From contig NC_135805.1 of assembly GCF_964213995.1 (NCBI RefSeq), forward strand, positions 47,492,001 to 47,556,000: a stretch of 64,000 bases of DNA, given 5' to 3'. Of this stretch, positions 1 through 64,000 are shown in pieces; within the stretch, counting starts at the first letter, position 1; every line of letters starts with the position of its first letter. The position numbers were made by a program, and so were the translations under genes. Below the pieces are notes generated by a model. It was not told the DNA's origin. It ran no database searches and saw only the letters and a list, made by a program, of their open reading frames with translations. Source of the stretch: Mustelus asterias (taxonomy: Eukaryota).

Positions 1-91
1 GTTAAAGATCACAATACTACCAAGTGGATGCTCAGCACAAAACTGGATGAAGAGTGAATGGTGCAGAATGCAGTAACTGGATTCTCCTCAC

Positions 92-327
92 CTGCAGCAG
101 AGCTGGATGTTCAGGCCAGTCCAAGAGTAACTCTTTGACCTTTTGAGTGAAATTCCTCAGGACAGGCTGACACTTCTTAGCCTGTTGGATATTTGGATGT
201 TGGTAGAAATCGTAAGTTTCTTCCTGGGGTAGGACGAGCTCAGAGCTTTCTTCTCCCACGACAGAGTTTTGGATGAGAGCACTGATCAATAATTGACCGC
301 CATGAAGCTGTCCACTCAAGGAAGCAT
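92..327 (-). CDS. MDN1: MDN1 exon 38: [14 protein letters not shown]...YDFYQHPN...[10 protein letters not shown]
   Basis: ORF track; gttag|at...cag|gtgagg. Confidence 0.93.
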
Positions 328-3300
328 CTAACCCAAAGCAAAGAAACATTACATTGAAATGAATAATGTACAATTAACCATTTATGTTTAGTAATTAAGC
401 GAGTGCAATTGTAGCACACCCAGTTCAACTTCCCAATTTCTTCTTCAATTTTTAATTATGTTCCTTTACTGTTCATTTTGGGGCAAAATAATGGCACAAA
501 CTTCATCCCAGAGGTGGCTAGACATGGCACTTAAGGCGAATGGGATCAAAGGTTATGGGGAGAAAGCAAGATTAGGCTATTGAGTGGATGATCAGCCATG
601 ATTGTAATGAATGGCGGAGCAGAGTGGAAGGGTCAAATGGCCTCCTCCTGCTCCTATGTTTCTAACGATTATACTTTGGGGATCACCATCTTCATTAATT
701 TTGCATAATCAGTGAATTTACCTATTGAGCTTGTGAACCTTAGCTCTAAATCACTTATGGATGCTGGCCAGGAAATTGAAATCAACCCCATCTCTTCTTG
801 GAATTACGTCATGAGATCTTTTATACCCACCTCAATCACAGAAAGAATCTCAGTTTAACTCTACCTATTGTGCAGCAGTGCAAACGTAGCACTGGATTGT
901 CAGCCTGCATCATATTGTCTCGTGCAGACTAAACTCTCAACTTTCTGGGCGGCATGGTGACACAGTGGTTAGCACTGCTGTCTCAGTGCCAGGGACCCAG
1001 GTTCAATTTCGGCCTTGGGTGACAGTCTGCGTGGAGTTTGCACATTCTCCCCATGTCTGCGTGGGTTGCCCTCCGGTTTCCTCCCACAGTCCAAAGATCA
1101 TAGAAATCATAGAAACCCTACAGTACAGAAAGAGGCCATTCGGCCCATCGAGTCTGCACCGACCACAATCCCACCCAGACCCTACCCCCATATCCCTACA
1201 TATTTTACCCACTAATCCCTCTAATCTACACATCCCAGGACACTAAGGGCAATTTTTTTTTTAGCATGGCCAATCAACCTAACCCGCACATTTTTGGACT
1301 GTGGGAGGAAACCGGAGCACCCGGAGGAAACCCACGCAGACACGAGGAGAATGTGCAAACTCCACACAGACAGTGGCCCAAGCCGGGAATCGAACCCAGG
1401 TCCCTGGAGCTGTGAAGCAGCAGTGCTAACCACTGTGCTACCATGCCGCCCCATGTGCAGGTTAGTTTGATTGGCCATGATAAATTGCCCCTTAGTGTCA
1501 GGGGGGATTAGAAGGGCAAATATGTGGGTTTACAGGGATAGGGCCTGGGTGGGATTGATTGTTGGCGAAGGGTCAATGGGCCGAATGGCCTCCTTCTGCC
1601 CTGTAGGGATTCTATGATTCCAGCTGTGCCAACAACTGAGCAATGCTGAGCGCATTCAACCACCTCAATGTCGCACCTACTGGAGATCTGAATGAAGAAC
1701 AGGAAAAGATGCTCTGATCCATCCAGCTAAATTAATAAGTTTTTTGCAGTTTCAGCTCCTCTTCTCACCTATATTTTCCTCAATACCATGTTAAGCAGAC
1801 AATTGGGACAAATAATCAGTCATGCAATAGTCTCATTCATGTTAAGTTTCACCCAAATTCCTACGGCATCATTCACCCAGCATCAGAGTGCACAGGCATC
1901 ATAGTCATCACCCTTGTTATCGGCTTGAAAATCAGTCTGTATATTGTCCATAAAAATACACTGCAAGATAGGAGACACTGGCAGAACTAAATGATCCAGA
2001 GACCCAGGCTATTGTTAAGGGGACACTGCTTCATGACAGTTGGTCGAATTTAAATTTAATAAAATCCGAAACTGAAAACTAGTCTCAGTAATGGTGACCA
2101 CGAAGCTATCAATTGTTACGAAAACCAATCTGGTTCAGTAATGTCCTTTAGGGAAAGAAATCTGCTGTCCTGACCTGCTCTGGCCTACATGTGACACCAG
2201 ACGCACAGTGAGGCAGTTAAAATGGCCTAGCAAGCCACTCAGGGCAATGAGGGATGGGCAACAAATACCGACCTCAGAAACTGACACCCACATCCCAACA
2301 AAGAATTAAAAATTTAAATAGTTGAACATACTCACCAATTAGAGAATAGAACTGCGTATTTAACAAGGCAGCTGTATGGTAAGAGGACACAAAAGCATTA
2401 AGGTAGTCACTACACTGATGCACTGGCGCGGCCTGGCGGTACCATACAGTTTGTGCAAATCCCAAATACATTTGCTGGTGAATATTCATGACGATTTGAA
2501 TTGAACTCTGGGACATGGGGGCAACAGCCACTGTGCTCTCAACTTCAGTCTCCATCTCTTGTTCAAGACTGGGCTGGGATGTGATGTCAGAAAAATCCTG
2601 AAGAAAGAAAAATAAAACTGCTTAACAGTCAAAATGTTTCAAAGGTCGAGCTGTGCTTGTTCTATGAAACTACATGAAAAAGAAAGACGTTTTAATGCTT
2701 GTTCCACACATCATTTTAAGCTATTTCATGACAATGCAGCTTAGGAACACATCAACTTTAAAACGTACACTGAAACCAGTGATTCACCCAGTGAAAGGTA
2801 AACTGAGCTTTTAAAAAAATATTTAAAACAAATGCAGAGCCACAGTGTATATAATGGTCCCCTTCATTAAAGGTCAGAACAAACTGAAGAAAATAATATT
2901 CCACATTACCTTGTTATACTGTGGGAAATTCTGTTTGAATTCATTTTCCTCGTCCTCCTCAGTCAGACCTGAGACATGTTGTTTGCTCTTGTACTTGTAC
3001 AGGCTGGCTTCCTGCTCCTCTTTCACTCTCCTACATTCTTCTTGCTCATTCCAGGCATTTACCATTGCCTTTAATACAAAGACATCCACAGAATTTTTAT
3101 TTTGTTCAATTATGTTCCTCCGTTTCCCGCCAACCCCAAGAGTACACTACTGGGTTTGTTAGCTGAAAGACATTTTAGACCTAGGGTGGGATTTTCCTGC
3201 CGCATTCGCCCCAAGACTGGAAAATTCCGTCAGAGGTCAACGGACCTTTCCATGGTCTCCTTGTCGCCTCGCCCCTGCCCTCTACGATTCCCGTGGCAGG

Positions 3301-6300
3301 CGGGATGGGAAAATTCTGCCCTTGGTCTTCTCTGTCCCAAACTGCATGGTTAGCACTGCTGCTTCACAGCGCCCAGGATCCGGGTTCATAAGTCTGCGCG
3401 AAGTTCGCACATTCTCCACATGTCAGTGTGGATTTCCTCCGAGTGCTCCAGTTTCTTCCCACAGTCTAAAGTAGTGCAAGTTAGGTGGATTGGCCATTGT
3501 CTCAGTGTCCCAAGATGTATAGGTTAGGGAATAAGCAGGGTAAACATGTGAGGTTACGGCGATAGGGCCTGGGTAAGGTGCTCTGTTGGAGAGTGGCTGC
3601 ACATTCAGTAAGTCAAATGGCCTCCTTCTGCACTGTAGGAATTCTATTATCTTCATACAATCTCAAGAACTTTGACTGCAACGACAATATCATTTTCCAT
3701 AACAATCACAAGGCTGAAGTTTAATGACATACACCTGCACCTTTTGTTTGACACGGAGAATTCTATTTCATGGCAACTAAACCAGGGTTGAGCCAGGCCA
3801 AAAAGTAATTTCATATTGTAGCCTTATAATCCAGCAGAAGGGGAATTATCTACCATTAACCTCAGCTCTATTCGGATCAGATGTGAAAGGATAAACCACT
3901 GCACCATCTAAATCTCCTGGCACATTTCCACTCCATCTGACGAAACAGCAGCGCTCCGAAAGCTAATGGCATTTGCTACCAAATAAACCTGTTGGACTTT
4001 AACCTGGTATTGTTAAAACTCTTACTGTGTTCACCCCAGTCCAACGGCAGCATCTCCACATCATCACTGGAGCATTAAACCAGGACTGAATCAAAGAAAA
4101 TCATCCACAATTCTACCTAATCTTGATTTAAATTAGGTTTAAAACCATAATAGTGTGGTGCTTTGCTACTTCACACTTTTCACTGTATTTCATTAGAAAT
4201 GCAACAAAATATAATGCATTTCTAAACTGAGAGATTACTAGGTCACCCCACCCATCCCCTGGTGTTACCACTTTTGCTAAATGTAATGATGATCAGGGGG
4301 ATAAAAATACAAATGCCTAAAAACACCACCTTTAATTATCAATAGGCATGGATTAAAAAAAACTATGTCCCTTTCCTCCTCCCTCTCTCTTCCTGATTTT
4401 AAAAAGTAGTGACTCAAACCAAATGCAGTCGCTATCTAACCAGTTTTCATCTCTTCTACAAGCTGAGCCGAAGCAAGGAACATTAGCAAGCAATCTGGTC
4501 CTGGAGGCTGACAGCTCTACTTCATCTTGGCCAAGTCCTGTATCTACATGCAGAGTTTCCTGGATGGTAGTCAGTAAAACCATGCAAAGTTTCACCCTGT
4601 CCCCTTTCTAATATAGAAAGGAAATCATTTATGAAAAGGAAATAATTATTTTTGGTTTACGTGGAAGACAGTATTTATAGGCTATCCCTAGTTAGAATTC
4701 ATAGAATCCTACAGTGCAGACAGAGGCTATCCAGCCCATCGAGTCTGCACCGATTCTGCGAAAGAACATCTTAATCCAGGCCCCTCTAACCCCACACATT
4801 TACCATGGCTTATACACCTAACCTACACATCTTGGGACATTAAGGAGCAATTTAGCTTGGCCAATCCACCCAATCTGCACATCTTTGGACTGTGGGAGGA
4901 AAACTGAGGACACGGAGGAAATCCACACAGATGTGGAGAGAACATGCAAACTCCACACAGTCACCCAAAGCCGGAATTGAACCCGGGTCCCTGCTCTGAG
5001 GCAGCAATGTTAACCACTGCGCCACCCTGTTGTCCACATTTTTATTAAGAGGTCATTCAGCCCCTTGAGCCTCCCCTGCTATCTGATTGCATCATGGCTG
5101 ACCTGCACCTCAACTCCATTCACCCGCTTAAGTTGTGCTGAAGGTAGAGTCATCCACAATGTATACAGAAAAAGTGTCAAGTGTAGGCTCGAGCAGGTAG
5201 AGGTGGCAGGTTCCCTTACCTGAAAGGCAGTTGAGTTTTTAATGGCAAGTTGGGAGTTTTGATGACTGGCTTATAAATCATTGGCTTTATTAAATTCAAT
5301 TGTATAATTTGTTGTGGTGGGATCTGAACTCTATCTCTGGGTTGTTAGTGAAGAACTATAATGGCCTAGCCACTATATCCAGCGAAAATGTTTGGAGAAT
5401 CAGATGCCAAATTTAGCACCCACCAGAGATGCCTCACTATCTAAAAAATATTTTAAATATGTTAAGTTTAAATTTGCATGTCATCAAGTTCTAAAATTTC
5501 AAGGATTAAACCTGATGTGAAATGCTTTGAATTATACAGTTCCAAAAAAAAAATGATGACACAGCAACTGATTGGGGAAAGAGAAGCAAAGAGAGGGGAA
5601 AAGCAATTAAGATTTCCACTCATTATTACTCAATGAGAATGGCTGAAATTCTATGTAGACCTGGTGCGGACAGGTTTGGGTGCAACTTGATGCCCATCAG
5701 TATTTACTATAAATACTGACGTACCAGAGGATTGCTGCTGGCAAACAAGGAGTCACTGCCAAGAAAAACGTTGGCAATGCTGAGAGTGGGATGAGGTGGT
5801 GAACAGGGAGAAGGAAGAATAGGCTGGGGCTGAGGGTGGGGAGGACAGAAAAGATTTACTGATTTGATAAAACCCGATATTTGAAGGATTTTCACAGTAA
5901 CTTAATTGCAATGTTAATGTACGTCTACTCGTGATAGTCATAAATAAACTTAACGAACATGTACGTTATAATGCCATATGTTTGCCTACTGAGAAATCAG
6001 AATATTAAAGCATCAAATTCTAATTACTTGGCAGAGGTGTCTGAAAAGTTGCAGTGATGCCTGGTCCAGGTCACCCAGCGAGAGCACGTGACAACGCAGA
6101 TACAGCAGAGCATTCACCAGTAGCTGTTCTTGTGTTGGGAGCAACTGTTGTTCCTTAGCCAGACACTTTTCATCTGACGAGGTTTTGCACAAGAACTGGT
6201 TCAGCCCTTTGAGGGTCTCCATGGAGGTCTTTGAACATAATTCACCTGCCTGGGCAAGGTAGGTTGGGAACGAGAAGCTGACGGAAGGGAAGGCTGAAAG

Positions 6301-9300
6301 GCAAGTGACAAGTCTGGTGAGGTCAGTCTGTTTAACGAGCTTATTATTTAGTGATAGGTGAACCTCAGATGCCAGAAATCTCATGCCGTGTTGCATCTGC
6401 AAAATGGCAGCAAGCAGGGGCTCTACGACATCAGGATACTGGCAGTACTCTTCTGCGATGCGCCTCCTGAACTGGTGATGGGATTGCTGCCAAGCTGCCT
6501 CTTCGTTGAGTAAGACCTGGACGCTCTGGCGCGATTTAGGCCGCTTCGCCTGCAGGAGCAGCAGCAGACGGGAGAGCAGGGATTTGACTTTGGACCTCTG
6601 TGCAATACTGTTGACGTAGTGGTGGATGTCTTGGTAGAGAAAGTCATACTGAGGTATATGGGGACGGTGGGCCTGTTTTCTGGACAATACTGCAATCTGC
6701 TCCTTCAGGTGGCTGATTCTTCGCTGCAAAAACCTAGGGCATGTAAAACAAAAAATTATTTAAGTTGATGGGACACATAGAAAATTACAGTGCAGTACAG
6801 GCCCTTCAGCCCTCGATGTTGCACCGACCAGTGAAACCAATCTAAAGCCCCTCTGATCTACACTATTCCAATATTATCCATATGCTTATCCAATAACCAT
6901 TTGAATGCTCTTAATGTTGACGGGTCCACTACTGCTGCAGGCAGCGCATTCCACGCCCTTACTACTCTGAGTAAAGAACCTACCTCTGACATCTGTCCTA
7001 TATGTATCACCCCTCAATTTAAAGCTATGTCCCCTCGTGTTAGCCATCACCATCAGAGGAAAAAAGCTCTCACTATCCACCCTATCTAATCCTCTGATCA
7101 TCTTGTATGCCTCTATTAAGTCACCTCTTAACCTTCTTCTCTCTAACGAAAACAACCTCAAGCCCCTCAGCCTTTCCTCATACGATTTTCCCACCACACC
7201 AGGCAACATCCTGGTAAATCTCCTCTGCACCCTTTCCAACGCTTCCACATCTTTCCTATAATGCGGTGACCAGAACTGTACGCAATACTCCAAGTGCGGC
7301 CGCACCAGAGTTTTGTATAGTTGCAGCATGACCTCATGGCTCCGAAACTCACTCCCTCTACCAATAAAAGCTAACACTCCGTATGCCTTCTTAACAACCC
7401 TATCAACCTGGGTGCCAACTTTCAGGGATCTATGCACATGGACACCCAGATCCCTCTGTTCATCCACACTACCAAGTATCTTACCATTAGCCCAGTACTC
7501 TGTATTCCTGTTACTCCTTCCAAAGTGAATCACCTCACACTTTTCTGCATTAAACTCCATTTGCCACCTCTCAGCCCAGCTCTGCAGCTTATCTATGTCC
7601 CTCTGTAACCTGCCACTTCCCTCCGCACTGTCTACAACTCCACTGACTTTAGTGTCATCCGCAAATTTACTAATCCATCCTTCCATGCCCTCATCCAGGT
7701 CATTAATAAAAATGACAAACAGCAGTGGCCCCAAAACAGATCCTTGCGGTACACCACTAGTAACTGAGTTCCAGGATGAACATTTCCCATCAACCACTAC
7801 CATCTGTCTTTTTACAGCTAGCCAATTCCTGATCCAAACCACAATCACCCTCAATCCCATGTGTCTTTATTTTCTGCAAAAGCTTACCATGGGGAACCTT
7901 ATCAAATGCTTTGCTGAAATCCATAAACACCACATCAACCGCTTTACCCTCATCCACCTCTTTGGTCACCTTCTCAAAAAACTCAATAAGGTTTGTGAGG
8001 CACGACCTACCCTTCACAAAACCGTGCTGACTATCCCTAATCAAATTATTCGTTTCTAGATTATTATAAATCCTATCTCTTATAATCCTTTCCAAAACTT
8101 TGCCCACAACAGAAGCAAGGCTCACCGGTCTATAATTACCAGGGTTGTCCCTACTCCCCTTCTTGAACAAGGGGACAACATTTGCTATCCTCCAGTCTTC
8201 TGGCACTGTTCTTGTAGACAATGACGACACAAAGATCAAAGCCAAAGGCTCTGCAATCTCCCCTCTAGCCTCCCAGAGAATCCTAGGATAAATCCCATCT
8301 GGCCCATTGCTGATGTCTCATTTAATGGAGCAGAGTAACACAATATTCTTGAGTATTAAAAGCTCTTCAAAAGAGAACTCTTGTTTAGGTGTCCTCTAGT
8401 CATAAACGTCTCAGGCCTCTTAGCAATCAACCAATCATGCAGTGAACAGCATTGTCAAAAATCATCTTCCAATCCAACAAAGGACCTCAAAATGATCAAC
8501 AGGAGTTGGGACGTTTTGAAGTTGTACAAAACATTGGTAAGGCCACACTTGGAATACTGTGTACAGTTCTGGTCACTCTATTATAGAAAGGATATTATTA
8601 AACCAGAAAGAGTGCAGAAAAGATTTACTAGGATGCTAGCAGGACTTGATGGTTTGAGCTATGAGAGGTTGGATAGACTAGGACCTTTTTCTCTGGAGCG
8701 TAGGAGACTTAGGGGTGACCTTATAGAGGTCTATAAAACAATGAGGGGCATAGATCAGCTAGATAGTCAACATCTTTTCCCAAAGTTAGGGGAGTCTAAA
8801 ACTAGAGGGCATAGGTTTAAGGTGAGGGGGGAGAGATACAAAAGATTCTTTCCACACAGTGTGTCTGGAACAAGTTGCCGGAGATAGTAGTAGAGGCGGG
8901 AACATTTTTTTTTTACAAAGCATTTAGACTGTTCCATGGGTTCCATAGAGGGATATGGGCCTAACGCAGGCAATTGGGAGTAGCTTAGTGGTTTAAAAAA
9001 AAAGGGCGGTATAGACAAGTTGGGCTGAAGGGCCTGTTCCTATGCTGTAAATTTCTATGACTCTAACTCTTGGTATTACATTCCTGTGACAGGCATTCAA
9101 GCCCAAGTTTGCTTGTCACCTAAGCACCATTTTGGTTTATCTGGTGTTCTTCCACTTTCAACTTTAATGTTGGCCTGAAGCAAGGGCTTCAGCCCTGTGA
9201 TGTTTCAACAAAACCAATGGTGCAGGAAAGCAGTGCAAGGGTGACCGGCTCAGCAATATGCTTCAGGAGGAAACTGATTTACGTTCAGCTGCAGTTAACA

Positions 9301-12300
9301 GTTCATAAACCCGAGCAGTTTCCCAAACTCAAAAGTGCTGCAAATAAGGTCCAATTGCTCAACTTCCCAACATAACTGCTCTCATAAAAAAGCTGCGTAA
9401 AAAATCTCAATGGAGGAATGCTCTAAATCTGTGTGTCACGAATTGACGTACACACTCTCAGACATTCATTACATTTAAAATTACTCAGATGGTTCCCAGA
9501 GTTTTTTTTTCCCAAAACATAGATAGCAAAATCTCTCATCCACAAGTCAAATAGTTCTCAACTTCACGCGGCCAAAACACAGCCAGGCACATCCTTACTG
9601 GGAATAATGGATCAGAGAGTCTGTCACTTAATTTGCTCAGCTATTCTCACAACCAAACTGATACAGCAATTCAAGTCAGTCAGCTGGACTGGGAACTATG
9701 TAGTGCCCGAAGAATTAGGAAAGGAAGTCATGGATTAGTGTAAACACTGATCTGTACAATACTGATTGGCTAATGGACAGCATATTTAATTAGGCACCTA
9801 ATTCGGGGATGGCAATGTCTGTTCTCTCCGTCCTGTAATAGTTCTTGACCGGTCAATAACTGTTCAGAAAGGCTGCGGCTCTTCCATTCACACTGCAATT
9901 GTTGCAACTAGGAAGGGAAAAAAAACCTATTAGCAGGCGACAACAACAACTTGCATTTATCGAGCAACTTTGGATCACAAAGTGTCTCAAGTCAGAGAAA
10001 GCATCAACAATAACAAAGCAAATGTGGACAGCTACATATATCCGATTTTACTAAGCGATTCAACTACAGAGTTAAGGATTTCAATGCACCCGTATTGTCC
10101 ACTAGAGTTATCCATGCGAGTTAAGAGCATTTTGGTGAATGGGTGGTTTATTTTGAACACACATCAACAGCAATGAGATAAACAACCAATGTCGGTGTTG
10201 ACTGGGAAGGCTTTGCACTTGCAAATATCATGGGATCTTTTAAGATCTACCTGAATCACCAGAACAGGCAGATGGGGTCCCAGTTTATCAATTCGCCCAA
10301 AGAAAATCTCTACGTACATGGCATCTTCTGTACACAAGATCAAAAGACAACAACTTTTATGCAGAGTGAATGTGCAGTATGTTCAGGTGGATCACGCAAG
10401 GTTACAGTGAGCAGAGATTATAAGGGGAGCTGTTCCATAATTGCTTCAATTCTAACCTGTGCGCAGATGAAGGTCTCCAAGGTTTTAGCAATGAGCAAGA
10501 AAACACTGACATCAAAACTCACCTCACATACCACTATTGCAATTAAGCATGCTCTCCTTTTAAGGGAAGCAGCTATCATGGACAAGTGGAACATTCAAAA
10601 CACCAGGGTCAATTTTTAATTAATTGCAACTTACAAAGTTTGTTCCATAATTCATCCACCATTGAGTAAACTCAAAGGATCAAAATGGTAAACTTGAATT
10701 GAGTAGGCTATAAGACAAAGCACCAGCACATAGCAGCACAACGATTTAAGGCACAGGAGTTGGGGCAATTGTGGCAAATGCTAGTGTCGCAACATCACAA
10801 ATGGCATCGCTGACCATCACTTCTGGGTCCAGTGGGGTTTCTTGGAGAATATGCAAAATCTCAATATCATTAGACATGTTCCAGTTAGGGGAATAATCAC
10901 AAGACAAAAAAAAACAAACAAGATGACTGACCTCCTCCTTGACATAATTCAACTTGTACAGCTTTTTGACAGCAGGATCAAACTTGGTCTGTGGCGTCCA
11001 AATCTGAATCTGAACCAACCCTAGGTTCACCCACAGGCAGCCGCTCTGGGCCTGTGCCGAAAGGCTTCGAAAATCCTTTTCTTTGCCCACAAACTTGCGT
11101 ACGCAGGTCACAAGAAGCGAAACGAGATCTTCGGGCAGTATTTCCTGCTCCGCAAGATTGCTGAGTAAACTCTGAATACTGTGACTGGCAATGCTGTTTT
11201 TATCAATGGCGAGTTGGTCACATGTCTGCAAATATTCCTCCTGAAGCTCTTCTGGCAAAAAATCCTTAATTGCGTGGAGCTGTTTAAGTAGCAATGTGCA
11301 CTGCAATCTGGAATCTGTGAATCTGCAAACAACAAAGCGTCAAGTTTTTTCCCCCCCCTCTAGAACTTACAAATACCATTTGAAACTACACCATTTGGTC
11401 CTTAAAACTTTGATTTTAGCATTACGAATTTAACAGCTATGTTACAGAATGTCTTCAGAACAAGCATCAATTACCATCGGCATTTATTTCCCGGTTAGAA
11501 ATTAAACCAGTAAAAACACATCAAGCCTACATCGTATCAGCGAACAGACCTATTCACATCCTGCATTCCAAAATAAGTTCTGAAGTGCGTTACGACACTT
11601 GCACGGTGTTTCATTTAATCCTGAATTAAGTTACAGGAATTGTGTGCTAACCCACTATACACCTAGCTACCTCCTTAATGCCACTGTGGATGGAATACAT
11701 TGGTGTAAAATTAATTTCAGTTAGGACTCTGGATAATTACTTGGTGGGAGTGGAGGAACTATCCCAGCAGTCACATGCCCCACTACTGCTGCACCAAAAG
11801 TCTCACATTTAAAAAATACGCACGTCATGAAACTGCTTACAATTCTGTAAGAAAAAAAACCCAGCAGCTTCACGTGGAGAATTCTGCCCAGTTGGTGGTA
11901 AAAATGAGACACAGTCAGAGGACTGAGGCAAAGAGTACTAATGGGTCAATTGAGTTGCTACATCTATAGTGCTCAGCCTAAGCTTATTGGGAGTGAAGCA
12001 GAAGCTGTCTGATTACCTCCCAAGACATCTTGCATTAACAATGGAGCAAAATCCTAACAAACAGGCTTCGTGCAGATCAACATAAACTAAAAAGAAAGCC
12101 AACAATTCTAGAAACTTAATGTCAGTACCTCGAAGGCCCTTCCCTTTCCATGTAATAAAACAATGAATAGACAGGACTCTCATTGTTCACCAACTTTGAC
12201 ACACACACCCGTCAGCTGAGAAACAGCAAATCGGTTTTTAAAAAGTGATTCAGGTGTGCGATTGTATCTTTGAATTTATTAGACTTGAACTCCCTGGAGA

Positions 12301-15300
12301 TTTACAATTCACAGCAGCAGCCCAACGCGATGCATCGAAAAGATCAGAGCTCACTATCACTTTGAAATCTTCCCAACCAATATCAAACACAGTATGCTTT
12401 GTTTCACCCGCCATGTTCCAATAAAACAAGATTCGAACATGATTGGGACCTTTCCTCGGTTGCCAATTTCAGATTACATTCAGGATAATAATCAAGTCAG
12501 CTTAAATTTAAAATTTAACTAAACTCAAAGGGTAATGTCAGAAGCATCAATGCAGATCATTCACATACTAGATCATTTCCCTACACCGGGCATGTCTTAT
12601 GGCTGAACACTAGATTCTGGCTCTCTGGCTTCTTTTAAAGTAAAGTTTATTTATTAGTCACAAGTAAGGCTTACATTAACACTGCAATGAAGTTACTGTG
12701 AAATTCCCCTAGTCGCCACACTCCAGCGCCTGTTCGGGTCAATGCACCTAACCAGCACGTCTTTCGAACTCTTGCCCATGGTAAGTGTTCCGGGGGATGG
12801 ATTTTCCCCAGACACCAAGCCAAAGGCAGCCCCCCCACCCACACCAAAGCTTCCGCTATTGATGGCATAGGTAGGATCCAGAGACACATTCTTGCTGACC
12901 AGTGTAGTGGGGATTCATTTCTATGTTCAATTTTCATCCCAGTTCAGTTGTTTGCCCCGAAACACATTTGAAGATATCCTAACAAACCAACCGTAATGAA
13001 AATGCTCACTTTCAAATAACCAGGTAGAAGTGGCATAGTTAATTCCAACTCCTTTTCTACGACACAGTGTAACATACCAAAATTTGCTGACGACACAAAA
13101 ATAGTTGGAAAAGCAGGCCGTGAAGAGGGGATATGAAGTTTACGAATGAATATTGACAGGCTAGGGGAACGGGCCAGAATCTGGCAGGTGGAGTTTAATG
13201 TGGATAAGTGCGCGGTTAACCATTTTGGCCAGAAAAATAAAACGGCAAATTACTATTTAGATGGGAAACAGATTTAAAGGGTGTCTGTGTAGAGGGATCT
13301 GGGTGTCCTTGTGCACGAGTCTCAGAAAAAGTGGGTATGCAGGTGTAGAATGTTATAAGGAAGGCTAATGGAATCTTGACATTTATTGCAAAGGGTCTAG
13401 AGTATAAAAGTAGAGAAGTGTTGTTACAATTGTAAAAGGCATTGGGTGAGACCACACTTGGAGTACTGTATTCAGTTTTGGTCATCTTGTTTGAAGGATG
13501 TGGTGGCACTGGAGGCGATTCAGACGAAGTTCACTAGACTGATTCCAGGTTTGAAGGGACTGTCATATGAGCAGTGGTTGAATAGCTTGGGCTTGTACTC
13601 GCTGGAGTACAGAAGAATGGGGGGAGAGGGGGATTTGATTGCGATATATAAAATACTCAACGGGATTGATAAAGTAAATGTTAACCAAATGTTTCCCCCT
13701 TCTAGAACAGTCTAGGACAAGAGGTCATAGTTGTAGAATAAGAGGGGGGAGGTTCAAGACAGAGATAAGGAGCAGCTATTTCTCACAGAGGGTTGTGAAT
13801 CTATGGAACTCACTGCCCCAGAGTGCAGTGGATGCTGAATCAATCAGTGGATTCAAAAAAGAGATAGATAAATATTTGATCAAAATCAGGATAAATGGCT
13901 ATGGGGAAAAGGCAGGGAAGTGGAGTCAGGATGAGATGGAGATCAATCATGATCATATAGAATGGCGGAGTGGGCTCGAAGGGCTGAATTGCCGACTCTC
14001 ACTCCTAATTCCTATGTTGCTATGACATACCTGAAATCGGCAAAGGAACACACAGCCATGTTGGTCCACAACACTAAGCTGACTTCTTGTAATTGCTGCA
14101 TTCGCTCCAGCCACTCGCCCAGAGTCACGTGGGACACCATTATCACACCAGTTCCACTGACGGTCCCAGAAGTACTTTGTTTGGTGTTGGTCAGAATTTC
14201 AAAGAAACACTTAGATTGGACATCGCGACATAAAATGCCAGGCCCCTATTAGAGGAAAATAAATATTCTCTGGGCAATAAGAACATTGGAAAAATCTGGT
14301 TTCAATTATCAAGTAATCTAATTTGACTATATTAAGTTCCTTTGGTTTACAAGTTAGTTTTCCCTTTCTTTTGCTTGCTCTATGATACAGTATTGTCAGC
14401 TAAGATTCCAGGCAATACATTCCCAGGCTACTCTCGGCACTATGCTTTACACTATTTGGAGATGATTATTTACAATGTGCAGATGGAGAAAGAATGACTA
14501 CAACAATGAGTTTAACAACAATAATGGCAATATTGGCTTTAAAATGGCTATTTTGGCTAAGCATGCTGGGATTTTTGGTCAACTTATAATTAAAACCAGA
14601 TGCAGGTTGTAAAGTTACTGAGTCAGGGATTTGGTCTGAAGCTTCCTATGTTGACCAAATATTACTTCCAAGTAGATACGGTGACAATGAACTTTATTGC
14701 CTTTATGTGAGGAACACGCCATTTGAACTAAGCATTTTGGCATCTTTTACAAGTAATTTCATTGGCTGTTTGAACCGAGAGATTGTTTTTCGGTTACACA
14801 ATTGGCTGGATGATAGAGAATCTTCTGGAAGCATTTAGAAGAATTTGTAGGTAAAAGGACATATGGGGGGTTTGGGGGGGGGATTCTTCCAGCCCACTGC
14901 ACTGCTCTAGTAGCGCAGCGGGCCAGGAGACATCAACGGGGCCGGTTCGCAGGCTTCCCACCGGGTGCCATGGCCTCCGCGACCAAGATTTTCAGTGTAA
15001 TCAGCTCCACAATTTACAGCTTGGAGCTGATCACAATATAGAAATCCCCATTTGCATCCGATTAGCGGGCCCAGGACTGAATTCTGTGGCCACTAGCGTC
15101 TCCCTGCCGTTTTGGGAACCTCACCCGCCCCAATTCTGGGGCGAGGTTTTCAGCCTACGTACAGAGCACGAATTGTTTGCGCTGCTGCTTTTCAAAACAT
15201 GTTGGGGAACACTTCAGCATTCAGCCTCCGATCTTTAGGTAAGCGTTCTCCAAGGCAGCCTTCAAGACACACGACAACGCAAAATCGCCAAGCAGAAACT

Positions 15301-18300
15301 AATAGCCAAGTTCTGCACACGAGGACGGCCTCAACCGGGATCTTGGGTTCATGTCACACTACCTGTAACCCCCGCCACGATTTGCTGGCTTGCAAAATCT
15401 TACTAACTGTCCTGGCTTGAGACAATTCACACCTCTTTAACCTGTGCTTAACCCTGTCTCCACTTGCATTGTCTGTACCTGTAAAGACTTGATTACCTGT
15501 TCAGACTCGCATTCCAACCATTATCTTGCAGTTGAGTCTGTGTCTATATATGCCCTGTTTGTGAACCCAATTCTCCACTCATCTGATGAAGGAGCAACGC
15601 TCTGAAAACTTGTGCTACCAAATAAACCTGTTGGACTTCAACCTGGTGTTGTGAAACTTCTTACTGTTCAAAATACTTGTTGAGAATTATAGATTTAATA
15701 TCATTGTACAACTGTTCACTTATTAGCTATCCTGTTGGCAAACCTCATACTCATACAAGTTATTTAAAAGGAAAATAAAACCAACCTTTAGGGATTTGTC
15801 GGTGATAGTTTCCGGCACCCAATCGACTCCTATGGATGTGGGGGGTTTCCACGTCAGCCAATAGTCAGGATCTGTTGTAACAGAGCTATTCCAGAATGTT
15901 CCAAATGTGGTTGACATCAGTTCTGAACTCAGCAACTTTAATTCTTCAGGAGAGAGCTGGGATAACGAGAACACATTAATAAAACTGTATCTCTAAATAG
16001 TTAATCAAATATTTTGCTCTTTCACTGACATCTTGGGTGTACATATCCATATTGATATACAATTTGGGGTTTCACTGATCTGTCAGGTTTAGTGTTTCCA
16101 AGGGTAAAACAGAGCCCCTCATATGCCTTAAACGTGAGGTGTTCCAGGAATTAATTTGCAAAAATGAATTTATTTATTTTTTAAACTAGAAACTATTTAA
16201 ATATAAGTTTATTTATTAGTGTCACAAGTCGGCTTACGTTAACATTGCAATGAAGTTACTGTGAAAATCTAGTGCCTGTTCGGGAACACTGAGGTACTCT
16301 TTTTGGTCCATCTCCGTACATATGCGTCTATACACTTTTGTAGTTGTACACCGAGGGAGAATTTAGCATGGCCAATGCACCTAACCAGCACATCTTTCGG
16401 ACTGTGGGAGGAAATGGAGCACCCGGAGGAAACGCACTCAGATGGTGGAGTCACAATCTGATTGCCACTTCACAGAAGTTCAGGCCCTGCATTTTCCAGA
16501 ACCTTTTACTGACATCAAGGACTCTCAGGTTAGGTATTGTATAGCCAGATGCAAATGAAGCCCCAAATGCACCAAAACACTGAACCCATGCTCGCAAAAA
16601 GATATCTTTCCCCCAAACCCAGCCCCCAGTCTTAAAATCCAGCAGCAGGTTGTGAATCATTTGTACAGTGTAAATGTGTGGGTTTCCTGAAACACTGATA
16701 ACAGACTTATAAAGGGCAGTAGTTTATTTACTAGCTTAGCAGCAACTTCATGCTTATACTCTGCCCGTGCTCCCAACATGTGACCTCTTTTGTAGCCGTG
16801 GCATCACGTCATTGTGTGACCACTCAATCTACACACTGCGTAAAAAGGAGAAGGACAACAGGTCTGTCAGGTGAGACAAAGTTTCTTCTGACACCCGGGT
16901 AAGAAAATCACAACATTATATTACAGCATTTCAATGCTTAACTTACCCGATTGTATTCATGTGCTCACCTCATCAACCTGTGACAAGTACCAAAATCCTT
17001 GGAGCTCTCGAGTTGCCACTGGGGTAGACCGTAAGCAGAATGATATTAATTGACGGAGTTGAGCTTGCATCATTGACTGATCTGGTTTAGCTCTGGCACT
17101 GGTGGTGATAAAACATGAAGTTTAGTACTTCAATGCAATTGGTATTGTTGGGCTACTGGTTTTCAAGTCAGTCTTTTTAAAAAATTAAAACAAAGGGCTG
17201 ACAATAAAGGAAAAAGAGATAGTTAATGATGGGTATGTGGCACCTTTGGTAAAATAAAGTATAAAGTGGTTCGCACTGCTGCCTCACAGCACCAGGGACC
17301 CGGGTTCGATTCCCGGCTTGGGTCACTGTCTGTCTGGAGTTTGCACATTCTCCCCGTGTCTGCATGGGTTTCCTCCAGGTGCTCCAGTTTCCTCCCACAG
17401 TCTAAAAATCTGCAGGTTAGGTTGTTGGCCATGCTAAATCACTCCTTAGTGTTAGGGGGGGGGGGGGGGGGGTGTCAGTGGGATTAGTAGGGTGAATGTG
17501 TAGGGTTACGGGGATAGGGCCTGGGTGGGATGACGTCGGTGCAGGTTCGATGGGCCGAATCTCCTTCTGCACCGTAGGTATTCTATGATTTTCACTTTCT
17601 ATAACAGGCAAACAATACCATGATTTGCAAACAGGCTGAAAATATTGTTAATAAAATAACTCCACATTCCCTTTGATGTGATAGAAAATCTCAAACACAC
17701 ACACACCCTCAAAATGAAGTTTGTGGTTTGATGTCTTGAGAGAGCAGGAAAGGGTGTGGCCCAGTTCCATTTTCAACAGTTTAAATATTATGTTCTGAGC
17801 TTCCCATGTTTGGGCACATATACAAATGTTGATCACCAGGTATTCACTGCATGGTTTCAGTTTTGCACATTTACAACTACAGAATCTGAGGGTCATAAAA
17901 ACTGACTGCACTGATCAATGTTATAAAGATGGGCAATCCATTGATAGGGCTGGTTGACAGTGGTCTCCACTGGCAAGCTTTGTAGTGTGCAGCAGTTTTG
18001 TTTTTTTAGGTGGCAAGCAAGTTGAACAGCTATTGAAGGGGGAGATGGTGGCATGGTGGTATTGTCACTAGATTTAGTCATCCAGAGGCCTAGGCTAAGA
18101 GAGGACACTGGTTCAAACCCGAGCATGGCATCTGATGGAATTTAAATTTAATTATAAATCTGGAATGAAAATCTAGTCTCAGTGATGACCATCAAACTAT
18201 CAATGGTCAGTGATTTGCCATCTTTACCTGTTGTGGTTTACATGCAACTCCAGATCCACAGCAATGTGGTTGACTCTTAAAATGCCCACCAAAATAGCCT

Positions 18301-21300
18301 AGTAAGTCACTCAAGTTCAAAGGCAATTAGGGATGGGCAATAACTGCTGGTCTTGAAAGTGACAACCACTCCCCACGAAAAGAATGAATAAAAATAAATG
18401 TACTTTTCTTTGCTTACCTGGAGGTTAATGATAGATCCAAAAGGTCAGCCACTACTTTATACTTGCAGAGCATCGCCAGATACTCCAGTGCAGGCCACAA
18501 TTGAATTGTACTTGCTAATTGATTCAAACTTGCTCCATCCAGCTGAGGTAGGCTAGCCTCAAGGCTCTGGGAGTCTGAAGAGTTTAGAAGACCCTGAGAT
18601 TTCATCATTGAGGTTTGTGCATCTACCGCACACTGCAACATGCCTGAAACACAAAATGATAATGCCATAACTGCTTCAAAAATCAACAGCTAATTATTTG
18701 AGCATCATCAACTTGAAAAATCTGGTGGGCCTGAATTTTCAGGGTGGTGAGGGCGCAGCCCCTACCATGTGAGGAATCAGCAGGGAACATATCCCAACCA
18801 ACTCCAGCAGGAGCGTTGACTGGCAGAACTTCCACTCATCACCGGGAAGTGGTCTCACTTTGGAGAGCTGCCAGCCAATCCAACTGTCATTCTATGTGCA
18901 GTGGCCAGAAGAGAGGGCGAGGTCAGGGGGAGGTCCGCAGGTTCCCCTAGGCTCCAAGGGTGGATATCCCCAGTCACCGAAAAATGGAGGTTGGGCAGGA
19001 AAAGGCCCTTAGGTGGCAAAAGGATGAGCTTCCCATCCGAGGCCCTGCCCACCCCACCATCTGCTGTCAACATTCAGCTTATCAATGCCAAAACTGGACT
19101 CCAAGCTGATAACTAAGTTTGCCTCAAGTCCAAACCTTCCTGGAGCCGGACTTTCTGAAAGATTCCTGCCATTGCCTGCAGAGCAGACCAAGTGTCTTGA
19201 TATCAACCCCATCTTGGTGCATCATCACCGACTTTGAAGGAATTGAGCAATTCTTGCTTTCAGCCAGCAGAACCTACCTGAACTTTAACTCCTACGTGAA
19301 GGAACTCTCACTGGGCTCTGGACTCTAAAATTCATGTGCATCAGGATCCCTATCTTTGTTTTAAGTTATTCATAGTTGTAAAACTCTTTTTGGTCCATCT
19401 CCATCTTGTTTGCATGTGTATGCGTACATATACGTATGTAGCTGCACTGACCATCCCTTGGGTTTGAATATATGAATAAACAATACCTCTAATTTAACCC
19501 GGAGAGTTTGCATTGAGCCATTTTAAAAATTGACTTCAGAGGGTTTGGGGAAAATGTCACAATTTATTTCAAACATTAAAAACACCTGTGTTACGGACAG
19601 ATGGAGAGAAAAATAAAAGGAGTTGAGTTTGCTTCTCTCCCCCCTCTGGAACACAGCTGTAACTTCAATTTTCAGGCTATCCTAAAGCATTAGATGTGTT
19701 TTTTTAACAAAAAGCATACCAGTATCACATTCTGCAAAGTGATTTGCTTGGACGACGAGACCCCAAGCTAACATCAAGTGTCGCTTGATATTCCAATCAG
19801 TAGCAGTTGCCTTTATTCTATGAAGTTGTTCTTTCCAAGTCACGTCCGTCATTTTTGGCCTCAGTCTCAGTACATCCAGGGCAGAGCTCATTACCTTGAG
19901 TTTAGATGCACATTCCACGACAGATTCGGCCTAAAAGAGAAAAAAGTACTTTTGTCAACTTTGAGCTTCACAGCCTTGAATATCTGGAATAGTACTGCAT
20001 TTGCAGAATAGATAACCACTCCCACAGATTAAGTTAACTTTATACATGATCTCCCTCCCTGCTTCAACCAGGCTAATCTTTACCGACTTTAATTCAATCT
20101 CTCTGGTTCAAAAACTGACTCCATTTAAGAATAATGATCTGCCAGCAGAACACCTCATAACATGCAGTTTCTCTTTTTTCTAAGTAAACTGGAATGCTTA
20201 AATGCTTAATCTACAGGTTCAGTTTATAACATAAAAAGTATAATTTCACAGCATTATGACCACATTCTAATGCTATATTAAAGCATACTAATGCTACTTA
20301 ATCTTCATAATTACTTTAGTTCACCATTGGATGTGAACTGTATTTGCTAAAAGGAGTTCCTGAATTTCTGTCACACGGCTAATCTCTGGTAAATCCATTT
20401 TACTGTGGAGCAAATAGAAATGCCTTAAATGCATCTCAACTATTTCTTGTGGCAGCAAGTTGTGCATTCTATCCACTCTCTGGTTAAATAAACATTTATT
20501 TATAGTCTCCAGTTTTGGATTCTCTCTACATCGACCCGATCAGACTCCTCCACAGTTAAAAATTTCCACTGGGTCACCATCAGCCTTCTCTTTTCTGGTG
20601 AGACAAACCACATCTGATGCATCATTTGTGCACCTGTAACGCTGTATGTCCTCGTTTGCTGCAGGTTTCCTCCCTGGCTACATTTCTTATTGGATATGGT
20701 TAATCCCAGTTACTCCTCTTCCTCATAGTCAATTTTGCCAATACCAATCCCTTAGTTTGTAGAATTTTTAGTTATGGCTCTTCTTAATCAGTATTTTAAG
20801 AAGTTAGAAAGTTTCAAGCATCTTCAATGGATCACTTTCAAATCTGGAAAGGTTGCTGATTATTTCCACTTGGTGATTTATAGCCGGGTTGCCTTTGTGG
20901 AACTTTACCAAACGTTAGCTTTGATCAGCTCGAACCTTTGCCCAATTACCAACATCTCAATGCTCTTGGACGATCTAAAGTTTAATTAAAATTTAAAGTT
21001 TACTTATTTATTAGTCACACGGAGCTTAGCACACTGCAATGAAGTTACTGTGAAAATCCCCCTAGCCACCACACTCTGGCGCCTGTTCGGGTACATTGAG
21101 GGAGTATATAGCATGGCCAATGCACCTAACCGGCATGTCTTTCGGACTGTGGGAGGAAACTGGAGCACCTGGAGGAAACCCACGCAGACACGAGGAGAAT
21201 GTGCAGACTCCGCAAAGGCAGTGACGCAAGCCGGGAGTCGAACCGGCGCTGTGAGGCAGCAGTGCTAATAACCACTGTGCCACCATGGAATTATAAGCTT

Positions 21301-24300
21301 TTCTGCTTTCCTCAATCCTGCCACGAGTGCTACTGCAAGGGTCAGGTGGCACCGTGAAGGAGGACAGGCCAGTATTGAATTTCACTAACCTTGAATGGAA
21401 GAGGACGACCCAATGAATTCTGTAGTCCCTTCAAAGTGGCAGCCATTCCGCCGGGACTAGCCAGATGGCTCTGCAGGTTCATTGAAATGGCGTGAATTTC
21501 TTGAGGAATTCTACATGAAAAGAATCCAAATTACAATACAAATGAACTCCTGCTTAAAACAAATGCTTCGTTATCCACAAAAATGAAAACGTCTTGGATT
21601 CCATGGAGGTAGTACTTGTAATCACATTTACCATCTCACCGGTGGATTGGATCATTACATAGGTTAGAATTGACTCATGTAGAAAAACCAAGAAAACGTG
21701 GGGCAGGGAAAACAGATAATTGCATCTGTTGAAGAGGTGTACTCAGACCAGAAAAAACACAGACCGGTATCACAAATGCACACCAGGACCAGAGGACATC
21801 CATCCACCCTCCCCAAAAGAAATGTAGGGAACAGGCAACAGGAAAAATAAGGCAAGGGAGATCACCGAGAGGATTGTACTATAGGCCCCTAATAGTCAAT
21901 GGGAAATTGAGGAGCAAATATGTAAGGAGACTACGGATAGCTCCAAGAAAAATAGACTGGTAATAGTAGGGGACTTTAACTTTCCGAACATTGACTGGGA
22001 CAGCCATAGTATTAGAAGGTTGGATAGAGAGAGAAATTTGTTTCGTGTATTCAGGAGGAATTTCTCATTCAGTATGTGGATGGCCCAACTGGAGAGGGGG
22101 CAAAACTTGACCTCCGTTTGCGAAATAAGGAAGGGCAGGTGACAGAAGTGTTAGTGAGGAATCACTTTGGGACCAGTGACCATAATTCTGTTAGTTTTAA
22201 GATAGCTATGGAGAATGATAGGTCTGGCCCAAAAGTTAAAGGGGGGGGGGGGGGGGGAATCAGGAGGGTAAAAAAGGGACACGAGATTGTTTTGGCAGAT
22301 AAGGCAAGGCAGAATCCAAAGAGCTTTTACAAAGGGCCCCTTAAGGATCAACAAGATTAGCAATGTGCGGAGCCACAAGAGATGGATGAGATCCTAAATG
22401 AATATTTCTCATCAGTATTTACTATTGAGAATGGCATGAATGTTAGGGAACTTGGGGAAATAAATAGTTATGTCTTGAGGAGTGTACATATCACAGAGAA
22501 GGGGGCGTTGGAAGTCTTAAAGTGCATCAAGGTAGATAAATCCCCGGGACCTGATGACGTGCATCCCAGGACATTGTGGGAGGCTAGGGAGGAAATTGTG
22601 GGTACCCTAGCAGATAGTTGAATCGAAGCCACAGGTGAGGTGCCTGAAGATTGGAGGGTGGCAAATGTTGTGCCTTTCTTTAAGGGCTGCAGGGAAAAGT
22701 CTGGGAACTACAGGCCAGTGAGCCTAACGTTTGTAGTAGGTAAGTTGTAAGAAGATATTCTGAGAGACAGGATCTATAGGCATTTAGAGAGGCAAGGACT
22801 GATCAGGGACAGTCAGTATGGCTTTGAGTGTGGAAAATCACGTCTCACAAATTTGATTGAGTTTTTTGAAGGGGTAACCAAGAAGGTAGATGAGGGCAGT
22901 GCAGTTGATGTTGTCTATATGGACTTTAACAAGGCTTTTGACAAGGTACCACGTGGTAGGTTGTTGCATAAAGTTAAATCTCACGGGATCCAGAGTGAGG
23001 TAGTCAATTGAATACAAAATTGGCTTGATGACAGAAGACAGAGGGGGGAGGGTTGTAGAGGGTTGTTTTCCAAACTGGAGGCCTGTGACCAGCGGTGTGC
23101 CTCAGGGACTGGGTCCACTATTATTTGTCATTCATATTATTGATTTGGATTAGAATTTAAGAGATGTGGTTAGTAAGTTTGCAGATGACACCAAGATTGG
23201 TGGCATAGTGGATAGTGAAGAAGGTCATCTCGGATTGCAACGGGATCTTGATCAATTGGGCCAGTGGGCTGATGAATGGCAGATGGAGTTTAATTTAGAT
23301 AAATGAGGTGATGCATTTTGGTAGATCGAACCAGGGCAGGACTTGCTCAGTTAATGGTAAGGCGTTGGGAAGAGTTACAGAACAAAGAGATCTAGGGGTA
23401 CAGGTTCACAGCTCCTTGAAAGTGGAGTCACAAGTGGACAGAGTGGCGAAGAAGGCATTCAGCATGCTTGGTTTCATTGGTCAGATCATTGAATACATGA
23501 GCTGGGACGTCTTGTTGAAGTTGTACAAGACATTGGAAAGGCCACACTTGGAATACTGTGAACAGTTCTGGTCACCCTATTATAGAAAGGATATGATTAA
23601 ACTAGAAATAGTGCAGAAAAGATTTACTAGAATGCTACCTGGACTTGATGGATTGAGTTATAAGGAGAGGCTGGATAGACTGGGATTTTTTTTCCCTAGA
23701 GTGTAGGAGGCTCGGGGTGATCTTATCGAGGTCTATAAAATAGGTAAGGTACATAGTCAACACCTTTTCCCAAAAATAGGAGAGTCTAAAACTAGAGGGC
23801 ATAGGTTTAAGGTGAGAGGGGCGAGATACAAAAGGCTCCAGAGGGGCAATTTTTTCCACAGAGGGTGGCGAGTGTCTAAAATGAGCTGCCAGAGGTAGTA
23901 GTTGAGGCAGGTACAATTTTGTCTTTTAAAAAACGTTTAGACAGTGACATGGGTAACATTGGTATAGAGGGAAATGGGCCAAATGTGGGCAATTGGGACT
24001 CGCTTAATAGTAAAAACTGGGCGGCATAGACAAGTTGCGCCAAAGGGCCTGTTTTCATGCTGTCAACCTCTACGACTCTATTTCTCTACATTTTGCTGTC
24101 TCATATTGCATTACACATTTAGTGGATCTCATTTTTTCTTGCACAATTGCAGCAGTTTTCACTGGCTAATACTTCAGATTCTCAAACCTCAACCTGGCAG
24201 CTTTAGGAGAGTCTTATAACCTACTTAATTTCCTTATTGTCTTGACATATTGGTTTTAATGCAGGGAGAGCTTACTCATACTCCTTAGCAAGAGCAAACC

Positions 24301-27300
24301 ATTTTATAATTGCTGTTATTCATTATAAAAATTATGAATATCTAAATTGAATTGTACAAAATTAGCTTCCCACGCAACATTTGCAGGCAATAGGATAAAT
24401 GCCCTCTGAAAACTATTTAATCAAACGTCAAAAGGTTATAATATGCAATATTTCATTTGAGTAATTTTTTTCCCCTTTCTATATAAACGTACCGACTTAT
24501 AAACAGGTATCGCAACATTAATTAGTAACTCCACAATCACCAGAAATGCTAGAAGATGATTTGACAAAGAAAGGGCTGAAGAACTGCATACTTCAACATT
24601 AATTCAAGAAGATTCAAGTCCACTCACATTTACATAAAACACAACTTTAGCAATAAACATGATGATGATGTTTGGTCAGGAAAGAAGCAAGATGGAGCCA
24701 CAGAACATTTAGCCAAACTGAAATTATGACAGTTGTCTACACAACCTAAAGTTTGGCAGCACTAACTACAATGGAGATATGATGAAGGGTTTTCAATTCA
24801 CAAGGTTTTGGTATCATCTGGATTTGTCTGAGCCAGCTATTCTGGATAGCTATTGTCTACCTTTTGGTAGCTCTCGTCCAGGCTGCTGCTAGATCTTGGT
24901 ACTTTAAGTTGGCAAAATATTCGTCACAGAGTGGCAATCCCTACATATCACCTCTTCGCTTATGTATTTATAACAGGATGATTAGTTTGGAATTACCGCC
25001 CATCAGATTTCAAACAAGAACAAAGTTGTACTGTTATTTGTTATGCAAGATGATCCCAAGAACCGAAGATACTAGAGTCAGAATATCTTCAGCCTTTGAA
25101 TGGCCTCAGCCATTGTCAATAAGAAAAGCCTTCAGAGTTAGGAGTGCTGCTACGTTAAGGCAATTTAAATACTATTTTGACTGAGTACCAAAGACTGAAT
25201 ACTTTAACAGAATTATACATTGTCAGGATGCTGGATACAAATTATATGGATGCTTACTGAGAAAAGTCAGATAGCTGACTGAGTTGGTCTTTCAGGAGGT
25301 GTTTCATGACCCAGTGCCAGTGGAGAGAGAGCAGTGCGATTCCCTCAGGATCTGTAGTAACCCTGTCTGATACTGCCCAGAATCGATCCCGCCACAAAGT
25401 GTTGCACTGTACCTATGGAGGTCAGAAAGTAGTGACACATGTTGAAGAATGCCCTATTATTGAGGTTGACCATGCAATAGAAATACCAGTTTTCAGTGTC
25501 TCAATTCTCAAACATATACCTATACGGACTTTCCAACATTGCTATTTATATTATTTTAAAATTGTACATGTCCTTTTACACTGCCATTCTTAAAAACAAA
25601 AACACAATCTCACTATAAGGGCGACACGGTGGCACAGTAGTTAGCACTGCTGCATCACAGCGCCAGGGACCTGGGTTTGATTCCGGAGTTTATACGTTCC
25701 CCTCTGCCTGCGGGGCTTCCTCCAGGTGCTCTGGTTTCCTCCCTCGGTCCAAATATGTGCAGGTTAGGTAGATTGGCCATGCTAAATTGCCCCTTAGTGT
25801 TCCAAGATGTGTCGGCTAGGAGCATACGTGGGGGAAATGCGTGAAGTTACAGGGATAAGGTGAGGGATGGACCTGGGTAAGATGCTCTCTGAAAGTTGGT
25901 GCAGACTCGATGGGCTGAGTGGTCTCTTTCTGCACTGTAGGGATTCTATGAAATTACACCTTCCTCACCGTTGCAGCACAATGGTCTTTTATCTCCCATC
26001 TCCTCAACCTGTACGGCAGACTGACTACTGTGCTCCAAACAAACCGACTTCTTTGCTTCCTAAATTAAAAGTTTTGCTGTTTCACTATACTTGAAAAACC
26101 AAAATAGTCAGTATATGTGACTCTAAAATGGTGATGAATTACATGCAAACACACTGTACCGTGCCCTCTAACCCCAATTCAGCTGTAGATTGTACTATTA
26201 CACGAACATTTGATCTGGGTTCAGTAAACCACAGCATAGGAGACTGCCCAGTCAACATACGACATTACAGCTACAACTGAAGTTAGGGATAGACCTCCAT
26301 CAGAAGCAATACAATAGTTAGCTATTGCAATTATCCATTTCTACACTGGCAGGCCTCGGGGAGGCATTCGTTGGCCTGTTTCATGCATTATACATTTCCC
26401 ATGGAACATGATCCAAAGCTAGCAACGGACACAGGTCAACAACGATGAGTAATACTTGCCTCGTGGAAGACATAATCCTCCAGACTGGAAAATGGAGACT
26501 TTATGCACTGCATAACGCAGGCATCCCAGGCTTCAAAAAAAGCAGCAAGGTGAGCCAAGACTTGGTGAGGCAGGTCATCAAAGTTCATCATTCCTAAAAG
26601 AATGAAATAAAGGCTTCTTTACAATTTCAAAAGTTCTTATTTTCCTTGCATGTAGTCATCCTTTAGATTATTTGTATGGAACCACTTTTACATCAAGCAC
26701 CTAATTAGCACAAAATATATTTCAAACGAGGGGGGATTTGTCTGTGTGGAGTTTGCATGTTCTCCATGTCTGCTTGGGTTTCCTCCGAATGCTCCGGATT
26801 ACTCCCACAATTCAAAGATGTGCAGGTTATGTAGATTGGCTATGTTAAACTGCCCCTTAGTGTCAGGAGGTCCAGCTAGGGTAAATGCATGGGGTTATGG
26901 GGGTGAGGCTTGGGTGGAATTGTAGTTGGTGCAGAACAAATGGGCCGAATGGCCTCCTTCTGCACTATAGGATGCTATGATTCTATGGTTAATCAGCTAG
27001 TTTTACACATTCTGTATTAACAGTAATTCTTAAAGACTCGCCTCCAGGGGTCACAGCAATTGTCAGGCAAACAGGAATTGATAATGTGATTGCTTCTTCT
27101 GTTATTACTCCCGAGTGCCAGAATTGACATTAACAGATCAAAAAATGAAGCTGGCTTTCTTATGGATAGAAGATCTTCCTTGCCTGATTTTATCAGTTCA
27201 CTGGACACGCATTTGAATCAATAAAGCAAACTTACTTAATGCTAAAGATGAAGAAAAAATGTTATGGTACACAAGGCCATTTCCCTGTTGACAGGAGTAC

Positions 27301-30300
27301 CTTTCTGGAATGCAATGGATATCCTTAAAGCACTCCTCCTGCCTGATTTCTTTGCAGCATCAGAAGCCAACAATGTTTTCTCCATGTATCCTCTTTCCTC
27401 TCTGTCCATCAGAAGTGCCAGCCTACAAAATTAAACCAAAACAAACATGGAACTGTCTATGTGCAGAATCAGAGCACAGCCAATTCATAAAATCTCAAAG
27501 ACACATCAAAAGTTCAAAATCTGTCAGAATGCCCAAAGCAAAGTAGATACATTTCATGAATGATTAGGTGAGTTGTTTCATGCTGCATGGTATCGAGCTT
27601 CTGTTGGAGTTGCATTTATCCAGGCAAGGGGAGAACATTCCACCACAGGTAGTGGAGATGATGGACAGGCTTTGGGGAGTCATGGATGAGTTACCTTCTG
27701 CAGAATTCCCAGCCTGTGATGTGCTCTTCTCGCACCAGCCCACTCCCCACCCAACACACACACAGATGTTGATGTGGCGGCTTCAGTGACAGTAAAGGTC
27801 AAAGGGAGATAATTAGATTCTCTCCTGTTGGAGATGTTCATTGCCTGGCACTTGTGTGATGCAAATGTTACTTGCCACATCAGGCCATGCCTGAATGTTG
27901 CCCAGGTCTTGCTACACGCGGACGTGGACCACTTTGTTGAGGGATTCCAAATGGAGTTCAATTGCAATTGGTGAACAGCCCAACTTGATGATTGAAAAAA
28001 GATCAATGAAGTTAACTGAACCTAGGACATTGCCCTGTGGGACTCCTGCCATGATGTTTGTGGCTCAGATGACTGATCAACTGCAGCCATCTTCTTCTGT
28101 GCTAGATACGCCAGATAGTTATTGACTACAACTCAGCCTTCAACACCATTAACCCAACAAAGCTCACTTCCAAACTCTGTGGCCTAAGGCTCGGCTCCTC
28201 CCTCTGGATCCAAGACTTCATAACTCACAGACCGCAAACAACAAGGATAGGCAATCTCCTCCAAGATTATGGGGCGGCACAGTGGTTAGCACTGCTGTTT
28301 CACAGCACCAGAGACCTGGGTTCACTTCCGGCCTCGGGTCACCGTCTGTGTGGAATTTGCACATTTTCCCCGTGTCTGCGTGGGTTTTCTCTGGTGCTCT
28401 GGTTTCCTTCCACAGTCCAAAGATATGGGGGTTAGGTTAATTGGCTATGATAAATTGATCCTAGTGTCAGGGGATTATCAGGGTAAATATATGGGGTTAT
28501 GGGAATAGGGCCTGGGTGGGATTGTGGTCGGTGCAGATATGATAGGCTGAATGGCCTCCTTCTGTACTGTAATGATTCTATGACTTCGATTATCCTCAAC
28601 ACCTGTGCCCTGCCAAAATTCTTCGGTTTTGGGGAGAGTGCGATCGGAGAATTCCGCCCATGATGTTTTGTCTGTACAGCCCCAAAAAACCCTCCAACAC
28701 ATGTGACAATAATAAATCAAATCAAATGCAATGCCAACCTATGCAGTGTTCATCCTCTCAACCCTACCAATTTCCTTGGTGCCACACTCAGTTAAATACT
28801 GCCAAGAGGTAACGGTGCTCATTTGGTCCTCTGGGATTCCACTCTTGTACCTATTCTTGGGCCCAGGATGTACTGAGGCCTCAGGCAGAATAGATCTGCT
28901 GGGACCCAAGCTGAGCAAATACGATAACTAGAGCACAGATTTCTGGCTTTAAGCCCAATTGATTTTGCTAAAGTAATTTTGCTTACCTGTTAGCAATGGA
29001 GCGGAGCTGTGTTTGAAGCTCTTTTGAACAATGTAGCCCAGAATATGCCATAGAATTTAGTAAAATATCCAAATGCTGCTGGTTCCATCGGGGGTCCAAA
29101 GGAATTGCGGCACTTTCTGCAAAAGAAAAGTGGTTGAGTGGCAGGCCACAGAAAATAGGGATAATGAGTAGGTACTCAAATTGGCAGGATGTGACTAGTG
29201 GTGTCCCACAAGGATCTGTGTTAGAGCCTCAATCAGTCACATTATTTATTAATGACTTGGATAATGGCATAGAAAGTCATTTTGCTGAAGACACAAAGTT
29301 AGACGGCATTGTGGACAGTGTAGACAATAGCATAAAATTACCAAGGGATATTGATAGACCAGGTGAATGGGCAAAACTGTAGCAGATAGATTACAATGTA
29401 AGCAAGTGCGAGGTTATTCATTTTTGGACTGAAAATGGAAAGATCAGGGTACTTTCTAGATGGTATGAAGTTAAATACAGTAGAAATCCAAAGAGGCTTG
29501 GGGGTTCAGGTGCATAAATCTTTAAAATGCCACAGGTGCAGAAAATATTCAAGAAGGTAAATGGAATGCTTCCCTTTGTATCTAGAGGACTAGAATACAA
29601 GGACACATGTACAAAACCCTGGTTAGACCCCGCTTGGAGTACTGTGGGCAGATCTGGGTACCACACTTTAGGAAGAGTATATTGGCCTTGGAGGGAGTGC
29701 AGCGTAGGGTTACATGAATGATACCTGGACTTCAGCGATCAAGTTATGAGCAGAGATTACAAAAAATTAGACCTGTTTTCTCTAGTATTCAGAAGGTTAA
29801 GGGGTGTTCTGATTGAAGTCTTCAAGATATTAACAAGTAAAGACAGTGTAGATAAAGATAAACTATTTCCACTGTTTGGAGATTCTAGAACTGGGCGGCA
29901 AAGTCTAAAAATTATGGCTAGACCATTCAGGAGAGATGTTAGGAAGCACTTCTACACAGAAAGGGTGGTAGAAGCTTGGAACTCACCTCCAACAAACAGC
30001 ACTTGATGGTAGATCAGTTGCTAATTTTAAATCGGAGATAGATTTTTTTTGTTAAGCAAAGGTATTAAGGGATATAAGCCAAAGGCAGGTATATGGAGTT
30101 AGACCACAGGTCAGCTATGATCTCATTGAATGGCAGAATAGGCACAAAGGGCTGAATGGCCTACTCTTGTTCCTATAAAAGAAACATTGAACTGCTCAAC
30201 CTTTTTGACCAAGATGTTTCTTTGGTGCATGGTGTAGAGAAAGGGAAGATGCTGTTTGCACCCAATCCTAGCAGAAAAATACCTGTAAGACACATCTATA

Positions 30301-33300
30301 CTTGGAATTCATTCATTGACATGTTGAAGAGGGATGGTTCAGAATTTGTAAATTTCAGTACTTTTGGCTGAATTAGTAATGCTCCCACCAGTGTACGTTT
30401 CACACATTGATGGAGTATATAACCTAGGCTGACACAAAATGTAGAGGAAATGCAACATTTTGGAGGTGGCCTTTTTCAGATAAAGCTTCATCTGCCATTG
30501 CTGATTGTTCACACTTATAAAAGATACCACAATCCTACTTGAATGGGGGATTCACCCGGTGTTGAACAATATTCAACCCCAACTACACCAAAAACAAAAT
30601 AAATAGGGAATGGAAGTCTTGCGGGCCTTTGCTTTGTGATCATTGATGCCATGTCCAGTGATTAGACTTCAAAATTAATGTACCGACTGAAGCCTTAAAA
30701 CGAAGATCAAAAGCTACATAAATTAATACATAGTATCTTTTCATATCATTTATAACAGCTAAAGAAATGTTCAGGTGCGCAAAGTTAATTCATTGGGGAG
30801 AATGTTTGCTCCAAGAAAAATAAATTGTAGAAAGTATTTCACATTAATTCATGTTTATACTGCAGCATTTTCCTTGCCAAGAGGGGAAGGTTGTTGTGGA
30901 CACAGCGCGGTTTTAAGCATTCATAAGATTGTTTTTAATGGCTGGAATTCTCCGGTCTCACACACCTTGCTACCACTGCCAGCAAGAGGAGAATTTGGCA
31001 CTCAGCCAAATCTCCGTTCACTGCAGCAGGACCAGATAATCCCAGCTGTGGGTGAGGTCAGAGAATCTGGCCCAAGTGTGTTTAAGTTTATTGAAGTGTC
31101 TTTACGAATAAAGAGTGATAGTAATATTATAAAATCAATAATAAGAGTCTTGTGGATAAAGTGCTGGTGACATTTCCAAAGAACACAGGCAAATTAAAAG
31201 ATTTTGAAGAATTTTTTAAAAAGTCTGGACCAACGTCCCATGTTCTCTGAAGTACAGAGCAGGGTTATAAAATATACAAGATTTACAAACACCCATAATA
31301 AATTGTTCTCTTGCGCTTGCTCCCTTTGCGAATTGTCATATTTCAAGTTAAGGGCAAGGGCAGATAGTCAAAGCAATATTAAACATACATATTTTCTCAG
31401 GAAACAGTTCAGGTACAGCACCCGGTTTTGGACGCCCCATTATGAAAAACTAAATTAAAAACCCTAGAAAGCATGGATTCACCAAAGCTGGGAAACTAGA
31501 GTCTCAGGAAGATACTGAAGTTATTGCTACTGGATCAGAGGAGCCAAGACACGAATCCATAGAGATTTTTAAAATTATGAAGGTCTATTGATAGGGAAAG
31601 ATCACCTCCCCCAGTTGGGGAATGAGGGAGGTGCAGGGGGGGAGATCATCCAAGGACAAAGGAACACCACCATTTATCGGCTTTGGTGAAAAATTTGTGC
31701 TATTCAGTCAGTTAAGTCCATTCGACATCTCTCCATCCCCCAATTATGTAATTAGTTCACCCGAAAATAAAAATGAGCAGACCCTGAACTAAACAAAAAG
31801 GCCAATGTTCCCATTGATAAAAGAGTACGTTACCATTTGCATCGAGCTGTAGTTGCTGTATAACTTCTTTCATTCCTGCAGGCAGTACACTGGCGTAAGC
31901 TACATTAAGAGCTTTCGCCCCTGCCTCTAACTGGGCACACACCAACTCTGTAGGTACAAAAAGCCACATTACTAACTCAATTACTATATATACAAATTCT
32001 AATAGTGTAATTTTGAGCTTTTACTTGTCAATGACCCTATACAATCCACATCACATTTTATTGCTTTACATACCGTTAGAATTCATATCATTCACACTTT
32101 CCTAAGAATGTGCAAAGTCAGGTTTATCAGTCATACTCCATACATATTTTGTACCAATTAAATACAAATATTAATGAAATTATTTAAATAATATTTACAT
32201 CACTTATGTATAGGTGAAGATCTTCATCATTATTTAGGGTACAAATTAGAATACAATTTTGTGCACTAGCAGACATTACACTGTCAAGTGCAACTTCATT
32301 CTTTCCTGGGATATGAGCATTACTGGCAAGGCCAATATTAGTTGCTCATCCCTATCTGCCTTTAAAAGGTGATGGTGAGCTGCCTTCCCGGTGTAGGTAC
32401 ACCGACTGTGTAGTGAGAAAGTCTTCAGTATGTGGCGTCAACTGATGATCCCCCAGTTTTACAAAAGAAAAGTCATTAACAATGATTTGACTAACTAGCA
32501 AGACAGAAGCGCATCATCAAGTATACATGGTTGAACACTGATAGTTGCGGCACACTACCTGGTAAGTGTCTGTGGTTCTTTGCTGTGTGGCACAACCACC
32601 TGGCTCTTAACAGCCAATCTTGATTTGATGCTTTCTCTGTGACCAGCCTGACAGCAGCAGGAACCATTGACAACTCGTCAGCGACTTGAACTGCTGTTCT
32701 ACGGTTGTGGAATAAAAGACTGTCCATGTTGTTGGATTGCAAAACTAGCTCGAGATCAGTCAGAGTCAGAGGTCGAGACCTGATTCAGGGAAGCGAGAAC
32801 AACATCATTTACAAACATTGTTTTGCAGAAACATCCAACATTGTTAAAAACATACAACTCCCAGGTTTTCCCTCATAGCTCACACACGGATTTGGAATAT
32901 CTGCACTACTGGCGAGTGACACTTTTTGCTGCGCTTAACCATTTTTAACCAAGGTAAACAGAAAATGATATTAGCAATTCAGATAACAAATACATTGGAA
33001 ATAATCCAACTTTTAAGAAGTTTGCCCTTTTCTAAATTTTCCCGAATGCCTTCAGCCCACCTGTTGTTGTTCAGGCTCAGTTGGTTCAAATAGTAGGCAA
33101 GCACCTGTCCATCCCGATGAACCATGGACAGCATGGATTCCTCCGCCGTAAACATTGCTGATGGGATAGAATCTGGCCACAATCCCATAGAGACCAAAGA
33201 ATCACCCCAGGACTGGGGTGACATCAAAGTAAGTTTGTGTTTCTCCACCAGTTCTTGCGCTTGCTGCAACATAAAAGAATAATAATTTGATGGCTCTCAA

Positions 33301-36300
33301 AATAACCCACGCCATATTTAAATTCTTTTACTTTCAACTCAAATGTAATTTTGACCAAGGCGGCGGAAAATTGAAGATAGCTTCTCAGGTGAAAGCATTG
33401 ACAATAACTTTAACATGAATTAAAATACATCTGAGAGATTGTGCACTATGCGATACTGCTGTCTGAACGGTAACTCACTATTTATAATGTTAATAAATAT
33501 ACATGCTTGGCGATATTTGTGCTAAAATGTTAATTTCCTCCAACCCAAGTCTGAGATCAACCAACCAACTCAAGAACCGCTTCTTCCTTGCTGCCATCAG
33601 AGTTTTGAATGGAGCTTCCATATATTAAGTTGATCTTTCTCTACACCCTAGCTATGAATGTCACACTACATTCTGCACTGTCTCCTTTCATCTCCCCTAT
33701 GTTCTCTATGTACGGCATGCTTTGTCTGTATAGCCTGTAAAAAACAATACTTTTCACTGTATACCAATATATGTGACAAAAATAAATCAAACCAAAAAAT
33801 TTGTTACAAGTTGTGAACTCCCTTCAGAAGAGAGTTCCTAACCCTCACCTCCTGATGAGCTCGAGACGTCTGTGAAAGGACAAACGCTTCAGAGCAAGCT
33901 CGATGGAATGCCTCCGCCAAGCTGAGACCATGTTGTAGCTGCTGAACAATGAGAACAGCAGCGTGGAGAAGAGACGAGATGGAGGAAGAAGTACCTTTAT
34001 TTTTAAAGAAAAAAGGAAAAATAAAGTGATAAATCAGAGGCATTCAAAGATATCAGGCTAATTCCAAGGATGAAAGGGTTGACGTACAAGGAGAGATTAA
34101 ATAGTTTGGGCTTATACTTGCTGGAGTTTAGATGGATGAGGGGGATCTGATTGAGGTAAAATTTTAAGAGGGGTTGATAAAGTAAATGTAGACCAAATGT
34201 TTCCTCTTATGGGGCAATCTAGAATAAGAGATCACAGGAATAGGTTGAGGGGCAGTAGACTTAGCACTGAGATGAGGAGGAACTACTTCTCACAGAGGAT
34301 GGTGAATTTGTGGAACTCGCTGCCCCAAAGGGTGCTGGAGTCCGAATCATTGAATGGTTTAAAGGAGGAGATAGATATATTTCTAGCATAAAAAGGGATA
34401 AGGGAATGTGGGGAACAGGTGGGGAGGTGGATTTGAGACCAGGGAGAGATCAGCAGTGATCTGATTGAATGGCGGAGCAGGCTCAAAGGGCTGAATTTGC
34501 CCACATCTGCTCTTAATCCCTATGTGCCTATATCTTTTTCTACACAAAGGCTTAATTTACAGTCACCTGAACTAAACATTTCACATTGGCATCTCCAAAC
34601 CCAAACCTAATACAAGATGAGCAACTGGGATATGTAACAGTTCCAACAAAATATAGGAACACTTCCGTTCATTCTGACAGTTTACCAAAAGAGTTGAATT
34701 TGATTGATTTTGAATGTTTGGGGTTTACCTGCTGCGATTTCCTTTACTTCCGAATACAGTGCCATCAACTCATTACATGGATGGTCTCCGATGAAACCAA
34801 GTCCGTGTAACAGCGTTTTAAAATCCTGTTTATCCAAAGGGTCGTTATGCTCGCCTGCAACATGGATTTCAATCCCACGATTTCTCATGGCCCGAGAGAT
34901 TTCCCCGTGAGCTGGGTCCATCGTCATAAACAGCCTATTTTGAAGTAAAGAGGCAGTTAAATGTGAAGCCTGAAAATAGTATCAGCCGAGGACATTTTTA
35001 CAACACTATGGAGGTTCACAGAAGGTGAACTTAGAGAGGCTTGTGAGCTCATTACAAGAATATACAAGTGTTCAGAAGTATCAAATATTAATTACTTTTC
35101 CATGTTTGAGGAATGATAATTGGAACACAGGATGAAGAGCAGATGGACCTGCTCAAGAGGGCAATGGTTGGCAATGTGATTCAGTGGAGAAAAACAACTC
35201 CTTTCTGGAGGATAGGCTGAGGGAGTGAAAAGTGAAAAAAGGAGAGGTTGGCAGGATTTAAGTTCAGTTATTTATAAAGTGTCACAAGTAGGCTTACATT
35301 AACACTGCAATGAAGTTACTGTGAAAATCCCCAGTCGCCACACTCCAACACTTGTTCGAGTACACTGAGGGAGAATTTAGCATGGCCAATGCACCTAACC
35401 AGCGCGTCTTTTGCACTGTGGGAGGAAACACACGCAGATCGGAGAGAACGTGCAGACTCCGCACAGACAGTCCCAAACTGTGAATCGAACCCAGGTCCCT
35501 GGTGCTGTGAGGCAGCAGTGCTAACCACAGGGCCAAGCACCAAGTCTATACTCAACTTCTTGCAGCAAAACAAAACAACTTCACCTCAGGTCAGCAGTAC
35601 CAATATTATGCTAAGTTTCATGAATTTTCATGTGGTTCATTACTCCTTTGCATCAGTGGCTGTTAGGACGGACAGTGTGTGTTGTTATTATTGTCAATAA
35701 ATTGAAATATGCATATTAAAGAGTGGAGAGAAAAATTGCAGATGGTTTGTGTCCCATGTAGTTCAAGGCTGTGAGAAGAAAGCCCTTCAGTCAATGCGAG
35801 AAGTTTCACCCTCCTGGGCCCAAGTCAAGCCAATTAGTAGGAAGTGAGCTGTTGGATGGGTTGGAGGTGGGGCTGCATCTACACGGCAAATTACTCTGAA
35901 ATTCATCAATGGAAAGCCTTCTTCATCGATAAAACATCAAAGAGACAGTCTGTGAATGGCAGAGAGGGGATGGAATGGCAATTACAGAACAGGTAGCAGA
36001 GAAGGTAAGACTTGATTACTGGTTGGAGTTAGTTGCCATCCCTCCAGACTGCAAAATTGAGGAATGGCAGAGGTTTGATTCAGAAATCCCCATTTTTGAA
36101 GAATAATGTCTTGGACCATTGAGCATGGGCTGGAAACCACAGTTTTTAAAAACAGCTTTCCTGTCATTTGTTTTTTTTAAAATGAAAATTGGTTTGATTT
36201 GCCTTTGAGGTTTCTGTGCAACTTCCAGGTTTGTGCTCTCGAACATACTGGGAAACAAGTATCTTGCCAATGGAGTGATTTGGCCCAATATTTTTTCTAA

Positions 36301-37383
36301 ATGGAACATTAATTCTCTGTTGTACAGGATTCCACACAAAAAACCCCAGTTTAAAAATGCCAGTTAATACTGTGACATACAAAAGTAAAATCCATCACAG
36401 TAACACAAAATATGCCTGACATGAAATGAAAAGCTTTTGATAGGAGGTTGACATAGGGAATCTCATTGCATTTGAACAAAATTTCATAATGTTTCTGTAT
36501 ACCGTATTCATTATTCACAATGTGGTCTCCTCTATGGCGGGCAGACCAAGCATAGACTGGGTGACCATTCTGCAGAACATCTCCATTCGGTCTTCAGACG
36601 TAACCCTGAGATTCCTACCTAATTTTCCATCTTGCTCCCACTCTTGAGCTCTCTGTTCATGGCCTGTTACAGTGCTCCAATAAAGCTCAATGCAAGTTCA
36701 AGGAACAGCACCACGCCTTTCAATTAAACACTCTACAGCTAGAAGGGCCTCAGTGTAGAGTTCAACTTTAGATCATAACCTCTGCCTCCACCTTGTGTTG
36801 TGTTTGTTATTTTGGTGCCCTGTTTCTTCCTTTAGTCCATCACATTGCATTCGGATGGCCACTCTGCAATTATTCGTGCCTGATCTGGACATAACCCTTG
36901 ATCCTTTACTGTACCCATTATCATTTCCTTTGGCTCACATCATGTAACCTTGTGAATTAATCTCTCCTGCCTTCCACCATATCATGGACCTTCACTTTTT
37001 TTCTTCCTGCCCCCTTTTACTGACTTAAAAACTCTTAACATTTCTATCTTTTCTTCAGAAAAGCTCATCAACCAATGTTAACTCTTTCTCTCTACGAATG
37101 CTGTCTGATCTGTTGAGAATTTCCAGCATTTTTTGTTCAGATTTCCAGCATCCATAGCCCTTTGCTTGTGTTCATACTTTTTCTGCCTTGTTAACATTAA
37201 TTGCCTATTAACCGTGTTTACTTTGAGAAGGCAATGGGCATTAACTGGGGATTCATTTGTGCCTCTAGAGATTCTTGGTCAACTATGTAATGGGAAGAAA
37301 CTGGAGCCTTCACCATCACTATCCATAGCTCCAAGCTACATGTTAAAAAAGTGCATGTCGCCACAGAAACACTGACTCCGGGG

Positions 37384-37438
<55 letters not shown>

Positions 37439-40400
37439 TGTGTGTGTGAGAGAGAGTGCATGTGCGCTAAGATTGGGGTTGTGGTGTTGTGAGCTGGGCC
37501 TGCCCTTCGGACAGAGAACTGAGGAGTAAATAGACGCCAACCCAAATGTGGTTACTGGGTTAGGTGGTGCTCGCTTGGGATCTGCAAGTAAGGGTACCAT
37601 TAATTGCTTTTAGTGTTCAAAGATTGGCTCTAACTGGTTTCCGGAAATGTAACAGTTAATGTGTGCTGAAACATCTGGAATTAATCGCTTGCCCGAAATC
37701 GCCACTAGGAAAGCAAACACCTTTACTGCTTACCTGAAATTTGGGTGTGGGACAATTGTTGGGCTGGTGCCATCAATCACTCCCCGTTCACTGATGGTTA
37801 GCACCCCTCCAGGTTCCAAAAGAGCATTTAGACGATCAAGCACCGAAGGACTAAATAGTAAGTATAAAATATATATGATTAACAAATGGATAAATAGAAA
37901 TTTAAACTTCTGTGCATCAGTAAACTCAAGTTAAATTTACAGTGGATACAAATTCCTGCAATTTCCATACTGGGTTGTCACACACCAGGTGTGAAAGGAT
38001 ATGGTGCATTTTGCCTGCATTTTTATAGATTCCCTACAGTGCAGAAGGAGGCCATTCAGCCCATTAAGTCTGCACTGACCACAATCCCACCCAGACCTTA
38101 TCCTCACGTATTTTACCTTGTTAGTCACCCTGACACTATGGGTCAATTTAGCATGGCCAATCAACCTAAGCTGCGCATCTTTGGACTGAGGAAAAAATCG
38201 GAACACCCGGAGGAAACCCACACAGACACAGGGAGAATGTGCAAACTCCACACAGACAGTGACCCAAGCCGGGAATTGAACCCAGGTCCCTGGCGCTGTG
38301 AGGCAGCAGTGTTAACCACTGTGCCACCATGCCGCCCAAGTAAAGACCGACTTTGCACAGAGGCCTAATTTTGAGGACAACATTTACAACAAAGTCAGAA
38401 TCTGCAAAAATTATGGAACAATACTTTCAGATAATTGTCTTACCTGCAGAAGTTGACATTATCCAGCAGCAGCCAGTCACCGGAATTCAAAGCCTGTACA
38501 AGCATCCCATTAACCCACTCAAACGTGCCACGGCTTTGACCGTCCAAAGATTGACTGCGCTGGAGTTTAAATTGCTGGAATTCTGTGATCAACTCTGAAA
38601 ATTCTGAAGCACAAAGATAACAAACAACACGTTACTGACAATTACTCAAAAGGCTGCGCAACTTCTAAAGGAAACAATAAAAAAAGTTAATGTGCAAATA
38701 AACTAGCCGTTAAAGCTCTGACAGTAAATTTACGCAATTCAGACAGACATGCAACTCGCCTGCCACATCTAAGAAACACTTTCACAACTACAGTTTCCAC
38801 TCATCCACTTAGTGCCGTTGCAGCACAGTGGTTTGCACTGCTGCCTCACAGCGCCAGCGACCCGGGTTCAATTCTGGCCTTGAGTGACTGTGTGGAGCTT
38901 GCACATTCTCCCAGTGTCCGCGTGGGTTCCCTGCGGGTGCTCCCGTCTCCTCCCACAGTCCAAAGATGTGCAGGTTATGTGGATTGGCCATGCTGAATTG
39001 CCCTTTAGTGTCCCAAGATATGCAGGTTAGGGGGATTAGCGGGGTAAATACATGGGGTTATGGGAAAGGGTCTGGGCGGGATCCTCTGTCGGAGAGTTGG
39101 CGCAGACTCAATGGACCGAACAGCTTCCTTCTGCACTGCAAGTATCCTATGATTGCCGAAAGACTGCATTTGTATAAAATACCCTGTAATATTCATGATC
39201 TGGCATTATGGATGTATGACTACAAGTGTAGTGGTTAGCATTGCTGCCTCACAGCACCAGGGACCCGGGTTCAATTCCCGCCTTGGGGCACTGTCTGTGC
39301 AGAGTCTGCACGTTCTCCCCGTGCCTGCGTAGGTTTCCTCTGGGTGCTCCGGTTTCCTCCCACAGTCCAAAGATGTGCAGGTTAGGTGCATTGGCTATGC
39401 TAAATTCTCCCTCAATGTACTTGAACAGGCGCCGGAGTGTGACAACTAGGGGATTTTCACAGTAACTTCATTGCAGTGTTAATGTAAGCCTATTTGGGAC
39501 ACTAATAAATAAACTTAAAAAACTTAATGGGTTGGCAATCAGTAGAACAATTCTGCATGAGAAGTCAACAACTTCAGAAAGGAGTAAAATTATGGGAGGC
39601 TGGGGTCAGGCAGAATAATAAAAATTCTTCTAAATGAAGAAATGACTATTATCCAGGCGAAAAGAAATTGGCAAAACCTTCAGCACTGTAGCTAAAAAGC
39701 ATGTTTAAATTTACTCGTACAAAAAATAATTTCTACTGAGTAAATATTCAGAAATTTAAATGAGTTAATTTAGTCAGCATCTTTAAATAAAACTTAAGAA
39801 AAGCCAAGAAAAGCATACCTGAAGTGGAGAGCGTGTTCAGTTTGTTGTTAAAGCGCTGAAGAAGAATAAGCAAACTCTCTAGTTTGTTCATTGCATCAGA
39901 GGATATGCCAGAACTACGATCTTCATTCAGGCAACGCGAGTGACTGATCAGGAATGAATTCCAGAGTTTGAGAAGGACACCACCATCAGGGACAGTGTCT
40001 ACAGACAGCAGAATATCTCTGGTGACAGCACTGACAACATCCTTCACCTTCACAACTAAACTCTGCCAAGGGCGAAAAATGTCAACCTGCAAGTACACAG
40101 AAAACCCATCAACATGGTTCTCTACTCCTTCAGAATCTACCACCTTTCAGCTTTAGGTGAGAAAGTACATTGGTCATCATGTTCCTTCGACTCAAAAAAT
40201 ATATATATATTAAACATGTAAATTAGTCAAAACCAAGAGAAGCATTGAACTCGGCAAGAGCACCCACAAAGACTTACGGAAAAGCAAGTTCTTTATACAA
40301 GGTCATTTACAATATATGACTGTTACACTATATTCTGCACCTTCTCCTTTCCTTCTCCCCAATGTACTCTATGAACTGTATATTTTGTCTCTGTAGCACG

Positions 40401-43400
40401 CAAGAGGTTAGGAATGGATCTTCCAATTAAGCCCTAATTTGATGTCAATTATTCAATAGATGTCACTGATATATAAAGGGCTACAGATGACACTGGGTGT
40501 TGGTGGAGAATTGTATGTGGAGTTGGATCAAAGAAATAAAAGGTAGTTTATGAAGAAGCAGATCTCATGTCTCTTTTACTGAACTGCAACCGAGAGACCC
40601 GAACACAAGAAACAATACTTTTCACTATATCCCAATACATGAAACAAATCAAACCAAACAGTACGGAAGAAAACATTGTCCTACAAACGACAGACACACA
40701 ATACAGAACAGTGTCAAGTCTCTGACGCAGTTTCGTTACCAACAATAAAAAAGGCAAAATCTGCAAGGAATTTTCAAAATGTGTAAGAAACGAAAATACA
40801 AATGCCAATCACACTTCGGGTTTCGTAAACTGGGCAGAGGACAAGAGAAAGAGACCATGAAATATTTGTATAAGCCAACAATTAATTAGAGACCAGGTGG
40901 CAGTTTCTGGTGGCCATTATAGAAGCAACATTTCAGTTATTGAGATGCCCCGCTTGGGTTCAGCAGGATAATGCCAAAAAATGGGAAACCATTGCTGAAA
41001 GTGGCTTGAGATTTTGGGACTCCCTTCACAGGAACAGTGAGGCATTGATGAAGGTCATTAATTTGACGCAGTCGGAGAGTGATAGACAGATTATAAAAGA
41101 AAATGTTGGTTGCTGGGGAACAGATCGCTTCAACAGAGGGAGTGATTTAGGTACAAACCATTGCACCTCGAGGAAATTTGATTAAATAACGGCACAATAA
41201 ATATCTATTGGGGAATAAGAGAGAAATTAGTTTAGCTTCATCACACAGCCAGCATACGGCATGGGCCAAACAATTTGTGCTGTAAACTTATTTAGCAACG
41301 TACACAGGAATTTGCAGCATTGATGTGTTTCAAGTCACAAAGACAAGCAGTGTCCTCAGAGTAAGTGAAATGTAAAAAGAGTAGAAACAATAATTCAAAA
41401 ATAGGAATTTCAGAGGGGAGAGGCAGAGAGATTTAACTGAAATTTAAAAAGGGTAATAGGTAGAAATTAATATAGGAATTAGTTGGATATGAGATGATGT
41501 ATTTTGGGAGGTCTATAAGGGTAGGATAGAGACAATGAAAGGTAGGTCCTTGAACATGGCAGTACAGGTAGATAGTGTGGTGAAGAAGGCATACTGAATG
41601 CTTGCCTTTAATAGCTAGGGCATACAATATAGGGGAGGTCTTGGTCCAACTTTATAAAACATTGGTTAGGCCACACTTGGAGTATTGTGTGCAGTTCTGG
41701 CCACCAGACTATCGGAAGGGCATGATTGCACTGGACATGGTGCAGAGGAGATTCATCAAGATGTTGCCTAGGTTGGAAAGCTTCAGCTATGAGATGAGAA
41801 TGGATAGGCTGGGTTTGTTTTCCCTGGAGCAGAGGAGGCCGAGGGGGGATCTGATAGAGGTATACAAAATTATGAGGGGCACAGATAGGATAGATTGTAA
41901 CAATCTTTTCCGCATGACAGAGGTGTCTAAGACCAGGGGGCAGAGGTTTAAAGTGAGTAAGTGGTTTAGAGGTGATGAGAAAAAATATTTCCACCCAGAC
42001 GGTAGTGGAAATATGGAACATGCTATCTGAGAGGGTGGCGGAGGCAGGTACTTTCACAACATTTAAGCAGCATCTGCATGAGCACTTAAATCACTAAGGC
42101 ATAGCAGGTTATAGACTAAATATTGATAAATGGGACTAGTACAGATTGGTAGTTGATGTTCGGCATAGACATGATGGGCCAAAGGGCCTGTTTCTGTGCT
42201 GTATGACTATGACTAAACAGCCCATTTGTGCTGTAATTTCAAAGTGCCGGATGTATCAGTCTAAAAATTTGTTCAAATGCTGCGACAAAACAGAAAAAAG
42301 TCCCCCCGCACCCCCCTCATGCTAATGAGCACCAAATTTCAATGCAATAACTAGGTGCAACTGAAATCTACGTACAAGAAATATCAGGCGAAATACATTT
42401 GGTGGAGGTACGTCGCTTAAAATTCAATCGCTCTATTAAATATTTCACCTGCTCAAATCCACCAAGTAGTTCTGTGGTGTCCATCGCACTGTTCATTGCC
42501 ATAACCTTTAAATTTTGACCTGTTAAAAGAGCCAAGAGCTGGATTAGGCTGGTTTTCCCGCTGGCAGTCGGCCCCACCAGAATGACCATCCAGCCCATCT
42601 GTGTACACTTCATGATGGACTCCAGTGGCTGAAGCGAATGGTGAAGAACAGAGAGCTGCTTCTTTGATATTGGAACAGCGAACCCACTACGAGAAAGTGT
42701 CGAATACCCAACCTGAAACAAAAAAGAACACAGTCATGCTTATAATGGCTTGCTTTGAAGGGTAGAGTAACTCAAAAGGTGGACTAAATGTTAAGTTTTT
42801 GTGCAATACTTTTGTATACTGTTCTGTAATCCAATATTAAAAGTTCAAATCGCAAACCTGAACATGCTGTGGTGTGATGTGGAATTTTCTGGACCCGGTG
42901 TAGGGAAGTGATCGAATTCCATCACCTTCTGAATGTAAAATGCCTTCAAATACAGAAAACATCTTGGAGGGAAAGAAATAAGAAATAACATTAAATGGCC
43001 AAAGTTAAATGAGAACTTTTTCTGCACAAGGGCAAACTCAACACCATTTCTGAGATGATTATTAAGGCAAAGAAAGAAACAAGGCGATCGTGAATACAGT
43101 TAAATTGCCTCAGTTTCAATTCACAATAGATTTACCAACTAGTACCTCAAATATACACTAGGGTAAAGAACAAAGAGTATTTAAAATGCAAGGCAGTCGC
43201 AAAGTCACTGGACTTGTAACCCAGGGGCTGAGGTAAATGCACTGGGAACGTAGGTTAAAACCCCACCATGGCAGCCGGTGGAATTTAAATTCAATTCGTA
43301 AATCTGGAATTAAAAAGCTAATCATAGTGACCATGAAACCATTGCTGATTGTGATGTCCTTCAGGGAAGGAAATCTGCACTCCTTACCCGGTCTGGCCTA

Positions 43401-46400
43401 CATGCTACTCCAGACCCACAGTAAAGTTTTTGACTCATTAACCGCCCTCTGAAGTGGCCTAACAAGGAACTCAGTTGAAGGGCAATTAGGGATTGGCAAC
43501 TCCACAGCCCATGAAAGGATAAATAACAATTAAGAAAGATATTTTAGTTTTAATTATGACGAGCTCAGCCACACCTTTAAAACTCCACATACTTGGCAAA
43601 ACTAATTGAGTGTTCAATCATGAAATGCAAGTTGTACAAAGCACTAACCTAGAGAACTCGGTTTTCTCCGCTGGGTTGGCGAATTACATCTACAGTACTT
43701 TCAAGCAGTGATGTAACAAATAGCAAAAATTCTCAAAATAATACGCAATTCTGAAAAAGGTATACAAATCACATGATGTAGCTTTTAACCAATATGCATA
43801 AATCCTTCCATAGCCATGCTAGGTGGATTGGCCATGGTAAATTGCCCCAAAGAGTTCAAAGATGTGTAGGTTAGGGGGATTAGCCATGGTAAATGTGCGG
43901 GGTTAGAGATGGGTTGGGCCTGGGTAAGATGTTCTTTCGGAGAGTCGGTGCAGACTCGATGGGCCTAATGGCCTCCTTCTGCACTGTAGGCATTCTATGA
44001 ACTGACCGCACTAAAAATAAAGCAACTACAGAAAAGCTCAGTTGACATGCTTACATGGTTTCTGTCTGCCTCAGATCGCATTCGGTCTGCATACACCAAA
44101 GCAACATGCTGGCCTGGGTCATAGCACCCAGGCATCTGATCTACCAACATCAGCTGGCACCAGCGGAAAAGGTCACGCAGGTTAAATTCCCATGGTCCTC
44201 CTTTCTGTCCCCACTTTCTTTCCACCGTTACTTCTTGGTTAATCTTCCAAGAACAAAAACAATTGAGTTAGTTAATGTCCAATGCTTTACATCCAACCTT
44301 GTTGTCTTGCATCAAAAAAAAAGGATCTCTTACCTTGCAATTAAAATGAACCATTTTGCTGATGATATTTTTACCAATTGCAGGAAACATGGTGTTTGCA
44401 ATGTACTCCATGTCTGTAACCGTAAGCTGGTCCACATATACCTGCATTAGAAAATCAATATTAACCCCAACAAAAATGACACTCAAGAAACAATACAGAA
44501 AATATTACAGGAAAATTTGGCATCATTTTTTACGCAATTGAATTGCATACACTGAACACATTCTTGATGCACTGGCAAACAGCTAAATATCATTATTCAA
44601 CACACTCAAAAAAATGGATCACTTGCGGCTGCACCTAAAACGTCAGCAATGGCTCGTCTTTGGCCCATGCTCCACTGCAGTATTTAAGAGCCTTTAGACC
44701 AGCCTTTAGTGCTACAGTGTCAAATGTGAGGCATTTAAAATGCGAAGTTAAATTGAAGCACAACTCTCCCAGGTGGATATGGAGGATCCTATGACATTAC
44801 TGAAAGAACAAGGGAGTTCTGTCTCCCAGCCAACTAGGTAAGAAGTTTAACAACACCAGGTTAAAGTCCAACAGGTTTATTTGGTAGCAAATGCCACTAG
44901 CTTTCGGAACAGGCCGTCCTTTCGTCAGGTGGAGTGGAGAAATGCCCAGCCAACTATCCAGGGATGTGAAACTTCAGTTGTGAGGATAGATTGGGACTGT
45001 TCTCTTAGGAGAGAAGGCGGCGAAGAGGCGATCTGATAGAAGTTGATGCAAGTGTTCAAAATCATGAGGGGCTGGACAGAGAAGAGAGGGAGAAACTGCT
45101 CCTGCTCATAATTGGATCAAGAACGAGAGGGCACAAAAAGGGAAAAAGGGGGTGGGTGGGGGAAGAGGAGTAGATAAAAATAAAAGAACCTTGAATTACT
45201 CTGCCTAAGGTTTTCAAAGGGGCCAGAAAGTATTAAAATGCTTCCACCTATAAGCTCATCATTCGCTAAATTTTCAAACAAAACAAAAGCTCACCAGCTA
45301 AGAACCTACACGTTATTTACCAAATTGTAATACGAGACCAAATGGCTGATGAAATCAGTAACGAGATGCAACTTATTAGGTTCAAACAGAAGGCTTCATG
45401 AAGTGCATAGGATGGAGGGTTATAGGTAGGCCTAAAAAGTAGGGATATATGTTCGGCACAACTTGTGGGGCCAAAGGGCCTGTTTTGTGCTGTAGTTTTT
45501 CTATGTTTCCAAGTGTACCTCTGATTGCTTAGCAGAATAATGGGTCATGAGCTGGGATATATGGGCAGAGCAAAGTCGACTGCGCTCATTATCCTACCTT
45601 ACCTGTGTGAACCTGTTGAGGAACGACTTGGGGAGACCTTTCCTTCCACCCCCTTGGCGATAAGGATTCTGACAACCAAAGATCTTAGTCCTCTCGTGTT
45701 CCACACTAAAGTGATGGCCCAATTCGGGGATAAAAATCTCAGCGCGATGGTCGAAGCAGGCATTTAGTCCCTCTAGCACAGACTGGGAAGCCAGGTTTAG
45801 CTGAAAGAACAATGTTAATTAATAGTCATTCCATCTTCAATAATATCTTTCATTACTTGCTTTTTGCATTAGTGTTGCTGAAGATAGTGAAATGAAACTC
45901 AATTAAGTTCAAAATCTGCCCATCAGCACAGATGGGAGAGGCACATTACGAGCACTGAATATATAATTATGTGAATCCAGAGACATTTATTGACACTGAA
46001 CAAAACGCAGGGGATGTTTTGAGTAGCTAAGCTGAATGATTCAATTATATCTCAATGGCTCGTCATCCAAAACTTTATCAGCTGAAAGACATTAAAAACA
46101 CACCACCCTTAGAATTCCTGCTGATAAAACAATATAGTCTGTTACACAAACAAAAAGTCGCTAGATAAACTCAGCAGGGGCAGCATCTGTGGAGGAGAAA
46201 CAGCGTTAACATTTCAAATCCAACATGACCCCTCTTTGGAACGCGAGAGGTCGAAATGTTCTGGGTGTTATGTTGTTGAAAAAGGGGGAGTGCCATACAG
46301 TCCAAAAAGGGAAGATCAGGGATAGGCCAGAGAGCGGGAAATATTTCTCTCCCATGTTTCACAGCATAAAACCTGTCAGATTTCTACCTCTGTAGTTCCA

Positions 46401-49400
46401 AAAATGAGCCTTATTGGACTCAAAAAGTTAACTCTTTCCTTCTCCTCGGATGCTGCTGGACCTGCTGAGTTTTTCCAGCATTTTTATTTCAGATTTACAG
46501 CATCTGCAGCATTTTGCTTTTATTTTATTATCTCATACATTGTTTACCCTAAAATTGCATACTCTTTCTACAGAAAGAACAAATCAATACGACGAGGCTG
46601 GAAGATGATAGAAGAAAAGGGAGGAGAAAGGAAAGCAAGTTTCAACAGCTCTGCTTGGACATAGAATCACAGAATCCCTAGTGTGCAGGAGGCCACCATT
46701 CAGCCCATCAAGCCTGCACCCACACCAATCCCACCAGGGCCATATCTCTGTATCCCTACATATTTACCCTGCTCGGCTCCCTGACATTAAGGGGCAATTT
46801 ACCGTGGCCAATCCACCTAACCCGGGCATCGTTGGAGTGAGGGGAAACCAGAGCACCTGGGAGGAAACCCACGCAGACACGGGGAGAACGTGCAAACTCC
46901 ACACAGAGAGTGACCCGAGAACCCTAATATGTCCCTAATAAGGGAGGAAGTCTTCCATGTGGATAACTGATTGAAGCAAAGAAAATTAAGAACCAAATGT
47001 ATACATTCTGCAGTCATGGATTGATGTTGGACTAATCATGGATCTGGAACATATCTGTTTGGCCATTCAGTCAAAGGGCATTTACAAGGGGGTGGGAGGG
47101 AGAGAAAAGCTGAGGAGTGTAAAAACCCAACACGTGAAAGATGACAATAAGTCACCGAGTTTTAATTAATTTCAGTTGTCATTGATGAATACACAGGGGC
47201 CACTTGAAGCCCTTTAGGTACAATGGAGGTTCTCTGCTGTTTCAAAACGAAAGCATAACAGAAAGCTCACATCCACACACAGCCATCTCAATCAATCTCA
47301 CATCGGTGCTACATTTTTGTAAAATGATGAAGTTGCTCAAGACCCAAGGTTTGGTGATGAGATTAACTAAAGCAGATCAATAACACTCACCTCATCTAAA
47401 ACAATCCAATGTCCAGCCTTGAGGGCTGCAAGCAGAGGACCATCACGCCAGGCAAATTCGCCTCCTTTACCCCCCTCAACAGGCAGGTCTGTCCCAAACA
47501 AGTCAGTCACATCCTACAGGAACAGCAGTTTTTGTCAATAATTAGTACAGGTCAAAGACAGAAATCTTTTATCAGTCACATTTATTCCATTTAACACAGA
47601 AATTTCTGGCTGCAAACAGGAGGAAATTAATCATAATGGTAAGCATCGGATATATAATCTATGCTGCATTGAATAGTCAACTTTAGAGCAACTGGCCAAA
47701 TTGGTAACTGCAATTATGGATTTATTACAATTATATATGTTGGGCAATACAACCATTAATAAAAATTCAATCTGCACTCCCAATCGTTTCCAGCCAAATT
47801 AAATTCAGCTCTGGCCGGAGGCATAACACTGAACAATTAAAATCAAACATCACATCAAGCCCAAGACCAAGTGCAAAGCCTTTTCTTGTCAGCTTGGATC
47901 TTGTTTGTCTCCTTTGTGGGGACCATGAAATGGATTAAATTTAAATTGGTTTTTGGAGTTAGTGAGAGATTAAGGGCTTGTCTACTCTGCACATTAAGCT
48001 GGCATTGTGAGACTTCTCAAAGTCCAACAGGTTTATTTGGAATCACAAGCTTTCAGAGCGCTGCTCCTTCATCAGATGACTCACCTGATGAAGGACCAAC
48101 GCTCCGAAAGACAGTGATTCCAAATAAACCTGTTGGACTTCAACCTGGTGTTGAGAGACTTCTTATGTGCCCACCCCAGTCCAACACCGGCATCTCCACA
48201 TCGGCTTTGTAACTTTAAGAATGGAGTAAAATTAAAAACAAACAACCAACCAAATGATGTTCATCAATTCTGTGGGTGTCCTGGCTAACATTTATTCCTC
48301 AATTATCGCGATTATCTCTTCATTTCTCTTATTTATTTGCAAATTGACTGCCATCTTCTCCATATTACAACATAGACTAAACTTCGTAGTTAAATCATTC
48401 AACTGTGAATCATTTTGGGATATCCAGAGACATTATATAAATAAATATTTTACGTCTTCTGCATTGTTGCTGCCGAATACATCAAAATTTTCCTGCTTTG
48501 TGAAAAATCTGAATTCTCAGAATGCAGCCTGCTTTTATAATGATTTAAATTGAGATTCATGGGAAAGGGAAAACAACGACTCGGGAAAGTTCAATCGCAG
48601 GCAACAGGACTTCAAGCTGTCTTCACACTAACTTACTGTTTGCTCAGAAAGGTTGATTCGGACAAGCTGGTTTCCAGAAGCCTTTGCCAGAGCTGTTACC
48701 AAGCTCGTCTTTCCAACTCCTGGTGATCCCTCTAATAGAATTGGCCTTTTTAACTTCAATGCTCGCAGCAGTCTCAGTGCATTCATCGCTGTTGTGCCAG
48801 CATTCAGTGCATAGTCTGTGACTGCAATTTTCTCTGCAGCAGCCCCTACTGAAAACATTAACATACACATTTATAGACATGCACACAAAGTTCTTTAAAG
48901 CCTATATAATCAGTCACCATGAAACAATATTGCACCCCCCTGGAATCAAATGAGGCAAACTGATCAATTTTTCCCAGGGGCAGGATATTCCGGCCACACT
49001 CGCCCCAAGGCCGGAATATCCCACCCAAGGTCACTGGACCTTTGCATGGTCTGTGTCCCGCCTGCTACAATTCCCGTGGTGGGCGGAATGGGAAAAGTCA
49101 GCCCCAGATGTTTTGTCATAGAGGTTACAGCATGAAAACAGGCCCTTTGGCCCAACTTGTCCATGCCGACCATTTTTTAAAAAAAACCCCTAAGCTAGTC
49201 CCAATTGTCCGCATTTGGCCCATATCCCTCTATACCCATCTTACCCATGTAACTCTAAATGCTTTTTAAAAGACAAAATTGTACCCGCCTCTACTACTAC
49301 CTCTGGCAGCTTGTTCCAGACACTTACCACCCTCTGTGTGAAAACATTTTCCCTCTGGACACTTTTGGATCTCTCCCTTCTCAGCTTAAACCTATGCTCT

Positions 49401-52400
49401 CTAACTTTAGACTCCCCTACCTTTGGGAAACGATATTGACTATCAAGCTGATCTGTGCCCCTCGTTATTTTATAGACCTCTATAAGATCACCCCTCAACC
49501 TTCTACGCTCCAGAGGAAAAAAGTCCCAGTCTATCCAGCCTCTCCTTAATTCAAACCATCAAGTCCGGGTAACATCCTAGTAAATCTTTTCTGCACTCTT
49601 TCTAGTTTAATAATATCCTTTCGATAATAGGGTGACCAGAACTGTACACAGTGTGTACATGGTCACATGTTACATGTTTTAACTCACGTAACCTTGCTGC
49701 TGGTAGCTTGGAAGAAGCACAAACAGACAAATTTAATTACAAGAAAAAGGCCGAAAAGAATTTGAAATTCAGCATCTAGAAAAGTGAAGGTATGTACTTT
49801 AAAACAAACTATAAGGATTTCGGATTTCATTGTAATGTTATTAGACAGGCTATCCCACAAATCTGGCCATGTTTGATGGAATGATCTCCTCACTTTGGAA
49901 GTTAGAATATTTAAAATGAAATCACGGTGGAACAACGGTTAGCACTGCTGCCTCATGGCACCAGGGACCTGGGTTCGATTCCCGGCTTGGGTGGCTGTGC
50001 GGAGTTTGCGCGTTCTCCCCGTCTGTGTGGGTTTCCTCTGGGTGCTCTGGTTTCCTGCCACAGTCCAAAGACGTGCAGGTTAGGCATATTAAATTGCCCC
50101 TTAGTGTCAGGAGGATTATTGGGTAAATATATGGGGTTACGGGGATAGGGACTAGTTGGGATTGTGGTTGGTGCAGACTTGATGGACCAAATGGCCTCCT
50201 TCAGCACTGCAGGGATATTATACCAACTCTGGCAGACATAATCCAATACAGGTTAGCAGCCTTGGAGGAATGAATGATGGGTGTTTTAATACGAAAATCG
50301 GCCTTTTGGAAAAGGGTTTTTGGAGGCTGTGAAATCAATGACCAAACAAAATTTATAATGATTGCCAGATGAAAACATACCAGAATCCTGGTTTGCCTTC
50401 TACTATCCTGGTACTACACGTGACGATAATGGAGTTGTTGACTTAATCAGAGCAATCAATTAGTCTTCAACAAACCCAGAAACACGACAAGGAAAACCTT
50501 GGTGGTGAAGTGCTTTGAGGTTCATAAAATGTCATGTAGACTTCCCCATTAGAAAGATCCAGATATACACATTACAGGGCATAGTACACAATGACAAATA
50601 GTACCAGGGACCAAACTGCTTCACACATATCTCAAATGTATGACTTCAATGTGCTAACAAAAACAACTCTTAAAACTAGTGGTCCAAAGTCACCACCCCT
50701 TCCAAAGCACAAGATACTTACAATGACTTTTGTGTCTTAAATTACTCAACATATATCATTTAGTAGGGAGACTGGGAAGAAGCAAAAATTGGGAGGTACA
50801 AATTGATCAGGTTTTCAAGAATATGTCATTAATCGCTCTCCAATCCTTACCAATGGGAATGTAGAATGGATGAATTCCAAAACAGTGTTTCGTCCACACA
50901 ACCTTCCTCTTTTTTTTCTGATCGTAACTGTTCAGCATTTTCCAAACACGTTTTGTCAACTTTGTAACTTTGGACAGTTTTTTAAAAAGAAAGTTCAGAC
51001 ATGCTTTCCGTGCAGCCAGAGTTGCTTCTGAAGAACAGAATGTAGACCCTGGAAGGAAATAAAATCAAAGGGATCAAACCTATAGGCACAATTAACTTGC
51101 AGTTCAGATGAACAGTCTGCCAAGGCAACACTGACTTCAGATTCCCTTGTGCCTTGGGCTGAGCCACTGAACAATGTATTTTACTACAGGAAATATTAAA
51201 TGAAAAGAAATTTGTTTTTCCTTTCCAATACTTTCATTTTAGAACGTTTAGCAAAATTCATTTTTAAAAAGTGAGTACAGATTAATTAGGCTGAATATCC
51301 AGTTTCTATGATGCAAATTCTATATAGACGACTACATTTATGGACAGCCATAAATCAAACACAAGGCAGCTTGAATCAGGAATTAAAAGGCAAACTGCGA
51401 TCACATCCAACTGCTTGGAGAATGGGAAACACAGCCTCTCTCAGCTCATCGTTTCAGGATGAGTTTTTTAAATACACATTGGGCTCATCAAAACATGAAC
51501 AGCATGGGATTTTAGATTTTGCCTATAATAGGGGGAAAAATTACCACATGTTAAACACATTTCTTATTTTCCTCCTGTTCTTTAGATTTCCCACATGCAC
51601 ATCATTGCTGGAACAAGTGGACTGTAGGTAACCTATTCTCAGTTCTTTGAAATTATTGGCCTCAAATTTGTTGCTAGTTTGCAGTGGAGCATAAAATGGG
51701 TCAGCTTTGCATTTCCCCCACTTCTACAGCGAACTTTCTCTCCTGAAAAATGTCCTCACTGTGGAGAGGGCAATGTTACGGACAGGAGAAAGACGTTTCC
51801 ACTTAATAATGGCAGTTTCATAGCAAACCCCTGGGTGACAGAGTGCTTAGCACTGCTGTCTCAGCGCCAGGGCGATTCCTGGCTTGGGTCACTGTCTGTG
51901 CGGAGTCTGCTCGTTCCCCCCGTGGGTTTCCTCCGGGTGCTCCGGTTTCCTCCCACAGTCCAAAAGACGTGCTGGTTAGGTGCGTTGGCCATGCTAAATT
52001 CTCCCTCAGTGTACCCAAACAGGCACCGGAGTGTGGCGACTAGGGGATTTTCACAGCAACTTCATTGCGGTGTTAACGTAAGCCCTACTTGTGACACTAA
52101 TAAATAAACTTTTAAAAAGCTAACACATACCAGATCCAATTCCATCGATACAAGTGAGGCAGGCAGCATGTATGAACCCAGTGACAGGGTCAAGCTGGAA
52201 ATCGCCACTTTCATCCAAATCCCGAATGTCTGAGGCTGCCTCTTTAGTTGCAACATTCATGAAGTTTACCCAGGACAGAACATCACGGATGCTCAACACA
52301 CATCGACGCCCAAACTCTTGATTCTTTAACCAGTCAATGAAATCCAGAACAAGTTCCGCTATATCTTTGCCTGTAATACATAGGGGGAAAATGACCACAT

Positions 52401-55400
52401 TTTAAACCCAATTCTGGTTTCCTTCCTGATCTTTAGATTTCCACAGGCACACCACTGCTGGAGCAAGTGGACTGTAGGGAACCCTATTTTCAGTCCTTTG
52501 AAATTATTGATCTCAAATTTGTTACAAGTTTGCAGTGGAGTGCAAAATGGCTCAGCTTTGCATTTCCCCACTTCTACTGCGAACCTTCCCTTCTGAAAAA
52601 TGTCCTCACTGTGAAGAGGGAATTCTTCACAGAACAAGACAGGAGAGAGAGAGAGGAGAGAGAGACAGGTAAACTGTACTTATTTCCTTTCGCCACCTGC
52701 CCCCAGGCAGAATGTGTTTCAAATCATTTTTAAAGTCTGGGGCAGCGTATTTTCCCAAACATTCAATTTGTGACATCCAATTTACTGATAATCATCGCAT
52801 TTTTATTAACTCAGAAGTGAGCTAATTTCACCTTCAAACCCCCTGCAGGAGTGTTAGCAGTGTCCCAATTTCACCCCACCCCACTGACCATAAAGGGGGT
52901 AGGGAGGGAGAAGTGGACGATAGAGGGAGTTTTACAACTATTTCTTGTCTCAGACTCTGTGGAATTCTTTACTGCAGAGAGTTGTAGAGGCTGTGACATT
53001 AAGTATGTTCGAGGCGGAGTTAGATAGATTTTTAATCAGTAAGGGAATCAAGAACAATGGGGATGAGGCGGGAAAGTGGAGTTGAGGATTATGTCATGAT
53101 CTCATTGAATGGCGGGACAGACAGTATGGGCCGAATGGCCTACTTTGGCTTCTACATCTTATGGTCAGTAACCGAACAAGAACAACTGACATCAATATTC
53201 GCTCACGCGAGAGAGTTGAGTCAGCGTTCAATGGGAATTCTTTCAAGTAGGAGTTAAGAGTTCAGCTGTCGAGGATCAGAGTTGTAGGATTTGTTACACA
53301 TTTGCTACTGATGCTGCAAGGTGGTGAAGTAGGTACATATGGGCTGGGTTGGTTCTGCCGACGATGGTAGGAAACCAGACTTGAGGAGCAGGCTGTTATT
53401 CAGCCTGAAGGGCGGTTTCTTGGTGGTTCATCAGTTGGTTGTTAAACAGCAGGCTAAAGATGTAGGGCTAGATTCTCTGGACTCCCAGCCACATGTTTCC
53501 CACTGGCGGGATGTGGCGCATTGTTTGCTAGCGGCGGGATTCTCTGCCCACCACTTTCAATGGGAATTCTCACCAACGTCATCCCACACCAGCAGGAACC
53601 CCGCGGGCAGGGGTGCATTGCTGGCAGGACAGGAGAATCCCACCGGTATGAACAGCCAGAGAATTCCGGCTGTAATGTGATAATTGTCCAAAAAAGCCAG
53701 AGGCTTGGGTCATGTGACACGCCACATTAATGGTTAATTAGTTAGTTTCTGCACTTCTGGCCAGAATTGCTCCTTAAGAGAGACACAAAGTGGTTTTTAG
53801 CATCTCTTCCAGCACAGTGAGTTTCGATCTCTCTCTTTTGTGACAGTTGGTCACGTGACTTGTAACAGCCATCCTTTTTGATTCCACAGAAAATCCATTT
53901 TTAAAAATAGCAATAAGAATAAAGTTTTGAATGGTGTTGGATTTCTTTTTCATGTCATAGGAACTCAACAACAATCAGAGCGCAAGTAAAAGCCCTTTGT
54001 GCACGACATAAAATGAACACCGACTGTCTTCGGTCCAAGCTTCTGGGGCAGTGAATATTACAAAAACGTCCCTTTGACTTATCAGAACTACTATTTCAAT
54101 TCCGCTTACTTTGACTTGGAGACAGTAAGTTTGAGTGAGTACAGGGCCAGACTGATGGTTGCCTCTTAAAAATCAAAACCTAAGTAGAGCATAAAGGGTT
54201 TCCTTCTATAGAACAAGGAAAAGCTACTTTAAAATCTATTCAGGGATGAATACAAAATGATAGGAAAAACTTTGCAATACCCAGAATTAATTCATGTGAC
54301 CAATAAACTGATGAGCTGACTCAATAGCCCAATGATAAGGCTGAACATTCAGCCTTTCACTCCAGGTCATTTCTCAAAATGCACAAAACTTCCAACAAAA
54401 ATAAAGGTAATACAAGTCCGCGGCATTCCCCACCTCCATGATCTTGCCCATCTAAAGAGAGTCCAGGGTTTAAATTATGTTGAATGATCACCATCATATC
54501 CTCCCGGCTGTTGCTCGGTGGGCACCAGATCTCAGTGAATCGGTTCCTCAGGGCTGGCGAAAGCTGAAATGTTAAACAATGGGTCAACTTGCATCACAAG
54601 AGCAGACGGCTTCAAATTTACAAATTTTCTATTTCTCTCTCAGACACCTCATCCGAAAGGATATTTTGTTAGTAATAAAACTGAAAACGGTTCCAATATA
54701 AAACAGGTTTAAAACAACTGATGTAACCACTATATTGGTGTCCTATACGTACAGACAATCCAGAGCGAGATGGCAAATGTAATCTTTTAATTGGAAACAA
54801 AAGCGTAAAAGCAGAAGAAACCTTACCAGGTTTCTAAAAACAAGGGCAGACCATCAAATGGTAGGGTGAAACGTTAACAAGCTTGTCCACTGAAGGTGTA
54901 ACAGGGGAGAAGGAGGGGCCGTAATGTTAAACGTGATGAAAGTCACGACAAGCAAGAGGAGCAAAGCCATTCAGCCCACCTAGCTCACCCATCCACTGAA
55001 ATTTATGATTTCTCCATCAGACTAACAGCGTGAGCAGAAGAGGTGCAATGTCTACAATGCGATAGCTAAAGTGGAACCATGAGAGTCTAATCATGGAGGT
55101 AAATGGGAGAGGAGTGACAAAATGGAGGAGGGGGAACCACCATAGTTAAAAGCAGCAGCAGATGAGGAATAGATGGCTTGTCACAGCGACAGCCCTCACC
55201 CACTTCAGGCCTCACTCTTAATTCTGCGGTCAGCATTAGAAATGAATCGAAGAGTCTTGAATAGTGTGGCAGTATTATAGCACAACATACTCCAGAGTTT
55301 GAGGAAATAGGGAATCCATAGAATCCCTAGAATGCAGGTGGTGGTCATTCGGCCCATCAATTCGGTACTGACTCTCCAAAACAGCACCGTACTAAGTGTG

Positions 55401-58400
55401 ATGAACACTAGCATAGACTAGTTAGACCAAATGTCTTGCTTCAGTGCTGTAAATATTTAAATGTAATTCTATATAAACAACAACAGAAAACTTGCTCTCA
55501 AGAGTCACAGCAGCACCCTTGGTTCAGAGTCCAAATGCTGAGGGCTCAAGTCTAACTGCAGAGACTTGGGCACATTCCCTCAGCAATACCAAGAGAATAT
55601 TGCTGGAAAGTCACGTGTCAGTGCTATCACGTGGCCTTAATTCATTCAAAGAGCCAAGGCACTCTCCCTAGTGGCTTGGCTAACTGAAGGTGTAGGAGGG
55701 GAGAGACACACACTATCTGGTCATTTTCATTGGGAGCTTGCTGTGTGAAAACTGGCTGCTAAGCTTTTTTAAAATTAAAATACTTAATTGGCTGCCAAGT
55801 GCTGTGGGACACCCAAGGGTTGTGAAAGGCTGGTTATAAATGCAAATTCTTTCATCCTGCCCAAGAACATTAACTGTCGATACAGATATTGAGTAGTGAT
55901 TGTAATAATTTCAAAGAAATTGAACATTGAAATCTTCATTGGACATAATGCAGTTCCACAATGGCTCACCTCTTTCTTTCCAAAATCTCCTCCAGGGTTC
56001 ATGGTTGCAAGTATCCGAAATCTGTTTCCAGCACTTATGAGGTCCACACTATCATCTTCCCCACTTCCCTTTTCTGCAAGCAAGAGTGTCCGTTCATCTT
56101 CCAGGACACTGCGCACACATTCAAACAAGTCAGTGAACACAAAATGGAAAAGTTACACAACAGTTAAAAGGTTTAGGAAAAAAAAGCACACTCCTATACT
56201 TGACATCCAAAATTTAACTGACAAATCAGATTGAAACACCACCTGTTGAGTCTTTCCAAAACAGAATCATCCGCCAATGAGATTTCATCCATCAGAAACA
56301 GGTTATCTTCCTTCATAGCAAGCACAAGAGGTCCATCGTGCCACTCAAATAGCCTGTTCGGGCTGGCATCATCCTGATGATCAAGAAATATATCTTAAAA
56401 GTGCAGCATTACCCTTACTCAAATACTGGAGAACAACAATATTAACAACAGTTGCACATTCTTCCTGTGTCTGCGTGGGTTTCCTCCAGGTGCTCTGGTT
56501 TCCTCCCACAGTCCAAAAGATGTGCAGGTTAGGTGAACTGGCCATGCTAAAATTCTCCCTCAGTGTACCCTAACAGGCACCGGAATGTGGCCACTAGGGG
56601 ATTTTCACAGCAACTTCATTGCAGTGTTAATGTAAGCCGACTTGTGACTAATAAATTTAATAAAATAAAACACAAACAGCTTGTGCAAAAACTGCCTCCA
56701 TGCGGCAGCTGTACAAACTGTCTAATCCCTGACCTACACGCAGTTAAATCAGCACAGTCTTAACAATTTAGAAGCAAAATTTTGTGCCACACAAAGCATC
56801 AGCCATGATCCAACAGAGTGGTGGAGAAGGCCGACTGGGCTAAGTGCCCTACAGATGTTCCCACGTTCCTTTCAGGACATCCCTACACAGGTCCTGCCAA
56901 CAACCATATATGCACAAAGGGGGAAGACAGATACTCATTAAATCCCAATTTAGTCATGGTCAGATTCCCTGGTGTGGATCACCTTTTTGATGCCCTCACT
57001 CACGTGAATACATAACTGAAGGAAAAAAATGGACAATTCCCTGCAATGTAAAATATTGATGTACTCCATGCAGTTTCCTTTAGTTTTCTTCCTTAATACT
57101 TTGATGGGGTGCGGGCGCCGCTGGCAAGGCCAGTATTTGCTGCCCCTCCCCGATTGTCCTGGAAATGAATGACATTTGAGGGCAGTTAAGGGTCAACACA
57201 TTGCTGTGGGTTTGGAGTCAAATATAGGCCAGACGAGATAAGGATGGCAGATTTCCTTTCCTAAAGGGAAGTCAGTGAACCATATGAGTTTTTACAATAA
57301 TGACCGAGACTGGCTTTCAATTCCAGATTTTACTAATTGAATTTAAATTACACCAGCTGCCATGCTGGGATTCAAACCCATGTCCCCAGGGCATTAACCC
57401 GCGATGCTGGATTACTAGTTCAGTAACACAACCACCAAGCCACCTGCTCCCTCCCTATCATGCAAATGGCTGCTATGCTTTCGGCGATGTTAGTCTTTCC
57501 TCCCCAAACCCTGTCATTTCACCTTCCTCTTCTCTAAAATTCTCCACCTCACTCTCTTTGGCTCAGTGCCCATTTTGTCTCAATACACATCTGTGTAACT
57601 CCTTCAGCTGTGCAGGGTAGTGGTGGTCTATATTAAAAGGAGAGTTGCTGTTTTAATACCCCATCCTTTGGGTTGTACCGGGCTGAATTTGAAATCTCTC
57701 ATTGAATCAGGTGGATGCACTGCATCAACATTATAAAACGGGTAATCAAAGAGCACACCCATTACCAAGTATGGATATTGTGCACATCCTGGTGCACCTC
57801 AAGACACCGTTCACAATTATGATGCCGACTACAGAATATGGGCACGGCTCGAATTATAAATCAGAGTTGGGGTTATTTTCTTTTCAAACTTACTCCCTCT
57901 TCAACAAAATCTGGTTCATACAAGCTTACTAACTTGCATTCGCCACCTCTGTAGGAAAGTCCATGTTTAATAATTAGTTTTGGTTTCTTGATATGTAATT
58001 ATCAAATAATCGAAGTGTTTAATCAATTAACTCATGATGTAAGGTACCAGTATCATCCTATGTAAGCCTGTGTCATTAGGTGCATTCTCACTGACCAGTG
58101 AAATGTGCCATTTTGCCTCAGACCAAAGTACGGTTACGTGTCATGGTTTTGTTACAGGACAAATAACGGGAGGAAACCCATTGAATACAGGATTAACGCA
58201 AGGGTCACTTATTGTTTAATTGTCAAAGCAAATGATGGAGAGATTAGGTTTTGGAAGTTGTATTCCTCTCAGTGTATTGTGTAAAGCAGAATTGTTTTAG
58301 GTCTCAAACCACAGTTCTGTGTCTTAAATAGCTTAAGTAACTTAGAACCTTAAAAAGAGAAATATTCACTTTCTTTTAAAGTGTGCAACAGATCAATGCA

Positions 58401-61400
58401 CAAGTGGTTTCTGTATCTTTGGAATCAGTTTCTGTAATCAGTGTTATGAGTTTTGATGAAGGGTCATCTAGACTCGAAACGTTGCCTCCATTCTCTTTCC
58501 ACAAACGCTGTCAGACCTGCTGAGGTTCTCCAGTACTTTGTTTTGTTTCAGATTCTAGCATCTGCAGTATTTTGCCTTTATTGTAATTATGTAGCTTTTG
58601 TGACTTATTTCTTATGAGCATGCATTAATCGGATGTTATTTTGTAATACATGCCTTGAAACCCCAACACATTAATCATATGTACTGATTTTATATGTACT
58701 ATAGTAATTTTTTTTAACTGCTGTATTGGTTTAAGATTGTGTGCCTCTTGGAGCTTTAGTTATTTTTAAGAAACTTGCTTCAGGCAACAGCAGTCACGAG
58801 GAAGTTGGACACAATCGTTTGAACTTCCCAGCTCCAAAGCTCGTGCATGACCCGATTTTCTGCACAAATGTAATCTTTCAGATTGACTTTCTACACTGTT
58901 TGGCTTCCACTTATTTACCTCAGTTACGTTGCTCAAAAGATAATTCAGGTCAGCAAGTCTAACGGCTGGTTGGTGAATGAGATGATGTGGAGATGCCGGC
59001 GTTGGACTGGGGTAAACACAGTAAGAGTTTTAACAACACCAGGTTAAAGTCCAACAGGTTTATTTGGTAGCAAATGCCATTAGCTTTCGGAGCGCTGCTC
59101 CTTCGTCAGATGGAGTGGAAATGTGCTCTCAAACAGGGCACAGAGACACAAAATAAAGTTACAGAATACTGATTAGAATGCGCATCTCTACAGCCAACCA
59201 GGTCTTAAAGATACGGACAATGTGAGTGGAGGGAGCATTAAGCAGAGGTTAAAGAGATGTGTATTGTCTCCAGACAGGACAGCCAGTGAGATTCTGCAAG
59301 TCCAGGAGGCAAGCTGTGGGGGTTACTGATAGTGTGACATAAAGCCAACATGTGTGCAGAACTTGGCTATCAGAATATTTGCTACCAAATAAACCTGCTG
59401 GACTTTAACCTGGTGTTGTTAAAACTCTTACGATGAATGAGATGAGAACTTGTGGGAGTGGAGGGAGACCCAGACTGGACACTGGACCAGAGACGACCAA
59501 TAGATTAGAGAACTACAGTCAACGTACCTTTTCATTGGAACCATGTCGGACAGGCCTTAGGCCCCCGAGGAAGTCAGATGTTTCCAGGTGCAAGTGACAG
59601 TTCACTGTGTGGAGCTCTTGATCAAACATGGAAGCAAACATCTGGCACATTGTGGTCTTACCACAGCTGTACAAAGCAAAGACATTCCATATTCAGTTAT
59701 TGTATCCATAAGATAATGGAAAGCACTAAAGCCTACTGAGGAACAGCAGTGATCAATACAGATATTGAAGAATTACATCATGATTCAAAATCATTTGGGC
59801 TAAAAAAAAAAATTTCATCCAAATACGGGTTCCAGCTTGAAATGGAATATCGAGAAAACAATACTCAATATCAGATAGTGGTGCTGAAGTCCACACAGAA
59901 TGTTGGGATACAAAGACAAGAAAGAAAGTTTAAACACAATGGTTAGTCCTCACCTCGAGCAGGACAAACACGCATTTATGTTGTAAATTCACTATAGAAA
60001 AACATTATAAGGCAATATGACAGCTATGGGTTTTTTAGAGCTAGTTCTTATTTTTATTAATTCACAGGAAGTTGGCTAGGCCAGCATTTATTGCCCATTC
60101 TTAATTGCCCTCGAGAGGTTGGTAGTGAACTGCCTTCTTGAACCGCTGCAGTCCCTGTAATCCAGGATTTTGACCCAGCGACTCTGAAGGAATGGCAATG
60201 TATTTCCAAGTCAGTGTGTGTCCAACTTGAGGGAAACTTGCTGATGGCGGTGTGCCATGTGCCTGCTGCCCTGTACTTCCAGCTAGTAGCCATCACAGGT
60301 TCAGTAGGTGCTGTCGAAGGTGCCTTGGTTTGCTGCTGCAGTGCATCTTATATATAATACACATTGCTGCCACTGTGTACCGACAGGCAAGGGAGTGAAT
60401 GTCTAAGGTGCCAATCAAGCAGGCTGCTTTGTTCTGGGTAGTGTTGAACTTTTTGGAGCTGCACTCATCTAGGCAAGTAGATAGGATTCCATTGCACTCC
60501 TGACAAACATAGCTGTGTCTTGTCGATGATGGACAGGCTTTGGGGAGCCAGGAGGAGTGTAACAAACAGAATTCCTAGCTTCTGAGCAGTTTTTGCAGCC
60601 ACAGTACTTAAGGCTAGCTCAGTTAAGTGTCTGATCAATTGTGACTAGAACACTGATAATGCCATTTAATGTCGAGGGGATTGTTAAGACTCTTATTGCC
60701 TGGCACTTGTGTAACACAAATGGAGTGTTACATGCCAGGTAACAGCCCACGCCAGAATACTATCTAAAGAATTGCAAATGGTCCTGAACACTGCACAATG
60801 AACATTCCCATTTCTGACATTATGAAGGGAGTTGTGGTTAATGCAGCTGAATATGGTTAAGTCTAGGACTGAACTCCAGAGATGACTGGTCTCCAAAAAC
60901 CAAAACTCCAGCCAGTTGAAAGTTTACCCCACCTTATTTACCCCCTGCACAGTGGATAGCACTGCTGCCTCACAGCAACAGGGACCCAGGTTCAATTCTG
61001 GCCTTGGGTGACTAGTCCGTTTGCACATTCTCCCAGTGTCTCCATGGGGTTCTCCCCACAGTCCAAAGATGTGCAGGTTAGGTCGATTGACCATGTTAAG
61101 TTTCCTGTAGTATCCCAAGATGTATAGGTTAGGGTGATTAGTGGGGTAAATATATGTGGTGTTACATGGATAGGGTTTAGGCAAGATACTCTGTCGGCGA
61201 GTTGGTGCAGACTCGATGGGCCGAATTGCCTCCTTCTGCACTGTAGGGATTTTATGATTCCCAATGGCTTCAATTTTACTAGGGATTCTAGATGGTAAAA
61301 AGCTGCCTTGCCATGAAGGGAAGAACAGTCACGTTTACCTCACCTCTGGAATCCAGTTCTATTGTCCATATTTAAACAAAGGCTGTTATTAAGTCATTTT

Positions 61401-62235
61401 GGCTGAACCTCAAATACAGCAATCAATGAACAGTAAATGCTGCTTGACTCACTGTCAACCACCCATTCCATCATTTTGCTGAGGACAGAGAGTCAGCTAA
61501 TGGGAGAGTCCTCTTTTTTGGACAAGACGTAACTGTAGAATTTTCCATTTTGTGAGAAAGATGCCAACATTGGAGGTCTAATGGAACCATATTGGCTAGA
61601 ATCACAGCTAATTTTTGAACACAGGTCTTCAATACTGTAGCTGGAATCTTGTCCTGGCCCATAACCGTGGCTACATCCAAGTGCTCAGCCAGTTCTTGAT
61701 ATCATGTGATGGCAGTCAAATTGGCTGAAGACTGGCTGCTACAATTATGGAGACCTCAAAGAGATAGAAGGATCGTCCACTTAACATTGCTGTCTGAAGG
61801 TGATGTTGCTGTAAATTTGTCAATCTACCCAAATTACTCCAATTAACACAATTGTGTCACTTCATATATACCGCCCCGTCCACCACAGGAATCGGAGTGG
61901 GCGCAGGGTGGACAATGGGAAGGTCCGTTGGCCTCGGGGAGGATTTTCTGGTCTCGGGTCGAACAAGGCTGTAAAATCCCGCCCTTCAGTTAAATTCTAC
62001 TTCAGTTTTATTAATCCAGATGCAGCTTTACACACCATGGCATAAATATGCCAGACTTACAGACGAGAATTCAATTTAAAAATTGTGGATGATTACCCGG
62101 TTTCTCCAACGATGAGCACAGCTTCTCTGAACTGCAAAGCTCGTCCTGCCAGAATCGCCAACTTTCGCATTCCATACGTCCACACAACATGGCGGAAGTC
62201 ATCAGACACGGCTGACTTCAGGCCTGACCACATAT
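92..62235 (-). CDS. MDN1: Midasin (MDN1/Rea1) AAA-ATPase, internal portion: 38 spliced exons, ~2408 codons, AAA D4-D6 plus linker; gene extends beyond both window edges
   Basis: Walker A motifs [16 protein letters not shown] and GPTASGKT; midasin signatures [84 protein letters not shown]; all exon phases join in frame. Confidence 0.97.
947..1619. mobile_element. HE1-like V-SINE (+) with a second HE1-like SINE nested in opposite orientation (1099-1451, -)
   Basis: tRNA-like head ggtggcacagtggttagcactgctg...ggttc; outer copy breaks at ccaaagat and resumes at atgtgcaggttag. Confidence 0.92.
2336..2597 (-). CDS. MDN1: MDN1 exon 37: [12 protein letters not shown]...[15 protein letters not shown]...FYSLI
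   Basis: ORF track; ttcag|gat...g|gtgagt. Confidence 0.92.
2910..3068 (-). CDS. MDN1: MDN1 exon 36: [11 protein letters not shown]...SLYKYKSK...[11 protein letters not shown]
   Basis: ORF track; taaag|gca...aag|gtaatg. Confidence 0.92.
3184..3321. mobile_element. Short palindromic-ended MITE-like element; related copies 48978-49104, ~61868-61984, 30940-31073, 53465-53670
   Basis: Imperfect terminal inverted repeats gggtgggattttcc / ggaaaattctgccc; internal sequence shared between the 3184, 48978 and 61868 copies. Confidence 0.65.
3921..4064 (+). mobile_element. Penelope-like pseudo-LTR solo fragment (others: 44838-44945-, 48020-48203 as an inverted pair)
   Basis: Near identity to the reverse complement of 58983-59125. 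Confidence 0.85.
6028..6733 (-). CDS. MDN1: MDN1 exon 35 (706 bp): FLQRRISHL...[13 protein letters not shown]...LQLFRHLCQ
   Basis: ORF 6013-6729; cctag|g...caa|gtaatt. Confidence 0.94.
6775..8305 (-). mobile_element. CR1-clade (HER1-like) LINE, 5'-truncated, relatively young; RT domain with a frameshift plus 3' UTR
   Basis: ORFs 7790-8245 and 6886-7860: [50 protein letters not shown]. Confidence 0.95.
8499..9062 (+). mobile_element. CR1 LINE 3' fragment
   Basis: [18 protein letters not shown]...[12 protein letters not shown]; tail ending ...ctatga. Confidence 0.9.
9798..9907 (-). CDS. MDN1: MDN1 exon 34: [37 protein letters not shown]
   Basis: Manual translation; cctag|ttg...ag|gtgcct. Confidence 0.88.
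10229..10295. mobile_element. DeuSINE (SacSINE1-like) central-domain remnant; related remnants ~810-910, 55520-55850, 63385-63497
   Basis: atgggatcttttaa..tctacctga...ggcagatggggtcccagttta resembles the recalled Deu-domain consensus. Confidence 0.55.
10932..11322 (-). CDS. MDN1: MDN1 exon 33: [12 protein letters not shown]...[15 protein letters not shown]...[17 protein letters not shown]
   Basis: ORF track; tgcag|a...gag|gtcagt. Confidence 0.93.
13065..14024 (+). mobile_element. CR1 LINE 3' fragment
   Basis: Begins near KFADDTK; [11 protein letters not shown]; 3' UTR gaatggcggag...cctatgtt. Confidence 0.9.
14031..14245 (-). CDS. MDN1: MDN1 exon 32: [19 protein letters not shown]...[15 protein letters not shown]...LWTNMAV
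   Basis: Manual translation; aatag|ggg...ag|gtatgt. Confidence 0.92.
15290..15668 (+). mobile_element. Penelope-like element 3' end (GIY-YIG C-terminus plus pseudo-LTR with hammerhead motif)
   Basis: Translates ~[21 protein letters not shown] with a frameshift; ctgatga-aggagc-aac-gctct-gaaa; ccaaataaacctgttggact. Confidence 0.8.
15786..15956 (-). CDS. MDN1: MDN1 exon 31: [16 protein letters not shown]...[12 protein letters not shown]...KSLK
   Basis: ORF track; cccag|ctc...aag|gttggt. Confidence 0.9.
16969..17098 (-). CDS. MDN1: MDN1 exon 30: [43 protein letters not shown]
   Basis: Manual translation; donor gtgagc; exon ends at 17098 or, using an in-frame acceptor, 17092. Confidence 0.85.
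18040..18395 (+). mobile_element. Older tRNA-derived SINE family; other copies ~1965-2315+, 5170-5380-, 43200-43530+, 57090-57440-
   Basis: Shared ggaatttaaatt..aataaatctggaa..aa..tagtctcagt and tail ggcaattagggatgggcaa. Confidence 0.8.
18418..18643 (-). CDS. MDN1: MDN1 exon 29: MLQCAVDAQ...[13 protein letters not shown]...LSLTS
   Basis: ORF track; tttcag|gc...ag|gtaagc. Confidence 0.9.
19720..19930 (-). CDS. MDN1: MDN1 exon 28: [11 protein letters not shown]...[17 protein letters not shown]
   Basis: ORF track; tttag|gcc...g|gtatgc. Confidence 0.88.
21390..21510 (-). CDS. MDN1: MDN1 exon 27: [16 protein letters not shown]...LGRPLPFK
   Basis: Manual translation; tgtag|a...aag|gttagt. Confidence 0.88.
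21877..24080 (+). mobile_element. Degenerate, internally deleted CR1 LINE (endonuclease C-terminus, RT, 3' end)
   Basis: GDFN, SDH, KSPGPD, GVPQG, FADD and RPHLEYC motifs with stops and frameshifts. Confidence 0.92.
25258..25412 (-). CDS. MDN1: MDN1 exon 26: [16 protein letters not shown]...[13 protein letters not shown]
   Basis: Manual translation; WRDRFW and LHWHWV motifs; catag|gta...ca|gtaagc. Confidence 0.93.
26460..26593 (-). CDS. MDN1: MDN1 exon 25: [24 protein letters not shown]...YVFHE (followed by a GC donor)
   Basis: tttag|ga...gag|gcaagt; only the GC donor preserves phase 0. Confidence 0.87.
27301..27422 (-). CDS. MDN1: MDN1 exon 24: [15 protein letters not shown]...[11 protein letters not shown]
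   Basis: Manual translation; tgtag|g...g|gtactc. Confidence 0.86.
27565..28090 (-). mobile_element. Old CR1-like LINE fragment of a second lineage
   Basis: [19 protein letters not shown]; gccctgtgggactcc = GVPQG on the minus strand. Confidence 0.75.
28125..28725 (+). mobile_element. Internally deleted Rex1/Babar-like LINE interrupted by an HE1 SINE (28272-28582)
   Basis: [15 protein letters not shown]...W..DF..RPQ..RIG, resuming ILNT after the SINE; tail gtgacaataataaatcaaatcaaa. Confidence 0.75.
28987..29116 (-). CDS. MDN1: MDN1 exon 23: [20 protein letters not shown]...SIANR
   Basis: Manual translation; IPLDPRWN motif; tgcag|aa...ag|gtaagc. Confidence 0.9.
29131..30175 (+). mobile_element. 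CR1 LINE 3' fragment
   Basis: [25 protein letters not shown]1-type tail. Confidence 0.9.
31834..31947 (-). CDS. MDN1: MDN1 exon 22: [13 protein letters not shown]...QQLQLDAN
   Basis: ORF track; tacag|ag...g|gtaacg; phase 1-1. Confidence 0.85.
32559..32779 (-). CDS. MDN1: MDN1 exon 21: [14 protein letters not shown]...[13 protein letters not shown]
   Basis: ORF track; atcag|g...g|gtagtg. Confidence 0.9.
33061..33263 (-). CDS. MDN1: MDN1 exon 20: [10 protein letters not shown]...[17 protein letters not shown]...[11 protein letters not shown]
   Basis: ORF track; tgcag|caa...ag|gtgggc. Confidence 0.9.
33849..33994 (-). CDS. MDN1: MDN1 exon 19: [22 protein letters not shown]...RAHQE
   Basis: ORF track; taaag|gt...gag|gtgagg. 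Confidence 0.88.
34055..34530 (+). mobile_element. CR1 LINE 3' fragment (same subfamily as 13065-14024)
   Basis: [18 protein letters not shown]; shared 3' UTR. Confidence 0.85.
34729..34934 (-). CDS. MDN1: MDN1 exon 18: [23 protein letters not shown]
   Basis: ORF track; aatag|g...g|gtaaac. Confidence 0.93.
36525..37170 (+). mobile_element. Second Penelope-like family, decayed GIY-YIG C-terminus and tail (related tails at 46155-46240-, 46380-46525+, 58448-58580+)
   Basis: Degenerate G.TK.RLGD..AEHL.SV...KEQH...TL...GL.VEF; tail gatgctg..gacctgctgag..ttccagca. Confidence 0.7.
37389..37457. repeat. (GA)n-(GT)n compound microsatellite
   Basis: Run of about 23 GA units followed by GT repeats. 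Confidence 0.97.
37734..37850 (-). CDS. MDN1: MDN1 exon 17: [39 protein letters not shown]
   Basis: tttag|t...ag|gtaagc. Confidence 0.94.
38444..38603 (-). CDS. MDN1: MDN1 exon 16: [11 protein letters not shown]...[28 protein letters not shown]
   Basis: Manual translation; an in-frame alternative acceptor would end the exon at 38594; donor gtaaga. Confidence 0.9.
39819..40086 (-). CDS. MDN1: MDN1 exon 15: [14 protein letters not shown]...[12 protein letters not shown] (D6 insertion)
   Basis: ORF track; tgcag|gtt...g|gtatgc. Confidence 0.9.
41490..42213 (+). mobile_element. CR1 LINE 3' fragment
   Basis: ORF 41602-42030 with [19 protein letters not shown]; tail gctgtatgactatgac. Confidence 0.9.
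42449..42712 (-). CDS. MDN1: MDN1 exon 14: VGYSTLSR...[13 protein letters not shown]...[12 protein letters not shown] (D6 Walker A)
   Basis: ORF track; tttcag|gtt...cag|gtgaaa. Confidence 0.95.
42858..42962 (-). CDS. MDN1: MDN1 exon 13: [35 protein letters not shown]
   Basis: Manual translation; ccaag|atg...cag|gtttgc; resembles recalled human PYMGTRLFRITPYDVQ. Confidence 0.85.
44055..44243 (-). CDS. MDN1: MDN1 exon 12: [32 protein letters not shown]
   Basis: ORF track; AAG acceptor, gtaagc donor; preceded by a 90-bp intron. Confidence 0.93.
44334..44441 (-). CDS. MDN1: MDN1 exon 11: [20 protein letters not shown]...KMVHFNCK
   Basis: ORF track; tgcag|gta...aag|gtaaga. Confidence 0.92.
45603..45800 (-). 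CDS. MDN1: MDN1 exon 10: [19 protein letters not shown]...[17 protein letters not shown]
   Basis: ORF track; tttcag|cta...cag|gtaagg. Confidence 0.95.
47391..47513 (-). CDS. MDN1: MDN1 exon 9: [41 protein letters not shown]
   Basis: tgtag|gat...gag|gtgagt; D5 Walker B. Confidence 0.95.
48637..48845 (-). CDS. MDN1: MDN1 exon 8: [19 protein letters not shown]...[14 protein letters not shown]...RINLSEQT (D5 Walker A); alternative end 48848
   Basis: ORF track; tandem acceptor ttttcagtag; donor gtaagt. Confidence 0.93.
49117..49650 (-). mobile_element. CR1 LINE 3' fragment (subfamily of the 8499 and 23490 copies)
   Basis: [10 protein letters not shown]...[13 protein letters not shown]. Confidence 0.9.
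50851..51048 (-). CDS. MDN1: MDN1 exon 7: [20 protein letters not shown]...[10 protein letters not shown]
   Basis: Manual translation; ttccag|gg...g|gtaagg. Confidence 0.9.
51521..52624. repeat. Local direct duplication of ~250 bp (51521-51775 vs 52369-52624) including the exon-6 splice acceptor
   Basis: Long shared blocks: tttagattt, caagtggactgtagg, tttgaaattattg, gtttgcagtggag, cagctttgcatttcccc, ctgaaaaatgtcctcactgtg. Confidence 0.9.
52131..52370 (-). CDS. MDN1: MDN1 exon 6: [14 protein letters not shown]...[14 protein letters not shown]...IDGIGS
   Basis: ORF track; tacag|gc...g|gtatgt. Confidence 0.93.
52950..53165 (+). mobile_element. CR1 LINE 3' end remnant
   Basis: ctgtggaattct...gaatggcgg...atgggccgaatggcctact; a similar remnant lies at 505-665. 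Confidence 0.75.
54434..54563 (-). CDS. MDN1: MDN1 exon 5: [16 protein letters not shown]
   Basis: ORF track; tttcag|ctt...g|gtgggg; arginine-finger motif. Confidence 0.92.
55970..56108 (-). CDS. MDN1: MDN1 exon 4: [14 protein letters not shown]...[17 protein letters not shown]
   Basis: ORF track 55784-56140; gcag|t...gag|gtgagc. Confidence 0.93.
56243..56373 (-). CDS. MDN1: MDN1 exon 3: [37 protein letters not shown] (D4 Walker B)
   Basis: atcag|gat...ag|gtggtg. Confidence 0.93.
58983..59432 (-). mobile_element. Penelope-like element with an inverted terminal copy and flanking direct repeat
   Basis: ~55-bp inverted repeat gtaagagttttaacaacaccagg.../...cctggtgttgttaaaactcttac; same family as 15290. 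Confidence 0.85.
59077..59113 (-). ncRNA. Minimal type-I hammerhead ribozyme motif
   Basis: Minus strand reads CCAU-CUGACGA-A-GGAGC-AGC-GCUCC-GAAA-GCUA-AUGG: intact core, perfect stems I and II. Confidence 0.75.
59528..59666 (-). CDS. MDN1: MDN1 exon 2: [10 protein letters not shown]...[20 protein letters not shown]
   Basis: acag|c...aag|gtacgt; completes GETGCGKT. Confidence 0.93.
60057..60885 (-). mobile_element. Old CR1-like LINE 3' portion (same lineage as 27565) with tail gggcaattaagaatgggcaataaatgctggcc
   Basis: KAACLIG...[14 protein letters not shown]-terminal motif; tail shared with a SINE family. Confidence 0.75.
62097..62235 (-). CDS. MDN1: MDN1 exon (window exon 1): [46 protein letters not shown]
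   Basis: AG/GT bounded (aacag|at...gg|gtaatc); first half of the D4 Walker A. Confidence 0.9.
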
Positions 62236-63499
62236 CTGTTAAGTGGCAGACCAAGTGAAAGGAGATCATAAATTAATGATTAAAGTTGTTACCTTGCTGA
62301 AATCATGTCAAGCAGCAAACATAATGAAGCACAATTCAGTATATTGGCACAAACATTCCATTCCAGTGACGTACAATTTGTCCATCCCCTCAAAATGCAA
62401 GATCAGAAAAAATGAGGCTTTAAGTGGAGACCTATTTTGAGGTTCCTAGAGCACCACACTGCCAACACATGAAGCTGCAAGCTTAAAACTTTATATAAAA
62501 ATCTCATCCTAAATTAGCGCCAAATGGAATGGACAGGATAACATTACAAGTAATGATAGAGATTGGCAGAAATATTTAAATTGCTTTGGTATTTACAAGG
62601 GAGGTAGAACAGATTGACATGACATTGAATAAAGAAATCAGCAATGAGATAATTGCATTCAAATCAAAAGAGGGGTAATTGAATAAACCAGGCAAACTCA
62701 AAAGGATACAGCTGCTGTTCCAAATGGATTGCATCCACATATTTTAAAAGAACAAGGAAAAGATAGCATAGGCATTACTACTCGTATTTAATAATGTGTT
62801 AGAAAAATGTCTTGTGCCGGAGGACTGGCAGATAGCTAATGTAATTCAATATTTAAAGGACGTACTCTGAGAGTCATAACTCAGTCAGTTTAACATCAGG
62901 CAATGATGGTGGTAAATTTAGATGAGAAAAGATAAGAGGTTCAAGTGAAGCAAAAACTTCATCATGAACGGAAATGGGACAATGTGATCCTTAGTAAAGA
63001 ACAAGAAAAAATTTGCATTTATATAGACTTCATAGAAATCACAGAAATCCTACAGTGCAGAAAGAGGCCATTCGGCCTATCAAGTCTGCACCGACCACAA
63101 TCCCACCCAGGCCCTATCCCCACATATTTACCCGCTAATCCCTCTAATCTACGCATCCCAGGATACTAAGGGACAATTTAGCATGGCCAATTAACCTAAC
63201 CCGCACATCTTTGGACTGTGGGAGGAAACCTGAGCACCCGGAGGAAACCCACGCAGACACAGGAAGAATGTGCAAACTCCACACAGACAAGCCGGGAATC
63301 GAACCCAGGTCTCTGGAGCTGTGAAGCAGCAGTGCTAACCACTGTGCTACCATGCCACCCCTCTTTCATAAGACTCTTTCATAATCACCAGACATCGCAA
63401 AGAACTTTACAGCCAAAGTAACTGAAGCAGCTAATTGGCACACAGCCAGCTCCCACAAACATCAATCTGATAAATGACCAGTGCTGATGTTGACTGATC

Positions 63500-63855
63500 C
63501 CATCCATTGACTCTATCTACACTTCCTGCTGCCTCAGCAAAGCAGCCAGCATAATTAAGGATCCCAAGCACCCCGGACATTCTCCCTTCTACTTTCTTCT
63601 GTTGGGAAAAAGTTACAAAAGTCTGAGGTCATGTACCAACTGACTCAAGAACAACTTCTTCCCTGCTGCCATCAGAGTTTGAATGGATCTACCCTGCATT
63701 AAGTTGATCTTTCTCTACACCCTAGCTATGACTGTAACTACATTCTGCACTCTCGTTTCCTTCTCTATGAATGGTATGCTTTGTCTGTTTAGCACGCAAG
63801 AAACAATACTTTTCACTATGTTAATACACGTGACAATAAATCAAATCACAATCAA
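63500..63855 (+). mobile_element. Rex1/Babar-like LINE 3' end (further copies at 33545-33795 and split across 40320-40655)
   Basis: Translates IDSIYTSCCLSKAASIIKDPKHPGHS...LKNNFFPAAIR; tail aaacaatacttttcact...gtgacaataaatcaaatca. Confidence 0.8.
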
Positions 63856-64000
63856 AGAGTGATTAAAACTGAGCAAGGACTCTAGAGATTACACTCCTCT
63901 CTGAAATAGTGCTGAGACATCTTTAAAACTCACCCAAGGGAGAAAATTGGAGTCACAGAGCTTTACAGCACAGAAATAGGCCCTTCAGGCTATCATATCC

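What the first reader, a model, noticed from the sequence alone, without database searches (positions are those of the whole stretch)
44894..59113. Minimal hammerhead ribozymes with stem-I covariation, three in the sense of the MDN1 pre-mRNA
Seen: Penelope-like termini carry stemI-CUGANGA-stemII-GAAA-GC-UH-stemI. Stem I covaries between copies: CCAU/AUGG (59077-59113 minus; 3933-3969 plus), CCAC/GUGG (44894-44932 minus), UCAU/GUGA (48043-48079 minus) and UCAC/GUGA (48081-48117 plus). Stem III is reduced to the palindrome AGCU and cannot close in a monomer. Known: Penelope-like elements carry minimal type-I hammerheads proposed to cleave as dimers. Inference: three copies are transcribed in sense within one MDN1 pre-mRNA, so they could dimerise in cis through AGCU and cut introns co-transcriptionally, which might affect splicing of an essential ribosome-biogenesis gene.
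Basis: partly seen in the sequence, partly recalled or inferred. Interest (0 to 1): 0.75.

Follow-up and report, generated by a model that had tools for sequence, protein, structure and literature searches.

The report
Penelope hammerhead stubs in MDN1 introns
The small hammerhead-ribozyme motifs are real, but they are the tail ends of a very abundant Penelope-like jumping gene that landed in MDN1 introns in both directions, and they are likely idle passengers rather than a device that cuts the MDN1 transcript.

Summary
All five motifs are at the stated coordinates, a sixth was missed, and MDN1 runs on the minus strand. Stem I covaries genome-wide. The motifs are 3' ends of an RT + GIY-YIG Penelope-like element: 31,326 exact core copies, roughly 3x10^5 ends by extrapolation. 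Intact elements carry the motif in 3.1-kb head-to-tail tandems, the likely native dimer. The cis-dimer reading for MDN1 is not supported. The window holds three sense and three antisense copies. The sense copies sit in three different introns, 11 kb (six exons) and 3 kb (two exons) apart. Only one keeps an intact core. One is predicted to be buried in a long hairpin with its inverted partner; one has lost the G10.1-C11.1 pair. Across 1.5 Mb of gene bodies there is no strand bias (62 sense, 70 antisense), and cores decay as fast as flanks. One weak hint remains: sense copies are more often intact (27 of 54 against 17 of 54, p=0.08). The class was described in 2014, and this scan has noted it before in other genomes (89 notes, at least 14 genomes). 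Verdict: new member of a known kind.

The parts
59077..59113 (-). Minimal hammerhead, sense to MDN1, the only intact core in the window (CCAU/AUGG, GGAGC/GCUCC, CUA triplet; predicted cut between 59081 and 59080)
58986..59433 (-). Penelope-like insertion: last ~360 bp of the element plus 39-nt tail, preceded by an inverted 55-nt pLTR piece (59377-59431); 12-bp target-site duplication at 58974 and 59434
48043..48079 (-). Minimal hammerhead, sense; G10.1.U11.1 wobble; predicted to be buried in a hairpin with its inverted partner
48081..48117 (+). Inverted partner of the same insertion (48019-48202), antisense; AGCU and UH lost
44894..44932 (-). Minimal hammerhead, sense; GGGAC/GUUCC subfamily with G10.1 changed to A; insertion 44837-44944 with 12-bp target-site duplication at 44825 and 44945
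3933..3969 (+). Minimal hammerhead, antisense; first two pairs of stem II broken
15579..15615 (+).
44334..59665 (-). MDN1 (midasin) AAA-ring exons around the sense copies: 59665-59525, 56376-56245, 56128-55964, 54566-54408, 52371-52129, 51049-50849, 48849-48637, 47513-47373, 45803-45591, 44450-44334 (approximate tblastn ends)

Best explanation
The motifs are the hammerhead-bearing 3' ends of an endonuclease-containing Penelope-like retrotransposon, left by separate insertions in MDN1 introns, and they are likely inactive passengers there. Shown: RT and GIY-YIG-type coding sequence lies upstream of the motif in longer copies; intact ~890-codon elements occur head to tail with identical hammerheads 3,097 bp apart; most genomic stubs are divergent inverted pairs ending at one of two tail positions; two window insertions have 12-bp target-site duplications. 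Inferred: the ribozyme works in the element's own tandem RNA, where two identical copies swap strands (stem I in trans, a 4-bp AGCU stem III), probably helped by the element's protein, and cuts unit-length RNAs. Covariation would then record selection on the few active master subfamilies. After insertion the copies decay about neutrally and would rarely, if ever, cut the host pre-mRNA.
For: PF00078 above cut-off and PF01541 just below it (21.3 against 22.6 bits) upstream of the motif. Tandem of three identical hammerheads around two 913-codon open frames in L211. 31,326 exact 28-nt cores, control 0. 104 of 144 hits in 1.63 Mb are in divergent pairs under 3 kb; neighbours under 3 kb are -/+ 52, +/- 9, +/+ 3, -/- 1. 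Strand in gene bodies: 62 sense of 132, p=0.54; 9 of 17 in a second 290 kb. Non-CpG core changes 32 of 1044 against tail 88 of 3045, p=0.75; the CpG at C11.1-G12 is changed in 24 of 174 (87 of 100 full-span copies were scored). Covariation in 72 distinct copies: 37 cells changed on both sides against 7.1 shuffled. Literature: PMC4209133, PMC11167929, PMC8557442.
Against: Sense copies were more often intact than antisense ones in the first set: 25 of 55 against 15 of 57, p=0.048; 25 of 49 against 15 of 51, p=0.041; non-CpG core changes 9 of 480 against 23 of 564, p=0.047. Same-age inverted pairs point the same way without significance (9 against 3, p=0.15). The small second set does not (2 of 5 against 2 of 3; pooled 27 of 54 against 17 of 54, p=0.077). 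These are nominal values among about ten tests. The gene bodies tested are mostly three related genes, not housekeeping genes. No RNA data or cleavage assay was available. Folding energies ignore tertiary contacts and proteins.
Confidence: 0.88

Rival explanations
1. One reading: the three sense copies pair in cis through AGCU in the nascent MDN1 RNA, cut introns and alter splicing.
For: Three copies are sense. All three keep CUGANGA, GAAA, GC and UH. Fast intronic ribozymes can lower splicing (Fong 2009 as cited in PMC10919898).
Against: Three different introns, 11.0 kb/six exons and 3.1 kb/two exons apart. Two copies damaged at 10.1-11.1. One predicted to be locked in a -99 kcal/mol hairpin. 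Modelled active heterodimers (-12.2, -8.9, -5.2 kcal/mol) are less stable than the separate monomers (-18.3, -17.9, -14.4); the AGCU duplex alone is -2.5 (the values with copy 44894-44932 give it no stem II and so understate it). Even adjacent identical dimers cleave weakly in vitro, and slow ribozymes do not affect splicing.
Confidence: 0.03
2. Intact sense copies such as 59077-59113 are cut at a low rate in trans, pairing with abundant RNA of the same subfamily or helped by the element's protein where it is expressed, so host pre-mRNAs suffer occasional intron cleavage.
For: One window copy is intact and matches a subfamily with more than 16,000 U-A type cores. Many ~900-codon open frames exist, so the protein may be made. 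The anole PLE hammerhead cleaves when its protein is added. Weak excess of intact sense copies.
Against: No depletion of sense copies, which harmful cutting would predict. No read ends at the cleavage site in anole RNA-seq. In local context stem probabilities for this copy are 0.03-0.04 with 60-nt flanks, although both stems form in the longer fold closed by the inverted 55-nt arm.
Confidence: 0.08
3. Chance motif matches or assembly artefact.
For: No Rfam hammerhead model matched at E up to 5.
Against: 5 matches against 0.02 expected; genome-wide covariation; target-site duplications.
Confidence: 0.01

Closest known systems
Minimal hammerheads (min-HHR) of metazoan Penelope-like elements, Cervera and De la Pena 2014, PMC4209133 (read: abstract, results, discussion, methods; supplement file 2 searched by terms, file 1 not searchable)
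   Same: Type-I core with no loop III, palindromic 15.2-16.2, extra nucleotide between A9 and G10.1, G10.1-C11.1 pair, 4-bp helix I, several subfamilies with compensatory changes, mostly dispersed single motifs, opposite-strand pairs 100-700 bp apart, tandem copies about 3 kb apart around an RT ORF.
   Different: Helix II is 5 bp here against 7-8 bp in Schistosoma. Copy number is far higher (at least 31,326 exact cores; 4,000-9,000 reported for coelacanth and Xenopus, by a different method). No shark is named in the supplement file searched.
Poseidon element PAc of Anolis, Frangieh et al. 2024, PMC11167929 (read: main text and start of methods)
   Same: Hammerhead in the pLTR next to the ORF start; two 3' end points separated by a 30-40 bp tail; tandem repeats.
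   Different: PAc's ATG lies at stem II; here the ATG of the long frame follows the tail. This element has a CX4CxxC linker, absent from Penelope/Poseidon according to PMC8557442.
Neptune/Nematis-type EN+ PLEs, Craig et al. 2021, PMC8557442 (read: passages)
   Same: RT, CX2-5CxxC linker, C-terminal GIY-YIG; partial tandems; inverted 5'-truncated copy; 30-40 bp tail.
   Different: No tree was built, so Neptune is the likely clade, not a tested one.
Functional intronic ribozymes: CPEB3 (PMC10919898, passages) and conserved amniote hammerheads in RECK, CTCL, DTNB (PMC6155905, passages)
   Same: Self-cleaving motif in the sense strand of an intron.
   Different: Those are conserved single loci, and the CPEB3 ribozyme cleaves on its own with a 2-3 min half-life. 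These are young repeat copies on both strands that lack a monomeric stem III.
Non-LTR retrozymes, Li et al. 2026, bioRxiv 10.64898/2026.07.22.740005 (read: abstract, introduction, part of methods, passages)
   Same: Type-I hammerheads derived from PLE pLTRs; found in one chondrichthyan.
   Different: Retrozymes are short tandem arrays, somewhat depleted from Xenopus introns; the window copies are dispersed stubs or inverted pairs.

Membership tests
PLE minimal hammerhead (min-HHR) | Core CUGANGA ... GAAA ... UH in type-I order | tested here: met
   5 of 6 window copies; 48081-48117 lacks UH
PLE minimal hammerhead (min-HHR) | No loop III; palindromic 15.1-16.1 (AGCU) | tested here: met
   4 of 6 window copies; columns at least 90% conserved in 80 copies
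PLE minimal hammerhead (min-HHR) | Extra nucleotide after A9 and G10.1-C11.1 pair | tested here: met
   Family: G-C in 63 of 72 distinct rows. Window: kept in 2 of 6 (59077-59113 and the antisense 48081-48117); broken or wobble in the other four
PLE minimal hammerhead (min-HHR) | Compensatory changes in helices I and II | tested here: met
   5 of 9 pairs change on both sides; 37 cells against 7.1 shuffled; slid controls 2-5 pairs and 3-12 cells; genome-wide 2x2. These reflect a few subfamily events.
PLE minimal hammerhead (min-HHR) | Lies in the pLTR of a Penelope-like element | tested here: met
   Window stubs map to the ends of the L212 unit; tandem in L211
PLE minimal hammerhead (min-HHR) | Self-cleavage as a dimer | not testable with these tools
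   Needs an in vitro assay
EN+ Penelope-like element | Single ORF with RT and C-terminal GIY-YIG | tested here: met
   RVT_1 40.1 bits over cut-off 29.6 in an 893-aa frame. GIY-YIG 21.3 and 20.5 bits, under the 22.6 cut-off, in two partial frames and not listed for the full frames at E 0.05; VVYLIRC...YIGET is visible
EN+ Penelope-like element | Tandem pLTRs, inverted 5'-truncated copy, 30-40 bp tail | tested here: met
   3,097-bp tandem; 104 of 144 hits in divergent pairs; two end points about 39 nt apart
Neptune clade | CX2-5CxxC linker before the endonuclease | tested here: met
   PCHSNLCKTC; shared with Nematis per PMC8557442
Neptune clade | RT phylogeny | not tested
   No reference PLE proteins were fetched
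Rfam hammerhead families | Match to a curated covariance model | tested here: not met
   None of 6 Rfam matches at E up to 5 is a hammerhead
Non-LTR retrozyme | At least two consecutive short tandem units with hammerheads | tested here: not met
   Window copies are single or inverted; same-strand copies are at least 3.1 kb apart
Domesticated intronic ribozyme (CPEB3/RECK type) | Locus conserved across species | not testable with these tools
   No related genomes held
Domesticated intronic ribozyme (CPEB3/RECK type) | Sense-strand preference and protected core | tested here: inconclusive
   No strand bias; core decays like tail; weak sense-intact excess, pooled p=0.077

The most novel reading that the evidence does not exclude
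Tens of thousands of intact sense-strand minimal hammerheads in this genome's introns are cut in trans, by pairing with RNA of the same subfamily or with help from the element's protein, making a retroelement a genome-wide modulator of pre-mRNA integrity; the slight excess of intact cores in sense copies would be its trace.
Probability: 0.07. Interest if true: 0.7.

Novelty: new member of a known kind. Interest (0 to 1): 0.17.

Why it matters
As it stands this is an ordinary example of a class described in 2014. Its practical value is scale: a young family with intact tandem elements and several covarying subfamilies is good material for testing what PLE hammerheads do, which is still open. 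If host pre-mRNAs were cut at intact sense copies, a transposon ribozyme would act on thousands of genes; the evidence here gives that little support.

Tried and rejected
Rfam scan: no hammerhead model matched. Sequencing runs: no RNA holder listed; this says nothing about expression. Laying the four listed runs on the region, to see whether the insertions are polymorphic, returned nothing, so that question is open. Fong et al. 2009 was not held; it is cited only through PMC10919898. Pfam named 2 of 11 window frames (AAA_5 for an MDN1 exon, RVT_1 for a LINE-type frame), so MDN1 was identified through PDB and tblastn instead. Papers found for the G10.1-C11.1 pair and the CUH triplet gave no rate data; that loss of this pair lowers cleavage is recalled, not shown. 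Rejected: chance; retrozyme array (no short tandems); three copies as one functional unit (separate insertions, two with their own target-site duplications); selection against sense copies (62 of 132 sense, 15 of 38 among unpaired hits, p=0.26). Not-in-print searches: 'Penelope-like + shark + hammerhead ribozyme' gave 1 paper, whose only mention is the shape of a shark's head; 'MDN1 + hammerhead' gave 1 unrelated review, listing only; 'Penelope/elasmobranch/transposable elements/shark genome' gave listings only. Subscription papers, Repbase entries, file 1 of the 2014 supplement and the bioRxiv preprint's supplements were not seen and may already hold shark copies.
Full report
OBSERVATION. The five motifs are present at the stated coordinates. 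A relaxed hammerhead descriptor finds 5 matches in the window against 0.02 in 100 Markov controls. The copy at 48081-48117 lacks AGCU and UH, and a sixth copy at 15579-15615 (+) was missed. Exons at 55787-56152 and 42371-42733 match midasin on the minus strand in the right order, and tblastn with vertebrate midasin fragments maps the exons. The window therefore has three sense and three antisense copies.

WHAT IT IS. An exact 28-nt core occurs 31,326 times in the 3.68-Gb genome, with equal strands and control 0. A profile search gave 144 hits in 1.634 Mb and 17 in a further 0.29 Mb, about 84 per Mb, or roughly 3x10^5 ends if these gene-body regions are typical. Longer copies carry RT and GIY-YIG-type coding sequence upstream of the motif. 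L211 holds three identical hammerheads 3,097 bp apart around two 913-codon open frames, and L212 holds one frame between two motifs. The window fragments map to the ends of that unit. Copies end at two points about 39 nt apart, and 104 of 144 hits form divergent inverted pairs. Tandems, an inverted truncated copy and a 30-40 bp tail are the described marks of Penelope-like elements (PMC8557442, passages; PMC11167929). The CX4CxxC linker points to Neptune or Nematis rather than Penelope/Poseidon; no tree was built. Two window insertions have 12-bp target-site duplications, two have 7-bp candidates and one has none.

COVARIATION. At the pair next to the cleavage site the genome holds 16,582 U-A, 13,195 C-G, 1,555 C-A and 1,568 U.G copies. 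Alignment A1 has 80 rows: 74 of the 77 references (three mis-anchored or internally deleted rows dropped) plus the six window copies. In 72 distinct rows, 5 of 9 pairs change on both sides, 37 cells against 7.1 shuffled. The rows descend from a few subfamilies, so this is a handful of events. It shows selection on the fold in the elements that spread, not on the copies in MDN1.

THE MDN1 CIS-DIMER IDEA. The sense copies lie in three different introns. Six exons and 11.0 kb separate 59077-59113 from 48043-48079; two exons and 3.1 kb separate the latter from 44894-44932. Only the first passes a strict core test. The second has a G.U at 10.1-11.1 and, in the pre-mRNA, follows the complement of its own inverted partner, giving a predicted hairpin of -99 kcal/mol with hammerhead stem probabilities of 0.0. 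The third belongs to a GGGAC/GUUCC subfamily and has A at 10.1. In a hammerhead dimer stem I forms between the two copies (established model; PMC4209133 Fig. 1 legend). Three of six cross-combinations carry a mismatch, one of them next to the cleavage site, and all modelled heterodimers are less stable than the separate monomers. These energies omit tertiary contacts, and the homodimer also scores slightly below its monomers (-19.1 against -21.8), so only the ranking counts. In print, min-HHR monomers did not cleave and dimers cleaved weakly. The anole PLE hammerhead needed its protein and left no read ends at the site. Slow intronic ribozymes did not affect splicing (Fong 2009 as cited in PMC10919898).

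TEST FOR HOST-LEVEL SELECTION. I took four gene bodies oriented by Sushi exons. Three were confirmed by collinear CUB/Sushi exons; the names CSMD and SVEP1-like are recalled from the domain pattern. With the mapped MDN1 span this is 1.53 Mb. Sense 62 of 132 (p=0.54); unpaired hits 15 of 38; MDN1 span 4 of 9. The second set, partly oriented alone, gave 9 of 17. Because most insertions are inverted pairs, parity is partly built in. Non-CpG core positions changed as often as the non-catalytic tail (3.1% against 2.9%, p=0.75) and the core CpG changed in 14% (87 of 100 full-span copies passed the anchoring filter, which drops the most decayed). Against my reading: intact cores were commoner in sense copies (25 of 49 against 15 of 51, p=0.041; core changes 1.9% against 4.1%, p=0.047; matched pairs 9 against 3, p=0.15). 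The small second set gave 2 of 5 against 2 of 3, pooled p=0.077. With about ten tests run, this is a lead only. Its direction is opposite to purging of harmful cutters.

MECHANISM. Shown: anatomy, copy number, arrangement, covariation, decay. Inferred: the motif acts in the element's tandem RNA as a strand-swapped dimer of identical copies, probably protein-assisted, and the intronic stubs are by-products of truncated and inverted insertion. Confidence 0.88. Cis-dimer cutting of MDN1 0.03; low-level trans or protein-assisted cutting 0.08.

COMPARISON AND NOVELTY. The sequence features that define min-HHRs are met; cleavage is untested. The class, its dimer model, the opposite-strand pairs and the 3-kb tandems are all in Cervera and De la Pena 2014. 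My searches found no paper on shark PLE hammerheads or on MDN1, but a 2026 preprint reports related retrozymes in one chondrichthyan. This scan holds 89 notes with the same key words in at least 14 genomes, and the eight shown reach the same verdict; they were read after my reading was formed and are not independent evidence. Verdict: new member of a known kind, interest 0.17.

Noticed in passing
window 48019-48202 and 59021-59431; 104 of 144 hits in L034-L190 and the window: Most insertions are inverted pairs, so any transcript through them is predicted to form a long double-stranded hairpin in either orientation (about 60 bp and 56 bp in the window). At about 30 pairs per Mb this is a large possible source of intronic dsRNA (A-to-I editing substrates, recalled), perhaps more relevant to the host than cleavage.
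   Followed up: partly
L211 (G000:C10:36785001-36794000): Head-to-tail tandem of an element with two 913-codon open frames and three identical hammerheads 3,097 bp apart; natural substrate for a dimer-cleavage test.
   Followed up: partly
alignment A1, columns 17/27 and 18/26: Stem II shows A-U, G.U and G-C forms at one pair across subfamilies, and G-C to A-U at the next; loop II is 3 or 5 nt.
   Followed up: yes
window 59065-59126: Stem I may extend past an internal loop (GCAGAU with AUUUGC in some subfamilies), as in canonical type-I hammerheads; read from the sequence only.
   Followed up: no
window 6886-8317, 8360-8887, 23299-23706, 41584-42030: LINE-type reverse transcriptase fragments in MDN1 introns (RVT_1 for 6889-7866).
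   Followed up: no
window, repeat families D1-D20: A second, more abundant dispersed repeat of SINE-like length occurs in both orientations; not related to the hammerhead element.
   Followed up: no
PMC4209133 supplement, lamprey row: The lamprey PLE hammerhead has the same UCAC/GUGA stem I as one subfamily here.
   Followed up: no
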